Sequence record: OP136151.1
Strand: one strand, 5' to 3'
Length of the DNA: 60,610 bases
From: Escherichia phage Pondi
Shown: piece by piece, positions 1 to 60,610 of the stretch
How the letters are laid out: the number at the start of each line of letters is the position of its first letter
How positions within the stretch are numbered: the stretch's first letter is position 1
Notes under the pieces: generated by a model
What the model saw: only the letters and a program-made list of their open reading frames with translations
Databases searched by the model: none
What the model was told of the DNA's origin: nothing
Translations under genes and position numbers: made by a program

Positions 1-77
1 GCGCCGGACGTTGGTCCTGTGATAACGTCACCCGGTAGCAGACCTGTAACATCGTCCGTCATGTTGAGGCTGTACAC
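1..77. repeat. 77-bp terminal direct repeat, exact copy of 60534..60610 (circular or terminally redundant genome closed by the assembly)
   Basis: First 77 nt of window are identical to the last 77 nt; a minus-strand reading frame is continuous across the junction. Confidence 0.9.
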
Positions 78-257
78 CACAGTCTCGCTCGGTGCTGGCT
101 GACCGTCGAAACGTTCGTAACCAGCCTCAAGCGCATAGCCGCCATCCGTCTCAGGGGAGAAGTTTGTGGCGGCAGTCAGCGTACCGGGCTGGCGGCTGAG
201 ATAAGGAGTGGCCGTGTCGAGGCCACCTTGCAATGCAAAGCGATCATAATTAGCCAT
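1..257 (-). CDS. Large virion/tail structural protein, N-terminal 85 codons; gene continues through the junction into 58520..60610 (about 756 aa in total)
   Basis: ATG at 257-255 (MANYDRFALQGGLDTATPYLS...); frame stays open to position 1 and is in phase with ORF 58520..60610 through the 77-bp overlap. Confidence 0.7.
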   Translation of the reverse strand, partial: MANYDRFALQGGLDTATPYLSRQPGTLTAATNFSPETDGGYALEAGYERFDGQPAPSETVVYSLNMTDDVTGLLPGDVITGPTSG

Positions 258-260
258 GAT

Positions 261-923
261 TTAGCTCGCTGAAATAGAGAAGAAGTTACCGGACGACTGA
301 TTGGTTGGGAAACCGTCAGGACGTTGGTCAGCTTCAAGCAGGCGCAGGTATTTGTCGTATTCGGCCTGAGACTTAGCTGCCAGTTCCGCCGCGTCGTCGT
401 ACATTGCATACAGCCACAGCGCGTAGGCCACGATTGTGTTGCAGAAGCGCGCGGGTACCAGCGGAGTGTCGGAGTCGTTTACCAACTCTACGGACTCACG
501 GTACCAGGAAAATTGAAAGTTGAATTGCTTGTCAGGGCGCGGGTACATCTGGATGGACGAGTCCGGCATGATGACAAACTGAGTCGGGTATCCCTGTTCC
601 AGCATGGTGCTGTACGGGCTGAAGTTGTGAAATAGTTCCGGGTAGACCAGGTGGTTGTCAAACATGAGACGAGCCTGATCCCAGCGATAATGACCGAGTG
701 GTGGCACGATATGCGTTTCCCCGGTATCGACGGTACCTTCCAGCATACCGCCCCACAGGAAGCGCCAGTCACCCCACAGGTTTTCAATATAAGTGGTGGC
801 GTCCTTCACATACTGCACAATGCGCGCAGCGTCGCCGGACACCACAGCTACCGACTGGATATTGCCGGAATACCCTGCGTCACGGGCAACTCGTTGAGAC
901 ATTCCTAACAGGGTATTCGACAT
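261..923 (-). CDS. Virion structural protein, 220 aa (possible head-tail adaptor or tail protein)
   Basis: ORF in late operon directly upstream of the large tail protein gene; AAGGAG Shine-Dalgarno 6 nt before ATG at 923; function from position only. Confidence 0.5.
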   Translation of the reverse strand: MSNTLLGMSQRVARDAGYSGNIQSVAVVSGDAARIVQYVKDATTYIENLWGDWRFLWGGMLEGTVDTGETHIVPPLGHYRWDQARLMFDNHLVYPELFHNFSPYSTMLEQGYPTQFVIMPDSSIQMYPRPDKQFNFQFSWYRESVELVNDSDTPLVPARFCNTIVAYALWLYAMYDDAAELAAKSQAEYDKYLRLLEADQRPDGFPTNQSSGNFFSISAS

Positions 924-926
924 ATC

Positions 927-1223
927 TTACTCCTTAGTTGGCAGGCCCGGAGGCAGTTGCACTTTTGCTTTCGCTTTCGGCTTCACGGCGGCCACGGGTT
1001 CTTCAACTACCACTGGCACTTCCGGTTCCGGTTCCTTCACAGGGATTACTGGCGCTTCAGGTTCCTTCACAGGAGTAGGATTCAGATCAACATATTCACC
1101 TTTCGGGTCGAAGTAGTGACCGTTCTGATAGAAGGCCAGTTTCACTGCGCCAGTCTGTTGACCACGAATGACACCATACGGTTTGGTTTTATCGAGTTTA
1201 ATAGCCACGTTTCTTTTCTCCAT
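927..1223 (-). CDS. Hypothetical late protein, 98 aa, Pro/Glu/Val-rich C-terminus
   Basis: Internal ATG of ORF 927..1403 (MEKRNVAIKLDK...); overlaps upstream gene by 26 nt; weak RBS. Confidence 0.4.
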   Translation of the reverse strand: MEKRNVAIKLDKTKPYGVIRGQQTGAVKLAFYQNGHYFDPKGEYVDLNPTPVKEPEAPVIPVKEPEPEVPVVVEEPVAAVKPKAKAKVQLPPGLPTKE

Positions 1224-1503
1224 AGCCTTTGTACACAGCCTGCTGATCGTACATCGGTTTGACCGTCGTACCGCAGTCGTCGTGCGGACGGAACGATTCC
1301 AGACCTTTATGCTGCAAATAACCGTCACGAATATTGAAGTTCTCAATATTTGGATGGTCATCTTCAGCGCCGCGAGTACCGTCTGAAGGTGGTAAATAAT
1401 CACCCATGCGACCGTAATCCATTTGGCTGTTCATGGCGTCAACGTCAAACTCTGTACGCTGGCCCCACGAAATCGAATCGTCCTGATTGTATGATGGTTT
1501 CAT
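1198..1503 (-). CDS. Hypothetical late protein, 101 aa
   Basis: Internal ATG of ORF 1198..1557 preceded by GGAGG; protein MKPSYNQDDSISWGQ... Confidence 0.5.
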   Translation of the reverse strand: MKPSYNQDDSISWGQRTEFDVDAMNSQMDYGRMGDYLPPSDGTRGAEDDHPNIENFNIRDGYLQHKGLESFRPHDDCGTTVKPMYDQQAVYKGYGEKKRGY

Positions 1504-1586
1504 AATCACTTCCTCCAGATAGGTCTTCCAATGATACATAATAAAAAGGGGTCGCACAAGGCGACCCCAGTTTGGGATGGTGGCTA

Positions 1587-1988
1587 TTAGTAGCGGCCAA
1601 CGGTGAGTTGCAGACTTGCCAGTACCGCGTCACCGGAGTAGGTCAGCACAAACACCTGCGGGGTGTTGGCTTTGTTGGAAACGCCCATGTGATAACCTTC
1701 TTCAGTCAACACCAGTTTACCCTTCAGTGGGCCGCCAGGTGTAGACGTGCTGTCAACAGTGAACACACCGTAACGGTTAGCGGTAGTACCGTCACCGATA
1801 GCGATGGTACCTGTACCGGAAGTGTAGATGCCGGACAGACCGAGAACTACAGCACCTTCAACCACACGGCTGGCGTCGTGAGACAGTTCAGCGATGGCCG
1901 ATGCAGGCAGAGTGATCGCAGGACTGGATGCGAAGTTCTGTGCACTGTAGTTGTAGTTGGCTAACAGCGGTTTATCGTAAGAGTACAT
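1587..1988 (-). CDS. Virion protein, 133 aa, Gly/Thr/Ser-rich (possible decoration or connector protein)
   Basis: ORF with GGAGG RBS located two genes downstream of the capsid gene. Confidence 0.5.
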   Translation of the reverse strand: MYSYDKPLLANYNYSAQNFASSPAITLPASAIAELSHDASRVVEGAVVLGLSGIYTSGTGTIAIGDGTTANRYGVFTVDSTSTPGGPLKGKLVLTEEGYHMGVSNKANTPQVFVLTYSGDAVLASLQLTVGRY

Positions 1989-2002
1989 TTAGCGAGCCTC
2001 CA

Positions 2003-2203
2003 TTACTGTACGAGTTTGAAGCCGCCACCGACGTCTTCGTTACGCTGACCCGCAGAGAAGCGAGCCTGTTCAGTTACCGGGTATTCTTCCGGTTTGAACT
2101 TTTCCAGACTGGACAGGCCGCATTTTGCGTCGCCAGTGTCTTTTGCGTGTACGCCAGTCGCGCTGTCGTTGATCGGCATACCGTACGCTTTGTTCTGAGC
2201 CAT
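2003..2203 (-). CDS. Hypothetical small late protein, 66 aa
   Basis: ORF immediately downstream of capsid gene; GAAGGAG RBS. Confidence 0.5.
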   Translation of the reverse strand: MAQNKAYGMPINDSATGVHAKDTGDAKCGLSSLEKFKPEEYPVTEQARFSAGQRNEDVGGGFKLVQ

Positions 2204-2221
2204 GTTACTTCTCCTTCAATT

Positions 2222-2237
2222 TGGGGGCCGAAGCCCC
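2222..2237 (-). promoter_or_regulatory. GC-rich stem-loop with UUCG tetraloop (GGGGGC-UUCG-GCCCCC on the transcript) just downstream of the capsid gene
   Basis: Perfect 6-bp GC stem with UUCG loop between capsid stop (2247) and next RBS; no U-tract, so likely an RNA stabiliser or processing site rather than a strict terminator. Confidence 0.5.
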
Positions 2238-2246
2238 CGATTAAAC

Positions 2247-3218
2247 TTAGGACGCTGAGTCCCAACGGATGATGCGGTTCTGAAGTGCCTGCGGATCGTC
2301 AGCCTGAGACTGGTTGTGAACGATACCGAAACCACCCATGTAGTACCACGCAACACCTTTGGAACGACCGTAGTCGGTAGGCAGTTTACCACGAATCTGT
2401 TCAGGATCGGTAACTGCTTCAGTTACGGTATCGCCACCGAAGAAGAACGCTTCGTCAGACTTACCATTGGTCCAGCCTTTGGACGGAATGTTGGTCTGCT
2501 CAACAAAGCGGCAACCTTCGTATTTGCCGATTTCGCCCAGGCGAATGTTACGCCAGCCGCTTTCAACGTACTTAGACAGTTCTTCAATCTCGTTACGAAT
2601 CGGACGGAAAGTCGTCGGACGCGCCAGAGCGAAGTAGTCGTCACCGTCGTAGCCCGGAATGTTACGCTCTTTCATCTCGTCGATGATAGCTTTAACGTGG
2701 TCCAGAGACAGTGCAGCGTCGTTCACAGTCGCAGTATGGTCACCAGCGGCGGCCACAGCTTCGATGTTCACCTGAGTAGCGGAGGTGCCGCTAACCGGGG
2801 AAGCTACCAGACGAGTCTGGTTGAACTGGCTGTACGCTTCGTAGTCGAGGGTCTTAGCACAGTCGTCTTTCAGAGCGGACTGGATAATGTTCTCAACCGG
2901 AACTTTGGACAGGTTGTCCAGTTTTTTGGTGTACGGTACGGAGTTACCGAACTCGTCGATCTGCAAGGAACCCTGGCGGATTTCGAAGTTGGTTTCTGGC
3001 AGAGCCTGACCTTCTTTCAGACGACCGCCCTGGGTACGTACGTTGGTGAAGATGTCCCAATGGAAAATATCACCGCGACCGTAAGTGAACGCTTCTTTCG
3101 CCGAGCAGAACTGGCGGAAACGCATCATCGGCTGTACTTCTTTACGCAGATACTGACTCAGTTGGTCTGAGTACATGAACCCGCCGAGACGCTCAACGCC
3201 CCACAATTGACCTGCCAT
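2247..3218 (-). CDS. Major capsid protein, 323 aa
   Basis: Position directly after the acidic coiled-coil scaffold gene; AAGGAG RBS; followed by stable hairpin; size typical of HK97-fold capsid proteins; no database check. Confidence 0.7.
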   Translation of the reverse strand: MAGQLWGVERLGGFMYSDQLSQYLRKEVQPMMRFRQFCSAKEAFTYGRGDIFHWDIFTNVRTQGGRLKEGQALPETNFEIRQGSLQIDEFGNSVPYTKKLDNLSKVPVENIIQSALKDDCAKTLDYEAYSQFNQTRLVASPVSGTSATQVNIEAVAAAGDHTATVNDAALSLDHVKAIIDEMKERNIPGYDGDDYFALARPTTFRPIRNEIEELSKYVESGWRNIRLGEIGKYEGCRFVEQTNIPSKGWTNGKSDEAFFFGGDTVTEAVTDPEQIRGKLPTDYGRSKGVAWYYMGGFGIVHNQSQADDPQALQNRIIRWDSAS

Positions 3219-3240
3219 AGTGTTACTCTCCTTTCAACGA

Positions 3241-4521
3241 TTAACGTTTAATTGCTGGGGCGGTTCTGCCCTGCGTCAGACCTGAGAAGGCTGCCAACTT
3301 AGCGTCCATTGAAGACGGGCTGCGGCCACCATCCGGTACTGCTGCTTTTTTCGGCGCTTCGCTTTCACGTTGCGCACCGCTACCCAGCACGGTTTGACCT
3401 ACCTGACTCTTACGAGCTTCAACTGCTGCTGCGCGCGAGTTAACCTGCTGCGTTGTGGTAACCTGTTGACCAGTATAACCTAAAGCCGCTGCCAGTTCAC
3501 GAGCTTCGTTACGTGCCATAGTTGCTGCGCGCACCATGATGTCCAGAGGACGGATGTTGTTATCGCGAGCATTACTTTCACGTACCAGTTGCTGAGCGTA
3601 CTGCGCTGCTTTAGCACTGAGTGCCGGGTTACCGACCACATCTGCATATTGCGGATCAGACTCGTAAGCCTGTGCGTCAACTTGCAGGGAGTGATCCCAT
3701 GCTTTACGGTTTTGCTCTACGATTACTTGCTGAACAACCTGAGTGGTATCAACCTGTGGGATGGCCTGTTGGCGTCCTTTTGCCAGGGTATCTACTAGCT
3801 CGTCCAGTGCGCTATCGTCGCCTTCGTTATAAAGGCGTTCAAAACCTTGTCGCAATTTCGCTTTCAGATCAGGGTCAGCGTCCGTACTGGATGGCTGTTG
3901 AGTCTGTTGCGAGGCCAGTCGTAATTGTTCAAGTTCAGCACGTTCGCGTTCTAAACGCTGGCGTTCTTCTGCGGCCTGGCGCAACCGCTCGTCACCTGCT
4001 TCCAGCTTTTGGGCTGCCGCGATAACGCGTGAAGCATCGACTACTTGAACTTTGCCATTTACCAGAAGTTCAACTTTCTGGTTACCGTTGGCGTCGGTGA
4101 AGAAGCGAGGGGCATTGTTATCCACTTGCGGCGCGGCTTCCTGCTGCACCTGAGCTTCCTGCTCTACCTCTGTTCCTTCTTCCTGTACCTGATTGTCCTG
4201 ACTTTCTTCATCGTTGTCAAGACCGTAAAGGTCGAAACCTTCATCTGCACCTTCAGCTAAGTGCTGACGGCGACGTTCGGCGATGCTGGCGAGGAAGTCT
4301 TCGGAATCTTTTGCCTGAGCGGCTTGGTTTTCGCGCACCCGATCAGAGATACTTTTCTTGGCCTCGGCGGTTTGCTCTACGGTATCCAGATTATCACTGG
4401 CTCCATCGATTTCTTGCTGGGTAAATCCAGCGGCCACGGCTGCTGCGTTGTTCTCTTCAATGACCTGTTGCGGCGATACTTCGGTTGCTTTACGGGTCAT
4501 GGCGTCCTGTTGGATAGTCAT
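3241..4521 (-). CDS. Scaffolding protein, 426 aa
   Basis: Highly acidic, Gln/Glu/Ala-rich with predicted coiled coils (ERQRLERERAELEQLRL); lies between portal and capsid genes; ATGA overlap with upstream gene. Confidence 0.65.
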   Translation of the reverse strand: MTIQQDAMTRKATEVSPQQVIEENNAAAVAAGFTQQEIDGASDNLDTVEQTAEAKKSISDRVRENQAAQAKDSEDFLASIAERRRQHLAEGADEGFDLYGLDNDEESQDNQVQEEGTEVEQEAQVQQEAAPQVDNNAPRFFTDANGNQKVELLVNGKVQVVDASRVIAAAQKLEAGDERLRQAAEERQRLERERAELEQLRLASQQTQQPSSTDADPDLKAKLRQGFERLYNEGDDSALDELVDTLAKGRQQAIPQVDTTQVVQQVIVEQNRKAWDHSLQVDAQAYESDPQYADVVGNPALSAKAAQYAQQLVRESNARDNNIRPLDIMVRAATMARNEARELAAALGYTGQQVTTTQQVNSRAAAVEARKSQVGQTVLGSGAQRESEAPKKAAVPDGGRSPSSMDAKLAAFSGLTQGRTAPAIKR

Positions 4522-4916
4522 GCTGTTTCTCCGTCTTCATCTAACTGCTGGTTGTCTAACTGCTGCTTGCTGCTTTCCTTTTCTTCAATCTGAGCGCCAA
4601 TCGTTTCATAGATTTTGATGACGGTCAGGCAGGCAATCTGTGCCTCTACAATTTCGCTAGTGTTCGCCGGGTTAGCTGTGAGTAATTTCTCAAAGCCTGC
4701 GGTGAACTGCTCGCGAAGGCGCACATCGAAATCTGCGCCCAGCAACGTTTGTGTAAAAAAGTGAGCGGCATCCTCACCGATGTTTATCTTACTGTAAAGA
4801 TAATTGACGGGCAAGGTATCCGACATCAAATCGTCTTGCCGCATGTCAATGTGGTTAATGTTGCGCGCATATATTACATGCGCGCTCGTAGGTGATTTAC
4901 TTGACGTTTGACTCAT
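4518..4916 (-). CDS. Hypothetical protein, 132 aa
   Basis: ORF between portal and scaffold; overlaps portal 3' end by 20 nt. Confidence 0.45.
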   Translation of the reverse strand: MSQTSSKSPTSAHVIYARNINHIDMRQDDLMSDTLPVNYLYSKINIGEDAAHFFTQTLLGADFDVRLREQFTAGFEKLLTANPANTSEIVEAQIACLTVIKIYETIGAQIEEKESSKQQLDNQQLDEDGETA

Positions 4917-7278
4917 TGATGACTTCCTGCTGAGTAGGCGTTACCTGCTGGCCGATTTGCTGGGCCTGCTGCATCGCCGTCTGCTGCAATGAGCTTCCGT
5001 GCTGGAGTGCGGTGGTCTGACGCTTGGTCTTGTCCTGTGCTTCGGCAATCCGTAGCCGGGTTTCATTATCCAGCATAGACAGCAACATATCAAGCTGACC
5101 GCGCTTACCTTCCAGTTCTGCGTCGAGTGCCATCTGAATCAGCTTCAGTTCGCGGTCGGCGGCCAGTTGGTTGGCTTGCTTGGTTAACTCCAGTTCAGCT
5201 TTAATCTGCGCTTCCTGCACGCGACCTTTCGCTTCTTCCTGCGCAGCCTGTACCAGCGGATCAACTGGTGGTTCTGACGGAGGCGGCTCCTGGAAGTTCT
5301 TAGCCAGATTCGGGAAGAATTTACTACCGTCGCCCTGACCGAGTGTTGAGAAGATAGCGCTACCGACGGCTTTGCTATCCATGTTGTCAGCCATGCCCGG
5401 TAACTGCATTACCGTCGTAACACCGTACATCAACGTGTTTACACGCTGTACCGGGTCAGTTGCGCCAATACCGGTATCGACTTTCATCTCAAGCTGTTTG
5501 GTCATGAGATCGTCGGTCAGGTCTTCCACGTTGAGGCGCGGGAAGTATGCCGAGTTGTCGACGGCGATGTGCATGATCGTCTCGTCGTTCTCATAATACT
5601 GAACGGTGAGCATGAACAGTTCCAGCACCGGGCGCACGAAGGTGAACACGAAGGTACGGATGTCGAAGTCGTTCACTTTGGTAGCGGCGTTGCTGAGCAA
5701 CTTCATACCACCGACAGTCTCGTTCATCTCGCGGTTGTTGGCTACAGCCTGGCCGCTGAAGGTACCCTGTGCTTCGTTCATCTCCATAGTCAGGCGCTGA
5801 GTTTCCTCATAGCTGCTACTGGTGACGTCGTTCACTTCCTGCGGGATCAGGTCGCCAGCCGGGTCGCTGGTGAAGATTACACCGCCCGGAGTGGAGCGTG
5901 TCAGAGCGGCCAGGTCGATAGATGCACCGCGACGCGCCAGGTAACGCTTGTTCAGTACGAGCTTAACGTTGTCTACGCGCTGGTTGCTGATTTCGTTCAC
6001 TGCGCGCTGCAACTCGCTACCGATATGGGCTTTGGAGTCCGGCACGTTGTTGTGAGATTCAATCATGCAGGTACCGTAGACGAACGGCAGGCGACCGTGG
6101 TGATAGCGGTCCTTCAGTTCTACAGGCTGCTCTAACAGGAACTGAGTACCCATCATGTGATAGGTGTACCAAAGACCATCACGGCGGACGAACACTTCGT
6201 TAACCATTACAGATTCGTAGCGGACATCGGCGTTGTCGTTGTTGATTGGGTCCGGCTTACCTTCACCGCGCTTAGCCTGCTGCGTTGCGTCGTCTTCCAT
6301 CGCCCAGCGGCACGTCAGGATTTCACCTTCGGAAAGCAGGTTCCACTCGCCGCGTTCCATACGCACCATGACGTCATCAACGGACATCATTTTTCTGTGT
6401 ACGAAATACTTGCCAGTACCGACAACATCGTTCGCTTTCGCGGTTGGGTCGAAGATAAAGTTTTCCGGCAGGATCAGGTCGATGTACGGCTCGTCGTGAA
6501 TAACGTTTTCAGTCTTAGTCGTCTCCAGACCAATCAGGTTACCCGCTTCATCGAATACCGGAGTGTCGGTCGTAGTGGTTGTGGTTTCGCGCCACCAGAA
6601 AACTTTAGCGATTGCTGGCCCATTGATGAATGAGTCCTGCGCAGCACCGATACAAATCGGGTACCAGATTTTATCCAGACGAAGGTTTACGATTTCCTTC
6701 AGCACTGCCGCCGCTTTATCCGCATCCTGGTCGGTTACGTTGCGTGGCGAAATGTGCATGTAGTCATCGTTCAGGAAAAGCGCGGTTGCGATGTCTGCTT
6801 CCCAGCTACGGGAGGCCATGCGGGTTAACGGGCGGAAAACTTTCGAGCGGTTGCGGAACGCTTCGCTGTAATATTTGCTGCCCGGTTCGTGGCGACCTTT
6901 GAACAGGTAAGTGTCGTTGATGTGCTGCGTCTGGTAGCCCTGACGATAGAAGGTGCGCCCGGTGTCATAGCAACGACGACCGAGGTCAATCCACTGGGTT
7001 TCAGACATGCCAGCAACGCCGGAGTCGTCCGGTTGATTATAGGTTTGTTCTTCGGCTTGCAGGACATCGCCTTCCTTCTCGAACTGGGAGAATGAGTCCA
7101 TCTCACCGAAGGATGCCTGATTGATGTCCAGTTCAGCGCCGGGGATAATCTGGTTAGCGCGGTACGGGTCGTCGTTTACCTGCGTAATCCCGCGAGCACC
7201 ACCGCCGCCGTAAGGCGACTGGGTGTCCGGCGCGCGACCAACGAGGGAATCACTGATCCCTTTTTGTGCGTTCGGCAT
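4897..7278 (-). CDS. Portal protein (putative), 793 aa
   Basis: Large ORF between terminase and scaffold/capsid genes, the canonical portal position; GAGGA RBS. Confidence 0.6.
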   Translation of the reverse strand: MPNAQKGISDSLVGRAPDTQSPYGGGGARGITQVNDDPYRANQIIPGAELDINQASFGEMDSFSQFEKEGDVLQAEEQTYNQPDDSGVAGMSETQWIDLGRRCYDTGRTFYRQGYQTQHINDTYLFKGRHEPGSKYYSEAFRNRSKVFRPLTRMASRSWEADIATALFLNDDYMHISPRNVTDQDADKAAAVLKEIVNLRLDKIWYPICIGAAQDSFINGPAIAKVFWWRETTTTTTDTPVFDEAGNLIGLETTKTENVIHDEPYIDLILPENFIFDPTAKANDVVGTGKYFVHRKMMSVDDVMVRMERGEWNLLSEGEILTCRWAMEDDATQQAKRGEGKPDPINNDNADVRYESVMVNEVFVRRDGLWYTYHMMGTQFLLEQPVELKDRYHHGRLPFVYGTCMIESHNNVPDSKAHIGSELQRAVNEISNQRVDNVKLVLNKRYLARRGASIDLAALTRSTPGGVIFTSDPAGDLIPQEVNDVTSSSYEETQRLTMEMNEAQGTFSGQAVANNREMNETVGGMKLLSNAATKVNDFDIRTFVFTFVRPVLELFMLTVQYYENDETIMHIAVDNSAYFPRLNVEDLTDDLMTKQLEMKVDTGIGATDPVQRVNTLMYGVTTVMQLPGMADNMDSKAVGSAIFSTLGQGDGSKFFPNLAKNFQEPPPSEPPVDPLVQAAQEEAKGRVQEAQIKAELELTKQANQLAADRELKLIQMALDAELEGKRGQLDMLLSMLDNETRLRIAEAQDKTKRQTTALQHGSSLQQTAMQQAQQIGQQVTPTQQEVINESNVK

Positions 7279-7288
7279 CTCTTAATCC

Positions 7289-7657
7289 TCAGTTTAAACC
7301 AATGATATTACCACGAATGTCGCGCTTGGCTTCTACCAGTTCATGCTCGCGCATACGTCCACGATGCAGCTTAGCGCGTTCCAGGATTTCACCGCCAGCG
7401 CGGAGCACCAGCTTTTTGGCCGCGACAGGTTCTTCCAGATCGGCAATCATCAACGTAGCGCCGGACTCATAGGACACGTCGCCACACAGGATGTTGACGA
7501 TACCACCCTCAATCTCAGCGTTTACACGCCACAGGTAGCCGGAGTATGCGTTATGCAGGCACTCACCAATGATGGAGGCCAGTTCATAGTTTGCAATCTC
7601 GATGGCGTCACTACCTGTACCGCGCGTGTAAATTACTGCATGGTTAACTGTTGTCAT
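7289..7657 (-). CDS. Hypothetical protein, about 122 aa
   Basis: ATG at 7657 (third codon of track ORF, which begins with TTG) with AAGGA upstream. Confidence 0.45.
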   Translation of the reverse strand: MTTVNHAVIYTRGTGSDAIEIANYELASIIGECLHNAYSGYLWRVNAEIEGGIVNILCGDVSYESGATLMIADLEEPVAAKKLVLRAGGEILERAKLHRGRMREHELVEAKRDIRGNIIGLN

Positions 7658-7832
7658 TATCAATATCCTTAGTCCAACGATAGTCGTGACCCGGTAGCGT
7701 CGGCATCTCGGTCTTCACCTTTCCGTTGTCGAAGACGTACACCGCTTCGGGCGTAGTCAGTCGCTTCGGGTCCAGGCGATTCACGATTTCAGTGAAGCTG
7801 CGGGTTGTGTATGAAACTTGACGTCCTGCCAT
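7644..7832 (-). CDS. Hypothetical protein, 62 aa
   Basis: Small ORF with GGAGGT RBS 6 nt upstream of ATG. Confidence 0.45.
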   Translation of the reverse strand: MAGRQVSYTTRSFTEIVNRLDPKRLTTPEAVYVFDNGKVKTEMPTLPGHDYRWTKDIDNDNS

Positions 7833-7864
7833 AGTACACCTCCGTTAATCAGTGCATGATAACA

Positions 7865-9136
7865 TCACTTTAATTTCTCTTCCAGTTCAGCCACGCGCTG
7901 GGTTAACCGCTTGATTGCCGCCAGTGCGTCGAGCAACATTGGTGTCTGGTCCAGATGATAGTAACCGCCGACCTCTTTAACATACTGCGGATCAATGTCT
8001 TTAATCTGCTGGGAAATCACCCCACGACGCGGCGTGACATCCTCATCATCGTTGAACGTAAAGTTCTTGAACTCCATAGCGTTGACATTAGCCAGCGCGA
8101 TGTCCAGGTCAAGATCGCTACCTACAGTCTTCAGTCGGGAGTCAGACGGGGCCGATGTTGTGATTTGTAGCCATGTTCCCCACGACTGGTTGTTGGTCTG
8201 AATACGCGTAAAGATACGGTTTGATGTGTCGAAGAATCGCTGCTGAAACCACTCGCCGGAAACACCTGTCGCCTTAGCATTACCACGACCTACACCCTGC
8301 GTACATTGAGTGAATACCGATCCGTAGCTTGTCCCGGACACAGGAGGGTTAGCGACAGTACCGCCGATTTGCTGCCATCCTTGCGGTACCGTGTTGAAGT
8401 CAGTGGCGTTCGCTGTCGGTACACTGTTCCCGTCGTAGGCCAGACCGCCGTTTAACCCAATGTACGCCGTACCTGTGCGTGAAGGTTTAGTGAGCGAGAT
8501 AGTCCGGCGTGCGGTGTTGTCGGTACCGTTGGCGAAGAAGAACCAAAGCGCCTCACCGTTGCTTTCAATCAGCGCGCGGCGACCGATGTCTGAGATGTTA
8601 AACGGCGTATGGTCCAGCCACAGACCGGGATAACTGGTCGAGATGGTCTGCGTGTTAGTGAACGTGTTGAATGACAGCGACGCGGCGTTGAGATTGGTAC
8701 GTGCATCTACGGCATTGTCTGCACCGGTACCACCGTTGGCGATCGGGAGAACGCCGGACACGCGGGAGTCGAGCGGCAGACTGCCTACAGTATTCGCCAG
8801 GTCGATAGCGGGGCCAGCGGCTACGCCGTCAAGCCATGCGTGCACGTAGAAATTATTGGAGCGTGCGAGCAGTGAGCCGAGCAACACCCAGTTACCGTTA
8901 ACCGGAGGTTTCTTAGGGAAGTAGGGAGTCTTGTCAAGATAACCAGTCGTGAGAGTGTAGTCAGTAGCGCTGCCGCCGTAGCCCAGCACCATTAGCTGAC
9001 TTACCCAACCGCTGGCCTCGTTATACGTCGGGGTACCGTAGGGAACATAGCCGAGTGCGATTAACTCGTTGACCTTATTGATAACTTGAGGCGTCTTGCC
9101 GGGAATGAAGTAGCCGCCAGCGACTGTTAATTCCAT
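7865..9136 (-). CDS. Tail fibre/tailspike protein with C-terminal intramolecular chaperone (peptidase S74-like) domain, 423 aa
   Basis: Fibre-like motif IANGGTGADNAVDARTNLNA; C-terminal SDSRLKTVGSDLDLD resembles the S-D-x-R-x-K autocleavage motif of endosialidase/T5 L-shaped fibre chaperone domains; terminal coiled coil. Confidence 0.65.
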   Translation of the reverse strand: MELTVAGGYFIPGKTPQVINKVNELIALGYVPYGTPTYNEASGWVSQLMVLGYGGSATDYTLTTGYLDKTPYFPKKPPVNGNWVLLGSLLARSNNFYVHAWLDGVAAGPAIDLANTVGSLPLDSRVSGVLPIANGGTGADNAVDARTNLNAASLSFNTFTNTQTISTSYPGLWLDHTPFNISDIGRRALIESNGEALWFFFANGTDNTARRTISLTKPSRTGTAYIGLNGGLAYDGNSVPTANATDFNTVPQGWQQIGGTVANPPVSGTSYGSVFTQCTQGVGRGNAKATGVSGEWFQQRFFDTSNRIFTRIQTNNQSWGTWLQITTSAPSDSRLKTVGSDLDLDIALANVNAMEFKNFTFNDDEDVTPRRGVISQQIKDIDPQYVKEVGGYYHLDQTPMLLDALAAIKRLTQRVAELEEKLK

Positions 9137-9156
9137 GTCATGTACTCCGTGAATAA

Positions 9157-9170
9157 GGGGCCGAAGCCCC
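9157..9170 (-). promoter_or_regulatory. GC-rich UUCG-tetraloop stem-loop (GGGGC-UUCG-GCCCC), second copy
   Basis: Same hairpin as at 2222..2237, between gene 9178..10014 and the S74 fibre gene. Confidence 0.5.
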
Positions 9171-9177
9171 TATGGTA

Positions 9178-10014
9178 TCACAGCGTGGTAATTAACGAGA
9201 ACACCAGGCCAGCGGCTGTAGCGCCACCCAACATAGCCGGGAGTGCGACTAGTCCTACGTTAACCGATGATGTATCGGTCATCTGAGTAATACGGAGGCG
9301 GGTGCCGGACGGGATGTCAACTGCTGATGTCAGCCCGATGACCTGCAAAACGTTGTTACCACCCGCACCGCGAAGGTTGATATAACGTGCGCTCCCGGCT
9401 GTTGGTGTCCACGTTACGCCGTCCGGTGACGTCTCTACCTGAAAACCCCACGTTACCGCAGCGGAACCGCCAGTAGTGCGACGCACCTGACAAGTTATAG
9501 CCAGAGTACCGACAATGCGTCGCGCTGTGGTGAATATACCTGTGGCGTTGTCCAGCGTACCTAGAGCGGCGTTAGGTAATGCCTGAGCATTGAACACCAC
9601 AACCTGCGGGGTGTTGTTGGCGGTAACGTACTGATTCAGCGCAAGACCTGTAGTAGTGAAGGATGCACGAAACACAGCACTTACCGGACGGTTGACATCA
9701 ACGTTATCGCCGTAAGCCTGAATGTAGCGAGCATGTGCATACTGCACGGGTGAAAGGCACACAGCGCCCGGATTAAGGTCGAGTAATTGATTGACGCGCT
9801 GGGTGAACGATACGCTGTCGGCAGCGTCCACGATAAAATAGTTACAGGCGGGAACCTCGGTGGCGTCGGTATCCAGTGTCATTAGCTGAGTGTAGCGAGC
9901 ATTGAAGCAGACCACGCCGCACACAGGGAACCAGCCCATAGCCTGAGCCGCGTTTACAGAGTCGACGAGTTTGTTAGTGGTTTGCTCGGTGATGAGCTTG
10001 ACGGTAACGGTCAT
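9178..10014 (-). CDS. Hypothetical late protein, 278 aa, hydrophobic C-terminus
   Basis: Start moved to internal ATG at 10014, preceded by GGGAGGG; lies between large terminase and tail fibre genes. Confidence 0.5.
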   Translation of the reverse strand: MTVTVKLITEQTTNKLVDSVNAAQAMGWFPVCGVVCFNARYTQLMTLDTDATEVPACNYFIVDAADSVSFTQRVNQLLDLNPGAVCLSPVQYAHARYIQAYGDNVDVNRPVSAVFRASFTTTGLALNQYVTANNTPQVVVFNAQALPNAALGTLDNATGIFTTARRIVGTLAITCQVRRTTGGSAAVTWGFQVETSPDGVTWTPTAGSARYINLRGAGGNNVLQVIGLTSAVDIPSGTRLRITQMTDTSSVNVGLVALPAMLGGATAAGLVFSLITTL

Positions 10015-10073
10015 TAGCTGGCCCTCCCTGGGCGAAGTGGGGCACTCCATGCGCCCCGTGTGATGAGTATATC

Positions 10074-11705
10074 TTAAGCGACATCCGGTTCATAGCTGTC
10101 GTTGTAGCCACCCTCGATAACCGGGAAGGCGAACGTAAGGGCCAGCGCGTCACCAATATCAGGCGAGCGACCGATACGCTTCTTGATTTCGTCCTTCTTC
10201 TCAAGGCGCAGGCGGTCACCATCAAAGCGGTAGGTAGGCGCACAGAGGTCACGGCCCCAGTCATGACCCTGCGGAAGTGAGGCAGCGTTACGCATCCAGT
10301 CACGAATGCGGACCCACATTTCAGCGCGCTTGTTGGCGTACTTGTGTTCCTCGGTAGCCTTCTCTGCAAAGTGTACCATCGTCACATTGTGAGCGGCACC
10401 ACGGGCAGACAGGAGATCATGAACGCCAGTACCGTAACCGCCAGTGCCATCAATGAACGTATGGTTGACGCCGTACAGTTCCCGCAGTACGTGGAGGCGG
10501 TTGGCAATCTCGCCATTGGTCGCCTTGCTCAACTTCTCACAATGCAGGACCACACGACCACGACGCACCACGAAGGCCGTCGAGTCATCGCCCATTGCAG
10601 CAACGTCTACGCCCATAACGGTGGCACCGACAGGATCGAGCTTACCAGATTTCGCCCAGTACAACGCAGAGGCCACCATGTCACCAGTAATAAGCAGGTT
10701 GTCGCCTGTAGCCTGGAAAGCTAGCTCAGCGGTAGCGGGGTAATCTCGGTCAAAGCGTCGGGAGTCGCCATCGAGCAACTTGATTTGCTTACGACGCCAG
10801 AACATCTGGTCACGGTCCAGTCCGTAGAGACGGGCGTACTTTGCTTCCTCGTCGCTGTACACGAAGGAATCAGGAGCCTCGCTGCGGTACTCGTCTTGCC
10901 AGAACCACGGCACGAAGACACGGATAAAGCCGGAGCCGTCCGCATCCGTCAGGCTGTCATTGACCGCAGGTGATGCAAGCATCCACTGGGTATAGAAATA
11001 TCCTGATGCACCGTTGGCGGTTGACTCTAAGTAAACCTCGGTGCCGTCAGCGTTAGGGATGGCCTGCATGATACCTGATGCAATCTCGGCACCGTCATCA
11101 AAGAATCCGACCTCTGACCCGTGGAAGAAGGAAGCAGTAAGGCCACGTCCGGCAGACGTAGAGCCAGCGGTTGCTACTGCGTACTTGCTATCTAACTCAG
11201 GAAAGCTGAGCATCATGCCGTTATCGTGGCCCTTAACAGGCTGCAAGTCTTCCGGGCAATGCTGATGGTAACGCTTGGTCATGTCGAACAGGGCGGAGGA
11301 TGATTTAGCCTGATGCGCCATAATTAGCGAGTGATAAGCCTCGGTGTGAATCGTCTTCCAGTATGCGCGAGCCTGGACCGTGGTACTCATCCCCTGCTGG
11401 CGACCTTTAACGACCACAATACGCACCTTACCCGTGTGGTGCATCTGCCATGCTGCGATTGCATTCATGTATTGCTGAGCTTTGTTAAGCCGGATGGGGG
11501 CGATCGTGTTGTCCTTGCCACGGATAACAAGGCATCGCTCAGCGAAGAATTGGAACTCGGTACGACACTTGAGGAAAAAGGCGTCCATCTCTGAGTCATC
11601 TTCAAAGGTAAAGTTAACGCTATTTGCCTTCTTCTCTAAGTAATCGACCAGCATCCAGACATCGTCATCGGTGTTGGTGAACTCCCATACGTCACGTTTA
11701 GACAT
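10074..11705 (-). CDS. Terminase large subunit, 543 aa
   Basis: Deviant Walker A-like KGRQQGMST near N-terminus, size and domain order typical of large terminases; TAATG overlap with upstream small-terminase candidate. Confidence 0.8.
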   Translation of the reverse strand: MSKRDVWEFTNTDDDVWMLVDYLEKKANSVNFTFEDDSEMDAFFLKCRTEFQFFAERCLVIRGKDNTIAPIRLNKAQQYMNAIAAWQMHHTGKVRIVVVKGRQQGMSTTVQARAYWKTIHTEAYHSLIMAHQAKSSSALFDMTKRYHQHCPEDLQPVKGHDNGMMLSFPELDSKYAVATAGSTSAGRGLTASFFHGSEVGFFDDGAEIASGIMQAIPNADGTEVYLESTANGASGYFYTQWMLASPAVNDSLTDADGSGFIRVFVPWFWQDEYRSEAPDSFVYSDEEAKYARLYGLDRDQMFWRRKQIKLLDGDSRRFDRDYPATAELAFQATGDNLLITGDMVASALYWAKSGKLDPVGATVMGVDVAAMGDDSTAFVVRRGRVVLHCEKLSKATNGEIANRLHVLRELYGVNHTFIDGTGGYGTGVHDLLSARGAAHNVTMVHFAEKATEEHKYANKRAEMWVRIRDWMRNAASLPQGHDWGRDLCAPTYRFDGDRLRLEKKDEIKKRIGRSPDIGDALALTFAFPVIEGGYNDSYEPDVA

Positions 11706-12451
11706 TATTCGCCCCCGTTGCTCTTAAAGTTTGCTTGCAGTCGACGTAAGCGGTCGCGCTGTGTTTCTGCTTCGCCTTGTCCTTGCTCCACGTTATCCCA
11801 GCCTTTGAGGCGTGAGAGTAGCGCACTTGCAGCAATGACCGACTTCGGATCGTATTTACATTGGCCCTCAACTGGTAGACCCGTCAGGTTGTCGAACTCC
11901 TGTTTCAGTTGTAAGCCACGGTCGATGACCTGCCATAGCACGGCTTCGAGATATGCTTTGTTCCTTACAGGTGCGAATAAGCTACGGCCCTTCATGCTCG
12001 CCAGGTAGTCGGCAACGTGAGATGACCGCAATAACTCGGCGGCCTTCTTGTCAGCCAGTTGTTTATTGAATATCTCAAAGCTGGCGGCGGCGGCTGCGGT
12101 GGCGTTCATTCCCCTGAGTACGTTGTTGGCAAAGGATAGCTCGGCGTTATTGAGGTATAGCGCCTTGTTCCTGGCGTCAACAGGCACGGCCTCGGATGAC
12201 TGGAGCGGACTGACCGCCAGATCTTCAGGTTCCAGTGTACTGGTTGCCAGGTGCTGGACTGCGACGGCATGGTTAACACCGCGCTTTAGTCCCCGGTTGA
12301 GTGGTTCCGGCTTGATGATATTCCCGGTTCCGATATGTACGGCGGTCTTAAACTGATAATCATCGAGGCCATACTTTGCAGCCAGTAACGCGTCCGTCAC
12401 TTCGCCATCGAGATAATCAAGAATAAAACTCGCGCGGGTTTCTGGTGTCAT
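11705..12451 (-). CDS. Terminase small subunit (putative), 248 aa
   Basis: First gene of late block, immediately upstream of and translationally coupled to the large terminase; call is positional. Confidence 0.45.
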   Translation of the reverse strand: MTPETRASFILDYLDGEVTDALLAAKYGLDDYQFKTAVHIGTGNIIKPEPLNRGLKRGVNHAVAVQHLATSTLEPEDLAVSPLQSSEAVPVDARNKALYLNNAELSFANNVLRGMNATAAAAASFEIFNKQLADKKAAELLRSSHVADYLASMKGRSLFAPVRNKAYLEAVLWQVIDRGLQLKQEFDNLTGLPVEGQCKYDPKSVIAASALLSRLKGWDNVEQGQGEAETQRDRLRRLQANFKSNGGE

Positions 12452-12550
12452 GGCTTAGTCCCTGCGTAGTTTGTGATCACCTGCATAGCTTAACACTGTG
12501 ATGCAAGTCACACAAATATCGCGCGTCTGCTTAAAAAGGCCAGGTGTCTT

Positions 12551-12836
12551 ACCCTGCTCAACTTTTAGTTTTCGCGTAGCGCTGCGTAGATTGGTTACTT
12601 TTTAACCTGCGAAGGTAGGAATCTAAAAGCTAACGACGAGAACTAAAAGCGCGCGAAGATTTCTCGAAGCCTTCTTGAAGAGGCCACCCGCTAGATATTG
12701 CTTGCAGTCACCCTCAATAATTGAGAAACTAATTCTGTGCTTTTTGACCTTTGAATTATTAACAAGCTTTTAGTTAGTTATTATTTACTTCGCGGGTGAA
12801 AAGTAGTTAGTTAAGTATATAAATCTAACTAAAAGC
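12551..12836. repeat. Iteron-like 9-10 bp motif AACTAAAAGC / GCTTTTAGTT in five copies within the long noncoding region
   Basis: Copies read at about 12551, 12621, 12641, 12766 and 12827 in both orientations in a 451-bp gene-free region. Confidence 0.4.
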
Positions 12837-12878
12837 TTGTAAGTTTAAAGAAGCTCAGAAAGCACAGAATTAGTTTCT
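12724..12878. repeat. Composite imperfect palindrome: 20-bp perfect outer inverted repeat (12724..12743 / 12859..12878) and 15-bp perfect inner inverted repeat (12762..12776 / 12826..12840)
   Basis: Arms verified base by base; ends 10 nt upstream of the RBS of the first early gene; candidate origin, operator or terminus-associated structure. Confidence 0.6.
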
Positions 12879-12902
12879 AAATAACCAAAAGGAGTCTACA
12901 AG

Positions 12903-13583
12903 ATGTCAGACGTAAAAGTGCAGGGTGTAATGTTCCTCGATGAAGCTCGCCGTAGAGGCTTCACAACCTACGACGGGAAAGCGTGCCGTAATTGTGGTGG
13001 AGTGCTTCGCTACGTGTCCAATCGGGGATGCGTGGCGTGCAACCTTGAGCATAAGAAAAGCTATGCTGCGTCGGCTGCATTAAAACGTGAGGCTGCTCGC
13101 CAGGTGCGCAACGATGCAGCGGAAGCCGGGGAGAAGCAATATACCGGATCTCCGTGTAAGAAGTGCAACGGTACAGAGCGCTACACTGTCAATGGTGGTT
13201 GTGTGGCTTGCTCTAAGAAACAGGCAACAACCTTAGATAAAGCAAAGCGCGCTAAATATCACTCAACTGATAGCCTGGTTATGTGGGTAAACGAGCCGCC
13301 AGCGCCCAGCGTTGCACATCTATATAAGCTAATCCCTTTCCTGGCCTCCAACCCGGACGGCGGTAACTGGTCGCTACGTTACACCGATGCTCATCACCTT
13401 GCACCTTCAGGCATGAGATTGTTCACGGGGCGTGATGTCCTGGAGCGTCCGCAAATCATGCAGACCATCCGGGCAGACTACACGCTGAAGGGATACCGGG
13501 GCGGACACTTTGACATCGTTCCGCATATCGGCGAGGCCATGACGCAGGCCATCCGCTTAACTAACCTTGCACGGAGTAAATAA
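12903..13583 (+). CDS. Early protein with duplicated zinc-ribbon motifs, 226 aa
   Basis: Two CxxC-x12-CxxC units (CRNCGG...CVAC and CKKCNG...CVAC); AAGGAG RBS; first gene after the noncoding region. Confidence 0.55.
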   Translation: MSDVKVQGVMFLDEARRRGFTTYDGKACRNCGGVLRYVSNRGCVACNLEHKKSYAASAALKREAARQVRNDAAEAGEKQYTGSPCKKCNGTERYTVNGGCVACSKKQATTLDKAKRAKYHSTDSLVMWVNEPPAPSVAHLYKLIPFLASNPDGGNWSLRYTDAHHLAPSGMRLFTGRDVLERPQIMQTIRADYTLKGYRGGHFDIVPHIGEAMTQAIRLTNLARSK

Positions 13584-13584
13584 A

Positions 13585-13902
13585 ATGACGCAATTATGTT
13601 ACCTGAAGACCAACGTCGGACAGATGTATATTCGCGAGGCGTTGATAATGTCGCCAGATGGTAAAGAGTTTCGCTATACCGGGCGCGAGTGGGTCGACGT
13701 TGAACTGTCAATCGTTAACCTGATCAACATGGGGGCGGTTGAGGTAACAGAGGCAGACGTCAAAGCCTACACCACGATACCCCGCGCCGTGTACAGTACC
13801 GACAAAGGCCGCCACTTTGTGCAGGTTGACGGCAAACACCTGTACGAGTTCAACGACGAGCACGACGCTGTGATCTACGCTAACCGCATTAATGGCTTAT
13901 AA
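13585..13902 (+). CDS. Hypothetical early protein, about 105 aa
   Basis: Internal ATG of track ORF with GGAG upstream; abuts stop of previous gene. Confidence 0.5.
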   Translation: MTQLCYLKTNVGQMYIREALIMSPDGKEFRYTGREWVDVELSIVNLINMGAVEVTEADVKAYTTIPRAVYSTDKGRHFVQVDGKHLYEFNDEHDAVIYANRINGL

Positions 13903-13945
13903 CCTATAGGGGCCATCGCGCCCCACCCTTGACAGGAGACACATC

Positions 13946-14239
13946 ATGACTAATCAAATTATCTACGCTGAAGACGTGCGCTACTTCCGCAAACTTGCAT
14001 TGCGCCCCACCCTGGCCGCTATCTGTCAGCAAATCTTCGACGCTGGTTTTGATTGCCGCAACCAGTTCGCCGCACGCCGGGTATTATCGGCGCGTGACCT
14101 CGGCTACTGGCAGGAGTTCATCGCCTGCGCATTGCCAAGTGACTGGTTAGTTTGGGCGGCTGAGGACGTGAGCCGCAACCTTGAAACTGAAATGATGGAG
14201 TATTACAGTGACGCCATCACTGCTTTGCGCAAAATATAA
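13946..14239 (+). CDS. Hypothetical early protein, 97 aa
   Basis: ORF in early plus-strand array. Confidence 0.45.
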   Translation: MTNQIIYAEDVRYFRKLALRPTLAAICQQIFDAGFDCRNQFAARRVLSARDLGYWQEFIACALPSDWLVWAAEDVSRNLETEMMEYYSDAITALRKI

Positions 14240-14374
14240 CAGTCGGGTAACCACGGTATTTAAAATCACCCTCAACGGCGGGGAGTCCCTCGCCACTGTA
14301 GTCAGCCGCATTAAAGCCCAGCGTGACCGGGCGCGGCTGGTAGGCATTCACTTAGCTATAGAGGATCTCATCAA

Positions 14375-14653
14375 ATGAAAACATTAAAAGAGTTTTACCA
14401 GGCATACGCAGCATGGCTTGACGCTGGCGCACCGGAAGACCAGCCGTTTAGTCGAGCATATGGGTTGTGCGACAACCTTTTTACTCGGGGTTGCTACGAT
14501 ATACTGCGAGAGTTAAAGGGCCATTTCAAAAGTGAAGGTTATGATCCTGCTTACCCGTTTGGTGGGTCGGAAGTGTTCGAAACTGAAATGGATAACGAAG
14601 AGATGCACCTTAACCCTGAGCGCATCAAGTGGGTGAAAGACCATGCAAAATAA
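14375..14653 (+). CDS. Hypothetical early protein, 92 aa, paralogue A
   Basis: Shares FY.AYAAWLDAGAP...QPF...YPF...NPERIKWVKDHA with the next gene; GAGGA RBS. Confidence 0.55.
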   Translation: MKTLKEFYQAYAAWLDAGAPEDQPFSRAYGLCDNLFTRGCYDILRELKGHFKSEGYDPAYPFGGSEVFETEMDNEEMHLNPERIKWVKDHAK

Positions 14654-14939
14654 AACATTACAGCAATTCTATAACGCTTATGCCGCATGGCTTGACGCTG
14701 GCGCGCCACACAAGCAACCATTCTACCGCGATGCGGGATTGTGTCATAACCTGGGCAAGTTCGGCGGCGACCGTGACGCTTATATCGAGATGGGTCGCCA
14801 GTTTGAAGCGGCTGGACTTGATTACAAGTATCCCTTTAATGACGGTGAGGGGGATTATCTCGTTAAGTCATACGAGAGCCATCACCATATCAACCCTGAG
14901 CGAATCAAGTGGGTGAAAGACCATGCAAACAATCAGTAA
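14643..14939 (+). CDS. Hypothetical early protein, 98 aa, paralogue B
   Basis: Tandem paralogue of 14375..14653; 3' ends of the two genes share a near-identical 38-nt stretch. Confidence 0.55.
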   Translation: MQNKTLQQFYNAYAAWLDAGAPHKQPFYRDAGLCHNLGKFGGDRDAYIEMGRQFEAAGLDYKYPFNDGEGDYLVKSYESHHHINPERIKWVKDHANNQ

Positions 14940-15099
14940 CATGAAATTGAAGTTCAGCGGTCGCACTGTAGCTCTGATTACTACATTGATTAACGGTCGC
15001 ACTATATACCAGGTGTTGAGTAACACCTACGAGCCATCGCAGCGTGACATGTGGATTGATGCGGTCATCGCTAAAATACTGGAGGGTAAATTTAAATGA
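14923..15099 (+). CDS. Hypothetical small protein, 58 aa (below ORF-track cutoff)
   Basis: ATG at 14923 inside the repeated 38-nt stretch; fills gap; stop overlaps next start as ATGA. Confidence 0.4.
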   Translation: MQTISNMKLKFSGRTVALITTLINGRTIYQVLSNTYEPSQRDMWIDAVIAKILEGKFK

Positions 15100-15350
15100 C
15101 AGAGTTCGAGAAGTGGATCAACAACGCCCACATGACGGACAAGGACAGCGACCCGACGCAGCGCGATAAGGCCAATCCTTACACGCATCCTTACACTAGC
15201 GGCGCGTTTGACCTGCTCAACAGTGAGTTAGTCAAAGAGCTATTAGTCAACGCGTGGTTTGCAGGTCATGAAACGTCGCAGTATTCGCCCAACGCTTACG
15301 GTGACGCAAAGCGCTACGCCCGTGAGGTCATCGAGGATTTAACCAAATGA
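15096..15350 (+). CDS. Hypothetical early protein, 84 aa
   Basis: GGAGGG RBS; ATGA overlap with downstream gene. Confidence 0.5.
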   Translation: MTEFEKWINNAHMTDKDSDPTQRDKANPYTHPYTSGAFDLLNSELVKELLVNAWFAGHETSQYSPNAYGDAKRYAREVIEDLTK

Positions 15351-15946
15351 AAACGTTAAGCCACTATCAGAAACTGCGTGAAGATTACGCGTGCATCATC
15401 TCTAAGAACGCGCCAGCCTGGGAGCTAATCGAGGCCATCGACGACCTGATCAAGCTGATGACGTCTGATGACGGTCGTAACATGGTGGACGTTGCGCCGG
15501 GTCTGGTAATCGAGATCCCGACAGGTTGGACGCTGAATAAACACGACGTAGGTTATGTGAAGTTCACATTGCACGATCAGGGCGGTGGACGCGGCGGTAT
15601 TAGCGAGCGTGAAAACTGTTTCGTGACAACGTTCGACAATATTACACTGGGTAATTTTTCGAACGCCCGGAGCGCCTTCGATTGCCTGAGTAAGCACGCT
15701 ATGAACTCTGTCAATCAGCCGCACTTTCTCGGCGTACCGGTAAACCTGCCTAAAGGCTGGGGTATCAGTATCCATCACGACAGCAACACGATCAGCCTGC
15801 TCGACCATAACGGCTACAGGGTTGCTGCCGCATACCAGAAAATTAAAGGTAATTACGGGATCTGGTGGGAAGGTAAATATTATACCACTTTGAAAACTCA
15901 GCGAGAGGCCATCGAATGGCTTAACGATAAGGCTAACATATCATGA
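15347..15946 (+). CDS. Hypothetical early protein, 199 aa
   Basis: GAGGA-N9-ATGAAAAC initiation context; C-terminal part loosely similar to next gene (IPxGW...T..L.D). Confidence 0.5.
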   Translation: MKTLSHYQKLREDYACIISKNAPAWELIEAIDDLIKLMTSDDGRNMVDVAPGLVIEIPTGWTLNKHDVGYVKFTLHDQGGGRGGISERENCFVTTFDNITLGNFSNARSAFDCLSKHAMNSVNQPHFLGVPVNLPKGWGISIHHDSNTISLLDHNGYRVAAAYQKIKGNYGIWWEGKYYTTLKTQREAIEWLNDKANIS

Positions 15947-16272
15947 AAACTATTGCAGAGATCCGCGCCGCCCTGGTTGAACTGCTTGCTCAGATTGATG
16001 ATGATAACAACTATTCAATCTTTGAGTATTACGGGCAACAGTTGCGCATCCCTAAAGGCTGGTATATGAAGCGCGAAGGTAAGCACACCGTAACGTATAC
16101 CCTCGTTGACGCCAACAACGTAGCGTACGGCAAGGTGCGCAAGACTACCGAGGGTCACGCGTGGGCCTATGTGGACCGCGATCCGGGTGAAGCAGGGTAT
16201 CACGCTACACAACTGGGAGCGCTGCAAGGACTGATAGATCGCGCCTGGGGGTCACATGACACTACACGCTAA
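15943..16272 (+). CDS. Hypothetical early protein, 109 aa
   Basis: ATGA-coupled ORF. Confidence 0.5.
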   Translation: MKTIAEIRAALVELLAQIDDDNNYSIFEYYGQQLRIPKGWYMKREGKHTVTYTLVDANNVAYGKVRKTTEGHAWAYVDRDPGEAGYHATQLGALQGLIDRAWGSHDTTR

Positions 16273-16462
16273 CCAGCTTAAAGGTGCGCCAGGTTATCGG
16301 CGCTACTCATCCATCCCGGCGGCTATGAGTGCCGCTAAGGCGTGGCAACAATCAACGGGCCGTCACTATGGCCTTGTGCAGACCGCAGGCGATGAGATAG
16401 CGATCCGCGTCCACCGCCCTGATAGCAACCTTAAATTTATGTGGAGTACCCGTTATGCGTAA
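16256..16462 (+). CDS. Hypothetical early protein, 68 aa
   Basis: ORF with G-rich RBS; overlaps upstream gene by 17 nt. Confidence 0.4.
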   Translation: MTLHANQLKGAPGYRRYSSIPAAMSAAKAWQQSTGRHYGLVQTAGDEIAIRVHRPDSNLKFMWSTRYA

Positions 16463-16679
16463 AGTAACCGTTAGTCATGCTGTAAAGCAAAGCCTCAAGT
16501 ATCGCAGCGTGCGCCTGCAATTCACGCCGTTCTCCGTGTACCTGTCTTGTCATAACGATTGGGGGTTAACCGTCAATACCTTTAAGCTGGCGGATCGCTG
16601 CTCGTCATACGTTCCTAAACAGGAGCGCCAGAAGTGGGCCGACAAGGTGCTTAAGGCGTATGGGAGACTGACCAAATGA
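16455..16679 (+). CDS. Hypothetical early protein, 74 aa
   Basis: GGAG RBS; coupled to next gene. Confidence 0.45.
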   Translation: MRKVTVSHAVKQSLKYRSVRLQFTPFSVYLSCHNDWGLTVNTFKLADRCSSYVPKQERQKWADKVLKAYGRLTK

Positions 16680-17011
16680 AAACAGCACGCGCTAATATTA
16701 TCAATGCACTGCACGCCCTGGAGAACGGCAAGTCAGCCGCAGAGGTCACGGCGTGGCTTCAGGATGCTATAGACGAGTTAAAACCTGTAGGGCGCGGCGT
16801 ACGCCTGATGCGCAATCCGGTTATCGAGGGTTACAAACTTACACAGGTGCATAATATCGTGTACGTGGAACACCTGGACGGAGACAAGTTTGCGCACTTC
16901 GTTATCTGTCCTGAGAAGGTGACAATCTATCTCAAGGACCGTACCCCGGTAGACGTCAAGACGCTGGAGGCAGCCATCGACTACATAAAATTGGTAATTA
17001 ATTTAAAATAA
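16676..17011 (+). CDS. Hypothetical early protein, 111 aa
   Basis: GGGAGA-N8-ATGAAAAC initiation context. Confidence 0.5.
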   Translation: MKTARANIINALHALENGKSAAEVTAWLQDAIDELKPVGRGVRLMRNPVIEGYKLTQVHNIVYVEHLDGDKFAHFVICPEKVTIYLKDRTPVDVKTLEAAIDYIKLVINLK

Positions 17012-17015
17012 TTAC

Positions 17016-17044
17016 TTGACGCTAAATCTGTTTAGTAGTATCTT
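17016..17044 (+). promoter_or_regulatory. Sigma70-like promoter candidate (TTGACG-17-TATCTT)
   Basis: -35 and -10 hexamers with 17-nt spacer in the intergenic region upstream of gene 17098. Confidence 0.4.
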
Positions 17045-17053
17045 TAATTCATC

Positions 17054-17073
17054 GGGAGGCAACACCGCCTCCC
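17054..17073 (+). promoter_or_regulatory. Stem-loop in the predicted 5' leader (GGGAGGC-loop-GCCTCCC)
   Basis: 7-bp perfect stem about 10 nt after the predicted -10; possible 5' mRNA-stabilising hairpin. Confidence 0.3.
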
Positions 17074-17097
17074 ACCTCAAATAGAGAGAGAAATAAA

Positions 17098-17337
17098 ATG
17101 CAAACTATCATCACTAAATTCCTGGCTCCTACCAATACCCGTGGCGCTCGCATCGTTGCTAAATGCTGGAACGGTAAAGTGACCATTTCTTACCCTCACA
17201 CTGAGATTAAAGAAGCGCACACCGAAGCGGCCAACGCGCTGGTTGCTGACCTGAAAGCGCGCACCGATATTGAGTGGAACATTATCGCCAGCGGTGAAAC
17301 TCCAGACGGTACCGGATTCGCCTTCATCATCAAGTAA
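17098..17337 (+). CDS. Hypothetical protein, 79 aa, first gene of a promoter-proximal unit
   Basis: ORF downstream of promoter candidate and leader hairpin. Confidence 0.5.
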   Translation: MQTIITKFLAPTNTRGARIVAKCWNGKVTISYPHTEIKEAHTEAANALVADLKARTDIEWNIIASGETPDGTGFAFIIK

Positions 17338-17397
17338 GTAGTTTTATCAGGCATCTTGCGGGGTGCCTTATTAAAACCCCTTAACGGAGAAACAACC

Positions 17398-17712
17398 ATG
17401 AAACAGTTGGAAAATATCGCGGCACTGATGGCGGCAGAAAATATCAACATGCTGGATAGCGAGGCGGTGATCGCTTCCCTCAGAAAAACCGTGTTACCAG
17501 TGCATAACATCCGCGTTTACGAAGACGCGCAGTTGTTCGGTAAGCACATTAGCGCCATCAAGCCGGGCGACACCGTGTTACATAACGGCCAGGTGTGCAC
17601 CGTCACAGCCTCCAACCTGTCACGCGGTGACTTCATGGGCGCGCTGTTGTTCGGCGACTCCTACAGCCTGGGTAACAAGCCCGTAATCGTTATCACTAAC
17701 GTGAGATTTTAA
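17398..17712 (+). CDS. Hypothetical protein, about 104 aa
   Basis: Internal ATG preceded by ACGGAG; ATGAAACA context. Confidence 0.5.
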   Translation: MKQLENIAALMAAENINMLDSEAVIASLRKTVLPVHNIRVYEDAQLFGKHISAIKPGDTVLHNGQVCTVTASNLSRGDFMGALLFGDSYSLGNKPVIVITNVRF

Positions 17713-17714
17713 TC

Positions 17715-17984
17715 ATGACTAACATTAAATACCCAACGCCGCAAGAAGCCCTGGCCTATGCAGAGAACACCGGGCGCGCTAACGTGTTGCCGCTCGGCTG
17801 GGTGATAAAGGCTAATAAAGGTCACTCTATTGAGATTGAATTGTATTATGGCGCTCACCTGATGGCGGTCGCTTACAGCGATCACCTGGTGCGGTTCCGC
17901 AGTAAATATGAAACTGTGCAATGTAAAAGTTTTGATGAAGCAATGGGCCAGATTGTTCATCACGCATGGGAGATGGTGTCATGA
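17715..17984 (+). CDS. Hypothetical protein, 89 aa
   Basis: ORF; ATGA overlap with next gene. Confidence 0.45.
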   Translation: MTNIKYPTPQEALAYAENTGRANVLPLGWVIKANKGHSIEIELYYGAHLMAVAYSDHLVRFRSKYETVQCKSFDEAMGQIVHHAWEMVS

Positions 17985-18244
17985 ATACCTTAATGCGTCA
18001 GGCTCCGGCTGATACCGACTGGTCAATCTTTGTATCAAAGGCCATGCGTCACGCAGTAGCTGACCTGGTGGACCTCGACCGACTGGAGCGTTACGACGAT
18101 AATTTTTTTGCGGCTATCTTCCCGCCGCACCAGTTTACTACGACGCGCCGCCTGTTAGCTATGCACGGCATCAAGTCCACAGTAGCCAACCGCGCTAAGA
18201 TAATGCGCGAGGCTGCCCGGATGGTGAAGGAGGCCAGCCAGTGA
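17981..18244 (+). CDS. Hypothetical protein, about 87 aa
   Basis: ATG at 17981 overlapping upstream stop (ATGA). Confidence 0.45.
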   Translation: MNTLMRQAPADTDWSIFVSKAMRHAVADLVDLDRLERYDDNFFAAIFPPHQFTTTRRLLAMHGIKSTVANRAKIMREAARMVKEASQ

Positions 18245-18299
18245 GCACTACATTAACAATCGGTTTCTATGTAACGCTGGGCTATCTTTCTTTAACGTT

Positions 18300-18674
18300 G
18301 TGGGGGTTCCTGTGAACAACTTGCCGAGATTCATCGCCGCCGTGGCACATATTACCGACTTTCCGATTGAGCGTAGCAAGTACGGCAGTATGCAGGATGA
18401 GATGTACCAGGTGTACACACTCGACGATTTAACGTTAATCGGTTCTACCACGTTTGGCGGCTATCTGATCACTGTTCATAAAGGGCGCAGTGTTCTTTAC
18501 GAACTTCGGGTGTACGGTAACAATGCCATCTATCACCACACGTTACAACGAGCTATCAAGCTGGATAAACGTACCGGTAAATGGGTAACTTACGTTAAGT
18601 TAACCGAAGGCATGGCATTTACTAACCTTTATGATGCAATGATGCACTGCGGGGGTACTCATGGCTGGGTTTAA
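18300..18674 (+). CDS. Hypothetical protein, 124 aa (GTG start)
   Basis: ORF; start uncertain. Confidence 0.4.
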   Translation: MGVPVNNLPRFIAAVAHITDFPIERSKYGSMQDEMYQVYTLDDLTLIGSTTFGGYLITVHKGRSVLYELRVYGNNAIYHHTLQRAIKLDKRTGKWVTYVKLTEGMAFTNLYDAMMHCGGTHGWV

Positions 18675-18969
18675 TGTATTCGCAAGCGCGGCGCTTAAAC
18701 TGTCAATCGCGCTGTTTATTCTGTCGACGCTGTACATCATGACATGTGACTACGGCACCTTTCACGACATCATCACACAGTTAAGGCGGTTGTAATGCAA
18801 GGAATAATTACAGGTCTTGCCTTCTCCCTGACGTTGTGGGTAATGTCAATGGTTGCAGTATGGGCGGTCCTCCGGTTCGTGTTCGGTCTTCCGGTAGACC
18901 TCTGGCGTTAATTTTATGGTCGACGTGGTGGCGGCCTCCTTTCCACTACAAATAATAGGAGCTTCAAAC

Positions 18970-19155
18970 ATGTCTAAATCTATCATCGCTATCATCCTGG
19001 CTACTCTTCTGGCTGGTTGCTCTGCTAACGTCGGGTACAATCCCAACGTATCCGGGCAAACCGGGCGCGCTGAGTCCGACTCACCTAACGCGCAGCAACG
19101 CGCCGAGAACGCTCAGACGTCCCGTGATGCTGCGGCTAAGGGCGGCGAGTGGTAA
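18970..19155 (+). CDS. Small outer-membrane lipoprotein, 61 aa (candidate superinfection-exclusion protein)
   Basis: MSKSIIAIILATLLAGCSANV: signal peptide plus lipobox LAGC with Ser at +2; AGGAG RBS; followed by GC hairpin. Confidence 0.6.
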   Translation: MSKSIIAIILATLLAGCSANVGYNPNVSGQTGRAESDSPNAQQRAENAQTSRDAAAKGGEW

Positions 19156-19163
19156 TGAAGGGC

Positions 19164-19177
19164 GGGGCTTCGGCCCC
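19164..19177 (+). promoter_or_regulatory. GC-rich UUCG-tetraloop stem-loop (GGGGC-UUCG-GCCCC), third copy
   Basis: Same hairpin as at 2222 and 9157, here on the plus strand after the lipoprotein gene. Confidence 0.5.
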
Positions 19178-19182
19178 AAACT

Positions 19183-19377
19183 ATGGCGATCAATTTAAAA
19201 ACCCGTGTGCAATACCTGGCCGAGCGGGAGGCCATAAGTTTATCGGAGGTTGAACGGCGAGCAGGCTGGAAACGTGGCACGCTGTTCATGGTACTAAAAG
19301 CAAACAATCCACGCCTTCAAACGCTGGTATCACTGGCGGCGGCGCTCAACGTAACGGTAGGGGAATTAATATCATGA
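19183..19377 (+). CDS. Helix-turn-helix (XRE/Cro-like) DNA-binding protein, 64 aa
   Basis: LSEVERRAGWKRGTLFMVLKANNPRLQTLVSLAAALNVTVGEL matches the HTH_XRE pattern. Confidence 0.6.
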   Translation: MAINLKTRVQYLAEREAISLSEVERRAGWKRGTLFMVLKANNPRLQTLVSLAAALNVTVGELIS

Positions 19378-19601
19378 TGTCCATCGAGCAAGCATTAGCC
19401 CAAACACCTGGCGGCTTCAAACTGACCAGTTTTGACGGTCGCAACGACTCGGCTGTATGGGAAGACCGCAACGGGAATACGGTCGTTAAGTTTTACGAGG
19501 GGTATTTCGCACGATACAACGGCGAGATGTCGTCAAACTACGACACCATCAACGAGGCTTGCGCCTGGCTGGAATCAAAAAAGAAATGGTGGGGTAAATA
19601 A
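19374..19601 (+). CDS. Hypothetical protein, 75 aa
   Basis: ATGA-coupled ORF. Confidence 0.45.
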   Translation: MMSIEQALAQTPGGFKLTSFDGRNDSAVWEDRNGNTVVKFYEGYFARYNGEMSSNYDTINEACAWLESKKKWWGK

Positions 19602-19602
19602 T

Positions 19603-19788
19603 ATGGCCTGGGCTTACTGTGAGCACTGCGGCGCGCCAGTAGCGCAACCTACCGCACGCGAAATACTGAAAGAAGAAGTCTATTGTTTATCTGGTTGCGG
19701 TAGACCTCAAACCGTACGCGGTGACACACGCAACGATGCTATAGACGAACTGTTCGACCGTCTGGAAAGCCTGGAGAAACGACCGTGA
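19603..19788 (+). CDS. Small zinc-ribbon protein, 61 aa
   Basis: CEHCG...C..GCG (CxxC-x20-CxxxC) pattern. Confidence 0.4.
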   Translation: MAWAYCEHCGAPVAQPTAREILKEEVYCLSGCGRPQTVRGDTRNDAIDELFDRLESLEKRP

Positions 19789-20021
19789 TCGACTTTATGA
19801 AACTGCTGGAAATGGTACACATCGACGGTTTCCGCTGTGAAATCTCAAGCGATGATGATCGTGTTACGTTTGTCTGGCGTGGTTACGATGATGTGCTGGG
19901 TCAAACGTATGGCGTGTCACGCGTTGTCAGTAAGGTAATGATCACTCAGGCGATGGTGCCGGAAGATGTGATCGAACGCCTGGTTGACTGTGCGCGTAAA
20001 GGTCTGGAGAAGATGCAATGA
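19785..20021 (+). CDS. Hypothetical protein, 78 aa (GTG start)
   Basis: GGAG-N8-GTG; GTGA overlap upstream and ATGA overlap downstream. Confidence 0.45.
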   Translation: MIDFMKLLEMVHIDGFRCEISSDDDRVTFVWRGYDDVLGQTYGVSRVVSKVMITQAMVPEDVIERLVDCARKGLEKMQ

Positions 20022-20719
20022 TCCTCTGGTTCCTGTGTGACGGGTCCGGCCTGATGGGTCAGCCGTGGGCGGAGGCGGGTCACACCGTCTACTGCTTCAA
20101 CGCGGACGAGGGCGACCACGGGCCTTATACCCGCTTCGGGTGCCGTGTGGAGCATCCAAACATTCACTACATCAACACCTGGATTGACAGTAAGTTTGTG
20201 ATGAAAGCGATGGCGACCAGTGGCGATAAACCTGATTTAATATTTGCTTTCCCACCGTGCACGGATATTGCCGTATCAGGTGCCCGACACTTCGCCGCTA
20301 AGCTGGCAGCTAACCCAGCGTGTCAGGATGACGCTGTAGCAACTGCGCGCATTGCTGAGCGTTTGGGGCGGTGGTTCAACGTGCCTTACATGATTGAAAA
20401 CCCGGTCAGCGTGATGGCCTCACTGTGGCGCAAACCTGATTTCACTTTCCACCCGTGGGAGTTCTCCGGGTATCTGCCGGAAGGAGATATGCACCCGTTT
20501 TTCCCGGACCTGATTGCAGGTCGGGATCAGTACCCGAAAAAGACTTGCCTGTGGACTGGTAACGGCTTTAAGTATCCGAAGAAACTCCCGGTACCCATTC
20601 CGCCAGGGTACAGCGATCAGTTCCACAAGCTGGGCGGCAAGTCTGCAAAGACAAAAACCATCCGATCACTAACCCCGCGCGGCTTCGCACTCGCGGTATA
20701 TCAAGCAAATAAGGATTAA
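20018..20719 (+). CDS. Putative DNA (cytosine-5)-methyltransferase-like protein, 233 aa
   Basis: Motif I-like WFLCDGSGLMG, catalytic Pro-Cys motif FAFPPCTDIAVSG, ENV-like YMIENPV and GNG motif in the order expected for C5-MTases; short target-recognition region. Confidence 0.45.
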   Translation: MILWFLCDGSGLMGQPWAEAGHTVYCFNADEGDHGPYTRFGCRVEHPNIHYINTWIDSKFVMKAMATSGDKPDLIFAFPPCTDIAVSGARHFAAKLAANPACQDDAVATARIAERLGRWFNVPYMIENPVSVMASLWRKPDFTFHPWEFSGYLPEGDMHPFFPDLIAGRDQYPKKTCLWTGNGFKYPKKLPVPIPPGYSDQFHKLGGKSAKTKTIRSLTPRGFALAVYQANKD

Positions 20720-20722
20720 ACC

Positions 20723-21370
20723 ATGAAACAATCAATTGTAGACGCTATCTTACGCAACGCTGAGCACAAATCCGGTATCGTCGAACGTGACAAGACCATT
20801 TGCGCCCGTCGATCTGCGGTGGCTGTGCGTATCCGTGATTACTTCCTGAAGCAATCCGGTCTGAGCATTGAGGAAATTTTAGCATTAAAGCGTGACGCCG
20901 ATCATATCAATGACAAGCTGAAAGCGTTCGGCTGTGTCAACGCTCAGGTAACAAGCGATTACTTTTATGTAAACGTATGCGGTCACAGCCATAACATTCG
21001 CATTGACGGCCTGCGCTACGGTGGCACGTATGATGATGCGCGTTCATTGTTTGCTGATAGCGGCGCTGACATCGAGCATTGCATCGTACCCGCCTGGCCT
21101 GTTGGTGAAGGTCTGGTGTACCCGTATGAATCCGCACGCGATGAGCTTATGGCGATTGATGCCGACGCTAAGGCGCTGCGCAAGGACTACGACAACCTTC
21201 ACGCCACGCTGAAAGCCCAGCTTAAGCCGTTCCGCACGGTTGCCGCACTGCTGAAAGCCTGGCCGGAAGCGGCTGAATTAATCCCGGCGACCGAGAAACC
21301 GCAGTCAACCGAGATTGCGCTTGATGTGTCCACGCTTAACGCGCTGTGTGGGGTACCATCTGGTAAATGA
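20723..21370 (+). CDS. Hypothetical protein, 215 aa
   Basis: AAGGA RBS; no recognisable motif. Confidence 0.5.
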   Translation: MKQSIVDAILRNAEHKSGIVERDKTICARRSAVAVRIRDYFLKQSGLSIEEILALKRDADHINDKLKAFGCVNAQVTSDYFYVNVCGHSHNIRIDGLRYGGTYDDARSLFADSGADIEHCIVPAWPVGEGLVYPYESARDELMAIDADAKALRKDYDNLHATLKAQLKPFRTVAALLKAWPEAAELIPATEKPQSTEIALDVSTLNALCGVPSGK

Positions 21371-21375
21371 TTTAC

Positions 21376-21404
21376 TTGACGGCATGGAAGCCATCAATTA
21401 TATT
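21376..21404 (+). promoter_or_regulatory. Sigma70-like promoter candidate (TTGACG-17-TATATT)
   Basis: Good -35/-10 match with 17-nt spacer just after the stop of gene 20723..21370. Confidence 0.4.
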
Positions 21405-21435
21405 TAGTTCACCAACAACACAGAGGGCTAATCGA

Positions 21436-21702
21436 GTGAACGTAAACGAAGCACTGAGTATCGCACCGGAAGGCTGGGAACTGATCAGCTTTGACAATAT
21501 GGGCGCTTGTCAATACAAACGCGAGTCGCATTTATTGAAGCGTTATCGTAACGGTACATGGGTATGCGTTGCTCGCGCTAACGATGAGCGTGAGTACGAA
21601 AGTAACGCATACCTGACAGCACAAGACGCGATCGACGACTGTCGCCGGGCGTTTGAGTCGCGCCGCGAAAAACTTTTCATATCACTGAGGAATTTAAAAT
21701 GA
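21436..21702 (+). CDS. Hypothetical protein, about 88 aa (GTG start)
   Basis: GTG preceded by AGAGGG; the longer upstream extension would contain the promoter candidate. Confidence 0.4.
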   Translation: MNVNEALSIAPEGWELISFDNMGACQYKRESHLLKRYRNGTWVCVARANDEREYESNAYLTAQDAIDDCRRAFESRREKLFISLRNLK

Positions 21703-21986
21703 AATATATCACCTGGATTCTCGCAGCATACGCCGCACTGGCTATCGGTATGAACGTAGCGCACGCGGCTGTACTCAAGACTCACACCTACAGTTTCACC
21801 ACAACCTACATCGTGACGGATACTGACAAGATCCCGGCGTGCATTATCTATGGCGGCGGTATGCCACTGGTCACACCAAACGCCTGTGATCGTGCCGTAC
21901 GCGTCATGGCTGAGCTTATCCGCAAGGATGACCCGACGGCACTCCTTGACTTCACTCTGGATGGTCTGGAGTTAAGCAAGTCATGA
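21699..21986 (+). CDS. Predicted secreted/periplasmic protein, 95 aa
   Basis: N-terminal signal peptide MKYITWILAAYAALAIGMNVAHA with an AxA cleavage site. Confidence 0.55.
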   Translation: MKYITWILAAYAALAIGMNVAHAAVLKTHTYSFTTTYIVTDTDKIPACIIYGGGMPLVTPNACDRAVRVMAELIRKDDPTALLDFTLDGLELSKS

Positions 21987-22252
21987 TGCGCGGCTATGTG
22001 CTGACGGTCGAGCTTAAAGCGGGTGCGAAGCTGTACCACTACCCGCAGCAAGTAGGCGGCCACCGCTGGGCGCTGACAGGGGCGAAGGTTGTCCCCGCCA
22101 GTCTTGATGAAACGTGCGACCAACTGGTTAAAGAAGGCTGGCTGGTACCGGGCGATGAGAGAAACGAGTGGGTACTATGGCAGACGGCATCATCAAATTC
22201 AAAATCTACCCCGGAAAACTCCGGGTCTACTTCAGCCTTGAAAAATACCTGA
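21983..22252 (+). CDS. Hypothetical protein, 89 aa
   Basis: ATGA-coupled ORF; 3' end overlaps next gene by about 76 nt, so C-terminus uncertain. Confidence 0.35.
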   Translation: MMRGYVLTVELKAGAKLYHYPQQVGGHRWALTGAKVVPASLDETCDQLVKEGWLVPGDERNEWVLWQTASSNSKSTPENSGSTSALKNT

Positions 22253-22509
22253 AGGACTTCCCGGACCGCAAAAGCGATGAGTACGCGTTAACAAACGCTT
22301 TTGCTACCGTTGAGCACATAGGGCCATGCGTGGTGTATATCAGGGAGCCTTCACCGTCGCTGGTGATGCACGAAGCTATACACTCAGCATGGGATGTTTT
22401 AAATCACGTAGGGATCAAGGTTGAATATGACAACCACGAAGCATTAACCTACCTGGCCGAGTATATTTTTACGGAGACTTTAAAGCTATGGACTCGCTAT
22501 TCGCGTTAA
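22177..22509 (+). CDS. Small protein with HExxH zinc-metallopeptidase-like motif, about 110 aa
   Basis: VMHEAIHSAWD contains HExxH; start set at internal ATG. Confidence 0.4.
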   Translation: MADGIIKFKIYPGKLRVYFSLEKYLKDFPDRKSDEYALTNAFATVEHIGPCVVYIREPSPSLVMHEAIHSAWDVLNHVGIKVEYDNHEALTYLAEYIFTETLKLWTRYSR

Positions 22510-22564
22510 TAGTTTTTATCGTACTGTGCTACGGGTTCTATAAAATACTGGAGATGATACTGAA

Positions 22565-23059
22565 ATGATTTACATCTGTGATTTGGACGGTACCTTGTAC
22601 GACAATCGCCACCGCGCGCACCTGATGCCGACTGGCGACAAACGCAACGACACCGAAGCCTGGGCGCAGTTTAACGGGGCGTGCCGTGGTGATAAGCCGA
22701 TCCCTAATATGCTGGCTATCATCAAGCAACTGTTGGCTAGTGGTGAATATGTGCGATTCCTCACCGGGCGCGGCAAGTCTGCCTACCTGCCGACGATGGA
22801 CCGCCTGCATAACGATCTGGAGTTAAGCCGCACGCTTATCGAATTACAGATGCGCCCTATGGATGACCACCGAAGCGCGGCTGAGTTCAAGTGTGATATA
22901 CTGCGCCGCCTGCTGAAGACCTACGGAACTGAAAAGTTTACGTGCTTTGAGGATGACCCTGAAGTTTGCGCAGCATTCGAAGCGCTTTCAGACCGGGTGA
23001 TCGTGGTGCAGGTTGATAGCCTGTGCGCTGCTGTACTGGATGGGGATAGTAATAAGTGA
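22565..23059 (+). CDS. HAD-superfamily phosphatase, 164 aa (polynucleotide 3'-phosphatase/nucleotidase-like)
   Basis: Motif I ICDLDGTL (DxDGT), motif II LTGR, conserved Lys, motif IV FEDD. Confidence 0.65.
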   Translation: MIYICDLDGTLYDNRHRAHLMPTGDKRNDTEAWAQFNGACRGDKPIPNMLAIIKQLLASGEYVRFLTGRGKSAYLPTMDRLHNDLELSRTLIELQMRPMDDHRSAAEFKCDILRRLLKTYGTEKFTCFEDDPEVCAAFEALSDRVIVVQVDSLCAAVLDGDSNK

Positions 23060-23292
23060 AAACAGTTGAATACTTTGGTTACGCGGTGGACGTACCGAAT
23101 AGAGCCACACACCTGGCGGCTGACGGTGACGGAACGGTTTACGCGTTTGTCGGTAAACCGTTCATTTTAGCTTACGTATGGTGGCCTCGAAACGGTTATG
23201 GTGCTGTCGAAACCTGTTACGTTACCGACTGCCCGAAACTCGATACACAAGCTATCGACTGGCGCGACTCACTGAAGGAGATTAAATCGTGA
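23056..23292 (+). CDS. Hypothetical protein, 78 aa (GTG start)
   Basis: GTGAAAAC context; coupled to neighbours. Confidence 0.45.
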   Translation: MKTVEYFGYAVDVPNRATHLAADGDGTVYAFVGKPFILAYVWWPRNGYGAVETCYVTDCPKLDTQAIDWRDSLKEIKS

Positions 23293-23918
23293 GCAATATT
23301 CACGTAATGGCAGACGTTGAGAACCTCAGCGTCGAGCCAAACGGACCTGTACTGACCATCGGCCTGGTAGCGTTCGACATTACCAGCGGTGAGATTGTGG
23401 CGGAGTTTTACGAGCGCATGGATCGCAATCTGGCGCAGAAATACGGCACGCCCAGCCTTTCTACCCTGAAGTGGTGGGAAGGTCAGGACGAGGCGGCCAG
23501 GGCTGAAGCGTACAACGGTACCAGCGACCCGCGCAACGTGGCGCGTAGCCTGCGTGAGTGGTTCGTCAAATACAACCTGGGTAACTCCGGCATTTGGGGC
23601 AACGGATCTGTAATGGACATCGCCCAGCTTGAATGGTGGCTACGTCAAACCAACCCTGTGATCGGTAAGTACGGGCAGGAATACCCGTGGAAATACAGGA
23701 ATATCTACGACATGCGCACAATCATGATGCTTGCAGGTATGCAGATGCCCCGCACGCGCCCGGCGCACATCCAGTATCATAACGCGCTGCATGATGCCCG
23801 GTACCAGGTTGAGTGGGTGTGCAAGGCTTACGCCAAACTCAATAACAAACCTGCCGTAATGCAGCAACAGCCGGACACGTGGCCGCCGGATGTAGATTCA
23901 TTCATTACTGCTGATTAA
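23289..23918 (+). CDS. DEDDh-family 3'-5' exonuclease (DnaQ-like), 209 aa
   Basis: Exo I MADVENL (D-x-E), Exo II GNGSVMDIAQL, Exo III YHNALHDARY (Y-x3-H-D). Confidence 0.7.
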   Translation: MSNIHVMADVENLSVEPNGPVLTIGLVAFDITSGEIVAEFYERMDRNLAQKYGTPSLSTLKWWEGQDEAARAEAYNGTSDPRNVARSLREWFVKYNLGNSGIWGNGSVMDIAQLEWWLRQTNPVIGKYGQEYPWKYRNIYDMRTIMMLAGMQMPRTRPAHIQYHNALHDARYQVEWVCKAYAKLNNKPAVMQQQPDTWPPDVDSFITAD

Positions 23919-23922
23919 TTAC

Positions 23923-23951
23923 TTGACAGTCAGGGACGACTATACTAAATT
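23923..23951 (+). promoter_or_regulatory. Sigma70-like promoter candidate (TTGACAGTCAG... -10 TAAATT)
   Basis: -35 TTGACA, 17-nt spacer; shares the extended TTGACAGTCAG with the candidate at 25852. Confidence 0.3.
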
Positions 23952-23986
23952 CATTATTCTACAAACGCGACAATAGGAAAATCAAA

Positions 23987-24169
23987 ATGAGCTTATTTGA
24001 CTTAGTATTCAATGCTTTCCAACCTGCGCCTGAAATCGGTAACACGTACCACGGTACCCGCACCGAGATCGTAACGTACACGAAGCGCTATACCCGTAAA
24101 GGTGTTCGCATCATTCCTTTAGAAGTCCGTGCGCTCCCTGGCAATAGCCGTGGTAAGGCGCGTCGCTAA
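23987..24169 (+). CDS. Hypothetical basic protein, 60 aa
   Basis: AGGAAAA RBS; TAATG coupling downstream. Confidence 0.4.
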   Translation: MSLFDLVFNAFQPAPEIGNTYHGTRTEIVTYTKRYTRKGVRIIPLEVRALPGNSRGKARR

Positions 24170-24660
24170 TGGCGATCACCTGTAACACACTGGACGAGGC
24201 CATCAAGCAGGCTGAACGCATGTCTGCGGTACTCGGTAAACCTTATTGCGTCGTGACGTATAAGGGGAAATACCGGGCAGTCCAGCGCGTTAACAAGCTG
24301 TACAGGCTGCGGGTAGTCTGGCAGAACTGGGAGCCTATCGAACGGTATCGCGTCCCAGTAGCCAACACGCCGATGAACAGAATGATTGTCGAGCGTAAAC
24401 CACGTGTTGAAGCTGCCGAATTACTGGGGATTCTCCCGCGACAGCTTGATACTGTGCGCAAGAAATACGGCTGGAAAAGTCCTGAGAAGGGCGTAAAGAT
24501 TGACCTTAATCATCTGCGTCACGCGATGCTAACCATGACCGCCAGCGATTACGCTGGTGAGATTGGGGTGTACCCTGAACGCATTTACAAGCTGTGCAAA
24601 CAGCATAACATCACGCGTCACGTCACGCGGCCACGGGGGAGTCGTAAAAATGGCAATTAA
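24169..24660 (+). CDS. Putative DNA-binding protein with two HTH-like segments, 163 aa
   Basis: AAELLGILPRQLDTVRKKYG and ASDYAGEIGVYPERIYKLCKQH resemble helix-turn-helix units. Confidence 0.4.
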   Translation: MAITCNTLDEAIKQAERMSAVLGKPYCVVTYKGKYRAVQRVNKLYRLRVVWQNWEPIERYRVPVANTPMNRMIVERKPRVEAAELLGILPRQLDTVRKKYGWKSPEKGVKIDLNHLRHAMLTMTASDYAGEIGVYPERIYKLCKQHNITRHVTRPRGSRKNGN

Positions 24661-24904
24661 TATTGAAGCTACAGCAACGAGTGTAGAGGTGGGTACGTCT
24701 ACCTACAACGAGATCAGCGTTAATATCGTACACTTGAACCTGGCCGAGTATGTGAGCGCTGAGGCAATTGTCGCTGAATACAGTGCATCTTCGCTACTAG
24801 ATGCGATCGGCGGCTTTGACGACTGGGTAGAAGAGGGGCGCGTCCGTGAATCAGACGTTGCTGAATGGCTGGCAGAACGTGGTTATAAAGTGGAGAAAGA
24901 ATAA
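24650..24904 (+). CDS. Small strongly acidic protein, 84 aa
   Basis: Internal ATG with GGGGGAG RBS; net charge about -12. Confidence 0.45.
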   Translation: MAINIEATATSVEVGTSTYNEISVNIVHLNLAEYVSAEAIVAEYSASSLLDAIGGFDDWVEEGRVRESDVAEWLAERGYKVEKE

Positions 24905-25104
24905 TGGGTAAGTTATCAGGTATCATTGCAATAGGTGCAATTTGGGGTGTTATTCTGGCTGGTATCACAGGCTGGTTCTTGAACCTGGCGCACTGCCTGT
25001 CGTATATTGGTGGAGGCCATCCAGATGATACCACCGCCGAAGTAGTGATGCGCATCGTAGGAATTTTCACCTTCTTACCTGGCGCGATTGCTGGCTGGCT
25101 GTAG
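24904..25104 (+). CDS. Small membrane protein, 66 aa, two predicted TM helices
   Basis: Two hydrophobic stretches; TAATG coupling. Confidence 0.45.
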   Translation: MGKLSGIIAIGAIWGVILAGITGWFLNLAHCLSYIGGGHPDDTTAEVVMRIVGIFTFLPGAIAGWL

Positions 25105-25150
25105 TAAATGATGGGCGCAATTCCGCGCCCCTCTCAAACGAGGTGCCTTT

Positions 25151-25846
25151 ATGAGTAAGAAACGTAATACCGCCGAAGTTGTCGAACTCAACACCACACC
25201 ATCCCCCGTTATCCGCGCAGATAAATCGCCCATTGAACCACGCACCGCAAACCAGGAATCGTATCTCGAAGCCATCCGAACCAAATCCCTTATTTTCGCC
25301 AGCGGTGAAGCCGGATGCGGGAAGACATTTATCGCGGCATGTAAAGCGGCTGAGTATTTATCTGACAAAGTTGTCGAACGGATCGTCGTCACCCGACCTG
25401 TACTCAACGCGGATGAAGACATGGGCTTCTTGCCTGGCGGACTTGCTGAAAAGTTCGACCCCTACTTCAGACCAGTCAAAGACACCTTAATCAAACGCCT
25501 GGGTGAGACGCACTTCAAATACTGCATGGACCACGGCAAGATTGAGATTGCACCGTTCGCCTACATGCGGGGCCGCAGCTTTGACAACGCGTTCATCATC
25601 CTCGACGAAGCGCAGAACGTCACACCTAAGCAAATGAAACTCTTCCTGACGCGTATCGGTGATAACTGCATCGTGGTCGTCAACGGTGACATCACTCAGT
25701 GCGACTTACCGAAGGGGACTCAAGACGGACTCAGCGATGCGTTAGCCCGTTTCCCCGACTCCGATGACGTGGCCGGGATTCTCTTCCACAAAAATGATTG
25801 CGTTAGATCACATATTTGTAGACTTGCATTAGAAGCCTACGAATAA
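25151..25846 (+). CDS. phoH: PhoH-like ATPase, 231 aa
   Basis: Walker A GEAGCGKTFIA and the PhoH-family FIILDEAQN...GD.TQCDLP motif. Confidence 0.8.
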   Translation: MSKKRNTAEVVELNTTPSPVIRADKSPIEPRTANQESYLEAIRTKSLIFASGEAGCGKTFIAACKAAEYLSDKVVERIVVTRPVLNADEDMGFLPGGLAEKFDPYFRPVKDTLIKRLGETHFKYCMDHGKIEIAPFAYMRGRSFDNAFIILDEAQNVTPKQMKLFLTRIGDNCIVVVNGDITQCDLPKGTQDGLSDALARFPDSDDVAGILFHKNDCVRSHICRLALEAYE

Positions 25847-25851
25847 ATCTA

Positions 25852-25880
25852 TTGACAGTCAGATTTAACTAACCTATATT
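25852..25880 (+). promoter_or_regulatory. Sigma70-like promoter candidate (TTGACA-17-TATATT)
   Basis: Strong -35/-10 match between phoH stop and next gene. Confidence 0.45.
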
Positions 25881-25915
25881 TACCCTATCGCTAACGAGCA
25901 ATGGGGTAAATAGTC

Positions 25916-26182
25916 ATGTTCAGATTCCAAATCAATATCCTGCGTGAAGCAGAAGCAACCTACCACATCAAACGTGAAGCCGCTGGCTACTACGTTGTCG
26001 ATGACAATCACCGTCGTATCACTCAAACCACACCTGATAAGGAGCAAGCCGTGATCTGGTTGCGCGTAATGGTCGTGCGCCTGGCATTGAAGAAACTCAA
26101 ATTACCTGCATCACCTACCGCCGGACTGCTGGCGGCCAACACCTACTCAGCATTTGCCTACGAAGTGGAGCGTATTAAATGA
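25916..26182 (+). CDS. Hypothetical protein, 88 aa
   Basis: ORF downstream of promoter candidate. Confidence 0.45.
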   Translation: MFRFQINILREAEATYHIKREAAGYYVVDDNHRRITQTTPDKEQAVIWLRVMVVRLALKKLKLPASPTAGLLAANTYSAFAYEVERIK

Positions 26183-26850
26183 AAACTATCACCCTTACAT
26201 CAAACGAAGCACTGGTCCTGATTGCCGAAGGTATGACGATGAATAACGTCAAGTCGCTGGCTAACAAGCTGCGTAACGCTGACGCACCTGTCGCGGCTAC
26301 CAATACTCAGTTCACGCAGTATGACAACGAAGTTGTAAAGCAAAACCTGAAGTTAGCAAATCAACAGGTGTACGACTACGAGCGTGCACTGGAGAAAACC
26401 AAAGCCCAGTCGAAAACATGGGAGCAGTCTTATCACGACGCTATGGTAAACCTGGAGAAAGCCAAACAGACTGAAAGCACACTGCGGAAAGCATTGGCTG
26501 AAGAAGGTGAACGCTTAAGCAGAATGACATCAAAAATTCGCGACCTGGAAAACGACGCCCGACAGGATGCCGAATCACTGACGTATTTCCGCAAGTGGGT
26601 GGAAGATTTCCGTATCAAGGCGGGTTACGCTGAAGGTGTGACACCTGCAACGGTGTTCAGTGATGTTATGGAATCCCTTAAACAGAACAAAGAAGCCTGT
26701 AAGCGTGCCGCTGACCTGGAATCCAAACTGGTGAAAGCCAACGACGTGATCGCTAACGTCAAAGGTGTTTATGATTCTGCACATGATTACGCTGAAATCA
26801 TGGTTGATAACATCAAGGTGCACGTGGAGGCTTACTACCGTGGCAATTAA
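26179..26850 (+). CDS. Coiled-coil protein, 223 aa
   Basis: GGAG-N8-ATGAAAAC start; long heptad-like helical segments. Confidence 0.5.
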   Translation: MKTITLTSNEALVLIAEGMTMNNVKSLANKLRNADAPVAATNTQFTQYDNEVVKQNLKLANQQVYDYERALEKTKAQSKTWEQSYHDAMVNLEKAKQTESTLRKALAEEGERLSRMTSKIRDLENDARQDAESLTYFRKWVEDFRIKAGYAEGVTPATVFSDVMESLKQNKEACKRAADLESKLVKANDVIANVKGVYDSAHDYAEIMVDNIKVHVEAYYRGN

Positions 26851-26878
26851 GGTGTTCACACCAGGCGAAGATTACCAG

Positions 26879-27091
26879 ATGGCGCAGCACAAGATTAACG
26901 TGTTCGGTCGTTACCTGCTATGCTGTATAGCATCGGCTGACGCACCTGTAACGTTCGATGAACTGGCCTCCTATACCGGCTACGACAAAGAGCATGTGCG
27001 CAAGGCGGTAAAGAAACTTGAAACGGCTGGAGTCGTTACTATTCACAAACCGCATCGTAAGGAGGCTCAAATTGTCGCAACATTTATTTGA
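26879..27091 (+). CDS. Small winged-helix-like DNA-binding protein, about 70 aa
   Basis: DELASYTGYDKEHVRKAVKKLETAGVV resembles a wHTH; start uncertain (weak RBS). Confidence 0.35.
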   Translation: MAQHKINVFGRYLLCCIASADAPVTFDELASYTGYDKEHVRKAVKKLETAGVVTIHKPHRKEAQIVATFI

Positions 27092-27560
27092 GCATCATTT
27101 CAGATACGACCCCGTTACCGGGAAACTGTTCTGGAAAAGGCCAACGGCGAATTGCATGAAGCCGGGTGATGAGGTAGGCGCTGTAAACTTTGACGGTTAT
27201 CGCCAGTGTTATTTCAAGTGTAAGCAGTATAAAGTTCATCGCATAATATGGGAGATGTGTCACGGTACGGCACCCGATGGATTCATCGACCATATCAACG
27301 GTATACGTGATGACAATCGTATTGAAAATTTAAGAATCGCAACATCCGCTGACAACGGGAGGAATAGAGAACGTTTATATCGAAACAAGCTGGGTGTTAA
27401 AGGGTTGTGTGTAGGTAACGGATCGTACTGCGCTTATGTGTGCGACAATCGAAAATACTTCCCTTTAACTGAAGAAGGTAAACGCCTCGCCGTGGAATGG
27501 TTACAGGCTCAACGACTGGCACATGGAGAATTTGCCAACCACGGAGAACACAAAGCATGA
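27072..27560 (+). CDS. HNH homing-type endonuclease, about 162 aa (TTG start)
   Basis: RYDPVTGKLFWKR and HRIIWEMCHG...IDHINGIRDDNRIENLR match the HNH motif; AGGAGG 6 nt upstream of TTG. Confidence 0.7.
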   Translation: MSQHLFEHHFRYDPVTGKLFWKRPTANCMKPGDEVGAVNFDGYRQCYFKCKQYKVHRIIWEMCHGTAPDGFIDHINGIRDDNRIENLRIATSADNGRNRERLYRNKLGVKGLCVGNGSYCAYVCDNRKYFPLTEEGKRLAVEWLQAQRLAHGEFANHGEHKA

Positions 27561-27868
27561 TTTTATTAATCGACGGGCCGCGAGTAGGTGATCGCGTTAC
27601 CAATTTACCTAAAGGATACAGGTGTTGCTTTCATCTTGATAACCACCCGGACATCGCCAGCTTTAACCGGGAGTATGACCGCCACAAATTCATCGTCGAC
27701 CTGATTGACGGCGTGGAAGTGATGACGGATGAGAACACCGCGATTAACGTGGTGAACCAGGCGCGACACGGTAATCTGACCGTACTCGCAAAGCATGTGG
27801 TGGATCTCATTGTCGCCACAAATGAAGCAATCATTGACGCACAGGAGGCCAGCCGCCATGTCAAATGA
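27557..27868 (+). CDS. Hypothetical protein, 103 aa
   Basis: ATGA-coupled to HNH gene. Confidence 0.45.
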   Translation: MILLIDGPRVGDRVTNLPKGYRCCFHLDNHPDIASFNREYDRHKFIVDLIDGVEVMTDENTAINVVNQARHGNLTVLAKHVVDLIVATNEAIIDAQEASRHVK

Positions 27869-28109
27869 ACCTAAACATATTGATCTTTGCGTTAACCCAA
27901 ACGGGCTGGGAGACGTGCTGAGCGACATGCTCAGTATCGTAAACAGTGACCGCAGTCAGGGAGTCTTTGCTGTACTGGGTGTGGTTGACGGTGTGCAACT
28001 GGTGCTGGCGGCGAGTGATGTCGATGAGTATCAGGTACATGATGAAGAACTGGAGATTCAGCTTGATGATCCGGTAATCTTTGAGCAACTCAAACTAACG
28101 TTTCACTAA
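27858..28109 (+). CDS. Small strongly acidic protein, 83 aa
   Basis: AGGAGG RBS; about 17 Asp/Glu versus 3 Lys/Arg. Confidence 0.5.
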   Translation: MSNEPKHIDLCVNPNGLGDVLSDMLSIVNSDRSQGVFAVLGVVDGVQLVLAASDVDEYQVHDEELEIQLDDPVIFEQLKLTFH

Positions 28110-28118
28110 GAGGTAATT

Positions 28119-28313
28119 ATGTTTTCTGTAGCCATAATTTTATCGTCGTTCGCGTGCCTGATGTTCAGTGTAGTGGCTTACATCCTGGCTGAAACATTCG
28201 AGAGTGTTAGCTGGCGTGAGCGTACATTGGGTGCGATCAGTGGGTCATTCATTGGAATACTAACCGGACTGGGCGTTGCAGCAATTCAAGTGTTGATACA
28301 CCTGGCATCATAA
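28119..28313 (+). CDS. Small membrane protein, 64 aa
   Basis: Two hydrophobic helices; AAGAGG RBS; last gene before terminator. Confidence 0.45.
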   Translation: MFSVAIILSSFACLMFSVVAYILAETFESVSWRERTLGAISGSFIGILTGLGVAAIQVLIHLAS

Positions 28314-28342
28314 AAACTAAGGGCGCTTATGCGCCCCTTTTT
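28313..28342. terminator. Bidirectional rho-independent terminator between convergent genes
   Basis: A-tract, stem GGGCGC/GCGCCC with TTAT loop, then T5 tract; lies between plus gene ending 28313 and minus gene ending 28327. Confidence 0.65.
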
Positions 28343-28515
28343 GCAACCTCACGTAACAACCGCAGTGTCCCGTCGTCTTCCTCCAGCACAAACGTAGCGC
28401 CCTTCACTTTGTTCAAAGCAAACGACAGGTTTTGTTTTGGAACGTCGAGCACTTCAGCCGCAGCCGTTAACGAGCGGTGACCTTCAATCCATTCCTTCAG
28501 TGGTGTGATTTTCAT
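28327..28515 (-). CDS. Small HTH DNA-binding protein (Cro-like), 62 aa
   Basis: RSLTAAAEVLDVPKQNLSFALNK resembles an HTH; GGAGG RBS. Confidence 0.45.
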   Translation of the reverse strand: MKITPLKEWIEGHRSLTAAAEVLDVPKQNLSFALNKVKGATFVLEEDDGTLRLLREVAKRGA

Positions 28516-28542
28516 ACATCCTCCTTTGTCAAGTAATCCATT

Positions 28543-29037
28543 CTACTTGGTTCCTTTGAAAGTGCCAATTCTTTTTTCGCCCAGCTTACCCGGTTCAAAC
28601 ACAAACAGCACTTGTCCCAGGTTGTTTCCGGCTACACGCTTTCCGGTAACGGGGTGAATGAAGGCCACACGCCCGATACTAAACCTGGCCTCTGAGCAAG
28701 CCTCCAGCGCCTTGTGAAACCAGCGAGCACCAGTCTGTGCGTTGACGATTGACACCACGCCACGGTCCGATTCGCTGCACTGTATCCACTGATCCACCCA
28801 CGGGTCCACGAAGGAGAACGGCGGGTTGTTCCATACCCATTTACCTTCCGGGCAGAAGTCCGCCCAGTTAAAACCTAACCCCTGCTTAAAATACAGGGGG
28901 AACTTTCTGTTGTGCTCATCTGCCGCCGCGTCGATTGCGAAATCGAACTCCAGCGACAGGCGATCAATCAACCACTGGGGCGTACCCCAGCAATCGCGTA
29001 ACTCCTTTGGTGTCTTGCTTGCGTAGAAAGGTTTCAT
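28543..29037 (-). CDS. DNA N6-adenine methyltransferase, phage Dam family (T1-type), 164 aa
   Basis: CWGTPQWL...FDFAIDAAA...WVWNNPPFS matches the compact phage Dam-family signature with NPPF catalytic motif; ATGA-coupled to primase-helicase. Confidence 0.7.
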   Translation of the reverse strand: MKPFYASKTPKELRDCWGTPQWLIDRLSLEFDFAIDAAADEHNRKFPLYFKQGLGFNWADFCPEGKWVWNNPPFSFVDPWVDQWIQCSESDRGVVSIVNAQTGARWFHKALEACSEARFSIGRVAFIHPVTGKRVAGNNLGQVLFVFEPGKLGEKRIGTFKGTK

Positions 29038-31445
29038 TCGTACAGTATCCCGTTGTCTGGTTCTTCAATCGGTCGAATAAACGCACCACGCAGTACGCGA
29101 GTATCACCCTCGTATCCGACTTCAATTTCGTCCATAGCATCAATCATACGGGCGAATGCGCCGAGACTACGGGTACCGCCGCCGTCATTATCAGCCGCCC
29201 AGTCACGGTAGCGTTTGAAGACGTCAGACAATGGTGCCCAGGTACCTTCACGAACAATCAGCGCTGACTGCACGAACACGTCAAGTGGAGACGTTGCCGC
29301 TTTGAATACGCGGATGCGTTCTTCCATACATTCGTGATTCTTCAGGCGCTTAACTTCACGCAGCTTTTTAAGACCTGCAATAGCCCAGTTGATGATACCC
29401 GGCATTTCCGCACGCAGCTTTTCAGTAAGGTCTGAATCTTCACGACCTTTAAATGAGCGCGGCGTGTGGAAGAACAGACCACGCTCGACCATTGCTGACG
29501 ATGACTCTGACAGGTTAGGGATGGCGTTACATGTCATGTTCAGACGACAGCGCATCGTAACTTCAATCGTTGACTGATATTTACGGTTGATGCGCACGTC
29601 GTCCTGGCCGACGATGTTTTTGATACGGTTGACCACGGCTGTACGGTTAGCCGGAGACGGATCGGATACGTCGTTCAGGAACGCGCCGAGTTTATCGTAC
29701 ATACCTTGCAGGTGCGCTTCGTTGGTCAGGTTGTCCAGCGTAGGCGACGCGCAGTTGTGGCTACCTAACATGGCGTGAAGGATACGCATCATTGTCGACT
29801 TACCGGAACGGGCCACGCCTGACATAATAAGCATCTTCTGCTGGGAAATATCATCCGTAAGCATGTAACCGAACCACATCTGCAACTGTTCAATGAGCGG
29901 TTCATATTTAGACTGGCCCCATACGCGATACAGGAACGCTTCCCACTGCGGACATGTCGCGGTAGGGTCGTAAGAGTACGGCAGGTGTGCACGAATACGG
30001 ATGTCCGGGCTATGAGCGATCATAGTGTTGCCATTGTTGATGTCCAGGATACCGTTGTCGAATGCTATCAAACCGGAAGTGTCGCGGTCAGGATCGTTCT
30101 TAAACTCAGGCCATTTAGCCGGAGCCTGTACGATGAGATGGTTTTTAATCATGCTCACTGTACCTTTAACGTCGGAGTCGCTCGGTGCTACCAGTTCCAT
30201 CTCACGGGCAACCATACCGTTAATCCAGCCGGGGGCCACGCTTTTGAATACTTTACCGTCGAACATGTAGAACTGATCTTCGCAGATGATGATCTCACCT
30301 TGTGCCGAGTTCTCAAGCAAGAATTTCTGAGCGTTCGTTGTATGGTTTTTGCTGTAGTCGATAGTGTCAACCAGCACCTTACCACTTTTACGCGCTTCAA
30401 CCACTGCGGCAGAAATGTCGGCAGCTTTCGGTGCTACTGCGGTTACGGTTTCCGGCACATAGATAGCCTGCTCAACTGGAGTCAGTGACATACCCGGCAG
30501 TATTGCGGCCTGCTCAGTGAGACGTGCAGCAAACGAGCGTGCACCCACACCATTCTGGCTGTACTTGTAAACGTTCTGGACGGTCGGCCACATCTCATCG
30601 CCCCACGGCGGTTCGTTGTTAGCGTCCCAGTAGTCAATCATTAACTCGTAGGTTTTCTGCGGTGACAGTTGGTAGTCACGTCCGGCTGCGGCAGTCTTAA
30701 ACAGCACATGGTTACCACCCTGGCCGCTAATGGATTGCTCGGCGCGCTCCTTCAGGTAGGTGATAAACTGTTTGCAGTTGTGATCGTTGTCGTCGAAGTC
30801 ATCCATCCCGCCCACGTACTGAGCGCTGCGCTGGCGTACCCACTCGCCCATCTTCATCATCTTCTCGTCGGTCAACGTGAAGCGTGAGATAACGTCGCGC
30901 AGTTTGTAGCGTGGTATGTCAGCGTGGAGTTCCGCCAGTTCGTAGAGAACGCGGTTGTCCAGTGACTTCTGGTGCATGAATCCCGGTACACGCATAACGC
31001 GGTCAGGGTTTACCATTGACTCGTCGCTACCGAAGTGCAGAGCGATCTGCTTCTGTGCGATCATCCACTCCATAGCAGAGCAGTCGCCGTCGATAAACCA
31101 GTAAGCGTGGAAGTGCGTGTCGTCGCGCTTGACGATAGCGTGTGGCGGAATAGGCCACTGGTCCGGGAACGGAGCACCGTCACTGTCCATGAAGACAGCG
31201 CGGAAGATGTCGATGTCATTCTTACCACGACCGCCTGTAGTCGAACCATTGACAGACGTGAACACGCCACAGCCGCGAGCCTGAAGGTCAGCCAGCTTTG
31301 TCGGATTCATATACGCGTATTCCCAGCCAGCCAGGTCGCGTCGGTCTTTGTCATAGTCACAGAACCACTGCCATACAAGCGGCGGGTTTTGCATTCCAGT
31401 TAGCGCGGCATAAAACAACTGCGCCTGTTCAGGCTTATAGGTCAT
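29034..31445 (-). CDS. Bifunctional DNA primase / SF3-type helicase (prim-pol N-terminus, D5/P4-like C-terminus), 803 aa
   Basis: N-terminal Asp- and His-rich primase-like region; C-terminal Walker A GVARSGKST and P-loop NTPase architecture. Confidence 0.65.
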   Translation of the reverse strand: MTYKPEQAQLFYAALTGMQNPPLVWQWFCDYDKDRRDLAGWEYAYMNPTKLADLQARGCGVFTSVNGSTTGGRGKNDIDIFRAVFMDSDGAPFPDQWPIPPHAIVKRDDTHFHAYWFIDGDCSAMEWMIAQKQIALHFGSDESMVNPDRVMRVPGFMHQKSLDNRVLYELAELHADIPRYKLRDVISRFTLTDEKMMKMGEWVRQRSAQYVGGMDDFDDNDHNCKQFITYLKERAEQSISGQGGNHVLFKTAAAGRDYQLSPQKTYELMIDYWDANNEPPWGDEMWPTVQNVYKYSQNGVGARSFAARLTEQAAILPGMSLTPVEQAIYVPETVTAVAPKAADISAAVVEARKSGKVLVDTIDYSKNHTTNAQKFLLENSAQGEIIICEDQFYMFDGKVFKSVAPGWINGMVAREMELVAPSDSDVKGTVSMIKNHLIVQAPAKWPEFKNDPDRDTSGLIAFDNGILDINNGNTMIAHSPDIRIRAHLPYSYDPTATCPQWEAFLYRVWGQSKYEPLIEQLQMWFGYMLTDDISQQKMLIMSGVARSGKSTMMRILHAMLGSHNCASPTLDNLTNEAHLQGMYDKLGAFLNDVSDPSPANRTAVVNRIKNIVGQDDVRINRKYQSTIEVTMRCRLNMTCNAIPNLSESSSAMVERGLFFHTPRSFKGREDSDLTEKLRAEMPGIINWAIAGLKKLREVKRLKNHECMEERIRVFKAATSPLDVFVQSALIVREGTWAPLSDVFKRYRDWAADNDGGGTRSLGAFARMIDAMDEIEVGYEGDTRVLRGAFIRPIEEPDNGILYE

Positions 31446-31454
31446 GAGATAACC

Positions 31455-31649
31455 TTATTTATTAGAGTTCAGTACCGTGATAGCAATGTTCAGGCGCGCG
31501 TCAGGGATAACACCGCAATGGCCTTTCATGTATACCGCCAACGTGCTGATCTTATATCCGGTAGCGGCCATCACTTTTTCAAAGCCAAACTCTTCGATAA
31601 GTTCAGCCAGCTTCTGGTTGTTCGGGTGTAACTCTTTATTACTTGCCAT
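31455..31649 (-). CDS. Hypothetical small protein, 64 aa (possible HTH)
   Basis: ORF between VRR-NUC-like and primase genes. Confidence 0.4.
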   Translation of the reverse strand: MASNKELHPNNQKLAELIEEFGFEKVMAATGYKISTLAVYMKGHCGVIPDARLNIAITVLNSNK

Positions 31650-32049
31650 TTTTAAATTCCTGAATGTAGTAGTCGATATGGGTTACGTCGGTTACGAAGC
31701 CTGCGATACCACCTGCCTGTCGCCAGTCGAGGATGCAGGCGTGCTGGGCTTTCGCTCGTTTGTCTCCCGGTGTCATGTGCCAGCCTGGTTTCTTAAATTC
31801 GAATCCGGTTAACACAAGAAACGTGCGACCTACCATCTCAGGCGTAATGGTGATTGGCGTGCCGCCGATGGAGTCGGGTGACTTCCACACTTCGTTGAGT
31901 TGCTTGGAGTCATTGCCGAGTCCAAAGCGAACAAGCGTACCGTTGCGGTCTGGCAATGCACCGGAGTTGTTGCGATACAACAAACCCTTGTACTCGCGCT
32001 GCATCTTCATCGCGCTGTGGTCGAATAGCTTTTTCTCTGCTTGTGACAT
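31639..32049 (-). CDS. PD-(D/E)XK nuclease, VRR-NUC-like, 136 aa
   Basis: PD...FEFKK (PD-ExK) followed by QHACILDWRQAGG (Q-x3-L-x3-G) typical of VRR-NUC; GGAGG RBS. Confidence 0.4.
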   Translation of the reverse strand: MSQAEKKLFDHSAMKMQREYKGLLYRNNSGALPDRNGTLVRFGLGNDSKQLNEVWKSPDSIGGTPITITPEMVGRTFLVLTGFEFKKPGWHMTPGDKRAKAQHACILDWRQAGGIAGFVTDVTHIDYYIQEFKNGK

Positions 32050-32177
32050 GGTAATTCCTCCAGTGAGAAACCGAGCATACAGTATTTAAAATACTTTGAA
32101 AAGAATTTTATAAGCCGTAAAGTAAATCAATCACGAAACATGCGATGACCGTACTGACAAACACCCACTCCCATAAT

Positions 32178-34046
32178 TTACGCATAGGTCAAGCCTCCTT
32201 TGGCATGAATCTCTTCGAGGTGTGCTTTGATTTTCTCAATCAGTTCAAAGCACTCTTTAGGTTTCAGCACCTGCGCATAGTAGACGTTGATGCCGAAGCG
32301 GTTTAAGAAAAGCTGTTGTGCGGCTTCCTTAGTTACATCACCTTTCTGGTGGTGCTCCATCCATTCGTCCTGTAATAGTTGACGAGTAGCGTGCATTGCG
32401 CGCCAGCGGCGATGGTTATTGATCTGAGTGTTCTTAGCGATAGCTGGTACGTGCATCCGGGTTACGTATTCTTCGGGTGACATCTTCAGTTTGAGTAAAT
32501 CTTCCTGAATCTCCTGACGCCACACCGCAGCCTGGTCGCTGATGGACTCGTCACCCGCTCGCATCTTTGCCAGTTCTTCCGCCGACACTTCTACTAATTG
32601 ACCTTTAACCATGACGGGTTCACCACGCGGGGCCAGAGGCTGTCGGCAGCCGCAATCAGGACAGCGTGACTCGGTAATTTCGTAGATATATCCACACGGT
32701 CGAATCCCGTTGTTAAATTGTTCGTCAGCCGACATAACTGCACATTGCTCAGGTGTGAACCTGCCGGACTTGTCGACAGGGACACGACAACGGGTAACCG
32801 GAACTGTGTCATCATCGCTGCTCGAAGACTTGCCACCTTTTCGGTCTGCCATTGACCAGACGCGGGGCTTATCGGGAAGGCCATGCTCCCGCCAGTTTCC
32901 CACATGGTCGAGTATAATCGCATAATCTTTACCGGGCGAAGGGCGAAGCACCCTGCCGAACGCCTGCATGAACCAGGATAAAGACATTGTGCGTCGCAGA
33001 AATTGTGCTGCCTCAATTGCAGGTAAGTCGAACCCTTCTGAGACAAGATCAACGGTAACGAGCACAAGTATTTCACGGCGCTCGAAAGCCTGGAGGGTCT
33101 TGAAACGTGTAGATTCATCATCGCCTCCGTGGAGTACGGCGGCTGGTATCCCTGCTCGCTGGTAAGCATTGGCCACAGACTGAGCGTGGGAGATGTCACA
33201 GCAAAATACAATTGTGAGTTTTCCATTGATGAGTTCCTGGTAGTGGCGCACTACATCGCCAGTGATTTTAGCCTTGTCCATCTCACGCGCCTGGTCCTGC
33301 TGGTTGTAGTCACCTCCAGCCGTCACACGCACCTTAGTAAAGTCCGCCTGTTCCGTAGGTGGCTCATAAATTTTATAGTCGCACAAGTTTCCTTCGTCAA
33401 TCAGCCAGCGCATCTCTGGCCCTTTGATTACCACGTCGACGATTCCGCTACCGTTGAGCGCTACACTCCCCATACCTTTACCGTCGGCACGTTCCGGTGT
33501 TGCAGTCACCAGCAAATAGCGCGCTTGAGGATTCATATATTGCAGAGGGCGACCGAAGGTGTTGTCGCGTGTCAGGTGGTGCGACTCATCGAACACACCA
33601 AAGGTGCAGCGCATTAATAACCGAAGCGTGGCCTCGCGCATGGCTTTGCGCTGTGGGGTAGCCTTCGGATTTTCTTTCAGTCGGGCGTTGACGGTCTGCA
33701 CAGAGGCCACGATCACTGGTGCACCTGGGCGATAGAATGTACGTCCGAACTTTGCCTGCTGTACGTTACCGCAGATAGCGCGAGTCTTCTCACTGCATAT
33801 AAAGTCGTGATGCAAATCTTGTGTCGCCAGACTTTCTGATATTTGACGCACCAGTTCCGAACGGTGACAGAAGATGATGCACATGTGACCAGCGTTGACC
33901 ATCTGTTCTACTATGCTGGTGAAGCAAAAAGTTTTACCTGCGCCCGTACTCATTATGATGACAGGTGCCTTATAGCCTGAGTGTAGGCAGGTGAAATACT
34001 CATTGATAACCTTCGCCTGATAGGGGCGCGCGGTACGTTTTGCCAT
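32178..34046 (-). CDS. SF2 DExH-box DNA helicase with C-terminal Cys-rich zinc-finger region, 622 aa
   Basis: Motif I MSTGAGKT, motif II DESHH, motif VI QAFGRVLR; C-terminal CRVP...CPDCGC. Confidence 0.8.
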   Translation of the reverse strand: MAKRTARPYQAKVINEYFTCLHSGYKAPVIIMSTGAGKTFCFTSIVEQMVNAGHMCIIFCHRSELVRQISESLATQDLHHDFICSEKTRAICGNVQQAKFGRTFYRPGAPVIVASVQTVNARLKENPKATPQRKAMREATLRLLMRCTFGVFDESHHLTRDNTFGRPLQYMNPQARYLLVTATPERADGKGMGSVALNGSGIVDVVIKGPEMRWLIDEGNLCDYKIYEPPTEQADFTKVRVTAGGDYNQQDQAREMDKAKITGDVVRHYQELINGKLTIVFCCDISHAQSVANAYQRAGIPAAVLHGGDDESTRFKTLQAFERREILVLVTVDLVSEGFDLPAIEAAQFLRRTMSLSWFMQAFGRVLRPSPGKDYAIILDHVGNWREHGLPDKPRVWSMADRKGGKSSSSDDDTVPVTRCRVPVDKSGRFTPEQCAVMSADEQFNNGIRPCGYIYEITESRCPDCGCRQPLAPRGEPVMVKGQLVEVSAEELAKMRAGDESISDQAAVWRQEIQEDLLKLKMSPEEYVTRMHVPAIAKNTQINNHRRWRAMHATRQLLQDEWMEHHQKGDVTKEAAQQLFLNRFGINVYYAQVLKPKECFELIEKIKAHLEEIHAKGGLTYA

Positions 34047-34104
34047 CTCGATGTTCTCTTATATGTGTGTTGACGATGAGGATAATAAAATTTTTAAAAA
34101 AGTA

Positions 34105-34134
34105 TTGCAATCGGTTTTTGGTTGAGTGTATGAT
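34105..34134 (+). promoter_or_regulatory. Promoter candidate in divergent intergenic region (TTGCAA-18-TATGAT)
   Basis: AT-rich 140-bp region between divergently transcribed helicase and gene 34187. Confidence 0.3.
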
Positions 34135-34186
34135 TCATTCCGTCAACACGACACAGCAAAACTTTAATCAACCTGGAGTAATACAA

Positions 34187-34951
34187 ATGTCTGGAATCTT
34201 TGAATCTATCGCATCGAACAACGAGAAAACTGTAGGTGTTCTGGAAGCGCTCGTAGAACAAAACACCAAAATCATTTCTCTGCTGGAAGTCATCGCTGGC
34301 GCTTACGGTAAACAATCTTACAACGGTCCGTTAACTGGCAACCAACAGTCATTCGCTGATGCGGCTGACGAAGTTGCTGAAGAAGTAGCTCAGTTAATCG
34401 GCCAGGAAACGGATGCTACCACGCTGGATAAGAACGGTCTACCGTGGGACTCCCGTATTCACTCTGCCGCTAAGACCTTCAACGCAGACGGCACCTGGAA
34501 ATATCTGCGTGGTGTTGATCGTGAAGTGCTGGTACCGCAGGTTGAAGCTGAACTGCGTGGTGATAAAGAGCGTGAAGATTACGCTACCGAAATCGAAGCC
34601 GGGATGAATGCACCAGTAGTACCTGCCGTTGAAGCGCCACAGGCACCTGTTGCACCGCAACCGGGTTTACCGCCGCTGACTGGTGTAGGTCTGCCGCCGC
34701 TGGTACCACAAATGCCTGTTGCGATCGACTTCCCGGCAATCGATGATGAGTCCGGTGCTACCGACGAAGCGATGGAACAGACCGCTGCGGCGCTGGCCCA
34801 TAAGCATGGTGCCGATGCACTGGAAAAACTGTATGGCCTGTTTGGTATCGCTGGCGGTAAGACTGCGAAAGACATCCAGGCTGGTTATAAATTTACCTTC
34901 TGGCGGTACGCCACCAACGATGACTTCCTGCGCAGCCAGTCAGTTATCTAA
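34187..34951 (+). CDS. Hypothetical replication-module protein, 254 aa, Pro-rich C-terminal segment
   Basis: Internal ATG with GGAG RBS; PQPGLPPLTGVGLPPLVPQMP low-complexity region. Confidence 0.5.
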   Translation: MSGIFESIASNNEKTVGVLEALVEQNTKIISLLEVIAGAYGKQSYNGPLTGNQQSFADAADEVAEEVAQLIGQETDATTLDKNGLPWDSRIHSAAKTFNADGTWKYLRGVDREVLVPQVEAELRGDKEREDYATEIEAGMNAPVVPAVEAPQAPVAPQPGLPPLTGVGLPPLVPQMPVAIDFPAIDDESGATDEAMEQTAAALAHKHGADALEKLYGLFGIAGGKTAKDIQAGYKFTFWRYATNDDFLRSQSVI

Positions 34952-34963
34952 GGGGATCACTCG

Positions 34964-36139
34964 ATGGAACACTTTATAACCGGACCGTCGAGTGCCGAAT
35001 TGTGGTCGAACTGTAAAGCCTATCTCCAGATGCGCCGCAACTGCCCGGAAGAAGAATCCGGGTACGCGGCCCAGGAAGGTACTACCGCTCACCACTTTTC
35101 AGAAGAAGCAATCAAGCGCGGTCATTACGATGTTCATCAATTTGTTGGACAAGTCTATGACCGCACAGGGATAGAATGCACTGAGGAAATGGCAGAGTTC
35201 TGCAACGTGTACACTGGCCGCGTCAAGCAACTAGTCGACATGTGTAGCGCTTTGGATGTTCCGGTCGACATTAGATCGGAGTATCGGGTCGACCTGACCC
35301 ACATTCACCCAGGCTTCTTCGGCACCCGAGATTTACATGCGATTGCGATACACAGTAACTGGGCCATTGTTGCGGATCTAAAATTCGGCAGGACGTTTGT
35401 GTCGGCTGAAGATAACCGCCAGCTAATGTGCTATGCGCTGGACATCGTATTGCGTTACCCGAACGTGGAGGAAGTACGCTTTGAAATCATCCAGCCACGC
35501 TGCCTCGGCGCAACGGGAGCAATACGCACAGCAACGTATACGCGTGCTGAACTGGAGTTATTTGCAGGTGTGGCGGCAGAATATCAAACCGCTAACCACA
35601 GCAACGAAATCCAGTTAGCAACCGCTGGCCCACACTGTATCTGGTGTGAAGCTATCGGTCGGTGCCGCGCTAATGCTGAGTATGTCATGAGCATGGCTGA
35701 GCCAGTGAAGTTTAACCCGAACCTGCTGTCGTCGGACGAAGTTCAGAAAATCATCAAACAATCAAAATTGGTGAAGAATTTTATTGACGGGGCGTACCAG
35801 TGGGGATTACAGTTAGCGCGTCAAGGCACGGTGATGAAAGACCTGAAGATGGTCAAAGTAAAATCCAGGGAAGCGCCTAAGAAAAACATCACGGTCGAGG
35901 AAGCGGCCAAAGCAATTAAGCTGGTGACCGGGATGGAACCAGACATGGACAAGATAGCACCGCGTAAGATTGGGGCGCTGTCAGAAATAAGGAAGACGTA
36001 CGGTGACGCCGTGGCTAAGATGCTGAGCGAACCGAAAACCGAAACGTTGGCGCTACGTGGTATCGAAGAAGCTGGTACCCCGGAACAAAGCCCGATGATG
36101 ATTGCACTAAACCAACCTATTACAAAACTGGAGAAGTAA
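34964..36139 (+). CDS. PD-(D/E)XK exonuclease, Cas4/RecB-like with Fe-S cluster cysteines, 391 aa
   Basis: Nuclease motifs GTRDLHAI and IVADLKFG (D...D-x-K); one N-terminal Cys plus CIWCEAIGRC as in Cas4/AddB Fe-S domains. Confidence 0.6.
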   Translation: MEHFITGPSSAELWSNCKAYLQMRRNCPEEESGYAAQEGTTAHHFSEEAIKRGHYDVHQFVGQVYDRTGIECTEEMAEFCNVYTGRVKQLVDMCSALDVPVDIRSEYRVDLTHIHPGFFGTRDLHAIAIHSNWAIVADLKFGRTFVSAEDNRQLMCYALDIVLRYPNVEEVRFEIIQPRCLGATGAIRTATYTRAELELFAGVAAEYQTANHSNEIQLATAGPHCIWCEAIGRCRANAEYVMSMAEPVKFNPNLLSSDEVQKIIKQSKLVKNFIDGAYQWGLQLARQGTVMKDLKMVKVKSREAPKKNITVEEAAKAIKLVTGMEPDMDKIAPRKIGALSEIRKTYGDAVAKMLSEPKTETLALRGIEEAGTPEQSPMMIALNQPITKLEK

Positions 36140-36142
36140 TTA

Positions 36143-37183
36143 ATGGCTATTCAAAACTCTGCTGATCAATTCCTGACTGGTACTGGCATCCTGGTATCCG
36201 GCGACCCGTTCCGCGCTAACACCACTGGCTTCCAGGGCGTTGCGCTGAAGGACGGTCGTGAGGAATATTTTTGCGCAGTGGCCTTCCCGAAAGACCAGCC
36301 AGCGGCCACGCGCTTTGATGAACTGTATGCGCTGATGCAACAGGAAGCGGCTAAGCATAAATACGCTGCGTCATATCAGGCGACTCAGTGGGTAGGTTTC
36401 CACTGGAAGATGGAAGATGGCGACGCTCCGCAAAACGTGAACAAGCCTGGTTGGAAAGGTTGCTGGGTTATCAAATTCAAGAACGGCTTCCAGCCACAGG
36501 TGTTCGACGTCGATCAGTCTGCGGTACCGTCTCCGTACAACGACACCGTTGGTCCTGACGGTAAGAAAGTGCAACAGCTTAAAGGCGCTCACACTTTCCC
36601 GTGCGGCCACTATGTTCGCGTGCTGTGCTCTATCAAGTGCAACGACTCAGCACCACCGCAGTCCGGCATCTACATTAACTTCCACATGATTCAGCGTGTG
36701 GGTTACGGTACGCCGATCGTGAGCGGTCCTGACTACACCAGCATTCTGAATCAGGCACCTGCGGCATCACTGGCTGGCATGAGCACTATGCCTGTAGGCG
36801 GTACTACTCCGGCGATGAGTGCACAACCGGGTATGCCTCCGGCTGCTGGCGGGATGCCTGGTTTACCTGGCGCTGGTATGCCTCCGGCAACTCCCGCTGC
36901 TCCGGTTGTTCCGGGTGCTGGTCTACCTCCTGCTGCTCCTGCACCTGCCGCCGCTCCTGCTGTACCTCCTGCTGCGCCTGTAGCACCGACGCCGCAGAGC
37001 CGCATGATTGCGACTGATTACACTTACGATCAGTACATCTCAAGCGGCTGGACAGAAGAAGCCCTGGTCGCTAACGGTAAGATGCAACCTGCGGCAGCCG
37101 CAGCACCGATGGCACCTCCGGCAGCACCGATGGCACCTCCGGCTGCACCTGCTGCACCTGGCGGACACCCTTACAACGCGTAA
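36143..37183 (+). CDS. Putative ssDNA-binding protein (DUF2815-like), 346 aa, Pro/Ala-rich C-terminal tail
   Basis: Sits immediately after the Cas4-like exonuclease, a pairing recalled from other phages; long PAAGGMPGLPGAGMPP tail; assignment from memory. Confidence 0.35.
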   Translation: MAIQNSADQFLTGTGILVSGDPFRANTTGFQGVALKDGREEYFCAVAFPKDQPAATRFDELYALMQQEAAKHKYAASYQATQWVGFHWKMEDGDAPQNVNKPGWKGCWVIKFKNGFQPQVFDVDQSAVPSPYNDTVGPDGKKVQQLKGAHTFPCGHYVRVLCSIKCNDSAPPQSGIYINFHMIQRVGYGTPIVSGPDYTSILNQAPAASLAGMSTMPVGGTTPAMSAQPGMPPAAGGMPGLPGAGMPPATPAAPVVPGAGLPPAAPAPAAAPAVPPAAPVAPTPQSRMIATDYTYDQYISSGWTEEALVANGKMQPAAAAAPMAPPAAPMAPPAAPAAPGGHPYNA

Positions 37184-37229
37184 CCAACCCACGGCCCCGC
37201 AAGGGGCCAACACTGAAGAGGAAAACACC

Positions 37230-37541
37230 ATGTACAACGAGAAAGAATTGAAAGCTGCTTTAGAATCACAATACAACGATCAAGCTAAAGTCAAGCAGAC
37301 CCTGACCGATGAACTTCAGGATCATCTGAATAACATCTCTATGAGTCAGGACCGTATCGAATGTCTGCTTGATGCTGTGTACGGTCGTATCTTCGGCAAC
37401 AATCCGACAACGGCTGGGACAGTCGGAGAACCTGTAGCTGATGGTACAAGTCTCGTCAGTCTGAACCGTCAAGCACGCGATCTGTCGGTCAAGCTGAACG
37501 AAATGGGCGACAAACTGACGTACCTGCTTAATAGCCTGTAA
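37230..37541 (+). CDS. Hypothetical protein, 103 aa
   Basis: Internal ATG with GAAGAGGAAAA upstream. Confidence 0.45.
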   Translation: MYNEKELKAALESQYNDQAKVKQTLTDELQDHLNNISMSQDRIECLLDAVYGRIFGNNPTTAGTVGEPVADGTSLVSLNRQARDLSVKLNEMGDKLTYLLNSL

Positions 37542-37568
37542 CAATCCCCACGCCACGGATGGCGTTTT

Positions 37569-38249
37569 ATGGAATCCGAAATCATGGCACAACGAATCGC
37601 TGCAATACACCTCATCCCCGCCAACTCTGCATTAGGTTCCCCCATTATCGCTGCATCCATCTCAATCTTCGGTGAAGAGAAACACCGCTACGATTACGTG
37701 TTGCAGGACTGGGAGAAAGTTACAGACCACTACGGTGATGACGTTTTCAAAAAGTTCATTTACTCCAACGTGCAGACGCTGGTAAACTCCGGGGCCGAAT
37801 TGATTGGTGCCAATATGATGGCCTCCCGCATCGTCGGTCGCCAGACTCAGCACCAGTGCAACGCTACCATCTGGCAGAATCACTACGAGTCACACGTCAG
37901 CCACTACGCTTATCTGTACGCGGTGACGAATGACAAGAAGCAACTGATGCTGAAGGGTCACAACTTTGACGGCTCGACACTTAACGCGGCCAACCGTTTT
38001 GTGGCTGAGCAAGAACGCAGTATCCCGACGATGACCGATAGCCCGGACAAAGGTCTGATGATGTTGGAAGAACTTTTCTACAAAGCTAAGAAGCTGCTGG
38101 GGCATGACGTTGACAGTCCGAACGTGAAGATCCTGAAGACTGCCGCACCGTCACTGGCGACACCATCGTTACCACCGAAGCTACCGGGCGCACCAGGTTT
38201 ACCACCACTGCCGGGCGCACCAGGTTTACCACCGCTGCCGAAAATGTAA
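37569..38249 (+). CDS. Hypothetical protein, 226 aa, C-terminal LPGAPGLPPLP repeats
   Basis: ORF directly upstream of DNA polymerase; tandem LPGAPGLPPLP x2 at C-terminus. Confidence 0.5.
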   Translation: MESEIMAQRIAAIHLIPANSALGSPIIAASISIFGEEKHRYDYVLQDWEKVTDHYGDDVFKKFIYSNVQTLVNSGAELIGANMMASRIVGRQTQHQCNATIWQNHYESHVSHYAYLYAVTNDKKQLMLKGHNFDGSTLNAANRFVAEQERSIPTMTDSPDKGLMMLEELFYKAKKLLGHDVDSPNVKILKTAAPSLATPSLPPKLPGAPGLPPLPGAPGLPPLPKM

Positions 38250-38258
38250 GGACTTAAA

Positions 38259-40466
38259 ATGGATGCTCGCGATTACACCTACGACATAGAGACGTACCCG
38301 AATACGTTTACCTTCAGTGCTCGTCACGTTGCGACAGGTAACCGTTATCGCTACGAAATCTCTGACCGCCGCGATGACCGGGAGAAGATGTTCTACTTCC
38401 TGAACTACCTGCGGAATAACGATCAGCGTATGGTGGGATTCAACAACCTGTGGTTCGACTGGGAAGTGGTCCAGTGGATCTATGAGAATCCCTGGTGTTC
38501 AGTCGCGGGTATCTACAATAAGGCCATGTCCCGCATCAAAGGTGATAACGCTTATCCGATGTGGGCCGACGCTCGACTCGTCAAGCAGATTGACCTACTG
38601 AAGATTCACCACTATGACAACAAGGCGAAGGCTACCAGCCTGAAGTCGCTTGAGATTGCCATGCGCATGAAGCAGGTGGAAGACCTGCCGTTCCCGGTCG
38701 GTACCCATCTCACCAACGAACAGAAAGATATTCTGTGGGCTTACAACGACCACGATGTTGATGCCACCACCGACTTCTACATCAAGTCCTACGACATGAT
38801 TGCGTTCCGTGAAGAACTGTCCGAGAAATATGGGTCGGACTTCATGAACCTGAACGATACGAAGATCGGCAGTGAGGTATTGATTCACGCCCTGGAGAAA
38901 GCCGGGGTGCAGTGCTACGGCAAACTCGGTGGTAAGCGTGTGCCGCGCCAGACTCCGCGCTCACAAATCGCACTGGCCGAGTGCATCCTGCCTTACATCC
39001 GCCTGGAACATCCGGCATTCCAGATGGTGCAGAAATACCTGATGGAGCAGACCATCAAGGAAACTAAAGGTGTGTTCTCCGACATCCGGTGTACACCTGA
39101 GATGGTCAAGTGGATGGACCCGAAGCGTGTGAAGGTCTGGCTGAAGGGTGTTAAGAAGCCACGCCGCCTGGCGCATATTCCGGCTGACGCTGACCTGACA
39201 GGGGCGAAGTTTGTGGCGGTCAGCTTGCATTGTCGCATCGACGGCTTTAACTATGACTTCGGTACCGGGGGATTGCACGCATCCCTCCACCGTCAGATTG
39301 TGCGTACCGGTAATGGTTTTACCATCGTCGACCTGGACGTGGCAAGTTACTATCCGAACCTGTCAATCAAGAACCGCATCTTCCCGGCGCACCTGTCAGA
39401 AGTTTACTGCGACGTATCGGAGTTCTTGTTTGACGAACGTAACCGCGTAGGTAAAAAGACAATGATGGGTGGCGCGTACAAGCTGGCCCTCAACGGTACG
39501 TATGGTAACAGCAACAACGAATACAGCGTGTTCTATGACCCGATGTACACCATGAAGATCACAATCAACGGGCAGCTTTCTCTGTGTATGCTGGTTGAGC
39601 AATTGCTGAAGGTACCGGGGTTACAGATGATTCAGTGTAACACTGACGGTATCACCTTCCATTGCCCTGACCAGTACCTGGAGCACGCCAACAATCTGCG
39701 CGTGTGGTGGGAGCAGGTTACCAAACTGGAACTGGAAGAGAACCGCTATGACCGCTTCTTTATCCGTGACGTGAACTCATACATCGCCGAGTACAGTGAA
39801 GGCTACTACAATCCTGAGAAGCCAGACAGCCGCTACAAGCGTAAGGGCGCATACGAATACAAACGTGAGTGGCATAAAGATCACTCCGCCCTGGTGGTGC
39901 AGAAGGCGGTTGAAGCGCGCATGGTCCACGGTGCTGACATGACGTCATTCATTATCAACCACCGTGACGAGTTTGACTTTATGATCCGTGGTAAGGTCAA
40001 CCGTGACTCGTCGCTGCATCTGGTTTACCCGGACGGCCACGAAGAGAAGTTGTCCAACACTATCCGGTATTACGTCACGCAGTCCGGCGGCACACTGATT
40101 AAGCGCACGGCACCGAAGGGTACGCCCGGAACGTGGAAGCGTAAGAACAAACTGACGGACCAGTATTACGACAGCGTGGTTGCGGAACTACAAGCGTCAG
40201 TACGGGACACCACCACGTACGCGGGTAAAGCCGGGATATTGAATGACGGGCGTATGGTTGCTATTGACGCTGCCGGGGTACCGCACGACGAGCGCATCCA
40301 CACGAAGAATAAAAGTCAGTGGGGCCTGGTAACTGAGTCCAACATGTGTTCCGGTCAGACCGTGGCCGACTGTAGCGACTTCAGCAAGTTCGACTGGAGC
40401 AAGGTTAACTATCTGTGGTACGTGTTTGAAGCGTGCAAATTATTAATTGTCGACAAAAAGACTTGA
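38259..40466 (+). CDS. Family B DNA polymerase with N-terminal 3'-5' exonuclease domain, 735 aa
   Basis: Exo I YDIETY, Exo II FNNLWFDWEVV, motif A DVASYYPNLSI, motif B KLALNGTYGN, motif C CNTDGI; motifs closest to phi29-type PolB. Confidence 0.8.
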   Translation: MDARDYTYDIETYPNTFTFSARHVATGNRYRYEISDRRDDREKMFYFLNYLRNNDQRMVGFNNLWFDWEVVQWIYENPWCSVAGIYNKAMSRIKGDNAYPMWADARLVKQIDLLKIHHYDNKAKATSLKSLEIAMRMKQVEDLPFPVGTHLTNEQKDILWAYNDHDVDATTDFYIKSYDMIAFREELSEKYGSDFMNLNDTKIGSEVLIHALEKAGVQCYGKLGGKRVPRQTPRSQIALAECILPYIRLEHPAFQMVQKYLMEQTIKETKGVFSDIRCTPEMVKWMDPKRVKVWLKGVKKPRRLAHIPADADLTGAKFVAVSLHCRIDGFNYDFGTGGLHASLHRQIVRTGNGFTIVDLDVASYYPNLSIKNRIFPAHLSEVYCDVSEFLFDERNRVGKKTMMGGAYKLALNGTYGNSNNEYSVFYDPMYTMKITINGQLSLCMLVEQLLKVPGLQMIQCNTDGITFHCPDQYLEHANNLRVWWEQVTKLELEENRYDRFFIRDVNSYIAEYSEGYYNPEKPDSRYKRKGAYEYKREWHKDHSALVVQKAVEARMVHGADMTSFIINHRDEFDFMIRGKVNRDSSLHLVYPDGHEEKLSNTIRYYVTQSGGTLIKRTAPKGTPGTWKRKNKLTDQYYDSVVAELQASVRDTTTYAGKAGILNDGRMVAIDAAGVPHDERIHTKNKSQWGLVTESNMCSGQTVADCSDFSKFDWSKVNYLWYVFEACKLLIVDKKT

Positions 40467-40491
40467 CGGTGAATTGCTGGCGGGGTACATT
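40463..40491 (+). promoter_or_regulatory. Promoter candidate (TTGACG-17-TACATT) inside an 8-bp inverted repeat (CTTGACGG...CCGTCAAG)
   Basis: -35 overlaps the polymerase stop codon; inverted repeat 40462..40469 / 40496..40503. Confidence 0.3.
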
Positions 40492-40642
40492 AGCCCCGTC
40501 AAGTAAACCAGTTAGGAAAATACAATGGCTATCTTATGGCTTAACGATTTACGGAAGTGTGGCGAGCACGGTCATTACAGTGCTAAACGGTGGGGTGAAG
40601 ATTGCCCTGTATGTAGTGGTAAAATCGGTCGTAAAAAGGGGA

Positions 40643-41092
40643 ATGAAAAAGATGAGCATTAATCCGATCAAAGCTGAAGATGGGAAAGTGGAAGTTGAGT
40701 CTGAAGTGATGGGTTGCAAGCGTGTCGAGTCGGCCAGCACCGAACTGTACCGCAGTATCCCGTTCGCTATCCTGCAACGTCGCATCCACCGTCAGAATCG
40801 TCAGATGGGTTGGTGGGATAAGCCGCGTGAAATGGGTACCCTGTTGTGCCTGGTGCACAGCGAGATCTCTGAAGCGATGGAAGGTGCACGTAAGAACCTG
40901 ATGGATGACCACCTGCCACACCGCTCCATGATGGAAGTGGAACTGGCCGACGCAATCATCCGCATTCTCGACATCGCCGAAAGCGAAAACCTGGATGTGA
41001 TCGGGGCCATCATTGAGAAGGTTGCTTACAACCGTAAGCGTGCCGACCATCAACCTGGCGCTCGCGCTGAAGCACATGGGAAGAAATTCTGA
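40643..41092 (+). CDS. mazG: MazG-like nucleoside triphosphate pyrophosphohydrolase, about 149 aa
   Basis: LVHSEISEAMEGARK...EVELADAIIRILDIAESENLDVIGAIIEKVAYNRKRA matches the all-alpha MazG/dimeric dUTPase motif. Confidence 0.6.
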   Translation: MKKMSINPIKAEDGKVEVESEVMGCKRVESASTELYRSIPFAILQRRIHRQNRQMGWWDKPREMGTLLCLVHSEISEAMEGARKNLMDDHLPHRSMMEVELADAIIRILDIAESENLDVIGAIIEKVAYNRKRADHQPGARAEAHGKKF

Positions 41093-41610
41093 TGGCTGAC
41101 CAAACTTTAACAAGTTGGTGTGCTGGTTGCGGTACATTTCACAAAGCTGACGAATGTCCGTGGAAGCCTGCGGTCAGTGGTATATATGAACACTACGCGC
41201 CGCACGTTGTTGCACCTAACGTTAACCCGCATCACCATGAAATTACTAAAGGATGTACGCTGTGCGGCGGACCACATTCGGTAATGTTCTGTCCGCTCAC
41301 ACCACCTTATGTCCACAACGGTGGGTCCGTCAGTACGGCGGTGTTCAAAGCAGATCCTGCGGTCGAACATGTACCGCTGAAAGACACGCCTGTCAATCCG
41401 TGGGATAACCAGGTGGGCGGCCAGCACTATAAGAAAGGTATTCAGCCTTTCGAATATGCAATGGCGAATAACCTGAGTAGCCTGGAGTTCAGCGTGGTTA
41501 AATACCTGCGCAAGACAGGCGACAAGGCGAAGCGTCTGGAAGATTTGAACAAGGCGAAAGACTGCCTGGAAAAATTAATCTGGTGGGAAGAACATGACGG
41601 CAAAATTTAA
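41092..41610 (+). CDS. Cys/His-rich protein with C-terminal DUF3310-like domain, 172 aa
   Basis: C-terminal QHYKKGIQPFEYAMANNL...VVKYLRKTGDKAKRLEDLNKAKDCLEKLI resembles DUF3310 (HYK...KY..R...DL.KA); N-terminal CxxC/CxxC/His cluster. Confidence 0.5.
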   Translation: MADQTLTSWCAGCGTFHKADECPWKPAVSGIYEHYAPHVVAPNVNPHHHEITKGCTLCGGPHSVMFCPLTPPYVHNGGSVSTAVFKADPAVEHVPLKDTPVNPWDNQVGGQHYKKGIQPFEYAMANNLSSLEFSVVKYLRKTGDKAKRLEDLNKAKDCLEKLIWWEEHDGKI

Positions 41611-42448
41611 AGTCACCGCGTTCACGGTCGAGAAGGAACTCGACCTGTCGAAGCCGAATGAGGATGCGTACTTCAAACCGTGCACTGCCGGGAACGAAGA
41701 AAGCATTGGCCTCATCGCGGCTAACCCTATGCAGGATGAGATGACCTGGATACACAAGGGTATCACCTTCCTACAGTTCCAGTACCAGAAACGCAAGGTA
41801 CCAGACAAATGGTTGCGTGCTGAGTTCGCTCGCCGCACCAAAGATAAAACCTTCAACCGGGATGAGGCCAATACCATTTATGAACAAGTTAAAGCGGAAA
41901 TGTGGGAGAATGTACTGCCTTCTAACGACTACGGCTGGGTGGCGTATGATCCAGATCGAGATGCTCTTTTTGTGGGCGCTTCTCCCCGTGTGGTTGAAAA
42001 GGTCACGCAACTCTTACGCCAGGCGTTTAACAGCCTGCCGATCGAAAGTTATCTCCAACCTACGGCGTTTTGTCAAATGGTACGAGCTACGCTGAATATC
42101 GACCGGGAAGATGAGCACCCGCTGGAACTGGGCGACAGTCTGGACCTGTACGGTGCTTTCAAAGCTACAGCAACCTTCCGCAAAATGGACAACCTGTCAG
42201 GTAACGATAAGGTGTTTTCCACGCTGAAGGACTTCCCGAATGTGCAGGCGGCCAACTTCACGTACGCTGGTGACGAAGGTTATTTTGCGTGTACCCGGTA
42301 CACCGACATGGTGATCCCGTACGAAAAGGATAAGGAAGCTGATGACTGCGGCGACATCCTGTTGCAGTACGACAAGGCCAGTCAGTATCTTGACATACTC
42401 GCTGAAGTTTGCGAGCCATACGTAACTGAAAAAGGAGCGAAGCTATGA
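41594..42448 (+). CDS. rdgC: RdgC-like recombination-associated protein (putative), 284 aa
   Basis: N-terminal pattern MTAKFKVTAF...FKPCTAGNEE and a C-terminal DREDE segment recall E. coli RdgC; from memory. Confidence 0.35.
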   Translation: MTAKFKVTAFTVEKELDLSKPNEDAYFKPCTAGNEESIGLIAANPMQDEMTWIHKGITFLQFQYQKRKVPDKWLRAEFARRTKDKTFNRDEANTIYEQVKAEMWENVLPSNDYGWVAYDPDRDALFVGASPRVVEKVTQLLRQAFNSLPIESYLQPTAFCQMVRATLNIDREDEHPLELGDSLDLYGAFKATATFRKMDNLSGNDKVFSTLKDFPNVQAANFTYAGDEGYFACTRYTDMVIPYEKDKEADDCGDILLQYDKASQYLDILAEVCEPYVTEKGAKL

Positions 42449-42975
42449 CAAGTATAAATGAAATTATCGACGAGATTATTCGCGTTGAAGGTGGATATGT
42501 AGACCATCCGAATGATCCGGGCGGTGCTACCAAATATGGCATCACTGAAAAGGTTGCCCGTGCTGCTGGGTATAAAGACCATATGAAAGACTTACCGTAT
42601 GGTATCGCACGTAACATCTACTACACTGACTATGTGGTTAAACCGGGTTTCGACAAGCTGGCTGAGATCAACGCTGACATCGCGGCTGAAGTGGTAGACA
42701 CTGGCGTGAACATGGGTCCGACGGTGGCTGGTAAATTCCTCCAGCGTGCACTCAACGCTGTGTCAGGCGCTGGCCTCGTAGTGGACGGTGCTGTCGGTAA
42801 GCGTACAGTGAATGCCCTCGCAGACTTCCTGCGTTCACGCGGTAGCGTTGGCGCTAAAGTATTACTGAAAATGCTTAACAGTCTCCAGTGCGTACGGTAT
42901 ATTGAGCTTACCGAAAGTAACGCCAAAAACCGCTCATTCATTTATGGATGGGTCGCCAACCGCGTGAACATCTAA
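42445..42975 (+). CDS. Endolysin: glycoside hydrolase family 108 domain plus peptidoglycan-binding domain, 176 aa
   Basis: N-terminal EGGYVDHPNDPGGATKYGIT is the GH108 signature; C-terminal PG_binding_3-like region; AAAGGAG RBS. Confidence 0.8.
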   Translation: MTSINEIIDEIIRVEGGYVDHPNDPGGATKYGITEKVARAAGYKDHMKDLPYGIARNIYYTDYVVKPGFDKLAEINADIAAEVVDTGVNMGPTVAGKFLQRALNAVSGAGLVVDGAVGKRTVNALADFLRSRGSVGAKVLLKMLNSLQCVRYIELTESNAKNRSFIYGWVANRVNI

Positions 42976-43031
42976 GCGGCCAGTCGAGGTCGTCAATCCC
43001 GGCAAGGACGCCAATGTAAGGAGCTTAACAG

Positions 43032-43265
43032 ATGGACAAATCCAAAGCGCTGCACGACGCTGGTATCACTATCGGTATCGCTGTGACCACCGTGTTAACC
43101 ACGGTACCGGACGCCGCGTTAGTAGTGTGGCAGACTGCCCCGCATTTATTCCAGGCTGTGGTACCGGAAGAATATCTCCCGGTCGTGTCTGGTGTCATTA
43201 CTTTACTGGTGGCAATCAGTCGCGTCATCAAAGCTAAGAAAGCTAAGGCGGAGAAGAATGGCTAA
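43032..43265 (+). CDS. Holin (class II-like, two TM helices), 77 aa
   Basis: Two hydrophobic helices and Lys-rich C-terminus, immediately downstream of endolysin. Confidence 0.55.
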   Translation: MDKSKALHDAGITIGIAVTTVLTTVPDAALVVWQTAPHLFQAVVPEEYLPVVSGVITLLVAISRVIKAKKAKAEKNG

Positions 43266-43458
43266 GGGACTCCGTATTACCAGACGTGAAGGTCAGAGCG
43301 TCTACATCGGTAACGATATTGTCGTGACGGTAGAGAACTCCGAGAACGGTAACGTCGGTCTACGCATTTCCGCACCGTCGGATGTAGGTATTCACCGCGA
43401 TCCTGACCGTGTACCTGTGCAGTTAAAAATTGCAGCGAGTATTAAAAAGGGGCGTTAA
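43258..43458 (+). CDS. csrA: CsrA/RsmA-like RNA-binding protein (carbon storage regulator homologue), 66 aa
   Basis: MAKGLRITRREGQSVYIGNDIVVTVEN...GNVGLRISAPSDVGIHRD aligns with E. coli CsrA [25 protein letters not shown]...VRIGVNAPKEVSVHRE; GGAG RBS; overlaps holin 3' end. Confidence 0.65.
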   Translation: MAKGLRITRREGQSVYIGNDIVVTVENSENGNVGLRISAPSDVGIHRDPDRVPVQLKIAASIKKGR

Positions 43459-43470
43459 GCCCCTTTGTTT
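43444..43470. terminator. Bidirectional rho-independent terminator
   Basis: A5, stem GGGGC/GCCCC with GTTAA loop containing the csrA-like stop codon, then TTTGTTT; sits between convergent genes. Confidence 0.65.
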
Positions 43471-43688
43471 ACTAAGCGTTCCACTTCTTCCCTCAAGTGC
43501 TCGATAGTCTGTTCCGCCCTCGCCAGTTTAGCCGACAGCAAAACAATCCTTTCGTTCGTGGCCTCTTCCGCAGCTTCCTTCTTACGTTCGTTGTGAAGAT
43601 TCAACGCATGGCGCACCAGGTTGAATAACACAGCGATGGCAATGAAAGGTAACGGCGCATCCACAGGAATTGAACTAAGTTCGAACAT
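43455..43688 (-). CDS. Membrane-anchored coiled-coil protein, 77 aa (i-spanin-like)
   Basis: N-terminal TM helix PFIAIAVLFNLV followed by charged helical ERKKEAAEEATNERIVLLSAKLARAEQ. Confidence 0.4.
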   Translation of the reverse strand: MFELSSIPVDAPLPFIAIAVLFNLVRHALNLHNERKKEAAEEATNERIVLLSAKLARAEQTIEHLREEVERLVNKGA

Positions 43689-44049
43689 GAGCCAACTCCC
43701 ATAAAGTGACGCCAGCGGTAGACCAGAAAATCAGGATGGGAACTACTCCGACTGCGGCGGCTTGTGCGGCCATGCCGAGATAACACCAGAAGATACAACT
43801 GAAGAACGCTACACACCAGTGGCTGAATGTTCCCATCCATCGCTCAGGGTTGCGGGAGATATAGATCTGAGCGCCACCGATCACAATGCCTGAGAATACC
43901 CACCATGCGCCAGGCATGATACCAGTTAACTCATCAATAATGACTGGCTGTTTGAATACTGCCGCCACGATTGACCACGTTAATGTCACCATGCCGACAA
44001 GCATTTCCACTCTAATCTGCTTGTTCATGTTGTAATATCCCATGTCCAT
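43675..44049 (-). CDS. Integral membrane protein, 124 aa, 3-4 TM helices (holin/antiholin-like or exclusion protein)
   Basis: Multiple hydrophobic helices; GGAG RBS; downstream of the terminator that ends the giant gene. Confidence 0.45.
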   Translation of the reverse strand: MDMGYYNMNKQIRVEMLVGMVTLTWSIVAAVFKQPVIIDELTGIMPGAWWVFSGIVIGGAQIYISRNPERWMGTFSHWCVAFFSCIFWCYLGMAAQAAAVGVVPILIFWSTAGVTLWELAHVRT

Positions 44050-44094
44050 ATGAAATGCTCCATGCCCTTAGAACTCCCACCAAAAGCATAGCAC

Positions 44095-44125
44095 AAAAAA
44101 AAGCCCTAACCAAAGTGGAAAGGGC
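44095..44125 (-). terminator. Rho-independent terminator after the giant virion gene
   Basis: On the minus-strand transcript: interrupted stem GCCCT...AGGGC followed by U8; 40 nt after stop at 44166. Confidence 0.5.
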
Positions 44126-44165
44126 GCGCTATCAATCTACAGGGAATGTCATCGAGATCTAAATA

Positions 44166-47100
44166 TTAAAACAACATCCAATATTTGTCACTCAATTCTT
44201 TCGCCAGTTCGTTCTTCTTGACCTGCAAGGCATCCAGTTCTGCACGCTTCGCTTCAGGTGACATACCGTCGTTCGCGTAAATCTCTTTCGTCTGGCGGTT
44301 GTACTTCTGCATCCGGGCAACGCCTTTCTCAATTGACTTACGGGCAGACAACACGCTGGCCTTCTCGGTCTTAAACTCCCGATACGCCTGCATGTTCTTC
44401 TGGTCTTTGTACGCCTTCAGGGTACCGTACGTTTGACCAGCCTTCTCGCTCATCTGGTACAGACGGTCGGTGTATTTGTCGCCGGACACACCGCCACGTA
44501 CGAAAGTTTTTACCACCGGGTAATCAAAATCCTTTTTAGCCGGGGCAACTTTTTCGGTACCCGTTCCTTTGCGATAGGCCACGTCCGTTACACCGACGAT
44601 GTACTGACCGACTGTCCCGGTGTAACCCTCAATCATATGCTGGAGACGCAGCGGACTACGCATCCATTCCGGGGCAGCTTCAGGTAACGCCTTGCTCATA
44701 TCCTTAATCCACTCAGGCGTCGTGGTGCTGTGCTGCTGGTTAGCTTCCAGACGTTGCAGTGACTGCGGTACGATTGGACGCTGAGTAAAGCTATTCATGT
44801 TGGTCTGGTCTTCGTAGATCGGCTTGAAGAACTGAGGCCAGTCTGCCGCAAACGTGTTAGACAACATGAAGCCCAGGCGTGCACCAAACATACGGTCGTC
44901 ACGGTACAGCGCTTCGAATGCACGCTCAGGAATAGTGCCGAACAGTGCGCCCAGTTCGAACGGTTTCGGGATACGGTAGCGAGTGTCGCCAGCGAAGATG
45001 ATCCAGAAGGAATCACGCTCATGTTCTGGCAGCGCCCAGTAACGTTCGTCGTCCGCGTTCATTGCCATAAGGGCCATCGTTGCACCAACAAGTAGAGCAC
45101 CTTTCAGCATGAACGCTTTCGGGTTCTCTTTACCACCACGTACCATACGGTCCAGACCCTGCACACGGGCATTCAGGAACGGTATCATCGCCATCGCTGC
45201 TTTGGTTACACGGCTGCTACCACGGCGGCTGAAGTTCAGCACATCGTTAGACTGGTATGCAGCTTCCACCGGATCGCCAGTGTGCTTCAGGACGTCTTCG
45301 TACACACCCATGCGAGTGGCCTGTTCGGATGCCGTCAGCAACTTACTGTACATTTCCCACAGCTTCTTAGGTGAGTTAACGATGGTGCCGCCTTTCTCCA
45401 GCTTGCGCAGGTTTTTGGCAACCGACTCAGGACGGGAGTTATCGTAACCGCCCATCATGCCGCCAGCGACGTGGTAGTCGACAGCCATCGAGTCGTTGCG
45501 GATGGAACGCATCGCACCCTGGAACGCTTTGAAGAACGGGCGGAACGTCAGGACGTCTTTAGTGATAGCAGACATTCCGTTGCGGCCAGCGGCTTTAGTC
45601 ATCTGCACATAGTTACCCATTACGTCACGCACGAAGTTGGTCATAACGAAGTTAGGCGTTGACGTCACGGCTGCTGTGAATACACGTTTAGGCCAGCCGA
45701 GAATGTTGATGAGGGTATCGACGGCTTCCGGGCCAACACCTGCGATTGCTTCCAGCAACTGCGGGTCGGTCACTTCGTAATACTTCGCCTTGCCACCTTC
45801 ACGCACGGAGATAATGTTAGCGCCCTGCGGTGCTACTGCGGTGAACAGGTTGGAGTATTGCGCCATCTGCTCAGCGGTCATACCTTCAACCTTCAGGCCC
45901 AGGTTGGTCAGCGCACGTTTCATCTGCTCGTTGCTGATACCGACAGGCTTGAAGTTGTGCGGCACTTCTTCCAGCGCTGCGTTGATGGTAATGTCGCGCA
46001 CCTTCTGCATGGCCGCGTTCTTGTAGCCGGACGAGATCATGTGGTTAACGTTACGCGCCATGTTCTCCAGGATGTCCATTTTACCAGCGCCACCCTTCAG
46101 ACGGCGGATGCCGGAAGACTGATCAGCGAGGCCACGTTTTCCAGACGGTGCTGTTACACGGTCCACTTCCTCATCCACACGGTAGAACGGAACGTAGTCG
46201 TCGGATTCGAACAGTTTACGCTGCTCAGGATCTACGATGCCAGTTTGCTCACCGAAGTCGAGGATGGCTTTGTTAAACTCACGCCAGTCTTTGTGCGCCT
46301 GGTTGAATACCTTACGCATTTCCGGGCGACGGTTAACATAGTCGATGATGTCTTTAATCTGCTTCTCGGTGTACAGGTTTTCGCGGCCTTCTTCCATCAA
46401 GCGTTTGGCACGCACAGCACCCGCCCAGTATTCCCACACTGGCAGCATATTACCTTTCATCTCCAGCACTGGATTGAAGATTTCAGTGAAGCCTTTGGTG
46501 TTCTTGTTCAGGCTGATGCCACCGTCTTTGTATACCGGAGCGCCGTGGTTCATTGCGACGGCCACGGTGCTGTTCACGTTCTTCGCCAGCATTGCCATCT
46601 TGTACGCCGACTCTTTACCCTGACGCAGTTCACCGTTGTTACCAGCCTTCTCATATTTGGCGATGGTGTACAGGTCATCCACGCCTTTCTGATACAAGCC
46701 TTCCATCGTCAGACCGTTGTCTTTCATGATGTCTTTGATGCGCTGGAACAGAGAGCGGTCATCGCGGTACATGGTGTCACGCATACCCTGCTTGATGTCT
46801 TCGTCCACTTCCGCAGACTCGATGTCGTTTTTCTTTTTCAGGCTGGCGGCAAAGTTACGCGGCGCGCTGTACTGCATCGGCGGCAGAGATTTACGCACGT
46901 CGTCACGGTTGACAGTGTTGTCACGCAGGTACTGAGCATTGGCCTGAATAAGCTGGCGTACAGACTCCATGCTGGCGCGACCGTCAATCAGCTTGGCTTT
47001 AATCATCAACTGACGCAGAGCTTCCAGCACGCGGGTAATGACGTTGGACTTCTCCAGGATAGCTGGGTTTTCCGCAGCCAGCGCTAGGACTTCTTCAGCC

Positions 47101-50100
47101 ATCATACGCTGCGCGTCAGGTGACGACATGTCGTACAGTTCGCTGTAGCTCTCGCGCACTTCTTTGAAATACTTCGCCAGCGCCGGGGACTTATCGGCGG
47201 CCAGGATTTTATCCATCTCAGCGTCGTATTCCGGTTTAGACAGGCGAGCACGCAGACCGTAGTGTACGACAATCTCATGACGCAACAGAGCTTCCACTTC
47301 TTCCTTGCTGGTCAGGTTTTCGGAGATCAGTTTAGCGCTCACGTTGCCAGCGTCATAGAAGCCGAGCAGGACGCTACCTTCCGGCAGGTCGATACCCATA
47401 TCTTCCTGACGCTGCATGACGGTCATGTCTACAGCCTGCGCGCCTTTGAACTTCTTCAGGAAGTCGGCGGCAACCACAGCCACATCTTCCGGTGACATAC
47501 CTTGCTTATCAGACGCAGGTTTAACGCTGGCAGCACCGGACTGTTTGTCAATCTTACGCTTAGCGTAGTCCTTACCGAAAATCTCACGACGACCTTTTGA
47601 GTCTTCAGTAGCCAGGTACGTGTCGTGGATAGACTTAACGGTGAACGTCTCGCCGTCTTCCTCGAAAGTCTTACCTACCAGCGTGTGATAGTCGACATTA
47701 GGGGTAACGTCCGGCTTGTCAGTCTTCTTCGGTACGCGAGCTTCTTTGTAGGCCACGTAATGTTTGGCTGGCGCTGACATGTCACGGGAGTCAACCTTAT
47801 CACCACGGGCATACGCGCGGTCGATGGTTTCCTTCAGTGTGATACCGTCAGGTTGCATCTTCTCCAGGGCGCGGACGTAGTTGCGACGTACCAGTGGCTT
47901 CATACCACGTGTGAAATCTTCCAGTGACTTCTCGAAAGATTCAGTGCGCGCGGCAGACTTCTCACGCAGACGGTCAGCCGTCGCCTGACTTTCTTTACTC
48001 AGACCTTTCGGTGACGGTTCAGCGATACTGGACATGCGTTCTTCCAGTTCCTTACGCATGGTCGCGCGAGTCTTACCTTTCAGTGGCGCGTACAGATGAC
48101 GGTCGGATTCCGGTACCTGCGTTTCCATAGCGGCCAGGGTCTCACGCACTTTGTTCAGCGGACGCTTGGTATCGTTGACTTCATGCAGCACACCTTGCAG
48201 CGTATTAGCGTTGACACGGCTTTCCGAAGACATCCCTAAACGATCACCTTTGCCCGGCGCGTCCATCACGTTGCTGTCACCACCGCGACGAATCATGACA
48301 TCGCCGTTGTCCAGCACGAAGCGACGACCTTGCACACCAGTGATCTTGCGGACTTCACCGTGGGAGTCTTTCGCATACTTCCCGTCCAGGTCGGTACCTT
48401 CCACTGGCCCAAAACCAACACGACCTTCAACGTCGGTAACGCGAGTAGACTCACCTTCGATTGCGGCGTTATCCTTTTCCTTCTCTGCGATCATCTCACC
48501 CAGGTCACGCTGGACTTCGGCAGACTGCGCCAGTACATCGTCGGTCGCCTGCTGTGCATCGGTAACCATCTCACCCAGGTTGCGCTCGTCTTCGAACTCT
48601 ACAGGGGCTAGGTCATAACGCTCACGGGCATCTTTGGTTTCCTGAGACACACGCTTCATACCTTCCGGTACCACAGACGGCACGTTGATTTCACGGGCGT
48701 CGACAATGTGACCGTTGCCGTTCTCATCAACCAGACGTACAGCGCGGCCCTGGAATTTATCGACGGAATACTCCTTGCCGTTCCAGTTCACTTTGTTGCC
48801 GACGTCAACGCCACGCTCGTTGGCTTCCTTCAGGATCTTGTTGGTAACCTGAATAGCTGGCTGCTTCTTGCCAGGTAACGCCGGACGCACAGATTCACGC
48901 TCGATGTATTTCGCTACAGCCTCGTCACCTTTCGCCTTTAGTTCTGCCTGACGTGCTTCTTCGGCGGCCAGCGCTTCTGTATCGACTTCTGGCGCGGCTT
49001 TCTTTTTGGTACGGGCAAACAGTGCTGACTTCGGTTTAACCTCGGCAGCGGCTGGCTCAGCGGCGGGAACGGTCGGTTCCAGTGCAGCGGCTACGTCAAT
49101 CTGCGGCAGCGGCGGTGGAGTCACTTTATCTTTCGGCGGCAGTGCTGGCGGTACCACAGCTTCGGTAACCTGCGGTAATGCTGGCGCTTCCAGTTTCTGC
49201 TGTACTGCTGCCAGTACCGGAGACTCTTCAGCGACACCGCGTGGATTGTAACCAGTGGCCTCTTTAACCTGCGCAACTGGACCGGGCATAGCGATGGTGG
49301 AAGTTTGCCCCGGAGACGGCAGACCTTTAGTTTCACCCGGCAGCGGACCGACGTCACCCTGCGCTACCTGCTGCTGTACCATCTGAGCTACAGACTGCGG
49401 TGCGTTAGTGGCGCTCGCCTTGTTCGCATAGTAGATAGAGTCCGGGGAGTCGAATAGTTCGCTGACCATCTGATCCATAGCGTCGACTTCACCGACATCA
49501 CGGGATGCGGCCATCGCTTCAGCCGGAGACATACCCTGAGCGCGCGCTTCCATGTAGGCAGACTTGCGAGCTTCAGTGATTGCAGGAGACGCCTGTTCAA
49601 CCATCTGGTCCAGCACGTCACCGCCGCCCATCTCAGCACGCACAGCGTCGTATTCGTTCGGGTCCACACCTTCAACAGCCTGACCGGACTCAGCCGCAGC
49701 GTCACCGATAGCGTTGTTAACAGAGCGGTTATCCTTCCAGTCTTTGACCATGCCGGGAGCTTGCACCGCGCCATGCAGAGTAGCACCTACGCCAGCACCA
49801 GTTACACCGGAGAACGCCACGTCATTCAGGAACTGGCCTACCGTCATGTCTTCGTCGAGCACGCCGATGTCGTAACCATTCTGGATAGCCTGGGTAGCGG
49901 ATTCCTGAATACCTTCAGCTATTGCAGATTTGCCGAGATCAGTAAGGCTGTGGGCACCTTTCTTCATGATGAGGCCCAGCGGTACCGCTTCAGTAATCGG
50001 TTCCAGTGCGGCGAACATGGTTGCGCGGTTGTCGGCTTCTGCCGGAGACAGACCTTTGTCGATTGAGTCCTGATAGTAGGAACCGTACGCCTGACCAGTC

Positions 50101-50744
50101 ATCTCAGCGAGGCCAGCGACCGGGCGCTTCAACAGGATGGACGTCAGGATTGCCGGAGACATGTCCTGCGCGCCCGTGAGGATTGTGGATACCAGGTTTT
50201 TAGCTGACCACTCGTCGCCAGTCTTCGGTGCAGTTTTGGCAATTTCGTTTGACAGGCGAAGACCTTCGTCACGCGCGGCAACAAAGTCGGCATCCTTATT
50301 CAGTTCTGCGGCCTTCGCTTTATCAATAGCGGCGTAGAGAGCTTTATTCTTTTGCAGTTTGGTCGCATACGTGTCGCCTTCGGCAGCGGTAAAGGTAGCT
50401 GGGTCAATCCCCAGTTCGGCAGCATATGACGGATCGTTACGCAGGCGTTCAGCCAGCACCCCGTCAGTCAGGTCTTGACCTTTGACGGCCACGCCTTGTT
50501 TGATACCCTGCCATGAACGTTGCATACGCTCAGGCATCGCGGCGAGAGATTTGTAAATTACGTCGCCCCAACTATCTTCTTTTGCTGGTTCTGTGACGGC
50601 TGTCTCACTTCCGATACCGGAAAAGTCTACGTCACCCAGGTCGAAGTTAACTGTCGACAGGTCGATGTCAGATTTAGGTTTTGATGCAGGTTGTTGATTT
50701 GGCTGGGATAAGTCCAGTCCAGAAAGGTCGATGTTGCTTGCCAT
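44166..50744 (-). CDS. Giant virion-associated protein, about 2192 aa (putative internal/ejection protein; function unknown)
   Basis: Start at ATG 50744 preceded by AGGGGGAG (track ORF extends 13 codons further); last gene of the late operon; no Walker A, RNA polymerase or peptidase motif recognised by eye. Confidence 0.6.
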   Translation of the reverse strand: MASNIDLSGLDLSQPNQQPASKPKSDIDLSTVNFDLGDVDFSGIGSETAVTEPAKEDSWGDVIYKSLAAMPERMQRSWQGIKQGVAVKGQDLTDGVLAERLRNDPSYAAELGIDPATFTAAEGDTYATKLQKNKALYAAIDKAKAAELNKDADFVAARDEGLRLSNEIAKTAPKTGDEWSAKNLVSTILTGAQDMSPAILTSILLKRPVAGLAEMTGQAYGSYYQDSIDKGLSPAEADNRATMFAALEPITEAVPLGLIMKKGAHSLTDLGKSAIAEGIQESATQAIQNGYDIGVLDEDMTVGQFLNDVAFSGVTGAGVGATLHGAVQAPGMVKDWKDNRSVNNAIGDAAAESGQAVEGVDPNEYDAVRAEMGGGDVLDQMVEQASPAITEARKSAYMEARAQGMSPAEAMAASRDVGEVDAMDQMVSELFDSPDSIYYANKASATNAPQSVAQMVQQQVAQGDVGPLPGETKGLPSPGQTSTIAMPGPVAQVKEATGYNPRGVAEESPVLAAVQQKLEAPALPQVTEAVVPPALPPKDKVTPPPLPQIDVAAALEPTVPAAEPAAAEVKPKSALFARTKKKAAPEVDTEALAAEEARQAELKAKGDEAVAKYIERESVRPALPGKKQPAIQVTNKILKEANERGVDVGNKVNWNGKEYSVDKFQGRAVRLVDENGNGHIVDAREINVPSVVPEGMKRVSQETKDARERYDLAPVEFEDERNLGEMVTDAQQATDDVLAQSAEVQRDLGEMIAEKEKDNAAIEGESTRVTDVEGRVGFGPVEGTDLDGKYAKDSHGEVRKITGVQGRRFVLDNGDVMIRRGGDSNVMDAPGKGDRLGMSSESRVNANTLQGVLHEVNDTKRPLNKVRETLAAMETQVPESDRHLYAPLKGKTRATMRKELEERMSSIAEPSPKGLSKESQATADRLREKSAARTESFEKSLEDFTRGMKPLVRRNYVRALEKMQPDGITLKETIDRAYARGDKVDSRDMSAPAKHYVAYKEARVPKKTDKPDVTPNVDYHTLVGKTFEEDGETFTVKSIHDTYLATEDSKGRREIFGKDYAKRKIDKQSGAASVKPASDKQGMSPEDVAVVAADFLKKFKGAQAVDMTVMQRQEDMGIDLPEGSVLLGFYDAGNVSAKLISENLTSKEEVEALLRHEIVVHYGLRARLSKPEYDAEMDKILAADKSPALAKYFKEVRESYSELYDMSSPDAQRMMAEEVLALAAENPAILEKSNVITRVLEALRQLMIKAKLIDGRASMESVRQLIQANAQYLRDNTVNRDDVRKSLPPMQYSAPRNFAASLKKKNDIESAEVDEDIKQGMRDTMYRDDRSLFQRIKDIMKDNGLTMEGLYQKGVDDLYTIAKYEKAGNNGELRQGKESAYKMAMLAKNVNSTVAVAMNHGAPVYKDGGISLNKNTKGFTEIFNPVLEMKGNMLPVWEYWAGAVRAKRLMEEGRENLYTEKQIKDIIDYVNRRPEMRKVFNQAHKDWREFNKAILDFGEQTGIVDPEQRKLFESDDYVPFYRVDEEVDRVTAPSGKRGLADQSSGIRRLKGGAGKMDILENMARNVNHMISSGYKNAAMQKVRDITINAALEEVPHNFKPVGISNEQMKRALTNLGLKVEGMTAEQMAQYSNLFTAVAPQGANIISVREGGKAKYYEVTDPQLLEAIAGVGPEAVDTLINILGWPKRVFTAAVTSTPNFVMTNFVRDVMGNYVQMTKAAGRNGMSAITKDVLTFRPFFKAFQGAMRSIRNDSMAVDYHVAGGMMGGYDNSRPESVAKNLRKLEKGGTIVNSPKKLWEMYSKLLTASEQATRMGVYEDVLKHTGDPVEAAYQSNDVLNFSRRGSSRVTKAAMAMIPFLNARVQGLDRMVRGGKENPKAFMLKGALLVGATMALMAMNADDERYWALPEHERDSFWIIFAGDTRYRIPKPFELGALFGTIPERAFEALYRDDRMFGARLGFMLSNTFAADWPQFFKPIYEDQTNMNSFTQRPIVPQSLQRLEANQQHSTTTPEWIKDMSKALPEAAPEWMRSPLRLQHMIEGYTGTVGQYIVGVTDVAYRKGTGTEKVAPAKKDFDYPVVKTFVRGGVSGDKYTDRLYQMSEKAGQTYGTLKAYKDQKNMQAYREFKTEKASVLSARKSIEKGVARMQKYNRQTKEIYANDGMSPEAKRAELDALQVKKNELAKELSDKYWMLF

Positions 50745-50785
50745 TAGAAATGCTCCCCCTTGTTGATAGGGGAAGCATAGCATAT

Positions 50786-51637
50786 TTATTTGAACATTGG
50801 TGCATATTGCGGATTAGAGCGAATGGCCGCTGCAATCTGATCGTCTGACGCGTCAGGGTACTTCTCTTTCACGCGAGCAATCATGGCTTGCTGGTTAGCG
50901 GTGTATCCTTTCTCAGCTTCCTTAGTCGCCAGATCTGCGCCCTCCTGGAACTTAGGACCGCTGCCCGGTAACTCTTCATCGCTGCCACCTTTGTTCTTGT
51001 TGAGGTACTCAGCTTTGTAGGCTTCCTTCGCTTTCGTGCGGCTACCACCGTAGTCTTTAAAGTCTTCAGCGTCAGTAGACAGGAGGCCAGCTTTTTCGTT
51101 GATACGTTTATCAGCGTAAGTGTTAGCTTCAGTTTCACGCTGCGCCTTGCTGGCTTTGGTATCAGCTTCGCCACCCGGCAGATCGTCAATAGCTTTAACC
51201 TGCACGGTACCGTCACGGTAGGTAAAGATCATACGGCCCGTCATGTTGCCGTCTTCATCTTTCTCCATCTGCGGTGTGCCTTGCAGACGCTTACCGTTAG
51301 GACCAACACCGTCCTTACCTTCAGTCGCAGCGCGTGACTTAGCGTTCTCACCAGCCTGGAAGGACTGAGAAGCCTGACGCTCGGACGACTGGAAGTCACG
51401 GTCTTTCTGCTTCTCGGCAGAGTCGTAAACCTGAGTATCCTTGCGCTCGGACGTACCGTAAGCCTGACTGGCCTCGCGCTCGGACGTCTGGTACTTCTGC
51501 TGGAGTGCCATCATTTTCAGTTCGCGTGCTTCTGCCAGACGAGCTTTTTCTTCGTCACGGATTTCAGTAGCACGGTTACCCGCCGCTTCGCCTGCCGCAC
51601 CTGCAAACATTGAAGCCAGTGCTTCACCGATACTCAT
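50786..51637 (-). CDS. Hypothetical virion protein, about 283 aa, charged and Lys/Glu-rich
   Basis: ATG at 51637 overlapping upstream stop (TGATG). Confidence 0.5.
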   Translation of the reverse strand: MSIGEALASMFAGAAGEAAGNRATEIRDEEKARLAEARELKMMALQQKYQTSEREASQAYGTSERKDTQVYDSAEKQKDRDFQSSERQASQSFQAGENAKSRAATEGKDGVGPNGKRLQGTPQMEKDEDGNMTGRMIFTYRDGTVQVKAIDDLPGGEADTKASKAQRETEANTYADKRINEKAGLLSTDAEDFKDYGGSRTKAKEAYKAEYLNKNKGGSDEELPGSGPKFQEGADLATKEAEKGYTANQQAMIARVKEKYPDASDDQIAAAIRSNPQYAPMFK

Positions 51638-52323
51638 CACATGCCTCCCATTGCAGCGGTCATGCCCTGCTGTTTCTCTGCCATATCAACATCGGTCTGC
51701 GCTTCCATCTCTTCAGCGCTGTCGTCCGGTGCACCCATCTCTTCAACTTCTTCGATGGCATCCTCGGCACCTTCCTCAGCGATTTCCTGAGCGTTCGGTG
51801 ATGCGTTGATCACAGCCTTAACGATGTCGGCATATTCCTGTTTCTCTTCAGGTGCCATCTGGCTACCGCCCTGGGCGATGAGAACTTCCAGACCGATCAG
51901 TGCGCCAGCGTCTGCGGTATCGTCCGCTTCTTCCGGGGAGATCAGTTTCAGCATAAGCGCCAGGTCAGTAAGCTGACTCGACGTCTCTGCGGCAGCACCA
52001 ACGATAACCACAGGCGGGAACGAGCCGCCGCTAGTTTTAGCGGCAGCGGTAGCCATCATGAGATAGAAGCCTGTGAACTTACCGACAACCTCGGCAGGTT
52101 CAGAGTCATCTTCCATCAACTGTTGAGATACCATGTCGGCACCCTGACCTTCCCAAATCTCAGAAGAGATCAGCGCCATAACTTTATTATATAGCTTCTC
52201 CATTTCCGCCGGGTCATCACCGCCCATACGCAAAGTTTGCTGGTTCATTGGTTGAGTTTCAGGTGCCTGCATTTCCTGCTGCGGAGGCTGGCCGCCCATA
52301 CTCATTGCATCCATCATTGACAT
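51637..52323 (-). CDS. Acidic virion protein, 228 aa
   Basis: Strongly acidic (many E/D); AAGGGG RBS. Confidence 0.5.
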   Translation of the reverse strand: MSMMDAMSMGGQPPQQEMQAPETQPMNQQTLRMGGDDPAEMEKLYNKVMALISSEIWEGQGADMVSQQLMEDDSEPAEVVGKFTGFYLMMATAAAKTSGGSFPPVVIVGAAAETSSQLTDLALMLKLISPEEADDTADAGALIGLEVLIAQGGSQMAPEEKQEYADIVKAVINASPNAQEIAEEGAEDAIEEVEEMGAPDDSAEEMEAQTDVDMAEKQQGMTAAMGGM

Positions 52324-52338
52324 AATTCGCCCCTTAAT

Positions 52339-52896
52339 TTATTGACCGATAGACTTTAACACACGTTGCTGTACGGAAGCCAGATTAACCGGAGTCCGGT
52401 TTCCCTGCCACGCGTTCTGTTTGGAGGCCACGGGTTTTACGTCACTGGAGTCAGCGAACTGTTTACCTGTGGCACTCTTCATTGCGGCAGCCATACCTTT
52501 GTCCGTGTTACCCATACCCTGACCAGCTTGTGACGCTTCGGTACCGCCACGCACGCGGGTATCGGTACCCACGCGAGTCTGTGATGTCGAACCACGGTAG
52601 CGCACAGCTTCAGTAGAGTTGCCGCTGCTATTGCTGCCGGAACTTGCTGTGTTGATGGGGGTGCCATCTTCGTTACGCTGTGACGCCGGGACAACACCCT
52701 GTGTTGCTTTGGTGTCAGCGTTCTGAGGCTTGTAACCTGTGGTGTCAGCGTTCCGGGCAACGTTACGTTCGCCTGCGGCCCAGTCAGCTTCCGCCTTTTT
52801 CCAGGCTGCATTGTGGCTCATACCGTTGGCTTTGTATGCCTGTACTGCGTCAGCGTAGTATTTCTGCTGATCGATATATTCCTGACTAACGCCCAT
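52339..52896 (-). CDS. Hypothetical virion protein, 185 aa
   Basis: TAATG coupling with upstream gene. Confidence 0.5.
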   Translation of the reverse strand: MGVSQEYIDQQKYYADAVQAYKANGMSHNAAWKKAEADWAAGERNVARNADTTGYKPQNADTKATQGVVPASQRNEDGTPINTASSGSNSSGNSTEAVRYRGSTSQTRVGTDTRVRGGTEASQAGQGMGNTDKGMAAAMKSATGKQFADSSDVKPVASKQNAWQGNRTPVNLASVQQRVLKSIGQ

Positions 52897-53852
52897 TAGA
52901 TGATGCCCCCTAAGTTGAGGTTGTCCACTTTACGCTGCTCACTGAAATCGTCAGCCGACTGGAAGCCTGCGCCCGGTTGAGCGGCGGCGCTCATGGATGA
53001 CATCATGTTGCTGCTATTGTTGGTACCGGAACTAGCACCAGTCGCATCGTACTGATCGGAACTGCTGGTACCCGCCTGCTGACCGAACGTAGCGCGGTTG
53101 GCAATCTGCTGTGGTGTAGCGGCCATCGCTTGTGGGTTAGCTGCTTTGGCCGCCTGGTCATTAGCGATACCCAGCGCAAAACCAGCCAGCGCGGAACCGA
53201 TAGGACCACCGAGAATACCGCCAGCCAGGCTTGCCGCCATACTCACAGTTTTGCTGGGACCGACGCTGTTAGCCCACGCCTTACCAACGTTGTGGTTAGC
53301 GCTCAGGTCACTACCTTCAGTTGGTGCAGCACCAGCCGTCAGGTTGCTTGCCACGCCGCCAACGGCAGCACCAATACTACCGAGGCCACCCATTGTTGCT
53401 GCGGTGGTTTTGGCGTTAGCTGTGTCACGGAAGCCCTGGTCACGCGCGGCAATGTTTGCTGCTGCTGAATGGCTTTCCGAGTCAATACCAGCAACGTCGG
53501 ACGCCGACAAGGCACCTTGCGGTGCGCTGGTTGACGGTGCGGCTGCTGCGGTGCGTGAAGAACGTGCGCTATCCACCGCCGACTTCAGGCCGCCCATGAG
53601 GCTGCCGCCAGTCTGCTTAGAGTCACCTGCCGCTGCTGCCGTTGCACCTGCCGCTGCTGCGCCTGCTGAAGCCCCACTGGCCGCATTGCTCGACGTAGCG
53701 TTACCTTTGCTGTTACCCGCGTTATTGCTGCCGCCGTTGCTACCACCGAGGCCGCCGCCTAAGCCGCCGCCACGCGAAGATGCGTCAGCACCCAGGCTAC
53801 CGTTGCCACGGGTTGATGAGCTACCTGCGGTACCGCCTTCTGCTTGTGCCAT
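52896..53852 (-). CDS. Gly/Ala/Ser-rich low-complexity virion protein, 318 aa
   Basis: GGGLGGGLGGSNGGSNNAGNSKGN...; TAATG coupling. Confidence 0.5.
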   Translation of the reverse strand: MAQAEGGTAGSSSTRGNGSLGADASSRGGGLGGGLGGSNGGSNNAGNSKGNATSSNAASGASAGAAAAGATAAAAGDSKQTGGSLMGGLKSAVDSARSSRTAAAAPSTSAPQGALSASDVAGIDSESHSAAANIAARDQGFRDTANAKTTAATMGGLGSIGAAVGGVASNLTAGAAPTEGSDLSANHNVGKAWANSVGPSKTVSMAASLAGGILGGPIGSALAGFALGIANDQAAKAANPQAMAATPQQIANRATFGQQAGTSSSDQYDATGASSGTNNSSNMMSSMSAAAQPGAGFQSADDFSEQRKVDNLNLGGII

Positions 53853-54154
53853 TATTGCGCTCCTTGTTTCATTGCGTCGGCCATGCTGCCTGACAGTAAA
53901 GCTGAGTTAGCCTGCTGCCCCGGAGGGATGGAGTTGTCGTAGCTGTCGATAACACCGTGCGTGTCATCCCAGCGACGCTGCTCATTCTCCTGCTGCTTCT
54001 GCATCAATTTCATCTGCTGGTTACCCTGCTTGTACTGCATGTAAGCGCCGTAACCTTTCGCAGCACCAGAGATTAAATCCAGTGCCGCCTTGTTGTTACC
54101 CAGCCAGTTGAAGGCGCTGGAAGCGGTGTCAAGAAAACTACCGAAGAAACTCAT
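53852..54154 (-). CDS. Hypothetical virion protein, 100 aa
   Basis: AAGGAG RBS; TAATG coupling downstream. Confidence 0.5.
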   Translation of the reverse strand: MSFFGSFLDTASSAFNWLGNNKAALDLISGAAKGYGAYMQYKQGNQQMKLMQKQQENEQRRWDDTHGVIDSYDNSIPPGQQANSALLSGSMADAMKQGAQ

Positions 54155-54163
54155 AGCTGCTCC

Positions 54164-55282
54164 TTATTTCAGTTTGTCGGACCAGGTGGTAACACTACCA
54201 TAAAGTGACTGCAAATACTTCAGGTCGTTGTTACGGTTGCTCAGTTCCTGTGAGATCAACTTGTTCTTCTGGTCCGTGGTTAAGTCCGGGTTAGAAGAGA
54301 TGTTGTTGATGTTCACTGAACTGTTGTTTAACAGGTTGTTCACCGAGTCCGTATAACTACCACGGGCGTTGGCCTGAATAGACGTTGCGAACTGTGCGGC
54401 GTCCTGCTTCAGCTTGGCGTTCTCCAGACCGAGGTTGGCGTTGAACTCAAACTGTTGTTGCTTCAGGGAATCTTTAAACTGCGACGCCTGATTCTTAATC
54501 TGCTCGGCAGCCTGCGCTTCTGTCACTTTACCGGAGCGGATTTGCTCGGCCAGGCTTTGGCTGAACTGTGACGCCTGGTTGTTGATCTGCTGCTGGGCTT
54601 GCTGCTCGCTGACCTTACCGGAACGAATCTGTTCTTCTAAAGACTTTGCGAACTGTGACGCCTGGTTGGTGATTTGCTGTTGTCCTTGCCCTTCTTGCAC
54701 CAGGGCGGCACGTTCGGCTTCTGTCAATTGACGATCCGTCTGACCTTCCTTTACCTGTGTGGCGCGTTCAGCTTCCGTCTGGCTGCGATTGTACTGCGCT
54801 TGACCTTGCGACTGGGTAGCCATCTGCGACGCCATGTTTTGTGCAGCCGCATCCGTGGCCGCCTGACCCATGCCTACAGCCATAGACGAGTTACCCATAC
54901 CTCGACGTGCTGCCTGACGCTGTGCAGTAGCTGCCGCCTGCTGCATCATCGGACTGTTCTGCGCCGTCAACTGATTGTACGCCTGATCCACAGTCTGGTA
55001 ATTGTTGGCAGCGTTGGCGTTATTGTTGTTTGCTACGGCACCATTGGTCACCTGCTGCGGTGCTGGCTGTGACGCAACGGGTACCGCCTGCTGCTGCTGC
55101 TGCTGAGCCTGTGCCGCCTGCGCCATTGACGAGGCCACATTCGACTGCTGTGACGCGTCGTTCTGAATGTTGCTCGCACCCAGCGCACCGGACGTGGACG
55201 AAGGGGTGCTCGTAGCGAGCACCTGATCCGGCTGGTTAGTAGTGGTGCTATCCGACTGTGCCGGGTTAGTTAATCCTGACAT
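54164..55282 (-). CDS. Gln-rich virion protein with internal repeats, about 372 aa
   Basis: Start at ATG 55282 (TAATG overlap with fibre stop); repeats QASQF(A/S)(K/Q)SL(E/A)EQIRSGKV x2-3; poly-Q tract. Confidence 0.5.
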   Translation of the reverse strand: MSGLTNPAQSDSTTTNQPDQVLATSTPSSTSGALGASNIQNDASQQSNVASSMAQAAQAQQQQQQAVPVASQPAPQQVTNGAVANNNNANAANNYQTVDQAYNQLTAQNSPMMQQAAATAQRQAARRGMGNSSMAVGMGQAATDAAAQNMASQMATQSQGQAQYNRSQTEAERATQVKEGQTDRQLTEAERAALVQEGQGQQQITNQASQFAKSLEEQIRSGKVSEQQAQQQINNQASQFSQSLAEQIRSGKVTEAQAAEQIKNQASQFKDSLKQQQFEFNANLGLENAKLKQDAAQFATSIQANARGSYTDSVNNLLNNSSVNINNISSNPDLTTDQKNKLISQELSNRNNDLKYLQSLYGSVTTWSDKLK

Positions 55283-56898
55283 TATGCGCTCCTGTACCAT
55301 GCAACTAAGATTAGAGACGATTCTACCACGCCAAAGGACGTACCGGAACCAGTGTTGCTTAACGACAATGTGGCACTATGTCCGTGACTGCCGTAAGCCA
55401 CTGTGTGGCTGTGCGCTCCCAAAGCTACAGTGTGCGTGTGACTGCCGACCGGGAAGGTGTGAGTGTGCGCACCTAAAGCTACAGTGTGCGTGTGCGCACC
55501 GAGGTCGAGTGTATGCGTGTGGTTATCAGCACTTGATGTGGTGACGTTACCCGCTGACGTAGAGTCGTTTGCTGCTGCGCGTAATCTCGCTCCCGGTCCG
55601 TCGACTGTATACGCAGTGAACGTGTGATTGTGACCGCCAGCACCACTGGTGGTGATAGCACTAGGATCGTAACCTGATGTGGTTTTGGTACCGTAGTCGA
55701 AGCTGGATGTGGTTTTCGCTGCGATGGTAGTGTTATCCAGAGTGTCGGTACCCAGGTCAACAGATGCCAGAGTGTCGGTACCCAGGTCGGTGCTGCTCAC
55801 GGTACCCATTGTCACTGAATGGTTGTGCGAGGCCAGGTTGTTTGTCGAAAGCGTCACACTGTCAGCGCCTGTCGTTCCGTTAACGTCACTGCCCGTGGCG
55901 TTGGACATACGTAATGATGTCGACGCTGGTAAGCGTACCCATGTGGTACCCGGATACTTAACGTTAGGATCGATGTCAGCGTCAAAGAACTCGGTACAGC
56001 CGGGGAACAGTTCCAGTTCAAGAATAGCCGCCTGCACGCGGTCGAGAAAGTTCGGCGCGTTAACGATGTCGATAGCTTCCTGCGCGTAAGTTGCCGCGTC
56101 CGCCGCACTACCTGCCGCTGCCGTTGCGGAGTTTGCCGCTGCCGTTGCGCTGGCGTCGGAAGCCGTAGCAGAGTTCGCCGCTGCCGTCGCAGAGTTCGCC
56201 GCTGCCGTGGCGCTGCTGGCGGCGTTACCCGCAGATGTGTTTGCCGCAGACGCAGAGTTTGCCGCTGCCGTGGCGCTGCCGGACGCTGCCGTGGCGCTGC
56301 CGGACGCTGCCGTGGCGCTACCTGCTGCTGAATCTTTGGACGCGGTGATAGCGTTTGCTGACGCTAGAGCATTCGCTGCTGACGCCGCTGCTACGTTACG
56401 CTCACTCAGTGCCGTAGCTTCACTGGCCGCCGCGAGCGCTGCCTTAGCCTGGGCAATTGAAAGCTGCTCAAAGGCGGTAGTGTAATAGCGTGCACCCATC
56501 TCCAGAATCTGGAAACGCTCACCGTTATAGACGAATGTGTAGACACCTTCGGCAAACAGGTCACCTGCTGCCACCGCACCAAACACTGACAGCGTGACAT
56601 TTTTAGCGGCCAGGTCGTTTACGCTCAGGGTAGACGGTCCGGTAGACGCATCGTTGATTCGGAGCGCAACGTTACTCCCGGCAACATAGTCGGTATCAAA
56701 GTCATCCAGCGTGGCGATGTGATCGTTCCCGGTACCCGTATCCGTTGAGTAGTTCAGGGTACCGGAAGTTAACTGGGAAGCAGGCGGGACCACCGAGAAA
56801 GCCTCGGTGATCTTTTCCATCTCACGGTTGTAGTCGAACGGGTCGACAATCGTACCCGCTTCAGCCGGATTAATAAAGTTGTAATATTCGTTACTCAT
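55282..56898 (-). CDS. Tail fibre protein 2, 538 aa, Ala/Ser-rich repeats and C-terminal HxH repeats
   Basis: Paralogue of 56895..58520; NHTHTLDLGAHTHTVALGAHTHTFPVGSHTHTVALGAHSHTV recalls metal-binding HxH motifs of fibre tips; ATGA coupling. Confidence 0.65.
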   Translation of the reverse strand: MSNEYYNFINPAEAGTIVDPFDYNREMEKITEAFSVVPPASQLTSGTLNYSTDTGTGNDHIATLDDFDTDYVAGSNVALRINDASTGPSTLSVNDLAAKNVTLSVFGAVAAGDLFAEGVYTFVYNGERFQILEMGARYYTTAFEQLSIAQAKAALAAASEATALSERNVAAASAANALASANAITASKDSAAGSATAASGSATAASGSATAAANSASAANTSAGNAASSATAAANSATAAANSATASDASATAAANSATAAAGSAADAATYAQEAIDIVNAPNFLDRVQAAILELELFPGCTEFFDADIDPNVKYPGTTWVRLPASTSLRMSNATGSDVNGTTGADSVTLSTNNLASHNHSVTMGTVSSTDLGTDTLASVDLGTDTLDNTTIAAKTTSSFDYGTKTTSGYDPSAITTSGAGGHNHTFTAYTVDGPGARLRAAANDSTSAGNVTTSSADNHTHTLDLGAHTHTVALGAHTHTFPVGSHTHTVALGAHSHTVAYGSHGHSATLSLSNTGSGTSFGVVESSLILVAWYRSA

Positions 56899-58520
56899 GC
56901 TGTACGTCTCCAGCCGACGAGGATAGTAGATTTTGCCACGATGCTGAAAGCCTGATCAATACCCGTGTTACCGATGCTGGCTGTCACTGTATGGTTGTGA
57001 CTTCCCACCGCTACCGTGTGAGTGTGGCTTCCCACATCTACCGTGTGACTGTGTGTACCCAGCGACACAGTGTGTGTATGTGCACCGATACCAACAGTGT
57101 GGTTGTGTGACGGTAGGTCGAACGTATGCGTGTGGTTACCAACGCTGGATGTGGCGACGTTACCCGCAGACGATGAGTCGTTTGCTGCTGATTTAAGTTT
57201 TGCCGTAGTACCGGTACCGTTAATAGCGGGTACGGTATGACTGTGACTGCCTGCGGCACTTGATGTGGCGTTGGCGTAATCATAGCTGGATGACGTAAGG
57301 TCACCGTAGTCAAAGCTGGATGATGTCAGGTTACCGTAGTCTTTGCTGCTGGATGTTTTGGTACCGTAGTCAAAGCTGGTTGACGTCTTGTTACCTAAAT
57401 CCGTATTGGCAATTGTCGCGGTACCAGTATGGTTGTGCGATGGTAGGTTGGCTGTTACCAGTGTCACAGTGTCAGAGCCTACCGTGGTCATGACGTCGCT
57501 TGCTGTGGCGTTGGATGTGCGGATGCTTTGCGATACCGGGAGACGTACCCAGGTGGTGCCGGGGTATTTGGTGTTAAGGTTAATGTTCAGCGCATAGAAT
57601 TTGACGACACCCACGTCCAGCGTACTGGTTAACAGGACACCCATTACCGCCGCCTTAAACGACGCGTCACCGATAGCGTTGAGCGCAGTCTGAGCGCTGG
57701 CCGCCGCTGCCGTTGCTGAGTTTGCCGCTGCCGTTGCTGAGTTTGCCGCTGCCGTGGCACGAGTGTTAGCCGTACTGGCGCTACCTGCCGCTGCCGTGGC
57801 GCTACCTGCTGCTGACGTGGCGCTGCCGGACGCTGCCGTGGCGCTGCTGGCGGCGTTACCCGCAGATGTGTTTGCCGCAGACGCAGAGTTTGCTGCATTG
57901 GTTGCAGACGTCGATGCGGCGCTGGCAGAGTTTGCTGCGGTTGTCACACCCGAAGCTGCGGCGCTGGCGCTGCTGGCTGCATTACTCGCGCTTGTCGCTG
58001 CGGCGCTGGCGCTATTGGCTGCGTTGGTGGCGGATGTGCCAGCGTTTGTGGCGGCGGTAGTCGCTTGGGTAGCTGCGGTCTGCGATGCGTTTACCGCACC
58101 GGAAACAGTGTTGACTACCTGGAAACGGGTACCGTCATAACGGATGGAATAGATGGTGCCTGCACGCAGATCGTTAGCCACCAGTGGACCGAGCGCTGTA
58201 GTCAGGTTGACGAGCGGCTTAGGGCCGAGTCCGTTAATGTTGAGCGTGGCCTCCCCGGTGTTATTAACGTGAATATTGAGCAACACCTGCATACCCGTGA
58301 TATAACCGAACCTGCCGTCGAAGCGCGGTAGAGTTACGGTGTACGCCGTAGATGTACCCTGCGAACGGGCATAGTTTCCGGTGTTGGAGGCCAGTGCATC
58401 TGGCGACGGCAGGATGTCGAAAGCACGGGCAATCGCGGAGAAGTCGCCGTTGTATTTTGTTGACTCCAGACGGTCGCCCGGTTCCACCGGGTCCATGTAG
58501 TTGAAATAAGTGTTAGCCAT
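56895..58520 (-). CDS. Tail fibre protein 1, 541 aa, Ala/Ser-rich repeats and C-terminal HxH repeats
   Basis: Ala/Ser/Thr/Asn-rich repeats; GAHTHTVSLGTHSHTVDVGSHTHTVAVGSHNHTV; TAATG coupling with upstream large tail protein. Confidence 0.65.
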   Translation of the reverse strand: MANTYFNYMDPVEPGDRLESTKYNGDFSAIARAFDILPSPDALASNTGNYARSQGTSTAYTVTLPRFDGRFGYITGMQVLLNIHVNNTGEATLNINGLGPKPLVNLTTALGPLVANDLRAGTIYSIRYDGTRFQVVNTVSGAVNASQTAATQATTAATNAGTSATNAANSASAAATSASNAASSASAAASGVTTAANSASAASTSATNAANSASAANTSAGNAASSATAASGSATSAAGSATAAAGSASTANTRATAAANSATAAANSATAAAASAQTALNAIGDASFKAAVMGVLLTSTLDVGVVKFYALNINLNTKYPGTTWVRLPVSQSIRTSNATASDVMTTVGSDTVTLVTANLPSHNHTGTATIANTDLGNKTSTSFDYGTKTSSSKDYGNLTSSSFDYGDLTSSSYDYANATSSAAGSHSHTVPAINGTGTTAKLKSAANDSSSAGNVATSSVGNHTHTFDLPSHNHTVGIGAHTHTVSLGTHSHTVDVGSHTHTVAVGSHNHTVTASIGNTGIDQAFSIVAKSTILVGWRRTA

Positions 58521-60610
58521 TATCGTACCTTTCTACGTGGTGACCATTCGAATGATAAATCCTCTGCGGTAAACTGCGGATGGATTCGTGACCGGATGTA
58601 CAGCATCGTGCTGACGTCAAAACCTAAGCCGTCAATGTCAGATGAGATTGTCGGGTTTTCCGTGGCATCCCAGTAGACCTGCCCCCACAGCGACAAATCC
58701 CAGCGACCGCCGCCGGACACTAACAGGCCAGATTCGACCGATGCCTGCGGAGTGGATGCGCCTTTATTGTACGAGAAAACGACACGCGCGTTAAGGTAAG
58801 ATTGTGCGCGGATACTCATGTCCATACGGCGGTACCGCTTACGGGTATCCGGGTCACCCTGGTTGGCGAAGGAAGTACGGAATACTGATGACCGTTCACC
58901 GCCATCGTTACTGGCCCCTACGGAATCCTGATAGACGTATCCGGTATCCGAGATGAAGAAGATACGACCGTACGGGTTGACCGCAGCACGCACCGTCAGA
59001 CCGCCGTAGTCAAACATCGAGAAGCCGATCACATTCCCCTGATTAGTGGAAAGGGCGATGTTGACGTCTCCCTCAAAGTGGAGTCGGTACTGCCCTCGAC
59101 TCTTCCTTGCCATTGCGCAAGTGCAGCGAGAATAGTTAGGTACGATGGTGTCTCTGATGACGTCGCTGATAGTACCGTCGCTAAAGTTACCAAATTGGTC
59201 AGTCCGGTCGATACTAATGATGCCTGCCTGGGCGAGTACGAGTGATTGAGACTGGTACACCCCAGTAAATTTAGAGATACCAGTATGCTGAGTAATAACC
59301 TCTTTTTGCCAGTCATCAATGCTGCTCCCCTCAAGACTTTGGATGTCTTTATCTGTACAAATAATAAGCGATTTTGGTGCCGGAATCAGTGAAGAGATTT
59401 CCGAACCTACGCCGACCGCCAGTGCGCCGAGGCCACCGCTCCAGTCCATCGGGCTACCCAGCACGCTGTGTTGCAGGCTACCTTTCGGGAACGCGAAGAA
59501 CAGATGGTCTTTGTATTCCACTACATCGAACGGGGTATCCGTGTCAGCCTGCGTCGGGATAAAGGAGAAGCCATGCGTCTCGTCGTAAACGAAGCCGTTG
59601 CTCACACCGTTCACGCCGTACATTGCGAACGTGTTCATACCGCCGAAAAAGTTGTGGTTGGTGAAGCGGTACAGACCGTTAGCCGGGAGAACGTTAGGCG
59701 TGGCCGCCGCCGTCACTTCACCGATGTCAACGTTATACGTATCGTTGTGAATCACTTCGCCAGCCTGGAACGTTCCGGTCACGTCAGTGAACGTCAGGTA
59801 ACCGGACGAGTGGTCCTGAGCGATGTAACCTACCCAGCCGACGGTTGCCGTAGCGCCGGACGTCACACCACGGATTGTATCGCCCGGACCGAGTTCGTCG
59901 TCAGTGGTGGTAGACGGGCGCGTATCCCATCCCATCGTAAAGCCCAGGTCGACTTCCTGCCAGCCTGTCACCGTACTGCGATACATTTTAGTGCTGTTGG
60001 CGTCAGCGTCACGGAACGAGTACACGACACCTTCCAGATCCCATACACCGCGCACACTGTTGATACCCGGCACCACGCCAATCTTAGCGCGACGTAATTC
60101 ACTCAGGTAGAAGAAGACACCTGCGGGAGTATCCGGGGAGGCCAGCATCGGTTCCACTTCATACTCACCGTTGACCTTATACTCGGTACCGTCACCCTTC
60201 ACCATAGTCTCGCCAACCTGCACCGCACCAGCCAGCGTGGACACGTACACCCACATGTCAGCGTTGGTAACTTTGATGATGTTCACTTCCACTGTAGCGG
60301 CTGAGGATAAGCCCAGTAACGCATTGCCGACTTCCAGCGTGTTAGCCGCCAGCGGTGACATCAACAGAATCGTAGTGCGTGTAGCTGTCGGACTGTAGCT
60401 GCGTTGGTCAATAGCTTCCGTCGAGAGGTACTCGATAACGTTAGCGCCGATATTCTCACCCGGCATGAATGTGACACCATTAGTGACATCACACCAGATT
60501 TCTTTACCGAAAACCGCGCCGACAGTTGCTACCGCGCCGGACGTTGGTCCTGTGATAACGTCACCCGGTAGCAGACCTGTAACATCGTCCGTCATGTTGA
60601 GGCTGTACAC
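58520..60610 (-). CDS. Large virion/tail structural protein, C-terminal 696 codons of the junction-spanning gene (5' end is 1..257)
   Basis: Track ORF runs to window edge and begins with an internal GTG; in frame with 257..1 across the 77-bp overlap; lies between adaptor-like gene and the fibres. Confidence 0.65.
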   Translation of the reverse strand: MYSLNMTDDVTGLLPGDVITGPTSGAVATVGAVFGKEIWCDVTNGVTFMPGENIGANVIEYLSTEAIDQRSYSPTATRTTILLMSPLAANTLEVGNALLGLSSAATVEVNIIKVTNADMWVYVSTLAGAVQVGETMVKGDGTEYKVNGEYEVEPMLASPDTPAGVFFYLSELRRAKIGVVPGINSVRGVWDLEGVVYSFRDADANSTKMYRSTVTGWQEVDLGFTMGWDTRPSTTTDDELGPGDTIRGVTSGATATVGWVGYIAQDHSSGYLTFTDVTGTFQAGEVIHNDTYNVDIGEVTAAATPNVLPANGLYRFTNHNFFGGMNTFAMYGVNGVSNGFVYDETHGFSFIPTQADTDTPFDVVEYKDHLFFAFPKGSLQHSVLGSPMDWSGGLGALAVGVGSEISSLIPAPKSLIICTDKDIQSLEGSSIDDWQKEVITQHTGISKFTGVYQSQSLVLAQAGIISIDRTDQFGNFSDGTISDVIRDTIVPNYSRCTCAMARKSRGQYRLHFEGDVNIALSTNQGNVIGFSMFDYGGLTVRAAVNPYGRIFFISDTGYVYQDSVGASNDGGERSSVFRTSFANQGDPDTRKRYRRMDMSIRAQSYLNARVVFSYNKGASTPQASVESGLLVSGGGRWDLSLWGQVYWDATENPTISSDIDGLGFDVSTMLYIRSRIHPQFTAEDLSFEWSPRRKVR
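60534..60610. repeat. 77-bp terminal direct repeat, exact copy of 1..77
   Basis: Identical to the first 77 nt of the window. Confidence 0.9.

Follow-up and report, generated by a model that had tools for sequence, protein, structure and literature searches.

The window, that is, the whole 60,610-nucleotide stretch of Escherichia phage Pondi analyzed here, represents a Xuquatrovirus-type E. coli podophage. Its region 18000–20800 shares 85% nucleotide identity with Escherichia phage PTXU04, a virulent podovirus of 61.6 kb in the genus Xuquatrovirus, and also aligns over part of its length with phage HelliStehle/Bas95 (hereafter Bas95). A protein comparison with 25 PTXU04 genes showed the two genomes to be collinear, with the window permuted and reverse-complemented; most virion proteins are 91–100% identical, and the gp04 tail fibre differs from that of PTXU04 in its distal part. 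The gene of interest lies within a long + strand block of small genes, at ~11.3–27.7 kb of the window, which corresponds to PTXU04 gp47–gp95, has all its genes on the same strand and carries sigma-70-like promoters; this placement suggests early expression. Neither a promoter scan nor reading of the sequence found a sigma-70 promoter immediately 5′ of the gene. The tail-fibre genes lie at ~7.9–10.0 kb, ~10 kb away, the lysis genes are about 23 kb distant, and no receptor-binding-protein gene is adjacent. The features of the locus are as follows.

18661..18795, + strand: small hydrophobic ORF of 44 aa, upstream of the cassette
18795..18911, + strand: small hydrophobic ORF of 38 aa, immediately upstream of the cassette
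18912..19182, + strand: exchangeable cassette (hairpin, lipoprotein gene, hairpin), replaced in Bas95
18925..18949, + strand: upstream hairpin GUGGUGG-CGGCCUCCUUU-CCACUAC in the 5′ leader, with wobbles and a compensatory change
18957..18961, + strand: Shine–Dalgarno sequence AGGAG, 8 nt 5′ of the ATG, invariant in 7/7 close homologues
18970..19155, + strand: coding sequence of the predicted 61-aa prolipoprotein, from the ORF list and the sequence; mature form 44 aa, cleavage before Cys17
18970..19020, + strand: signal peptide with lipobox L14-A15-G16-C17, conforming to the lipoprotein rule in 8/8 family members
19021..19080, + strand: conserved mature core, codons 18–37, SANVGYNPNVSGQTGRAESD, predicted unstructured
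19081..19137, + strand: hypervariable segment, codons 38–56, predicted short Ala/Gln/Arg/Asp-rich helix
19164..19177, + strand: downstream hairpin GGGGC-UUCG-GCCCC, conserved between the stop codon and the HTH start
19183..19377, + strand: Cro/C1-type HTH gene, 64 aa

The reading frame and its lipoprotein signal

The 61-aa product, MSKSIIAIILATLLAGCSANVGYNPNVSGQTGRAESDSPNAQQRAENAQTSRDAAAKGGEW, is encoded from the ATG at 18970 to the TAA at 19153–19155, with the codon for Cys17 at 19018–19020. A longer in-frame ORF of 79 aa, beginning at an ATG at 18916, was rejected, as it is without a Shine–Dalgarno sequence and its start is not kept in relatives. We applied a PROSITE PS51257-type rule, which asks for a basic residue among the first 7, no charge in the 6 positions before the box, and a lipobox of the form [LVI][ASTVI][GAS]C with its Cys at position 15–35. 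The Pondi protein has K3, the hydrophobic stretch IIAIILATL, the box L-L-A-G-C and Cys at 17; all 8 of 8 family members conform, including one that is only 45–50% identical, and K3, L14, G16 and C17 are invariant across the family alignment. Pfam LPAM_1 scores the signal at 15.3 bits, under its cut-off of 20. Cys17 is the only Cys of the protein, and the mature part contains 2 Pro.

The residue at +2 is Ser in the window (Ala in the most divergent cluster, P0006) and that at +3 is Ala or Thr; the Lol-avoidance signal, Asp at +2 followed by a permissive residue at +3, is absent. It is established that lipoproteins without an avoidance signal are delivered to the outer membrane by default; under this rule, Ser at +2 makes the outer membrane the predicted destination. 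The sequence-only reading had pointed to a 61-aa ORF with a textbook lipoprotein signal, Ser at +2 and outer-membrane sorting. The ORF itself, its Shine–Dalgarno sequence, the PS51257-type rule and conservation bear out the signal, and sorting holds as a default prediction, with Ser and no Asp at +2.

The lipobox pattern is permissive, with 17 start-codon matches in the six frames of the window versus 6.8 in shuffles; the case for a real lipoprotein therefore rests on the hydrophobic core, the Shine–Dalgarno sequence, conservation and purifying selection. Under stricter criteria, 18970..19155 is the sole convincing lipobox ORF in the 60.6 kb window, and the only one to combine a true hydrophobic core, a canonical box and a Shine–Dalgarno sequence. 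A second lipobox ORF, at 59316..59029 on the minus strand, lies out of frame inside a gp16-like gene, has an off-frame-like composition and is missing from Bas95; we judged it to be a chance occurrence. We consider it very probable that 18970..19155 is an accessory gene for an outer-membrane lipoprotein, its lipidation and location being predicted from the signal.

An invariant motif followed by a hypervariable helix

We searched 5.8 billion protein clusters, both with the single sequence and with a profile, and 1.8 billion representatives with full HMMER, and found six protein clusters. PTXU04 gp71, the orthologue, which is 95% identical to the Pondi protein, completes the family. Five of the six clusters are 75–95% identical and P0006 (64 aa) is 45–50% identical; lengths are confined to 61–64 aa. 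A 2878-aa representative with an E-value of 1e-3 was set aside as low-complexity. By tblastn, PTXU04 alone was matched among 50,697 GenBank phage records; the gene was not found by blastn in 5,426 complete E. coli genomes, and searches of PADLOC and the PDB with the lipoprotein gave no match.

The start codon and Shine–Dalgarno sequence are, like the four signal residues, invariant in 8 homologues down to 45–50% identity. Signal and core have evolved under purifying selection (pN/pS 0.35 and 0.18, respectively), with many synonymous changes and few or no replacements. Within the core, G22, Y23, N26 and S28–S36 (GY..N.SGQTGRAES) are invariant even in P0006. The AF2 model, built from 7 sequences (pLDDT 60), has two helices, one in the signal and one at residues 40–57, separated by a core that is without secondary structure and where pLDDT is about 50. 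Because the confidence of the model is low and a Foldseek search with it against viral structures returned nothing below an E-value of 2.8, we draw no conclusion about the fold.

The segment that follows behaves differently. Between the window and three relatives (L006, L011 and L012), codons 38–56 are only 53–58% identical at the nucleotide level, whereas the leader, signal and core are 92–98% identical and the downstream HTH gene 86–88%. The variable C-terminal part keeps only R44, K57 and G59, and family members end variously in W, K, Q, R or N. Such a 57-nt hypervariable segment inside 92–98% identical DNA is as expected of an arms-race interface. Its pN/pS of 0.51 is not above 1 and synonymous sites are saturated, so that positive selection on codons 38–56 is not demonstrable; the hypervariability may equally well stem from recombination that reassorted old alleles or from an exposed helix under relaxed constraint.

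The lipoprotein annotation is itself not new. A CRISPRi-ART study used HHpred to re-annotate the orthologue PTXU04 gp71 as ‘phage lipoprotein’ and found it Not Fit, with a mean fitness of -1.11 (PMC11879866 supplements 8 and 16). PTXU04 gp71 is dispensable for plaque formation and hence accessory, as expected of an accessory factor (PMC11879866), and since the orthologue is Not Fit we regard the Pondi gene as accessory too. The Not Fit call does not discriminate a spanin from an exclusion factor, as the T4 spanins and the PTXU04 holin are likewise Not Fit. The original PTXU04 paper mentions neither a lipoprotein nor a spanin, and its virion protein analysis assigned gp7 and gp10–gp12 only (PMC6563267).

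Two conserved hairpins and a downstream HTH gene

The upstream hairpin lies 5′ of the lipoprotein Shine–Dalgarno sequence. Its folding energy is not exceptional. Its pairing is retained among relatives through G-U wobbles at differing positions, L005 carries a double compensatory change (GCGGUGG/CCACCGC), and L009 has, at the same place, the hairpin CCGGGG-cggcauuu-CCCCGG. The wobble pairs argue for a structure formed by the sense-strand RNA. An alternative 5′-leader fold, the minimum-free-energy structure in the window, would sequester the Shine–Dalgarno sequence and the AUG; we rejected it, as its anti-Shine–Dalgarno element CCUCC is CCAUC in L005, and preferred the simple hairpin because the compensatory changes support it.

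The downstream hairpin begins 8 nt past the stop codon and ends 5 nt ahead of the HTH ATG. Its energy of -9.6 to -11.2 kcal/mol is ordinary when set against shuffles of such G+C-rich sequence (z = 0.10), and the argument for its reality is therefore one of conservation: it is kept in six close relatives, L005 has the same stem with a GCAA loop instead of UUCG, and the distant L009 has a different 7-bp hairpin in its place. We rejected a role as an intrinsic terminator, as the stem is followed by AAACUAUGG, without a U-tract, and a terminator scan was silent. The gene that follows codes for a protein matched by Pfam HTH_26 (27.6 bits, cut-off 22) and HTH_3 (26.5 bits, cut-off 23), both above the gathering cut-offs, and is 81–91% identical in close relatives and 53–56% in distant ones; when viral contigs were searched with the HTH protein, the only matches were to PTXU04 itself and to a high-GC phage that is unrelated. 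Its only Shine–Dalgarno-like sequence, GAAGGG in the window and AGGAGA in L005, directly precedes the hairpin; its distance to the AUG is 20 nt when the hairpin is open and about 6 nt when it is folded. Hairpin-bridged ribosome-binding sites have been described for some T4 genes, and by analogy the downstream hairpin may serve as such a bridge for the HTH gene. Of the stable UUCG hairpin and HTH regulator gene initially noticed after the lipoprotein gene, then, the regulator is borne out by Pfam and the hairpin is present and conserved at 19164–19177, but its stability does not go beyond that of shuffles.

An exchangeable slot for envelope proteins

In Bas95, exactly 18912–19182 is replaced by unrelated DNA, between flanks that are about 90–95% identical. 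The replacement codes for a 57-aa hydrophobic ORF with a possible LIGC box; it has no basic n-region and so fails the lipoprotein rule, and searches found no relatives of this orphan. Other relatives fill the same position in different ways. L013, a 59.5-kb metagenomic relative with an HTH protein 81% identical, has a 32-aa single-TM peptide that is not a lipoprotein. In L014 and L015, where the HTH proteins are 53–55% identical, a 204-aa protein is encoded upstream of the HTH gene, directly 5′ of it in L015 and with one small ORF between in L014; it carries a lipobox, SLTGC or LLSGC, and its Trypsin_2 domain scores above the gathering cut-off. L009 has the 64-aa homologue of the lipoprotein directly 5′ of the HTH gene. 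Because relatives place a lipoprotein, a TM peptide, a lipoprotein protease or a hydrophobic ORF there, the position upstream of the regulator gene is a hot spot for exported or membrane proteins, of which the 61-aa lipoprotein is one alternative. This content fits a host-envelope or competition function, and the pattern is typical of competition or host-interaction genes.

The 44-aa and 38-aa ORFs upstream of the cassette are conserved in Bas95, the latter being PTXU04 gp72, and neither has a family match in Pfam or PHROGs. With the lipoprotein included, three small products directed to the envelope are encoded in succession.

The lipoprotein co-occurs with a PTXU04-type tail and ejection module, which is 91–98% identical in the window; this correlation is drawn from three genomes. 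In Bas95, where the lipoprotein is replaced, the tail/ejection module is 32–55% identical and the 2198-aa gp25 is absent.

Comparison with known lipoprotein families

Once the signal peptide is removed, the mature part of neither the Pondi protein nor P0006 has any match in NCBIfam or PHROGs, and that of the window has none in Pfam. Weak matches of the full-length protein to Lpp/OprI, Cor, Rz-like spanin, TrbK and LptM models were rejected, as all of them vanish without the signal peptide. Because the matches derive from the signal peptide alone, the 61-aa lipoprotein is, as judged by its sequence, a member of none of the Llp, Cor, Rz1 and Lpp families.

A close parallel in kind is T5 Llp, a small, dispensable lipoprotein of a virulent coliphage, expressed from a non-late gene (PMC9586334). 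Located in the inner leaflet of the outer membrane, Llp works from the periplasm and binds the FhuA plug, and its mature form is folded, with an intramolecular disulphide between Cys11 and Cys58 (PMC9586334). The Pondi protein shares its small size, its dispensability and its origin in a virulent coliphage, and is predicted to share its non-late expression and its anchorage in the outer membrane facing the periplasm, but it has no similarity to Llp in sequence. Whereas mature Llp is folded and held by the Cys11-Cys58 bond, the mature Pondi part has 44 aa and a single Cys, and is modelled by AF2 as coil plus one helix. The llp gene adjoins a receptor-binding gene and the Pondi gene does not. 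The window and PTXU04 have different distal fibres but lipoproteins that are 95% identical, unlike the co-variation expected for an llp-type gene. Llp targets the protein receptor FhuA; for the Xuquatrovirus group no protein receptor is known.

Cor of T1, phi80, N15 and HK022 (PHROG 1119) is likewise a small phage outer-membrane lipoprotein from an accessory gene. However, the match to PHROG 1119 is limited to residues 1–20, the signal peptide (E-value 0.11), with none in the mature part, and Cor genes lie in the tail or RBP region of siphoviruses, unlike the Pondi gene. The sequence-only reading of an exclusion or receptor-masking factor, made with Llp and Cor as examples, is supported in part, by a conserved lipoprotein signal, a dispensable orthologue and an exchangeable slot. 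Similarity to either example is lost with the signal peptide, and the mature part, 44 aa long with a single Cys and modelled as a disordered motif joined to one short helix, is unlike folded Llp.

Three further systems are instructive. Rz1-type o-spanins are also outer-membrane lipoproteins of ~60 aa with a largely unstructured periplasmic part, whereas the mature Pondi part is not Pro-rich and is without an intermolecular Cys, and its gene lies outside the lysis cassette. Ltp of Streptococcus phage TP-J34 and TrbK of IncP plasmids are lipoprotein blockers of entry or injection that act on the incoming machinery; like the Pondi protein, they are small, membrane-anchored lipoproteins with a variable recognition part, and a mode of this kind could, by analogy, explain both the hypervariable helix and the link to the type of ejection module. 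The TrbK model covers residues 5–29 only (E-value 0.055), there is no homology to Ltp or TrbK, and Ltp works in a Gram-positive host, at the cytoplasmic membrane. The Lpp/OprI alanine-zipper family (NF040598), finally, has in common with the Pondi protein an LAGC lipobox, Ser at +2 and an Ala-rich polar helix. The NCBIfam score, 25.1 bits (E-value 1.8e-5), falls short of the cut-off of 43, and no match is left once the signal peptide is removed. BLASTP against E. coli Lpp gives 36% identity over 58 residues, densest at the signal peptide and lipobox, and a pairwise comparison with OprI yielded no alignment. The Lpp helix is about 50 residues long and the Pondi helix about 18. Peptidoglycan linkage of the Lpp type needs a conserved C-terminal Lys, which the Pondi family does not have.

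Exclusion from the periplasmic face as the leading reading

We tentatively interpret the protein as an accessory envelope factor at the periplasmic face of the outer membrane that most plausibly excludes other phages; superinfection exclusion stays our leading hypothesis on the strength of analogy and context. We envision that the prolipoprotein would be exported, lipidated and cleaved at Cys17 by host Sec, Lgt, LspA and Lnt. The 44 mature residues would comprise the lipid anchor, then a 20-residue invariant, probably unstructured motif (GYNPNVSGQTGRAES), then a short, hypervariable polar helix. The gene is a dispensable, lineage-specific accessory, carried as a hairpin-flanked cassette in a slot upstream of the Cro-like regulator gene. 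From the periplasmic side, the lipoprotein would work on an envelope component of phage entry, be it a secondary receptor or the apparatus with which an incoming phage ejects across the periplasm, such that superinfecting phages would be excluded and/or progeny spared dead-end adsorption. This would be a function analogous to that of T5 Llp and Cor, with no relatedness to them.

Exclusion is favored because the small, non-spanin outer-membrane lipoproteins of virulent coliphages have, where studied, been exclusion factors (Llp and Cor; PMC9586334). The reading also agrees with the dispensability of the gene, its exchangeable slot, its hypervariable helix and its co-occurrence with a PTXU04-type tail and ejection module. 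Bas95, the only relative with receptor data, is completely dependent on O-antigen (10.1101/2024.09.12.612763). A periplasmic lipoprotein could not mask O-antigen directly. Simple masking of the phage's own receptor is disfavored by this O-antigen dependence, by the fibre mismatch and by the tiny, unstructured peptide; the data appear to agree better with a target such as a secondary receptor or the trans-periplasmic ejection apparatus.

Several observations also count against the exclusion reading in general. There is no homology to any exclusion protein, and the mature peptide is very small, lacks a disulphide and is modelled at pLDDT 60. No receptor-binding gene is adjacent, and the distal fibre differs from that of PTXU04 while the lipoprotein is the same. 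The tail-module correlation comes from three genomes, and the hypervariability could be relaxed constraint. A more specific version of exclusion, which we regard as a long shot, is that the invariant disordered motif docks onto a fixed envelope or ejection-channel component while the hypervariable helix discriminates among incoming phages, giving allele-specific exclusion directed at the podovirus ejection apparatus.

Alternative roles in the envelope and in lysis

The strongest competitor to exclusion, in our view unlikely, is that the protein does not exclude competitors but remodels or hijacks the host envelope for the benefit of the phage. By way of its conserved linear motif it might bind or titrate a host factor of the periplasm or outer membrane, such as Lpp, peptidoglycan tethering, the BAM, Lpt or Lol machinery, an envelope stress sensor or an envelope-located defence. 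An invariant unstructured motif is typical of short linear binding motifs, the lipoprotein protease in the slot of distant relatives suggests action on host envelope proteins, and two more small membrane ORFs lie just upstream. The likeness to Lpp would also speak for such a role, through both the NCBIfam match and the BLASTP identity, but the former is under the curated cut-off and gone without the signal peptide, and OprI could not be aligned. In addition, the variable terminal residue is at odds with the conserved Lys of Lpp-type linkage, and a hypervariable helix is less expected of a protein that binds a conserved host partner.

A role in lysis is more doubtful still. The phage has no recognizable spanin, and the lipoprotein could be the missing o-spanin of Rz1 type, pairing with an inner-membrane partner encoded at a distance so as to fuse or break open the outer membrane during lysis. 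The relevant features are the following.

42445..42975: GH108-type endolysin, lysis cassette
43032..43265: holin, lysis cassette (PHROG holin, E-value 3.5e-8)
43455..43688, minus strand: i-spanin-like 77-aa protein (gp27-like), with an N-terminal TMD and a charged coiled coil

The lysis cassette of the window contains no spanin; PTXU04 and Bas95 have none annotated, and in neither the window nor PTXU04 could one be detected next to the endolysin and holin genes. The product of 18970..19155 is the only credible lipoprotein in the genome, which lends the idea some weight, its 61-aa size and outer-membrane lipoprotein signal are typical of an o-spanin, and weak PHROG Rz-like matches (E-values 0.05–0.13) were obtained. 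The 77-aa protein, which belongs to a narrow family, resembles a short i-spanin, and the T4 spanins are also encoded far from holin and endolysin and were Not Fit in the same screen.

The arrangement of genes is nevertheless wrong for a spanin pair. In two-component spanins the i-spanin gene is as a rule adjacent, overlapping or embedding; here the neighbors are the 38-aa and 44-aa peptides and the HTH gene, the sole i-spanin-like ORF is 24 kb off on the opposite strand, and the gene sits within an early-type block. The Rz-like matches are lost without the signal peptide, and the mature part has only the 2 Pro and no extra Cys. Comparison with relatives tells further against a spanin. In Bas95, where an unrelated ORF replaces the lipoprotein, the i-spanin-like protein, holin and endolysin are 85–97% identical, the candidate gp27-like partner reaching 95%; conservation of this partner alongside replacement of the lipoprotein is incompatible with the two forming a specific complex through their C-termini. 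The L013 slot, too, holds a TM peptide that is no lipoprotein. We therefore disfavor an o-spanin role.

That the ORF is a chance or decaying frame, or a small protein neither exported nor lipidated, is very improbable: lipobox patterns do arise by chance several times per 60 kb, and the family is tiny, absent from the searched GenBank phages (except PTXU04) and E. coli genomes, dispensable and replaceable, but the start codon, Shine–Dalgarno sequence and four signal residues are invariant, signal and core change mostly at synonymous sites, and length is held constant to within three residues.

Implications for Xuquatrovirus biology

The finding is modest so far, in that the orthologue was already annotated as a non-essential lipoprotein. 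New here are the family architecture, in which an invariant linear motif is joined to a hypervariable helix, the cassette with a hairpin at either end, the slot for envelope effectors ahead of the HTH gene, and the arguments against a spanin. Xuquatrovirus phages are almost uncharacterized, with functions assigned to a minority of their genes, and the combination of an invariant motif with a hypervariable helix provides an easy experimental handle on how a podovirus deals with the envelope and with competing phages; that relatives fill the slot with other envelope proteins adds to its value. Should the protein prove to be the missing spanin after all, it would explain how Xuquatrovirus phages breach the outer membrane. 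If allele-specific exclusion were true, the HTH-proximal slot would be a general exchange site for periplasmic ‘envelope effectors’ in this lineage. If the lipoprotein is an exclusion factor, as we tentatively favor, it would add to the exclusion lipoproteins of coliphages a third family, unrelated to the other two, and might lead to the secondary receptor or the ejection route that these phages use.

Envelope proteins encoded next to the HTH gene

The lipoprotein gene lies in an exchangeable slot just upstream of the gene for a Cro/C1-type HTH protein, which relatives fill as follows:

L014, 1581..2195: lipoprotein of 204 aa that includes a Trypsin_2 (trypsin-like peptidase) domain, separated by one small ORF from the orthologous HTH gene
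L015, 114..728: lipoprotein of 204 aa that includes a Trypsin_2 (trypsin-like peptidase) domain, immediately 5′ of the orthologous HTH gene
L013, 2431..2529: 32-aa single-TM peptide
L002 (Bas95), 3906..4079: 57-aa hydrophobic orphan ORF

The 204-aa protein, found in two distant relatives, has the appearance of a periplasmic protease that is encoded by the phage and anchored in the membrane, an assignment that we treat as putative. The L013 and Bas95 ORFs are each translationally coupled to their neighbours, and flanking hairpins are absent around both. Directly 5′ of the lipoprotein gene, the window carries two small conserved hydrophobic ORFs, neither of which has a known-family match:

18661..18795, plus strand: 44-aa ORF
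18795..18911, plus strand: 38-aa ORF, PTXU04 gp72

Hairpins and a candidate ribosome-binding site

An SD-like sequence precedes the UUCG hairpin that separates the lipoprotein and HTH genes, at a distance of 20 nt from the HTH AUG; folding of the hairpin would shorten this spacing to ~6 nt. At the equivalent position, the relative L005 has a strong AGGAGA 5′ of a GCAA-loop hairpin. The first of the following features is a possible hairpin-bridged ribosome-binding site; the other three are intergenic, G+C-rich hairpins of the early-type block that lack U-tracts:

19157..19185, plus strand: SD-like sequence, UUCG hairpin and HTH AUG
13909..13924, plus strand: hairpin
17054..17073, plus strand: hairpin
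25113..25130, plus strand: hairpin

Some of these three hairpins adjoin sigma-70-like promoter matches, and all may be processing or stability elements.

Other export-type signals and the lysis region

21699..21986, plus strand: 95-aa ORF that shares its gene block with the lipoprotein gene and has a classical Sec signal peptide (MKYITWILAAYAALAIGMNVAHA/A)
59316..59029, minus strand: 95-aa out-of-frame ORF inside the gp16-like structural gene, with a GGAG SD, KKR n-region and LLGC lipobox
42445..43265, plus strand: lysis cassette of endolysin and holin
43455..43688, minus strand: 77-aa ORF, convergent to the cassette, that combines a charged coiled coil with an N-terminal TMD
43675..44049, minus strand: 124-aa multi-TM ORF, likewise convergent

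The first of these would give the early-type region another exported product besides the lipoprotein. The lipobox ORF is probably a chance occurrence, since its composition looks off-frame; it is not present in Bas95, and its conservation in PTXU04 is owed only to near-identical DNA. No recognisable spanin was found in the lysis cassettes of the window, PTXU04 or Bas95. The two convergent ORFs are each kept in Bas95, and both were called ‘Not Fit’ in the CRISPRi-ART screen (PMC11879866).

Tail and giant proteins

The 2198-aa gp25-like giant protein (44169..50744) is missing from Bas95, where only a 68-aa fragment aligns (L010 ~22158..25900); PTXU04 gp25 is essential (‘Fit’; PMC11879866). Two tail regions diverge from PTXU04:

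~7868..9136, minus strand: gp04-like tail fibre with an unrelated distal part
56088..58520, minus strand: gp17- and gp18-like tail proteins, whose middle parts do not align

Only the first 157 aa of the fibre align (76%). The distal fibre and these middle parts probably determine host range, and they set apart phages that are nearly identical elsewhere.

Follow-up and report, generated by a model that had tools for sequence, protein, structure and literature searches.

A compact orphan DNA cytosine-C5 methyltransferase of the phage Dcm-like family in the genome of Escherichia phage Pondi

Results

The methyltransferase gene and its surroundings

The window referred to throughout is the whole stretch of DNA that was analysed, 60,610 nucleotides from Escherichia phage Pondi (OP136151.1). 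The coding sequence of a compact orphan DNA cytosine-C5 methyltransferase (C5-MTase) lies at 20018..20719 on the + strand, where it begins with ATG and specifies 233 amino acids plus a stop, exactly matching the original prediction made for this DNA. The strand opposite this interval contains many stops. A Shine-Dalgarno-like GGAG (20006..20009, + strand), read directly from the sequence, is found 8 nt before the ATG. The start codon and the stop codon of the upstream ORF overlap in the ATGA at 20018-20021, an arrangement that suggests translational coupling. According to the ORF map, the gene sits inside a long, polycistronic block of small genes on the + strand, which the original prediction placed in the early region. 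A scan for promoters and terminators between 11.5 and 29.5 kb yielded counts at the level expected by chance, and none of the candidates was specific to the methyltransferase gene.

Fold and superfamily assignment

The protein matches the PHROG 757 profile, 'DNA methyltransferase', with an E value of 1.1e-87; the match spans residues 1-232 of the protein and, of the 247 positions in the profile, 15-219. Its AF2 model (pLDDT 94.2, pTM 0.91) has the Class I SAM-MTase fold. The structurally nearest proteins are DNA C5-MTases, the closest folds being those of the DNMT3 enzymes, and DNA C5-MTases outscore both DNMT2 and RNA m5C MTases. When the family profile was used for alignment, the region from motif I through motif IV was in register with DNMT2, M.HaeIII, DNMT3A (E 8e-5) and SpCmoX (E 1.7e-4), and motif IV through motif VI could be aligned with M.HhaI. 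Profiles and fold thus point to a C5-MTase rather than to an unrelated fold, and they agree with the literature on homologues, described below, in bearing out the original reading of the gene as that of a compact C5-cytosine MTase.

Pfam PF00145, the profile to which that reading had been referred, gave a divided answer. The window protein alone did not reach the gathering score of 22 bits and had no NCBIfam match, whereas three relatives that are 60-63% identical to it (P0012, P0046 and P0079) passed with 24.7-28.5 bits, in alignments that covered motifs I-IV only; at E<=1, the profile was matched by 11 of the 79 family members. A sequence-only search of the PDB with the window protein returned no match. 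Matches to Lipoprotein_15 and to phosphopantetheinyl-transferase (E 0.12-0.66) were rejected as chance.

Catalytic motifs

Conservation was counted among 79 homologues, whose identity to the query ranges over 32-74%. The residues that are invariant in this set (C81, E127, P129, P146, W179 and P187) are all present in the window protein, which also keeps every near-invariant residue of the family.

Motif I, F5-L-C-D-G-S-G11 (20030..20050, + strand), was located by profile alignment as the SAM-binding loop after strand beta1. Its counterparts are SLFSGAGG in M.HaeIII, LYSGIGG in DNMT2, SLFDGIATG in DNMT3A and TFAGGGG in SpCmoX. The F-x-G-x-G loop is present, with C7-D-G9-S-G11 aligned to F-S-G-A-G of M.HaeIII; within the family L6 (75/79) and G11 (63/79) are well kept, and the first glycine, G9, is variable. 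Motif IV, F78-P-P-C81-T-D-I-A-V-S-G88 (20249..20281, + strand), carries the catalytic nucleophile Cys81, whose codon is 20258-20260. This cysteine aligns with the catalytic Cys of M.HaeIII, DNMT2, DNMT3A, M.HhaI and SpCmoX (PPC/SPC/FPC); P79, T82 and G88 are conserved in at least 90% of the homologues and F78 in 71 of the 79. Motif VI, I126-E127-N-P129-V in strand beta5 (20393..20407, + strand), pairs with ENV in M.HhaI and DNMT3A but has Pro in place of the Val (N128 is found in 75/79). In C5-MTases the motif VI glutamate, which corresponds to Glu127, contacts the target cytosine.

Family conservation and the strands of the model (142-144 and 176-181) define a region like motifs VII and VIII, P146...Y172-x-K174-x-T176-C-L-W179-T-G-N-G183 (20453..20566, + strand), in which Y152, Y172, K174 and T176 are each kept in at least 90% of the 79 homologues. 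A conserved insertion of ~17 residues separates beta6 from beta7. The canonical Q-x-R-x-R of motif VIII was not found; Y172-x-K174-x-T176 occupies its place in strand beta7, and the Lys of this sequence may substitute for the motif VIII Arg.

The four strings quoted in the original prediction (F5-L-C-D-G-S-G11, F78-P-P-C81, E127-N-P129 and G181-N-G183) are all present. The assignments of the first three as motif I, FPPC and ENP stand as true C5-MTase motifs, but G181-N-G183 is not motif X. It directly follows strand beta7 (the model strand 176-181), its central residue N182 is unconserved (N in 37/79, G in 24/79), and it looks like the 'FWGN' that closes motif VIII of DNMT3A.

The reduced target-recognition region and the C-terminal motif

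Classical enzymes have a sizeable target-recognition domain (TRD) that separates motifs VIII and IX and is followed by motif X (G-N), an order that is not found here: beyond beta7 there are only ~34 residues and then a single conserved motif at the C-terminus. The claim that the protein is much shorter than classical enzymes, with almost no TRD, is therefore sound. The sole segment that could serve as a TRD is the 'mini-TRD', F184-I215 (about 32-34 residues; 20567..20662, + strand), which in the predicted model consists of a loop and two short helices and which varies in both sequence and length across the family, except for P187 and an L-G-G.

The C-terminal motif is R216-S217-L-T219-P220-R221-G222-F-A-L-A226-V...N231 (20663..20710, + strand) and includes the final helix, residues 221-231 of the model. 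It is strongly conserved in the family (R216 78/79, S217 72/79, P220 75/79, G222 77/79). Judged by its residues, it resembles motif IX (R-x-L-T-P-R-E-x-A-R-L) more than motif X; when the segment was aligned with RKLHPRECARV of M.HhaI, the E value was 0.16, which is not significant. Neither family conservation nor segment alignments revealed a recognisable G-N motif X in the window protein. The mapping of this end of the protein employed hhalign in local and global mode and with cut-out segments against M.HhaI, DNMT3A and SpCmoX, as well as a profile of 121 CmoX-family sequences. These alignments lent support to motifs I-VI only, and those of the C-terminal part were non-significant (E 0.16-0.45) and mutually contradictory. 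The candidate partners of R216 that emerged from them, R350 of CmoX (an Arg in the place of the motif X Asn) or R891 of DNMT3A, come from conflicting alignments.

Relatives described in the literature

Phage KarlJaspers (Bas06) encodes a homologue, bas06_0055 (236 aa, 711-bp gene), that is annotated as 'Dcm-like C5 cytosine methyltransferase' and is 53% identical to the window protein over its full length (E 3e-88). The genome of phage K42 is 95.4% identical to that of KarlJaspers, and its dcm is likewise 711 bp. Published work showed that expression of K42 dcm alone raises 5mC in the msDNA of retron Ec86, as determined by LC-MS, and triggers the retron. A C82A/E128A/K175A/K176A mutant, in which K175 and K176 were chosen as substrate-binding residues, caused neither the rise in msDNA 5mC nor the triggering. 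The residues C82, E128, K175 and K176 of the K42/Bas06 Dcm correspond to C81, E127, K174 and K175 of the window protein, which moreover has N28 and W55-I-D57, variants found in the active K42/Bas06 subgroup. The 78-aa ORF upstream of the gene was considered as a possible specificity partner and rejected, given that the K42 enzyme works alone; no homologue of this ORF was detected beside the Bas06 methyltransferase gene or elsewhere within the initial 50 kb of that phage's genome.

The closest orthologue is gp66 of phage PTXU04 (HOV50_gp66 / PTXU04_00066; 'DNA methyltransferase'), with 74.6% amino acid identity. Published annotation by HHpred describes gp66 as a 'cytosine DNA methyltransferase', and CRISPRi-ART scored it as 'Not Fit', i.e. 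dispensable. The gene immediately downstream is 93% identical between the window and PTXU04, and the greater divergence of the methyltransferase suggests mosaic exchange.

Size, spread and orphan status of the family

A large protein database contains 6404 homologues, and the family comprises 1161 clusters at 50% identity. A tblastn search matched 1511 GenBank phage records, 1474 of them with coverage of at least 80%. Few accessory genes are thus more common in enterobacterial phages. The representatives listed are mostly about 210-260 aa, the exceptions being fragments and some longer proteins, so that the shortness that the original prediction had implied to be unusual is the norm in a very large phage family.

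The gene is judged to be an orphan, as the loci compared gave no sign of a cognate restriction endonuclease or a conserved partner gene; the window and Bas06 share no conserved neighbour of the methyltransferase, and phage HelliStehle lacks the gene in its syntenic block. A search of bacterial genomes with the single protein gave no match, and a tighter family alignment found only 12 loci there, mostly on MAG contigs. Two of these cellular copies were examined and are surrounded by prophage genes (RecT, primase-helicase, integrase), and no Pfam restriction-enzyme domain was detected in the ten neighbouring ORFs scanned around them. Because cellular loci are few and the two that were examined are prophage-like, restriction-enzyme neighbours offer no clue to specificity.

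CCWGG sites and palindromes

The window contains 172 CCWGG sites, compared with 217 expected from a Markov model or 139 from a zero-order model. The sequence is thus neither avoided nor enriched, and its frequency says nothing decisive about specificity. Of the 64 possible six-bp palindromes, 21 are absent from the window. So extreme an avoidance shows that general protection in this phage lineage does not depend on methylation; HelliStehle, a relative, has been described as 'very sensitive to RM systems'. In the literature on the mapped specificity of the family, we found only indirect data on resistance to EcoRII, which are confounded by host Dcm: the DNA of Klebsiella phages KP36, KP15 and KP27 is resistant despite 155-279 sites. 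KP36-related phages (Webervirus) carry a homologue of the family, as determined by tblastn.

Discussion

The gene product, a member of the compact 'Dcm-like' phage family PHROG 757, is in our view highly likely to be an active orphan enzyme that uses SAM to methylate DNA cytosines at C5. By analogy with the published homologues, the enzyme would be expected to form 5mC, to trigger the retron and to be dispensable to the phage.

The mechanism that we propose follows established C5-MTase chemistry. The Rossmann-like domain would bind SAM through motifs I-III, and the target cytosine would be flipped out of the helix. Cys81 of FPPC would then attack C6 while Glu127 of ENP holds N3/N4, so that the methyl group is transferred to C5; Lys174 and Lys175 of the Y-x-K-x-T region would replace the arginines of motif VIII. 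Recognition of DNA in the absence of a full TRD would be left to the catalytic loop, the ~17-residue insertion between beta6 and beta7 and the ~34-residue loop that follows beta7. The most likely substrate of the enzyme is phage DNA during replication, and the site is probably CCWGG as for the host Dcm, a specificity that is suggested by analogy. The progeny would then be protected from 5mC-sensitive restriction of the EcoRII type in hosts that have no Dcm or that under-supply it. From its context, we infer the role of an orphan anti-restriction methylase, as had originally been proposed, which would make the gene an accessory one that is non-essential in the laboratory. The palindrome avoidance of the lineage and the sensitivity of HelliStehle to RM systems count against this reading. 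Possession of such an enzyme could also be a liability, as the homologous enzyme activates abortive infection by retron Ec86/Eco1 through methylation of its msDNA.

The specificity is the point on which another interpretation deserves the most attention. It is possible, if distinctly less probable than not, that the protein is a genuine DNA C5-methyltransferase whose specificity or substrate preference is unlike that of the host Dcm, and whose role would be something else than to duplicate the protection that Dcm affords. It might act on a shorter or relaxed motif, methylate the outer C in CCWGG, or favour hairpin or single-stranded DNA. In favour of this, the TRD has shrunk to about 34 residues, and the DNMT3 enzymes, whose folds are the closest, recognise only CpG. 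The K42 study took CCWGG over from E. coli Dcm as an assumption, without mapping it, and the experiments were carried out in dcm+ MG1655, where the msDNA contained little 5mC before expression of the phage enzyme. That the host Dcm did not bring about high msDNA methylation in this strain indicates that the phage enzyme differs from it in some property. On the other hand, Ec86 no longer defended against K42 once CCTGG in the stem of the msDNA had been mutated, and the EcoRII resistance of KP36-type phages fits CCWGG. Phages that carry the family are also said by the authors of the BASEL collection to plate on K-12 hosts with McrBC, which argues against frequent methylation of RmC. A wider departure, in which recognition is unconventional (through DNMT3-like dimers or the beta6-beta7 insertion), the specificity is non-Dcm or, least likely of these, carboxy-SAM is used via Arg216, seems to us unlikely.

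The remaining alternatives concern the reaction itself. In a CmoX-like carboxymethyltransferase, carboxy-SAM supplied by E. coli CmoA would be used to make 5-carboxymethylcytosine, instead of or besides 5mC. The described enzyme of this kind, SpCmoX of Synechococcus phage S-B43 (PDB 8yf3), is a DNA cytosine C5-carboxymethyltransferase that has 372 aa, including a full TRD, and its gene adjoins those of the Cx-SAM synthase CmoA and the ligase CmoY; the window has neither of these two, as SpCmoA and SpCmoY gave no tblastn match in it below E 0.1. The window protein also has FPPC and not SPPC, its R216 motif is closer to motif IX (R-x-L-T-P-R) than to motif X, and LC-MS detected 5mC made by the K42 homologue in cmoA+ cells. 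An Arg at this place would in any case not be diagnostic, because DNMT3A, a normal SAM enzyme, has G-R-S at what we take to be motif X. We therefore regard a carboxymethyltransferase as very improbable. Methylation of RNA (tRNA, in the manner of DNMT2) or of some other non-DNA substrate is extremely improbable. This corresponds to the alternative raised originally, of a PC-motif enzyme acting on another substrate, which has gained no positive support: DNA C5-MTases score above DNMT2 and the RNA m5C MTases, the homologue methylates DNA (msDNA) in vivo, and the only invariant cysteine is C81, with no conserved second cysteine of the NSUN/RsmB type. Nor does it seem credible that the protein is a catalytically dead relative or decoy that binds DNA or SAM without methylating. 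The missing Pfam match, the non-canonical motifs VIII and X and the dispensability of the PTXU04 orthologue would accommodate such a protein, but all invariant and near-invariant residues, C81 and E127 included, are kept, the N28 and W55-I-D57 variants are those of the active subgroup, and conservation across the 1161 clusters implies purifying selection on the catalytic residues.

An active DNA C5-methyltransferase thus remains the reading that we prefer. The family is already known and annotated, and one member has been studied experimentally; the finding is correct but ordinary, and it confirms annotation at the database level only. For phages with the gene, one would predict sensitivity to the Ec86/Eco1 retron found in E. 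coli strains of the B/BL21 type and, wherever sites are methylated, protection from restriction that 5mC blocks. With about 230 aa and hardly any TRD, the family also offers a naturally minimal C5-methyltransferase scaffold, whose study would have some interest for enzymology and for the development of epigenetic tools.

Classical C5-MTases such as M.HhaI, M.HaeIII and E. coli Dcm, the last of which has 472 aa, are about 100-240 residues longer than the window protein. They possess a full TRD, Q-x-R-x-R, ENV and G-N, whereas the window protein is without a full TRD and has Y-x-K-x-T and ENP; its compact arrangement is like that of the DNMT3 enzymes. Within the compact family, formation of 5mC and triggering of the retron have been demonstrated for the K42 enzyme alone. 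The KarlJaspers/K42 enzyme is of the same family, length and architecture and is likewise an orphan among small phage genes, but KarlJaspers is a siphovirus of the Drexlerviridae, the window phage is a Xuquatrovirus-like podovirus, and the flanking genes are unrelated. In PTXU04, by contrast, the orthologue gp66 occupies the same genomic position as the window gene and has the same neighbours.

The methyltransferase locus and its relatives

Translation reproduced both the protein sequence and the position of the predicted gene, an ORF of 233 aa that begins with ATG at 20018..20719 on the plus strand; the strand opposite is closed by stop codons. The ATG and the stop of an upstream 78-aa ORF overlap (ATGA), GGAG lies 8 nt before the start, and the downstream gene begins 4 nt past the methyltransferase stop. 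The overlap and the 4-nt gap place the gene inside a tightly packed block of small plus-strand genes. No promoter or terminator specific to the gene was found above chance, and an ARAGORN search of the whole window (1-60610) identified neither tRNA nor tmRNA genes.

The window is closely related to the 61.6-kb podovirus PTXU04, an Escherichia phage of the genus Xuquatrovirus, with 86% DNA identity in the 3 kb around the methyltransferase gene. The PTXU04 orthologue, gp66, has the same flanking genes and is labelled "DNA methyltransferase" in RefSeq; a CRISPRi-ART study called it "cytosine DNA methyltransferase" by HHpred and scored it "Not Fit", meaning that its knock-down carried no fitness cost. 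We compared window positions 19785-20719 with HelliStehle (Bas95) 3383-4272 and PTXU04 4787-6371. The syntenic block of HelliStehle contains neither the methyltransferase nor the upstream 78-aa ORF, but keeps the downstream 215-aa gene (63% identity), and the methyltransferase gene is, therefore, an accessory, exchangeable module. Its absence there, together with an identity to PTXU04 of 74.6% for the methyltransferase versus 93% for its downstream neighbour, points to a mosaic origin of this module. Elsewhere in the window, a 2205-aa ORF (44166-50783, minus strand) probably corresponds, judged by protein size, to gp25 of PTXU04, a "polyvalent protein" of 2198 aa for which the CRISPRi-ART screen reported an essential role (Fit).

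Fold and motifs of the compact enzyme

The window protein matched PHROG 757 ("DNA methyltransferase") over its full length (E 1.1e-87), and had no match in Pfam or NCBIfam and only chance matches in a PDB sequence search. The PF00145 profile thus gave no match to the protein itself but matched 11 of the 79 homologues in our alignment (32-74% identical to it) at E<=1, and three close relatives, 60-63% identical, passed the gathering score through motifs I-IV. Residues C81, E127, P129, P146, W179 and P187 are invariant in this alignment, and P79, T82, G88, K95, N128, Y152, Y172, K174 and T176, as well as R216, S217, P220, G222 and A226 in the C-terminal part, are nearly so; the window protein retains all of them. 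DNMT2 and M.HaeIII were among the four best, weak matches of the alignment profile to the PDB (E 0.4-0.5), in register from motif I to the Pro-Cys motif. Over the same stretch, hhalign gave E 8e-5 with DNMT3A and 1.7e-4 with the family of SpCmoX, the DNA cytosine C5-carboxymethyltransferase of Synechococcus phage S-B43, and motifs IV-VI aligned with M.HhaI at E 0.03; the reference sequences exactly match PDB chains 5yx2_A and 10mh_A.

An AlphaFold2 model built from the alignment is very confident (pLDDT 94.2, pTM 0.91), and its seven strands follow the order typical of class I methyltransferases. DNMT3A/B/C chains made up 33 of the 35 Foldseek matches in the PDB at E<1e-3, the others being 3g7u and one pre-60S ribosomal chain, and the best BFVD matches were family members named "DNA-cytosine methylase". 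Profiles and structure comparison, therefore, give a C5-methyltransferase fold and not an unrelated one. In two large BFVD proteins from uncultured phages, A0A6J5SE15_1 (1397 aa) and A0A6J5NPY6_2 (1126 aa), one of them labelled "Helicase/UvrB, N-terminal", the compact fold forms one domain (25-29% identity and TM ~0.66 to the model of 20018-20716); these may be polyvalent anti-defence proteins.

The motif strings noted originally are all present (F5-LCDGSG11, F78-PPC81, E127-NP129 and G181-NG183). In motif I, C7-D-G9-S-G11 is the counterpart of F-S-G-A-G in M.HaeIII by alignment, and only the second glycine is well conserved in the family. Motif IV, F-P-P-C81-T-D-I-A-V-S-G, resembles P-C-N-D-L-S of DNMT3A, and motif VI is I-E127-N-P, with E127 and P129 invariant. 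After beta6, P146-x-E-(Y/F)-G-G-Y parallels the motif VII sequence D-Y-G-V-P, and next comes a conserved insertion of ~17 residues that is specific to the family; on beta7, Y172-x-K174-x-T176-C-L-W179 takes the motif VIII position of Q-x-R-x-R. The GNG string lies directly after beta7, resembles F-W-G-N of DNMT3A and has N182 in only 37 of the 79 homologues, and is thus not motif X. The claim that almost no target-recognition domain (TRD) is left proved correct, as only ~34 residues, variable across the family, follow beta7 as a mini-TRD. Residues 216-231 (window 20663-20710) hold the near-invariant motif I-R216-S-x-T-P-R-G-F-A-x-A-V, followed by the final helix. Its pattern is closer to motif IX (R-x-L-T-P-R-E-x-A-R-L) than to motif X, and the protein ends 12 residues past it, so that the family may have no motif X at all, or the final helix may stand in for it; alignments of this segment were non-significant and mutually conflicting.

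Distribution of the family

Homologues were found by tblastn in 1511 GenBank phage records (full length in 1474), with labels that include "Dcm-like C5 cytosine methyltransferase"; a large protein database held 6404, and an exhaustive HMMER search gave 1161 clusters at 50% identity. The phages include Drexlerviridae, Dhillonvirus, Webervirus, Vequintavirinae and Krischvirus, and phages of Vibrio, Campylobacter, Shewanella and Arthrobacter. Although the protein is short, as originally remarked, its length is the family norm, since the cluster representatives listed have ~210-260 aa, fragments and a few longer proteins aside. A pattern-limited scan of 185,579 representative bacterial genomes gave only 12 loci. 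The two on long contigs sit among phage genes, one with RecT, a PDDEXK nuclease and a primase-helicase as neighbours and the other adjoining an integrase, and no Pfam restriction-enzyme domain was detected among the 10 neighbouring ORFs scanned at these two loci. Overall, the family occurs essentially in phages and as orphan genes.

At a prophage-like locus of an uncultured Gammaproteobacteria MAG contig (CAWAMN010000001.1, 3926-5706; integrase at 6566-7783), the gene directly after the homologue encodes a thymidylate-synthase-family protein of 331 aa (PF00303, E 2e-93) with an inserted segment. Such enzymes in phages can be pyrimidine hydroxymethylases, and the pairing might mark a different route of cytosine modification.

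Discussion

We consider the window protein to be, with high probability, an active orphan SAM-dependent DNA C5-methyltransferase. In the predicted mechanism, Cys81 would be the nucleophile, Glu127 and Lys174/175 would act at the flipped cytosine, and DNA recognition would fall to the catalytic loop together with the insertion between beta6 and beta7 and the mini-TRD. One alternative is a CmoX-like carboxymethyltransferase, given that SpCmoX is among the top structural matches, that its signature is S-P-P-C plus Arg in place of the motif X Asn (PMC12783734), and that the compact family has P-P-C and the near-invariant R216. However, the window protein has F-P-P-C and not S-P-P-C. No significant C-terminal alignment places R216 at the position of CmoX R350, CmoA and CmoY were not found in the window, and the product of the homologous phage K42 enzyme is 5mC. 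Moreover, DNMT3A, a SAM enzyme whose sequence matches its PDB chain, has G-R-S at what we take to be its motif X. We think that a carboxymethyltransferase is very unlikely, and an RNA methyltransferase or an inactive decoy would be, if anything, more unlikely still.

On indirect evidence, CCWGG is the target that we favour, if only slightly. Mutation of CCTGG in the msDNA stem abolished Ec86 defence (10.1101/2023.08.16.553469), and DNA of Klebsiella phages of the KP36 type and of KP15/KP27 is EcoRII-resistant despite 155-279 sites; KP36 relatives carry the compact family (tblastn, GenBank phages). The window keeps its 172 CCWGG sites, undepleted, while purging 21 of the 64 six-bp palindromes, among them CCCGGG, CTGCAG, GAATTC, GGATCC, GATATC, CCATGG, GGCGCC and TCCGGA. 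Palindromes account for 21 of the 77 hexamers absent from the window and total 562 against 925 expected (Markov), with TGGCCA at 1 versus 33 and AAGCTT at 2 versus 26; CTAG (16 versus 80) and GATC (169 versus 278) are also depleted. Type II restriction seems to be countered in this phage by site loss rather than by methylation. If the enzyme is active, a different or relaxed specificity is a serious, though less probable, possibility, because the Dcm motif was assumed, not mapped, in the K42 work, in a dcm+ host whose Dcm evidently methylated msDNA poorly (10.1101/2023.08.16.553469), and host Dcm is a confounder in the Klebsiella digests. The wider interest of the family lies in its sequence specificity, in how a TRD-less enzyme would recognize DNA and in the remote chance of an alternative cofactor; the combined reading of an unconventional enzyme along these lines we regard as improbable.

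The assignment as a cytosine methyltransferase is itself already known, since the same-genus orthologue carries it and a homologue with 53% identity has been studied experimentally. All escapers of retron Ec86 in phage K42, whose genome is 95.4% identical to that of KarlJaspers (Bas06), disrupt a 711-bp dcm gene; expressed alone, this gene is toxic only in retron-carrying cells and raises 5mC in msDNA (LC-MS), and its C82A/E128A/K175A/K176A mutant is inactive (10.1101/2023.08.16.553469). We located the KarlJaspers counterpart, bas06_0055 (711 bp, "Dcm-like C5 cytosine methyltransferase"), which is 53% identical to the window protein over the full length (E 3e-88). In the alignment, its C82, E128, K175 and K176 fall precisely opposite C81, E127, K174 and K175 of the window protein, and N28 and W55-I-D57, which deviate from the family consensus, are common to the window protein and the bas06_0055 subgroup.

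What the first reader, a model, noticed from the sequence alone, without database searches (positions are those of the whole stretch)
24650..24904. Strongly acidic 84-aa early protein: possible DNA mimic / anti-restriction candidate
About 17 acidic versus 5 basic residues (net charge near -12) in a small early protein with a strong RBS. Ocr-like and ArdA-like DNA mimics and several anti-CRISPR proteins share this composition.
Basis: inference. Interest (0 to 1): 0.5.

Follow-up and report, generated by a model that had tools for sequence, protein, structure and literature searches.

The report
Small acidic early phage accessory protein
The 84-residue acidic protein is a real, early-expressed, dispensable phage gene from an uncharacterised family that sits where phages usually keep host-interference genes, but published data on a related phage argue against the proposed anti-restriction role, and its target is unknown.

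Summary
Window 24650-24904 (+) encodes an 84-aa protein with 17 D/E and 5 K/R (pI 4.2), behind a GGGGGAG ribosome-binding site. It is under purifying selection.

The window is a Xuquatrovirus-like E. coli podophage. Its close relative PTXU04 lacks exactly this gene. In other relatives this gene and the next one are a hypervariable patch inside otherwise 100%-identical DNA.

The protein belongs to a family of about 70 stand-alone proteins (PHROG 14049/7311, function unknown). All members are acidic, net -9 to -16. The family occurs:
- in podo-, sipho- and T4-like lytic phages;
- in Vibrio phages;
- in lambdoid and Rac-like prophages, in the early-left operon between N and the recombination genes.

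It is absent from plasmids. No sequence or fold match was found to Ocr, ArdA, Gam, gp5.9 or any solved anti-CRISPR. The AlphaFold models are too weak (pLDDT up to 64) to test for a DNA-like surface.

Phage Bas95 carries a 44%-identical orthologue and is strongly restricted by type I, II and III R-M systems. An Ocr/ArdA-like role is therefore unlikely.

Best reading (about 0.35): an early stoichiometric inhibitor of a host defence or repair protein other than classical R-M. Interest is modest.

The parts
24650..24904 (+). acid84: gene for the 84-aa acidic protein (net -12, pI 4.2). Predicted N-terminal beta-hairpin (about residues 7-31) followed by four short helices. Conserved motifs are EIVxEY, LLDAIG and VxxWLxxxGYxV.
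   Evidence: dN/dS 0.11.
24635..24641 (+). Shine-Dalgarno-like GGGGGAG, 8 nt upstream of the ATG. In PTXU04 the same site serves the membrane-protein gene directly.
24650..24903 (+). 254-bp segment present here but absent from PTXU04, bounded by the 4-bp direct repeat ATGG (24650-24653 and 24904-24907). It is a precise one-gene indel.
   Evidence: The gene is present in Bas95, L004, L005 and the more distant L022.
24650..24830 (+). Hypervariable N-terminal part of the gene. DNA identity to L004 is 44-82% here, while the 450 bp upstream are 100% identical. dS 0.86 and dN 0.57 in codons 1-48; dS 0 in codons 49-84, which places a recombination breakpoint inside the gene.
24904..25104 (+). mem66: downstream 66-aa two-TM protein (PHROG 6006, function unknown). 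It is translationally coupled (TAATG) and hypervariable together with acid84. It is retained in PTXU04, so it is not an obligate partner.
24169..24660 (+). orf163: upstream 163-aa protein with only sub-threshold HTH hits. It is conserved (88-100% aa identity in relatives) and overlaps the acid84 start by 11 nt.
23923..23951 (+). Sigma70-like promoter (TTGACA-17-TAAATT, 10/12) in the gap before orf60. Probable start of the operon orf60-orf163-acid84-mem66.
   Evidence: consensus scan only.
25113..25130 (+). GC-rich stem-loop GGGCGC-AATTCC-GCGCCC after mem66, conserved in PTXU04. Possible operon end or RNA-stability element; there is no T-run.
   Evidence: not called a terminator.

Best explanation
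acid84 is a cytoplasmic, early-expressed, non-essential accessory protein. It belongs to an uncharacterised, phage-restricted family of compact acidic proteins.

Most likely it acts alone and stoichiometrically. It would bind a positively charged, probably nucleic-acid-binding, surface of a host protein and block it. That host protein would be a defence or DNA-repair/nuclease complex other than classical type I-III restriction enzymes. A RecBCD-like nuclease-helicase, or a defence system that senses phage replication or recombination, is the leading candidate class.

The conserved C-terminal helical core (EIVxEY / LLDAIG / VxxWLxxxGY) would form the fold and possibly a dimer interface. The variable, amphipathic, acidic N-terminal beta-hairpin would carry target specificity or let the protein escape host sensors.

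What is shown:
- the gene is real;
- acidity is conserved across the family;
- the gene is dispensable and hypervariable;
- the family has early-operon locations and no conserved partner.

What is inferred:
- inhibition by binding;
- the nature of the target;
- the roles of the two halves.
For: - Acidity is conserved: net -9 to -16 in all 56 aligned members at 30-96% identity. Near-invariant acidic columns are E33, E38, E43, D51 and D69, and the second beta-strand has an acidic face.
- The protein always stands alone. It is 47-139 aa, never fused, and has no conserved neighbour.
- The gene is dispensable. It is precisely absent from PTXU04 but kept in a deep relative at 35% identity.
- It forms a hypervariable cassette. 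Against L004, orf163 is 100% and PhoH 99% identical, while acid84 is 61% and mem66 62%. dN/dS is elevated (0.66) in the N-terminal half.
- The context recurs in unrelated backbones:
  - lambdoid prophages of Yersinia, Enterobacter and Pectobacterium, between N and cIII/Gam/RecT/Erf/Rad52;
  - Rac-like Serratia prophages, directly upstream of RecE/RecT;
  - Guernseyvirinae-like phages, as the first gene after the divergent repressor promoter, and ST20;
  - Krischvirus, right after rIIB in the non-essential region;
  - Vibrio phages, next to SSB or nuclease genes.
- A 2026 preprint describes recombination loci of lambdoid phages as a hotspot of anti-defence genes and small RecBCD-manipulating proteins (10.64898/2026.07.10.737580).
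- The family is phage-only and absent from plasmids. This fits a target met during phage infection rather than during generic DNA entry.
Against: - There is no direct functional evidence for any family member.
- The structure models are poor (pLDDT 51 and 64, pTM 0.3). Neither a binding surface nor oligomerisation can be assessed.
- Small acidic proteins are common in phages, and about one per genome is expected by chance.
- One prophage carries both this family and a Gam-like gene, which weakens a simple RecBCD-inhibitor reading.
- PTXU04 grows without the gene.
- Hypervariability here is largely recombinational mosaicism, not demonstrated positive selection.
Confidence: 0.35

Rival explanations
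1. acid84 is an Ocr/ArdA-like DNA mimic that blocks type I (or other) restriction-modification enzymes, or BREX, early in infection.
For: - Acidic composition, early position and strong RBS.
- It is the first gene of an early operon in Guernseyvirinae-like contigs, as ocr is in T7.
- In lambdoid prophages it occupies the N-proximal slot where lambda has ral and where HK446 has an 82-aa acidic protein annotated 'anti-restriction protein'.
Against: - Bas95 carries an intact 44%-identical orthologue. Its EOP is 0.0008-0.004 on EcoKI and 0.0004-0.001 on EcoCFT_I, with only 4 and 7 sites. It is also restricted by EcoRI and EcoRV, and falls below detection on EcoCFT_II and EcoP1 (PMC11990801 supplement). 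The authors conclude that it lacks potent genome protection.
- No Pfam Ocr or ArdA hit, no PDB-sequence hit and no fold hit.
- The predicted beta-hairpin-plus-helices topology differs from the all-helical Ocr (low confidence).
- Absent from plasmids, where ArdA-type genes are typical.
- BREX was not tested anywhere.
Confidence: 0.07
2. acid84 is a host-takeover factor aimed at a conserved housekeeping protein, such as H-NS/StpA, RNA polymerase, a protease, topoisomerase or the division machinery, rather than at a defence system.
For: - The family spans Enterobacterales and Vibrio phages of four morphotypes and lifestyles. This fits a broadly conserved target.
- The Krischvirus copy lies in the rIIB-to-gene 52 region. 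From general knowledge of T4, that region holds ndd, denB, ac and stp.
- Lambdoid copies share the operon with kil and cIII-type host modulators.
- The C-terminal core is conserved.
Against: - The gene is dispensable, and it is hypervariable among near-identical phages. That pattern is more typical of arms-race genes than of factors aimed at invariant housekeeping targets.
- There is no homology to any known takeover protein.
Confidence: 0.2
3. acid84 is a phage-internal accessory factor. It would be a small chaperone or regulator of the phage's own replication, recombination or nucleotide-metabolism proteins, or of the neighbouring orf163 or mem66.
For: - It is translationally coupled within a four-gene operon.
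- It is frequently near recombination or replication genes.
- It co-varies with mem66 in Xuquatrovirus-like phages.
Against: - No phage gene is a conserved neighbour across backbones. orf163 and mem66 have no homologues next to family members elsewhere.
- mem66 and orf163 persist in PTXU04 without acid84.
- The recombination systems next to it are of unrelated types: RecET, Erf, Rad52 and RecT/YqaJ.
Confidence: 0.13
4. acid84 is an anti-CRISPR of the DNA-mimic type, against type I-E or I-F systems of Enterobacterales and Vibrio.
For: - Size and charge resemble AcrIF2 and AcrIIA4 (general knowledge).
- From general knowledge, the host genera of the family commonly carry I-E or I-F systems.
Against: - No profile match to any solved Acr.
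- No consistent downstream aca-type HTH gene.
- Absent from plasmids and other non-phage elements.
Confidence: 0.06
5. acid84 and the downstream membrane protein form a superinfection-exclusion or inter-phage competition module.
For: - acid84 and the two-TM mem66 are adjacent, coupled and jointly hypervariable.
- Small early membrane proteins often mediate exclusion (general knowledge).
Against: - Outside Xuquatrovirus-like phages, family members have no membrane-protein neighbour.
- PTXU04 keeps mem66 alone.
- In prophages the gene lies in the repressed early-left operon, not in a lysogen-expressed moron position.
Confidence: 0.06

Closest known systems
PHROG 14049 / PHROG 7311 (phage protein families of unknown function; for example JSE EpJSE_00275 and ST20 ASH99361)
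   Same: acid84 matches both profiles (E 4.9e-6 and 6.7e-5). 19 of 20 family representatives hit PHROG 14049. They share the EIVxEY / LLDAIG / WLxxxGY motifs and the strong acidity.
   Different: The Xuquatrovirus and Kagunavirus 'long form' carries a 13-residue insert (GFDDWVEEGRVRE) that is absent from the 70-79-aa prophage and Vibrio-phage forms. The Krischvirus form has a duplicated helix unit. None of these has a known function.
T7 Ocr (gp0.3) and ArdA: DNA-mimic inhibitors of type I R-M
   Same: Small, very acidic and early. In some phages the family gene is the first gene of an early operon.
   Different: - No sequence, profile or fold similarity.
- Lower charge density (-0.14 per residue).
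- A beta-hairpin is predicted.
- Phage Bas95, which carries an orthologue, is fully restricted by two type I systems.
- The family is not on plasmids.
RecBCD inhibitors and manipulators in phage recombination loci: lambda Gam, P22/HK Abc2, T7 gp5.9, HK75 gp33
   Same: Small proteins, several of them acidic, encoded next to the recombination genes in the early-left operon. The family sits upstream of RecET, Gam/RecT, Erf and Rad52 modules. This is the hotspot described.
   Different: There is no homology: HK446 ORFs give no hit with the family HMM, and the PDB profile search gives none. The family co-occurs with a Gam-like gene in one prophage. In the window phage there is no adjacent recombination module.
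Positional analogues: lambda Ral slot / HK446 gp36 ('anti-restriction protein', 82 aa, net -11) and Rac RacC
   Same: They occupy the same slots (N-proximal, or directly upstream of recE) and have similar size. gp36 is similarly acidic.
   Different: They are not homologous. RacC against the family by hhalign gives probability 0.4%, and there is no HMM hit in HK446 or Rac.

Membership tests
Ocr (T7 gp0.3) family | Sequence or profile similarity to Ocr (Pfam Ocr; PDB 1S7Z). | tested here: not met
   No Pfam hit at E <= 1 for acid84 or for 56 homologues. A profile search of all PDB chains gave a best E of 0.65, to unrelated proteins.
Ocr (T7 gp0.3) family | All-helical elongated dimer whose surface carboxylates copy bent B-DNA. 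| tested here: inconclusive
Ocr (T7 gp0.3) family | Protects the phage from type I R-M. | tested here: not met
   The evidence is indirect, from the literature. Bas95 carries a 44% orthologue. Its EOP is about 1e-3 on EcoKI and EcoCFT_I (PMC11990801). The window protein itself was not assayed.
ArdA family | Profile similarity to ArdA (Pfam ArdA; PDB 2W82). | tested here: not met
   no hit.
ArdA family | Carried in leading regions of conjugative plasmids or ICEs. | tested here: not met
   tblastn of acid84 and of a prophage member against 72,556 plasmids found no match.
DNA-mimic anti-CRISPRs (AcrIF2, AcrIIA2/4 and others) | Homology to a characterised Acr, or linkage to an aca HTH gene. | tested here: not met
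   No PDB-sequence or fold hit. No consistent HTH gene downstream in nine contexts.
DNA-mimic anti-CRISPRs (AcrIF2, AcrIIA2/4 and others) | Inhibits CRISPR-Cas interference. | not testable with these tools
   This needs plaque or transformation assays in type I-E or I-F strains.
Phage RecBCD inhibitors (Gam, Abc2, gp5.9) | Homology to Gam, Abc2 or gp5.9. | tested here: not met
Phage RecBCD inhibitors (Gam, Abc2, gp5.9) | Encoded within or next to the phage recombination module of the early-left operon. | tested here: met
   Met for the prophage members: upstream of RecE/RecT, of GamL/RecT/YqaJ, of Erf/SSB and Rad52, and of RecT/YqaJ. It does not apply in the window phage itself.
Phage RecBCD inhibitors (Gam, Abc2, gp5.9) | Inhibits RecBCD in vivo or in vitro. 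| not testable with these tools
   This needs, for example, plating of T4 gene 2 amber, or nuclease assays.
PHROG 14049 / 7311 (function unknown) | Significant profile match over most of the length. | tested here: met
   acid84 scores E 4.9e-6 (residues 15-82) and 6.7e-5 (residues 1-83). 19 of 20 and 12 of 20 representatives match. BFVD Foldseek recovers only family members.

The most novel reading that the evidence does not exclude
acid84 is the founding, experimentally tractable member of a new counter-defence family. The family has its own fold and a hypervariable acidic beta-hairpin. It has spread by horizontal exchange among podo-, sipho- and myoviruses and temperate lambdoid phages of Enterobacterales and Vibrio. 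It would neutralise a defence or repair system that is not yet matched with any phage inhibitor. Alternatively, it could be a trigger that such systems sense.
Probability: 0.3. Interest if true: 0.55.

Novelty: new member of a known kind. Interest (0 to 1): 0.3.

Why it matters
If the family is a counter-defence factor, it offers a compact (70-90 aa), widely distributed inhibitor whose target is still unassigned. It also comes with a ready natural experiment. PTXU04 lacks the gene. The window phage, Bas95 and metagenomic relatives carry divergent alleles in otherwise near-identical backgrounds. Comparing their host ranges could therefore link allele to host defence.

As it stands, this is one more uncharacterised small acidic early phage protein. 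The specific hypothesis that made it attractive, Ocr-like anti-restriction, is contradicted by published phenotypes of a phage that carries an orthologue.

Tried and rejected
- **Pfam, NCBIfam and PADLOC** scans of acid84 and of 20-56 homologues gave only noise.
- **PDB sequence profile search.** The best hits were the poliovirus 3A soluble domain (E 0.65) and an archaeal 8-oxoG glycosylase (E about 1). Both share the short pattern LLxAIxxxxVxxWLExxGY. I rejected them as insignificant.
- **A 915-aa repeat protein (P0012)** was hit in the exhaustive search (E 1e-7 over 7 stretches). I rejected it as summed weak matches to the GDW-containing insert of the long form only.
- **RacC**, which occupies the same slot upstream of recE, is not homologous.
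- **HK446 Oad2 (gp27), gp33 and gp36** gave no HMM hit.
- **Conserved partner genes.** orf163, mem66 and orf60 have no homologues beside family members in other backbones.
- **Plasmids:** no match.
- **Domain fusions and named homologues.** Three homology searches plus the exhaustive representative search found only stand-alone 'hypothetical' proteins.
- **The antisense 116-aa ORF** (24720-25070, - strand) and the 115-aa GTG-extended form (24557) have no support. The conservation pattern and the invariant MAI start favour 24650.
- **Rfam and tRNA scans** of the window found nothing.

Full report
**1. What is in the sequence**

Window 24650-24904 (+) is an ATG-to-TAA ORF of 84 codons:

MAINIEATATSVEVGTSTYNEISVNIVHLNLAEYVSAEAIVAEYSASSLLDAIGGFDDWVEEGRVRESDVAEWLAERGYKVEKE

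It has 17 D/E, 5 K/R and 1 H. The pI is 4.17 and the charge at pH 7 is -12.4. GGGGGAG lies at 24635-24641, 8 nt before the ATG.

The start overlaps the end of the upstream 163-aa ORF by 11 nt. The stop overlaps the start of a 66-aa two-TM protein (TAATG). The gene is therefore embedded in a translationally coupled string: orf60, orf163, acid84, mem66. This string lies behind a sigma70-like promoter at 23923-23951 and ahead of a conserved GC stem-loop at 25113-25130.

It is the most acidic of the 96 ATG-ORFs of at least 60 aa on the + strand. Under the genome's own amino-acid usage, a net charge of -12 or lower in 84 residues has P of about 0.011. That is about one such gene per genome by chance. 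The composition of this one protein is real but not in itself remarkable.

**2. It is a real, selected gene**

Against a 93%-identical allele (L005), dN/dS is 0.11. The N-terminus M-A-I is invariant among the close homologues. The antisense ORF and the longer GTG-initiated ORF have no support.

**3. Genome context**

The window is an almost complete genome of a Xuquatrovirus-like E. coli podophage. It is about 87% identical over the matched parts to PTXU04 and related to BASEL phage Bas95 'HelliStehle'.

The neighbours are typical early or middle functions:
- an Nmad5 protein;
- a HAD/PNKP phosphatase;
- an Rv2179c-like exonuclease;
- PhoH;
- an HNH endonuclease;
- Dam.

PTXU04 lacks exactly this gene. 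The same RBS (GGGGGAGTCGTAAAAATG) runs straight into the membrane-protein gene. The difference is a 254-bp indel bounded by a 4-bp ATGG repeat.

Bas95, two metagenomic relatives (L004, L005) and a much more distant relative (L022, protein 35% identical) all keep the gene in the same slot. The gene is therefore old in this lineage and was lost in PTXU04, so it is dispensable.

**4. Hypervariable cassette**

Against L004, protein identities are as follows:

| Protein | Identity to L004 |
|---|---|
| orf163 | 100% |
| acid84 | 61% |
| mem66 | 62% |
| PhoH | 99% |

DNA identity is 1.00 from 24180 to 24630. It drops to 0.44-0.82 across the N-terminal two-thirds of acid84, returns to 0.96 at its 3' end, drops again across mem66, and is 1.00 from about 25130.

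In codons 1-48, dS is 0.86 and dN is 0.57. In codons 49-84, dS is 0. The pattern is therefore allele replacement by recombination, with a breakpoint inside the gene. The N-terminal half is the variable part. Bas95's orthologue is only 44% identical, while its orf163 is 94% identical.

**5. The family**

One direct search, two iterative searches and one exhaustive HMMER search over 1.8 billion representatives found about 70 proteins. All are stand-alone, 47-139 aa, never fused and never named.

They correspond to PHROG 14049 and PHROG 7311, both of unknown function.

Conserved features:
- an N-terminal pair of beta-strands, the second amphipathic with an acidic face;
- the motifs EIVxEY, LLDAIG and (D/E)xDVxxWLxxxGYxV.

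Every one of the 56 aligned members is acidic, with net charge -9 to -16 and median -12, at identities down to about 30%. The near-invariant acidic positions are E33, E38, E43, D51 and D69. Acidity is thus a selected property of the family.

There are three forms:
- The window protein is a 'long form' with a 13-residue insert (GFDDWVEEGRVRE). By eye, the insert looks like a partial duplication of the following DVAEWLAERGY segment (inference).
- The prophage forms lack the insert.
- The Krischvirus form has a clear duplication of the helix unit.

**6. Where the family lives**

- Xuquatrovirus-like podophages, always in the same slot.
- Kagunavirus ST20 and Guernseyvirinae-like contigs. In the contigs it is the first gene of the rightward early operon, next to the divergent Cro/DicA-like repressor.
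- Krischvirus (RB49/JSE-like T4 relatives), directly after rIIB.
- Vibrio phages of 47 kb and 129 kb, among early nuclease and SSB genes.
- Lambdoid prophages of Yersinia, Enterobacter and Pectobacterium, in the early-left operon. There it lies between the N antiterminator and cIII, Gam, RecT/YqaJ, Erf/SSB or Rad52.
- Rac-like Serratia prophages, immediately upstream of RecE/RecT.

No neighbour is conserved across these backbones. The family is absent from 72,556 plasmids.

These locations are the classical homes of host-interference genes such as ral, kil, cIII, gam, abc2, ndd and stp (general knowledge). A 2026 preprint explicitly describes lambdoid recombination loci as an anti-defence hotspot populated by small RecBCD-manipulating proteins.

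**7.

*Sequence.* There is no Pfam, NCBIfam or PADLOC hit. A family profile against all PDB chains finds nothing below E 0.65. There is therefore no detectable homology to Ocr, ArdA, Arn, Gam, gp5.9 or any solved anti-CRISPR.

*Phenotype, from the literature.* Bas95 carries an intact orthologue. The BASEL completion study scored its efficiency of plating as follows (PMC11990801 supplementary data):

| System | Sites in Bas95 | EOP |
|---|---|---|
| EcoKI | 4 | 0.0008-0.004 |
| EcoCFT_I | 7 | 0.0004-0.001 |
| EcoRI | not given | 8e-6 to 0.04 |
| EcoRV | not given | 1e-6 to 1e-3 |
| EcoCFT_II and EcoP1 | not given | below detection |

[quoted passage not shown] A general B-DNA mimic of the Ocr type would be expected to relieve type I restriction. 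This is therefore substantial, though indirect, evidence against the anti-restriction reading. The caveat is that the orthologue is only 44% identical. BREX and CRISPR were not tested in that study.

**8. Best explanation and rivals**

I consider it most likely (about 0.35) that acid84 is a stand-alone early inhibitor. It would bind a basic surface of a host defence or repair protein other than classical R-M. A RecBCD-type nuclease-helicase, or a system that monitors phage replication or recombination, is the leading candidate. The conserved helical core would form the scaffold and the variable acidic hairpin the specificity or escape element.

Rivals, with estimated probabilities:
- a takeover factor against a housekeeping protein (0.2);
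- a phage-internal accessory factor (0.13);
- an Ocr/ArdA-like anti-restriction protein (0.07);
- an anti-CRISPR (0.06);
- an exclusion module together with mem66 (0.06).

None of these is demonstrated. All functional statements are inference from composition, distribution and context.

**9. Comparison with known families, and novelty**

The only membership that passes a test is PHROG 14049/7311, which has no known function. In what it may work like, the closest are small acidic inhibitors such as gp5.9, Gam, Ocr and DNA-mimic Acrs. It is not a member of any of those families.

I file it as a new member of a known kind: small acidic early accessory proteins. Interest is modest (0.3). The gene is real and the family is widespread and unstudied. 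No surprising property was found, and the most specific hypothesis attached to it is contradicted.

If the family proves to be a new counter-defence factor (about 0.3), it would merit about 0.55. PTXU04 (gene absent) against the window phage, Bas95 and L004 (divergent alleles) would then be a convenient experimental system.

Noticed in passing
window 44166-50783 (-): A 2204-aa ORF with a C-terminal LPD38 'large polyvalent protein' domain. Its PTXU04 counterpart, gp25 (2,198 aa), was a validated essential ('Fit') gene in a CRISPRi-ART screen and is proposed to subvert host defence (PMC11879866).
   Followed up: partly
window 24904-25104 (+): A 66-aa two-TM protein (PHROG 6006, function unknown; weak DUF1418 hit). 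It is only 62-70% identical among relatives whose flanking genes are 88-100% identical, so it is hypervariable together with acid84. It is retained in PTXU04.
   Followed up: partly
window 27018-27560 (+): An HNH_3 endonuclease ORF (E 7e-18). It is present here and in Bas95 but absent from PTXU04, L004 and L005 at the same position. It looks like a mobile homing-endonuclease insertion.
   Followed up: no
window 23980-24080 (+), inside orf60 (23987-24169): A second short variable patch, 60-70% DNA identity to L002, L004 and L005, between flanks that are 86-100% identical. orf60 is 68-70% identical at the protein level in all relatives.
   Followed up: no
window 20723-21370 (+) and 28543-29037 (-): An Nmad5 (nucleotide-modification-associated) protein and a Dam-type N6-adenine methyltransferase. 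Despite such genes, the relative Bas95 is reported to be highly R-M sensitive.
   Followed up: no
window 27858-28109 (+): Another small acidic ORF: 83 aa from the internal ATG, and the second most acidic on the + strand in its 104-aa form. It has no Pfam hit and is conserved in PTXU04 and Bas95 as an 83-aa hypothetical protein.
   Followed up: no
L020 (HK446) 10412-10660 (-): HK446 gp36 is 82 aa with net charge -11 and is annotated 'anti-restriction protein'. It occupies the N-to-cIII slot that family members occupy in Yersinia and Pectobacterium prophages, but it is unrelated in sequence. Unrelated small acidic proteins recur in this slot.
   Followed up: partly
L011 (phage JSE) 1213-1539: The Krischvirus family member (108 aa, just downstream of rIIB) contains a tandem duplication of the (I/V)xEYxxxxLLDxI...V(I)xxxL helix unit.
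   Followed up: partly
whole window: No tRNA genes and no Rfam family at gathering threshold. The window may be phage Pondi (OP136151) or a close relative. Pondi is reported as 83.8% identical to PTXU04 and is not in the searched phage collection. This was not verified.
   Followed up: no

Follow-up and report, generated by a model that had tools for sequence, protein, structure and literature searches.

What does a very small and very acidic protein do near the end of the forward gene block of a coliphage? The question is raised by an ORF of 83 aa, here called gp48, in Escherichia phage Pondi (OP136151.1), a Xuquatrovirus-like E. coli podophage. The window, i.e., the whole stretch of DNA that was analyzed, comprises 60,610 nt. 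In non-model phages, the majority of early genes lack a known function, and so did the gp48 family. A preliminary description of the locus had offered gp48 as a possible DNA mimic or antidefense protein. The features of the locus are collected in Table 1.

The acidic gene and its family

The reading frame of gp48 runs on the plus strand from an ATG at 27858 to a TAA at 28107-28109 (83 codons), and its translation is MSNEPKHIDLCVNPNGLGDVLSDMLSIVNSDRSQGVFAVLGVVDGVQLVLAASDVDEYQVHDEELEIQLDDPVIFEQLKLTFH. The 83-aa acidic ORF of the preliminary description is borne out by sequence and composition. Its count of three Lys/Arg was exact and that of about 17 Asp/Glu comes down to 16, for a pI of 4.05 and a net charge of about -13. 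The AGGAGG ribosome-binding site that it reported is indeed present 5' of the ATG, whereas its placement of the gene just before the early-block terminator holds only in part: the terminator is near, but gp48 is the second-to-last gene and a 64-aa ORF intervenes. The Shine-Dalgarno sequence falls within the 3' end of the upstream gp49-like ORF (codons for AQEA). Since this sequence and the MS[ND] N terminus are retained among distant relatives, the start at 27858 is favored over an in-frame ATG at 27795. In a crude gene call over the whole window, gp48 is the top protein for acidity per residue (-0.157), and the sole comparable protein (-0.154 per residue) is the product of a 228-aa ORF at 51637..52323 on the minus strand. 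The latter lies in the virion module, has 44 D/E against 9 K/R and a pI of 4.05, and could serve as a scaffold or be ejected as an internal protein.

The orthologues of gp48 in phages PTXU04 (gp48, YP_009823404; 98.8% identity) and Bas95 (Bas95_0052; 94%) are both annotated as hypothetical. The Pondi protein is itself already in GenBank as a hypothetical protein, and the family is without a characterized relative. The dN/dS ratio is 0.13 against Bas95 and 0.17 against a metagenomic relative of 78% identity, and the substitutions at codon positions 1, 2, and 3 stand at 14:10:40. Judged by these substitution patterns, the ORF is a real gene under purifying selection. Two antisense ORFs (27605..27928 and 27861..28088, both on the minus strand) were rejected as artifacts because the substitution pattern fits the plus frame. 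In residues 1 to 34 (27858..27959) dS against the relative L003 is saturated (>3), and it is 0.76 in the remainder of the gene, which suggests that the N-terminal third is a recombination mosaic with a breakpoint inside the gene. Diversifying selection on the N terminus was ruled out, as dS is saturated there too.

The family is narrow, with only about 16 relatives. Thirteen proteins with 75-99% identity came from a word-indexed search of 5.8 billion clusters, three full-length relatives (81-85 aa, 30-40% identity) from an exhaustive HMMER profile search of 1.84 billion representatives, and one extra member from a metagenome scan. Two long repeat proteins returned by the same HMMER search were spurious. 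A profile search of the 5.8-billion-cluster set gave no further members, scans of IMG/VR with gp48 and with the primase recovered only PTXU04 itself, and a scan of bacterial and archaeal genomes for gp48 returned nothing, with no sign of the gene in prophages. The slot is identical in every relative: a gp49-like ORF of about 104 aa, gp48, a hydrophobic protein of 60-85 aa, the terminator, and the converging HTH, Dam, and primase genes. No counterpart by position was found in Vibrio phages that have a related primase, as their gene order differs and the gp48 slot does not exist in them. Two divergent members (L007/L015 and L014) come from short contigs of the very fragmented GenBank assembly GCA_013565735.1 (JACCDR01...). 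Since the contig numbers exceed 12 million, they probably represent phage sequences within an assembly of non-phage or metagenomic origin.

Among the retained genes of the stretch, gp48 diverges the fastest. In the distant relative L005, it is 30% identical, compared with 45% for gp49, 59% for gp50, 68% for Dam, and 52% for the primase; in L003, it is 78% identical and gp49 94%. The acidity is conserved nonetheless, with a pI of 4.05-4.26 across the family even in homologues that are only 30-40% identical, so it is not due to chance. The first acidic candidate of the preliminary description, at 24650..24904 on the plus strand (84 aa, about 17 D/E and 5 K/R), is a variable accessory gene with 98% identity in L003, 44% in Bas95, and no match in PTXU04; its product has no match in Pfam.

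Table 1. Features of the gp48 locus, with positions in the window
Feature	Position	Strand	Remarks
Near-consensus sigma70-type promoter, TTGACA-17-TATATT	25852..25880	+	11/12 match
gp49-like ORF, 103 aa	27557..27868	+	Stop overlaps the gp48 start by 11 nt
Shine-Dalgarno sequence of gp48, AGGAGG	27843..27848	+	9 nt before the ATG; GGAGG-type sequence kept in distant lineages
gp48 CDS	27858..28109	+	From sequence, composition, orthologues, and dN/dS
Acidic-hydrophobic stretch, residues 62-76, DEELEIQLDDPVIFE	28041..28085	+	7 acidic, 0 basic; directly before the motif
Candidate beta sliding-clamp-binding motif QLxLxF plus terminal His, Q77-L-K-L-T-F82-H83-COOH	28086..28106	+	Conserved columns
Two-TM hydrophobic ORF, 64 aa (gp47 slot), last gene of the plus block	28119..28313	+	GRAVY 1.35
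Bidirectional intrinsic terminator, GGGCGCTTATGCGCCC, T-run on both strands	28321..28336	.	Annotated at the same place in PTXU04

Homology searches, predicted fold, and possible DNA mimicry

A structural or metabolic homology would have spoken against the idea of the preliminary description, and none was found for gp48 in Pfam, PHROGs, NCBIfam, or the PDB or with Foldseek. gp48, gp49, and gp47 had no match in Pfam, PHROGs, NCBIfam, or PADLOC, and a sequence-profile search of the PDB with gp48 gave 0 matches at an E value of ≤10. The authors of a knockdown screen of PTXU04 likewise list the orthologue as "unknown" after HHpred and obtained nothing from AlphaFold either (PMC11879866, supplementary file 8). 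Our AF2 predictions reached a mean pLDDT of 46 with 12 sequences and of 62 with 15 sequences, including distant ones. The better model shows a helix (residues 14-30) and a beta-hairpin (36-52) at a pLDDT of 75-82. Residues 63-83 stayed below 50 in both runs; with a shallow alignment of 15 sequences, such low values are weak evidence for a disordered tail. Foldseek searches of the PDB and BFVD with the model gave best E values of 0.2-1.2, and the MADS-box-like helix-plus-hairpin matches among them were discarded as nonsignificant.

Published data on the orthologues bear on function. Knockdown of PTXU04_00048 in a transcriptome-wide CRISPRi-ART screen of the phage in E. coli BL21 gave a score of -2.0 and the class "Not Fit" (PMC11879866, supplementary file 16), which indicates, without proving it, that the gene is dispensable in this host; its neighbors gp45 to gp54 were likewise "Not Fit," and the authors caution about false negatives (PMC11879866). 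Peptide fingerprinting of PTXU04 virions identified only gp7, gp10, gp11, and gp12 (PMC6563267).

As a DNA mimic or antidefense decoy, gp48 would have an acidic surface resembling nucleic acid and would sequester a DNA-binding protein of host defense or housekeeping, for example a restriction enzyme, RecBCD, a nucleoid protein, or the RNA polymerase (RNAP). With 83 aa and some 13 net negative charges, it keeps a strongly negative character at 30-40% identity. It is also small, placed in the putative early block, apparently dispensable in BL21, devoid of enzymatic or structural homology, and ahead of its neighbors in divergence, as host-interface proteins often are. These features are compatible with the general idea of the preliminary description. 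T7 Ocr, ArdA, Arn, and Gp5.9 are likewise small, very acidic, early phage proteins. However, gp48 has no sequence or fold similarity to these proteins, nor does it resemble any known mimic or antidefense family in PHROGs, Pfam, NCBIfam, PADLOC, PDB sequences, or Foldseek. Its conserved acidic residues cluster in a short tail and form no extended array, in a model that is too poor for surfaces to be judged, and the gene has no sign of positive selection (omega of 0.06-0.13). Moreover, Bas95 carries a copy with 94% identity, and this phage is described as "very sensitive to RM systems" (PMC11990801). Such sensitivity speaks against an Ocr-like role and makes effective Ocr/ArdA-type activity, and broad anti-restriction mimicry in general, unlikely, the data being those of a whole phage and not of a single gene. 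Taken as a whole, the decoy explanation appears distinctly unlikely to us.

Neighboring genes, expression, and a possible partner

The last transcription unit of the plus block, gp52 through gp47, is probably driven by the sigma70-type promoter of Table 1. Bas95, PTXU04, and L003 retain both of its hexamers, and the distant L005 still has the one at -35, a conservation that supports expression of gp48 by the host RNAP. From the gene order and this conserved sigma70-like promoter we infer that the block is early. The unit ends at a G+C-rich hairpin, the terminator, which separates the plus block from the converging minus-strand replication block with its HTH protein, Dam methyltransferase, primase, and helicase. 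No RNA family reached the gathering threshold of Rfam across the window (1..60610).

The gene downstream of gp48 belongs to a slot that is filled in all relatives by a hydrophobic protein of 60-85 aa whose sequence is not conserved. The Pondi product of 28119..28313 is swapped for unrelated sequences in PTXU04 and L003 (no tblastn match), and the protein of this slot may be a fast-swapping membrane accessory, involved for instance in superinfection exclusion. A highly variable 223-aa protein, a predicted coiled coil, is encoded in the gp51 slot (26179..26850, plus strand): its PTXU04 counterpart is 54% identical, Bas95 retains just the first 70 residues, and L003 lacks it. Between the wHTH gene (gp50 slot) and gp49 lies an HNH endonuclease ORF (27018..27560, plus strand; Pfam HNH_3, E = 7e-18), which is present in Pondi and Bas95. 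Since it is absent from PTXU04, L003, and L005, it looks like a mobile homing-endonuclease insertion, one that left the gp49-gp48 pair intact.

The stop of gp49 and the start of gp48 overlap by 11-29 nt in every lineage, the two genes are probably translationally coupled, and gp49 is possibly the partner of gp48. The gp49 family is as small and as unannotated as the gp48 family, and its sequence-profile search of the PDB returned only noise. gp48 could then be a subunit that is produced at a fixed ratio to gp49 through this coupling, pairs with it in a two-protein module through its acidic tail, and serves as a chaperone, inhibitor, or adaptor. Beyond the overlap itself, which places the Shine-Dalgarno sequence of gp48 inside the conserved C-terminal AQxEA codons of gp49, this explanation draws on the fact that the two genes always co-occur and are never separated, even though the HNH gene was inserted just upstream of gp49; both families are also narrow in the same way and both are "Not Fit." Yet overlapping starts are common across the block and need not imply a complex. 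gp49 is mildly acidic itself (pI of 5.4-6.5), so that charge complementarity is missing, and gp48 diverges much faster than its supposed partner (30% versus 45% identity in L005 and 78% versus 94% in L003). In addition, searches of Pfam, PHROGs, NCBIfam, and the PDB provided no known function for gp49. We consider a gp49 partnership, the main rival of the clamp explanation given below, unlikely.

The C-terminal tail and known clamp ligands

The C-terminal peptide of gp48, DDPVIFEQLKLTFH, carries the candidate clamp motif. There are 12 invariant columns in the 15-sequence alignment of the family, and Q77, L78, L80, and the C-terminal H83 are among them. Q77, L78, and L80 are invariant in 16/16 members, which represent about five lineages and go down to 30% identity. 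The third (K/P/D/N) and fifth (T/N/K/D) positions of the motif are free, and the last one is F in 15 of the 16 members; the exception, P0018, has a Tyr, which is outside the canonical F/L set. One or two residues follow, giving the family a tail pattern of QLxLx[F/Y](x)H-COOH (QLKLTFH, QLPLNFLH, QLDLKFLH, QLNLDYLH, and QLDLKFTH). The 20 aa that precede the motif contain five to eight acidic residues and no basic residue in every lineage. The motif is thus both conserved and terminal in this family.

Canonical clamp motifs, among which QLxLF and QLxLxF bind most tightly, have the form Q-phi-x-[L/M]-[F/L] or Q-phi-x-[L/M]-x-[F/L]; many of them lie in C-terminal tails (those of Pol II and Pol IV as well as that of Pol III alpha), and binding is helped by flanking negative charge or by a free carboxylate (PMC11139829). 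gp48 has Gln at position 1, an aliphatic residue at 2, Leu at 4, and Phe at the last position. A six-frame translation of the window gives 342 ORFs of 49 aa or more (40,059 aa in all), and gp48 holds the one match to the strict pattern QL.L.[FLY] among them. When the protein was shuffled 200,000 times with its composition preserved, the motif arose at any position in 1.3% of the shuffles and no more than two residues from the C terminus in 0.05%. These frequencies apply to a motif that was spotted after the conserved columns had been viewed, and six-residue linear motifs have high false-positive rates. The L-x-L-x-F spacing is also typical of an amphipathic beta-strand buried in a core and could be that here. 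The conservation outside the motif (DDPxI[FY][EQ] upstream of it and the terminal His) is unexplained by the clamp model and could reflect a folded element or a different partner. The C-terminal tip of SSB is DDDIPF, and the "DDPVIF" of gp48 was considered as an SSB-tip-like element; it was ruled out, the stretch not being terminal in gp48.

Some of the closest parallels are in the host. The alpha subunit of Pol III ends in QVELEFD and Pol IV in QLVLGL (PMC3716654, PMC4564189). Next to these tails and that of E. coli Pol II (QLGLF), the QLKLTFH-COOH of gp48 fits the hexameric high-affinity consensus. It sits at the extreme C terminus, has a single residue after the Phe, like the Pol III alpha tail, and has acidic flanks. 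In contrast to the polymerases, gp48 is an 83-aa phage ORFan without a polymerase or repair domain, so that it would be a putative ligand only, and its conserved DDPxI[FY] and terminal His lie outside the known motif.

From this motif, we put the probability that gp48 binds the host sliding clamp at about 0.3. According to this explanation, the likeliest of those considered, gp48 would be an accessory protein of small size that resides in the cytoplasm, is expressed from a promoter of the host RNAP, and is built of a variable N-terminal third, a conserved core of helix plus beta-hairpin, and a highly conserved acidic-hydrophobic C-terminal tail as its functional part. The tail would dock in the hydrophobic cleft of DnaN, with the Gln in subsite 2 and the Leu/Phe in subsite 1, and the flanking carboxylates would steer it toward the positively charged clamp surface. 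gp48 would then compete with the host polymerases, the clamp loader, and Hda, and host replication would be shut down or repurposed, the phage itself replicating with its own clamp-less polymerase. Binding to DnaN and all these consequences are what we infer from the sequence. Clamp binding would account for the invariant residues, the terminal acidic tail, its nonpacking in AF2, and the dispensability of gp48 in the laboratory. In particular, the failure of AF2 ever to pack the best-conserved residues (63-83) would be expected for a tail that becomes folded only when bound, and a "Not Fit" orthologue is as expected of an accessory protein of host takeover. Judged on the conserved residues, a clamp motif fits gp48 better than DNA mimicry does and is the more specific alternative.

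Phage proteins that contact sliding clamps offer three comparisons. MuC of phage Mu (Mor/C family) binds the E. coli beta clamp through QHDLF/QPDLF motifs (PMC12867686). Like the putative ligand gp48, it is a phage protein with a short terminal clamp motif directed at the host clamp, and its overexpression disturbs host replication control. Yet MuC activates transcription as a DNA-binding protein and makes a strong contribution to phage growth, whereas gp48 is acidic, has no DNA-binding domain, is apparently dispensable in BL21, and shows no homology to it. T4 gp33 (112 aa) varies in its N-terminal third, is conserved in its C-terminal part, and carries a hydrophobic-acidic clamp epitope at the C terminus (PMC2988020). 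It differs in that it binds the phage clamp gp45 and the beta-flap of RNAP and is essential; gp48 has no sequence similarity to it and is not known to contact RNAP, and a clamp is not encoded by PTXU04-like phages. Gp168 of Staphylococcus phage Twort and Gp240 of phage G1 are small early proteins with negative surfaces that bind the host clamp and stop host replication; the clamp blocked by Gp168 is that of S. aureus (PMC8565349). Gp168, however, is helical, plugs the DNA channel and not the protein-binding cleft, and has no clamp motif; gp48 has no PDB sequence or fold match to it.

The first two comparisons raise the possibility that gp48 is a clamp-tethered transcription cofactor similar to gp33 or MuC, whose core binds RNAP or one of the wHTH regulators (gp50 or gp46) and which couples middle or late transcription to replication. 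The gp33-like architecture (small size, variability in the first third, and conservation in the C-terminal part with its hydrophobic-acidic end) would fit such a role, as would the predicted wHTH regulators among the neighbors of gp48 and the near-consensus clamp motifs that MuC uses with the E. coli clamp (PMC12867686). However, late transcription and normal phage growth depend on gp33 and MuC, whereas the PTXU04 orthologue is "Not Fit," and no homology of gp48 to gp33 or Mor/MuC was found in PHROGs or Pfam. This cofactor role seems most unlikely.

The replication set of the phage includes its own polymerase, which belongs to the B family of DNA polymerases (PMC6563267), as well as an SSB-like protein, a helicase, and a primase. 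No terminal clamp motif was found in the other replication proteins of the phage, and no clamp or clamp-loader domain was recognized among the window proteins scanned against Pfam. gp48 might be an adaptor that captures the E. coli clamp for a clamp-less phage machine, either the B-family polymerase or replisome, possibly via gp49, or the transcription apparatus, via the wHTH regulators, a role that we regard as very unlikely. Pairing with gp49 is compatible with clamp binding, in that gp48 could act as a tether between gp49 and the clamp. The remaining probability belongs to explanations that are not considered here.

The conserved terminal motif, of the high-affinity clamp type, makes of an anonymous acidic ORF a hypothesis that a single experiment can address. 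If gp48 does bind the clamp, it would be an example from a coliphage of a protein aimed at the cleft in which DnaN binds other proteins, a natural 83-aa ligand of that cleft, and a new, unrelated member of the motif-bearing clamp ligands or phage clamp binders. As a target of antibiotics, the cleft has been validated. If the adaptor explanation holds, gp48 would represent a new lineage-specific hijack of the host clamp by a phage and not a simple inhibitor. If clamp binding is false, gp48 would be an ordinary lineage-specific accessory protein.

The Pondi primase (29034..31445, minus strand) is only 66-71% identical to those of PTXU04, Bas95, and L003. Since the genes that flank it (Dam, gp42, and helicase) are 86-100% identical, this points to a mosaic exchange of the primase gene within the genus. 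The helicase of Bas95 (L001, 11201..14065) is annotated with an interrupting intein, and that of Pondi (32178..34046) has the uninterrupted length of 622 aa.
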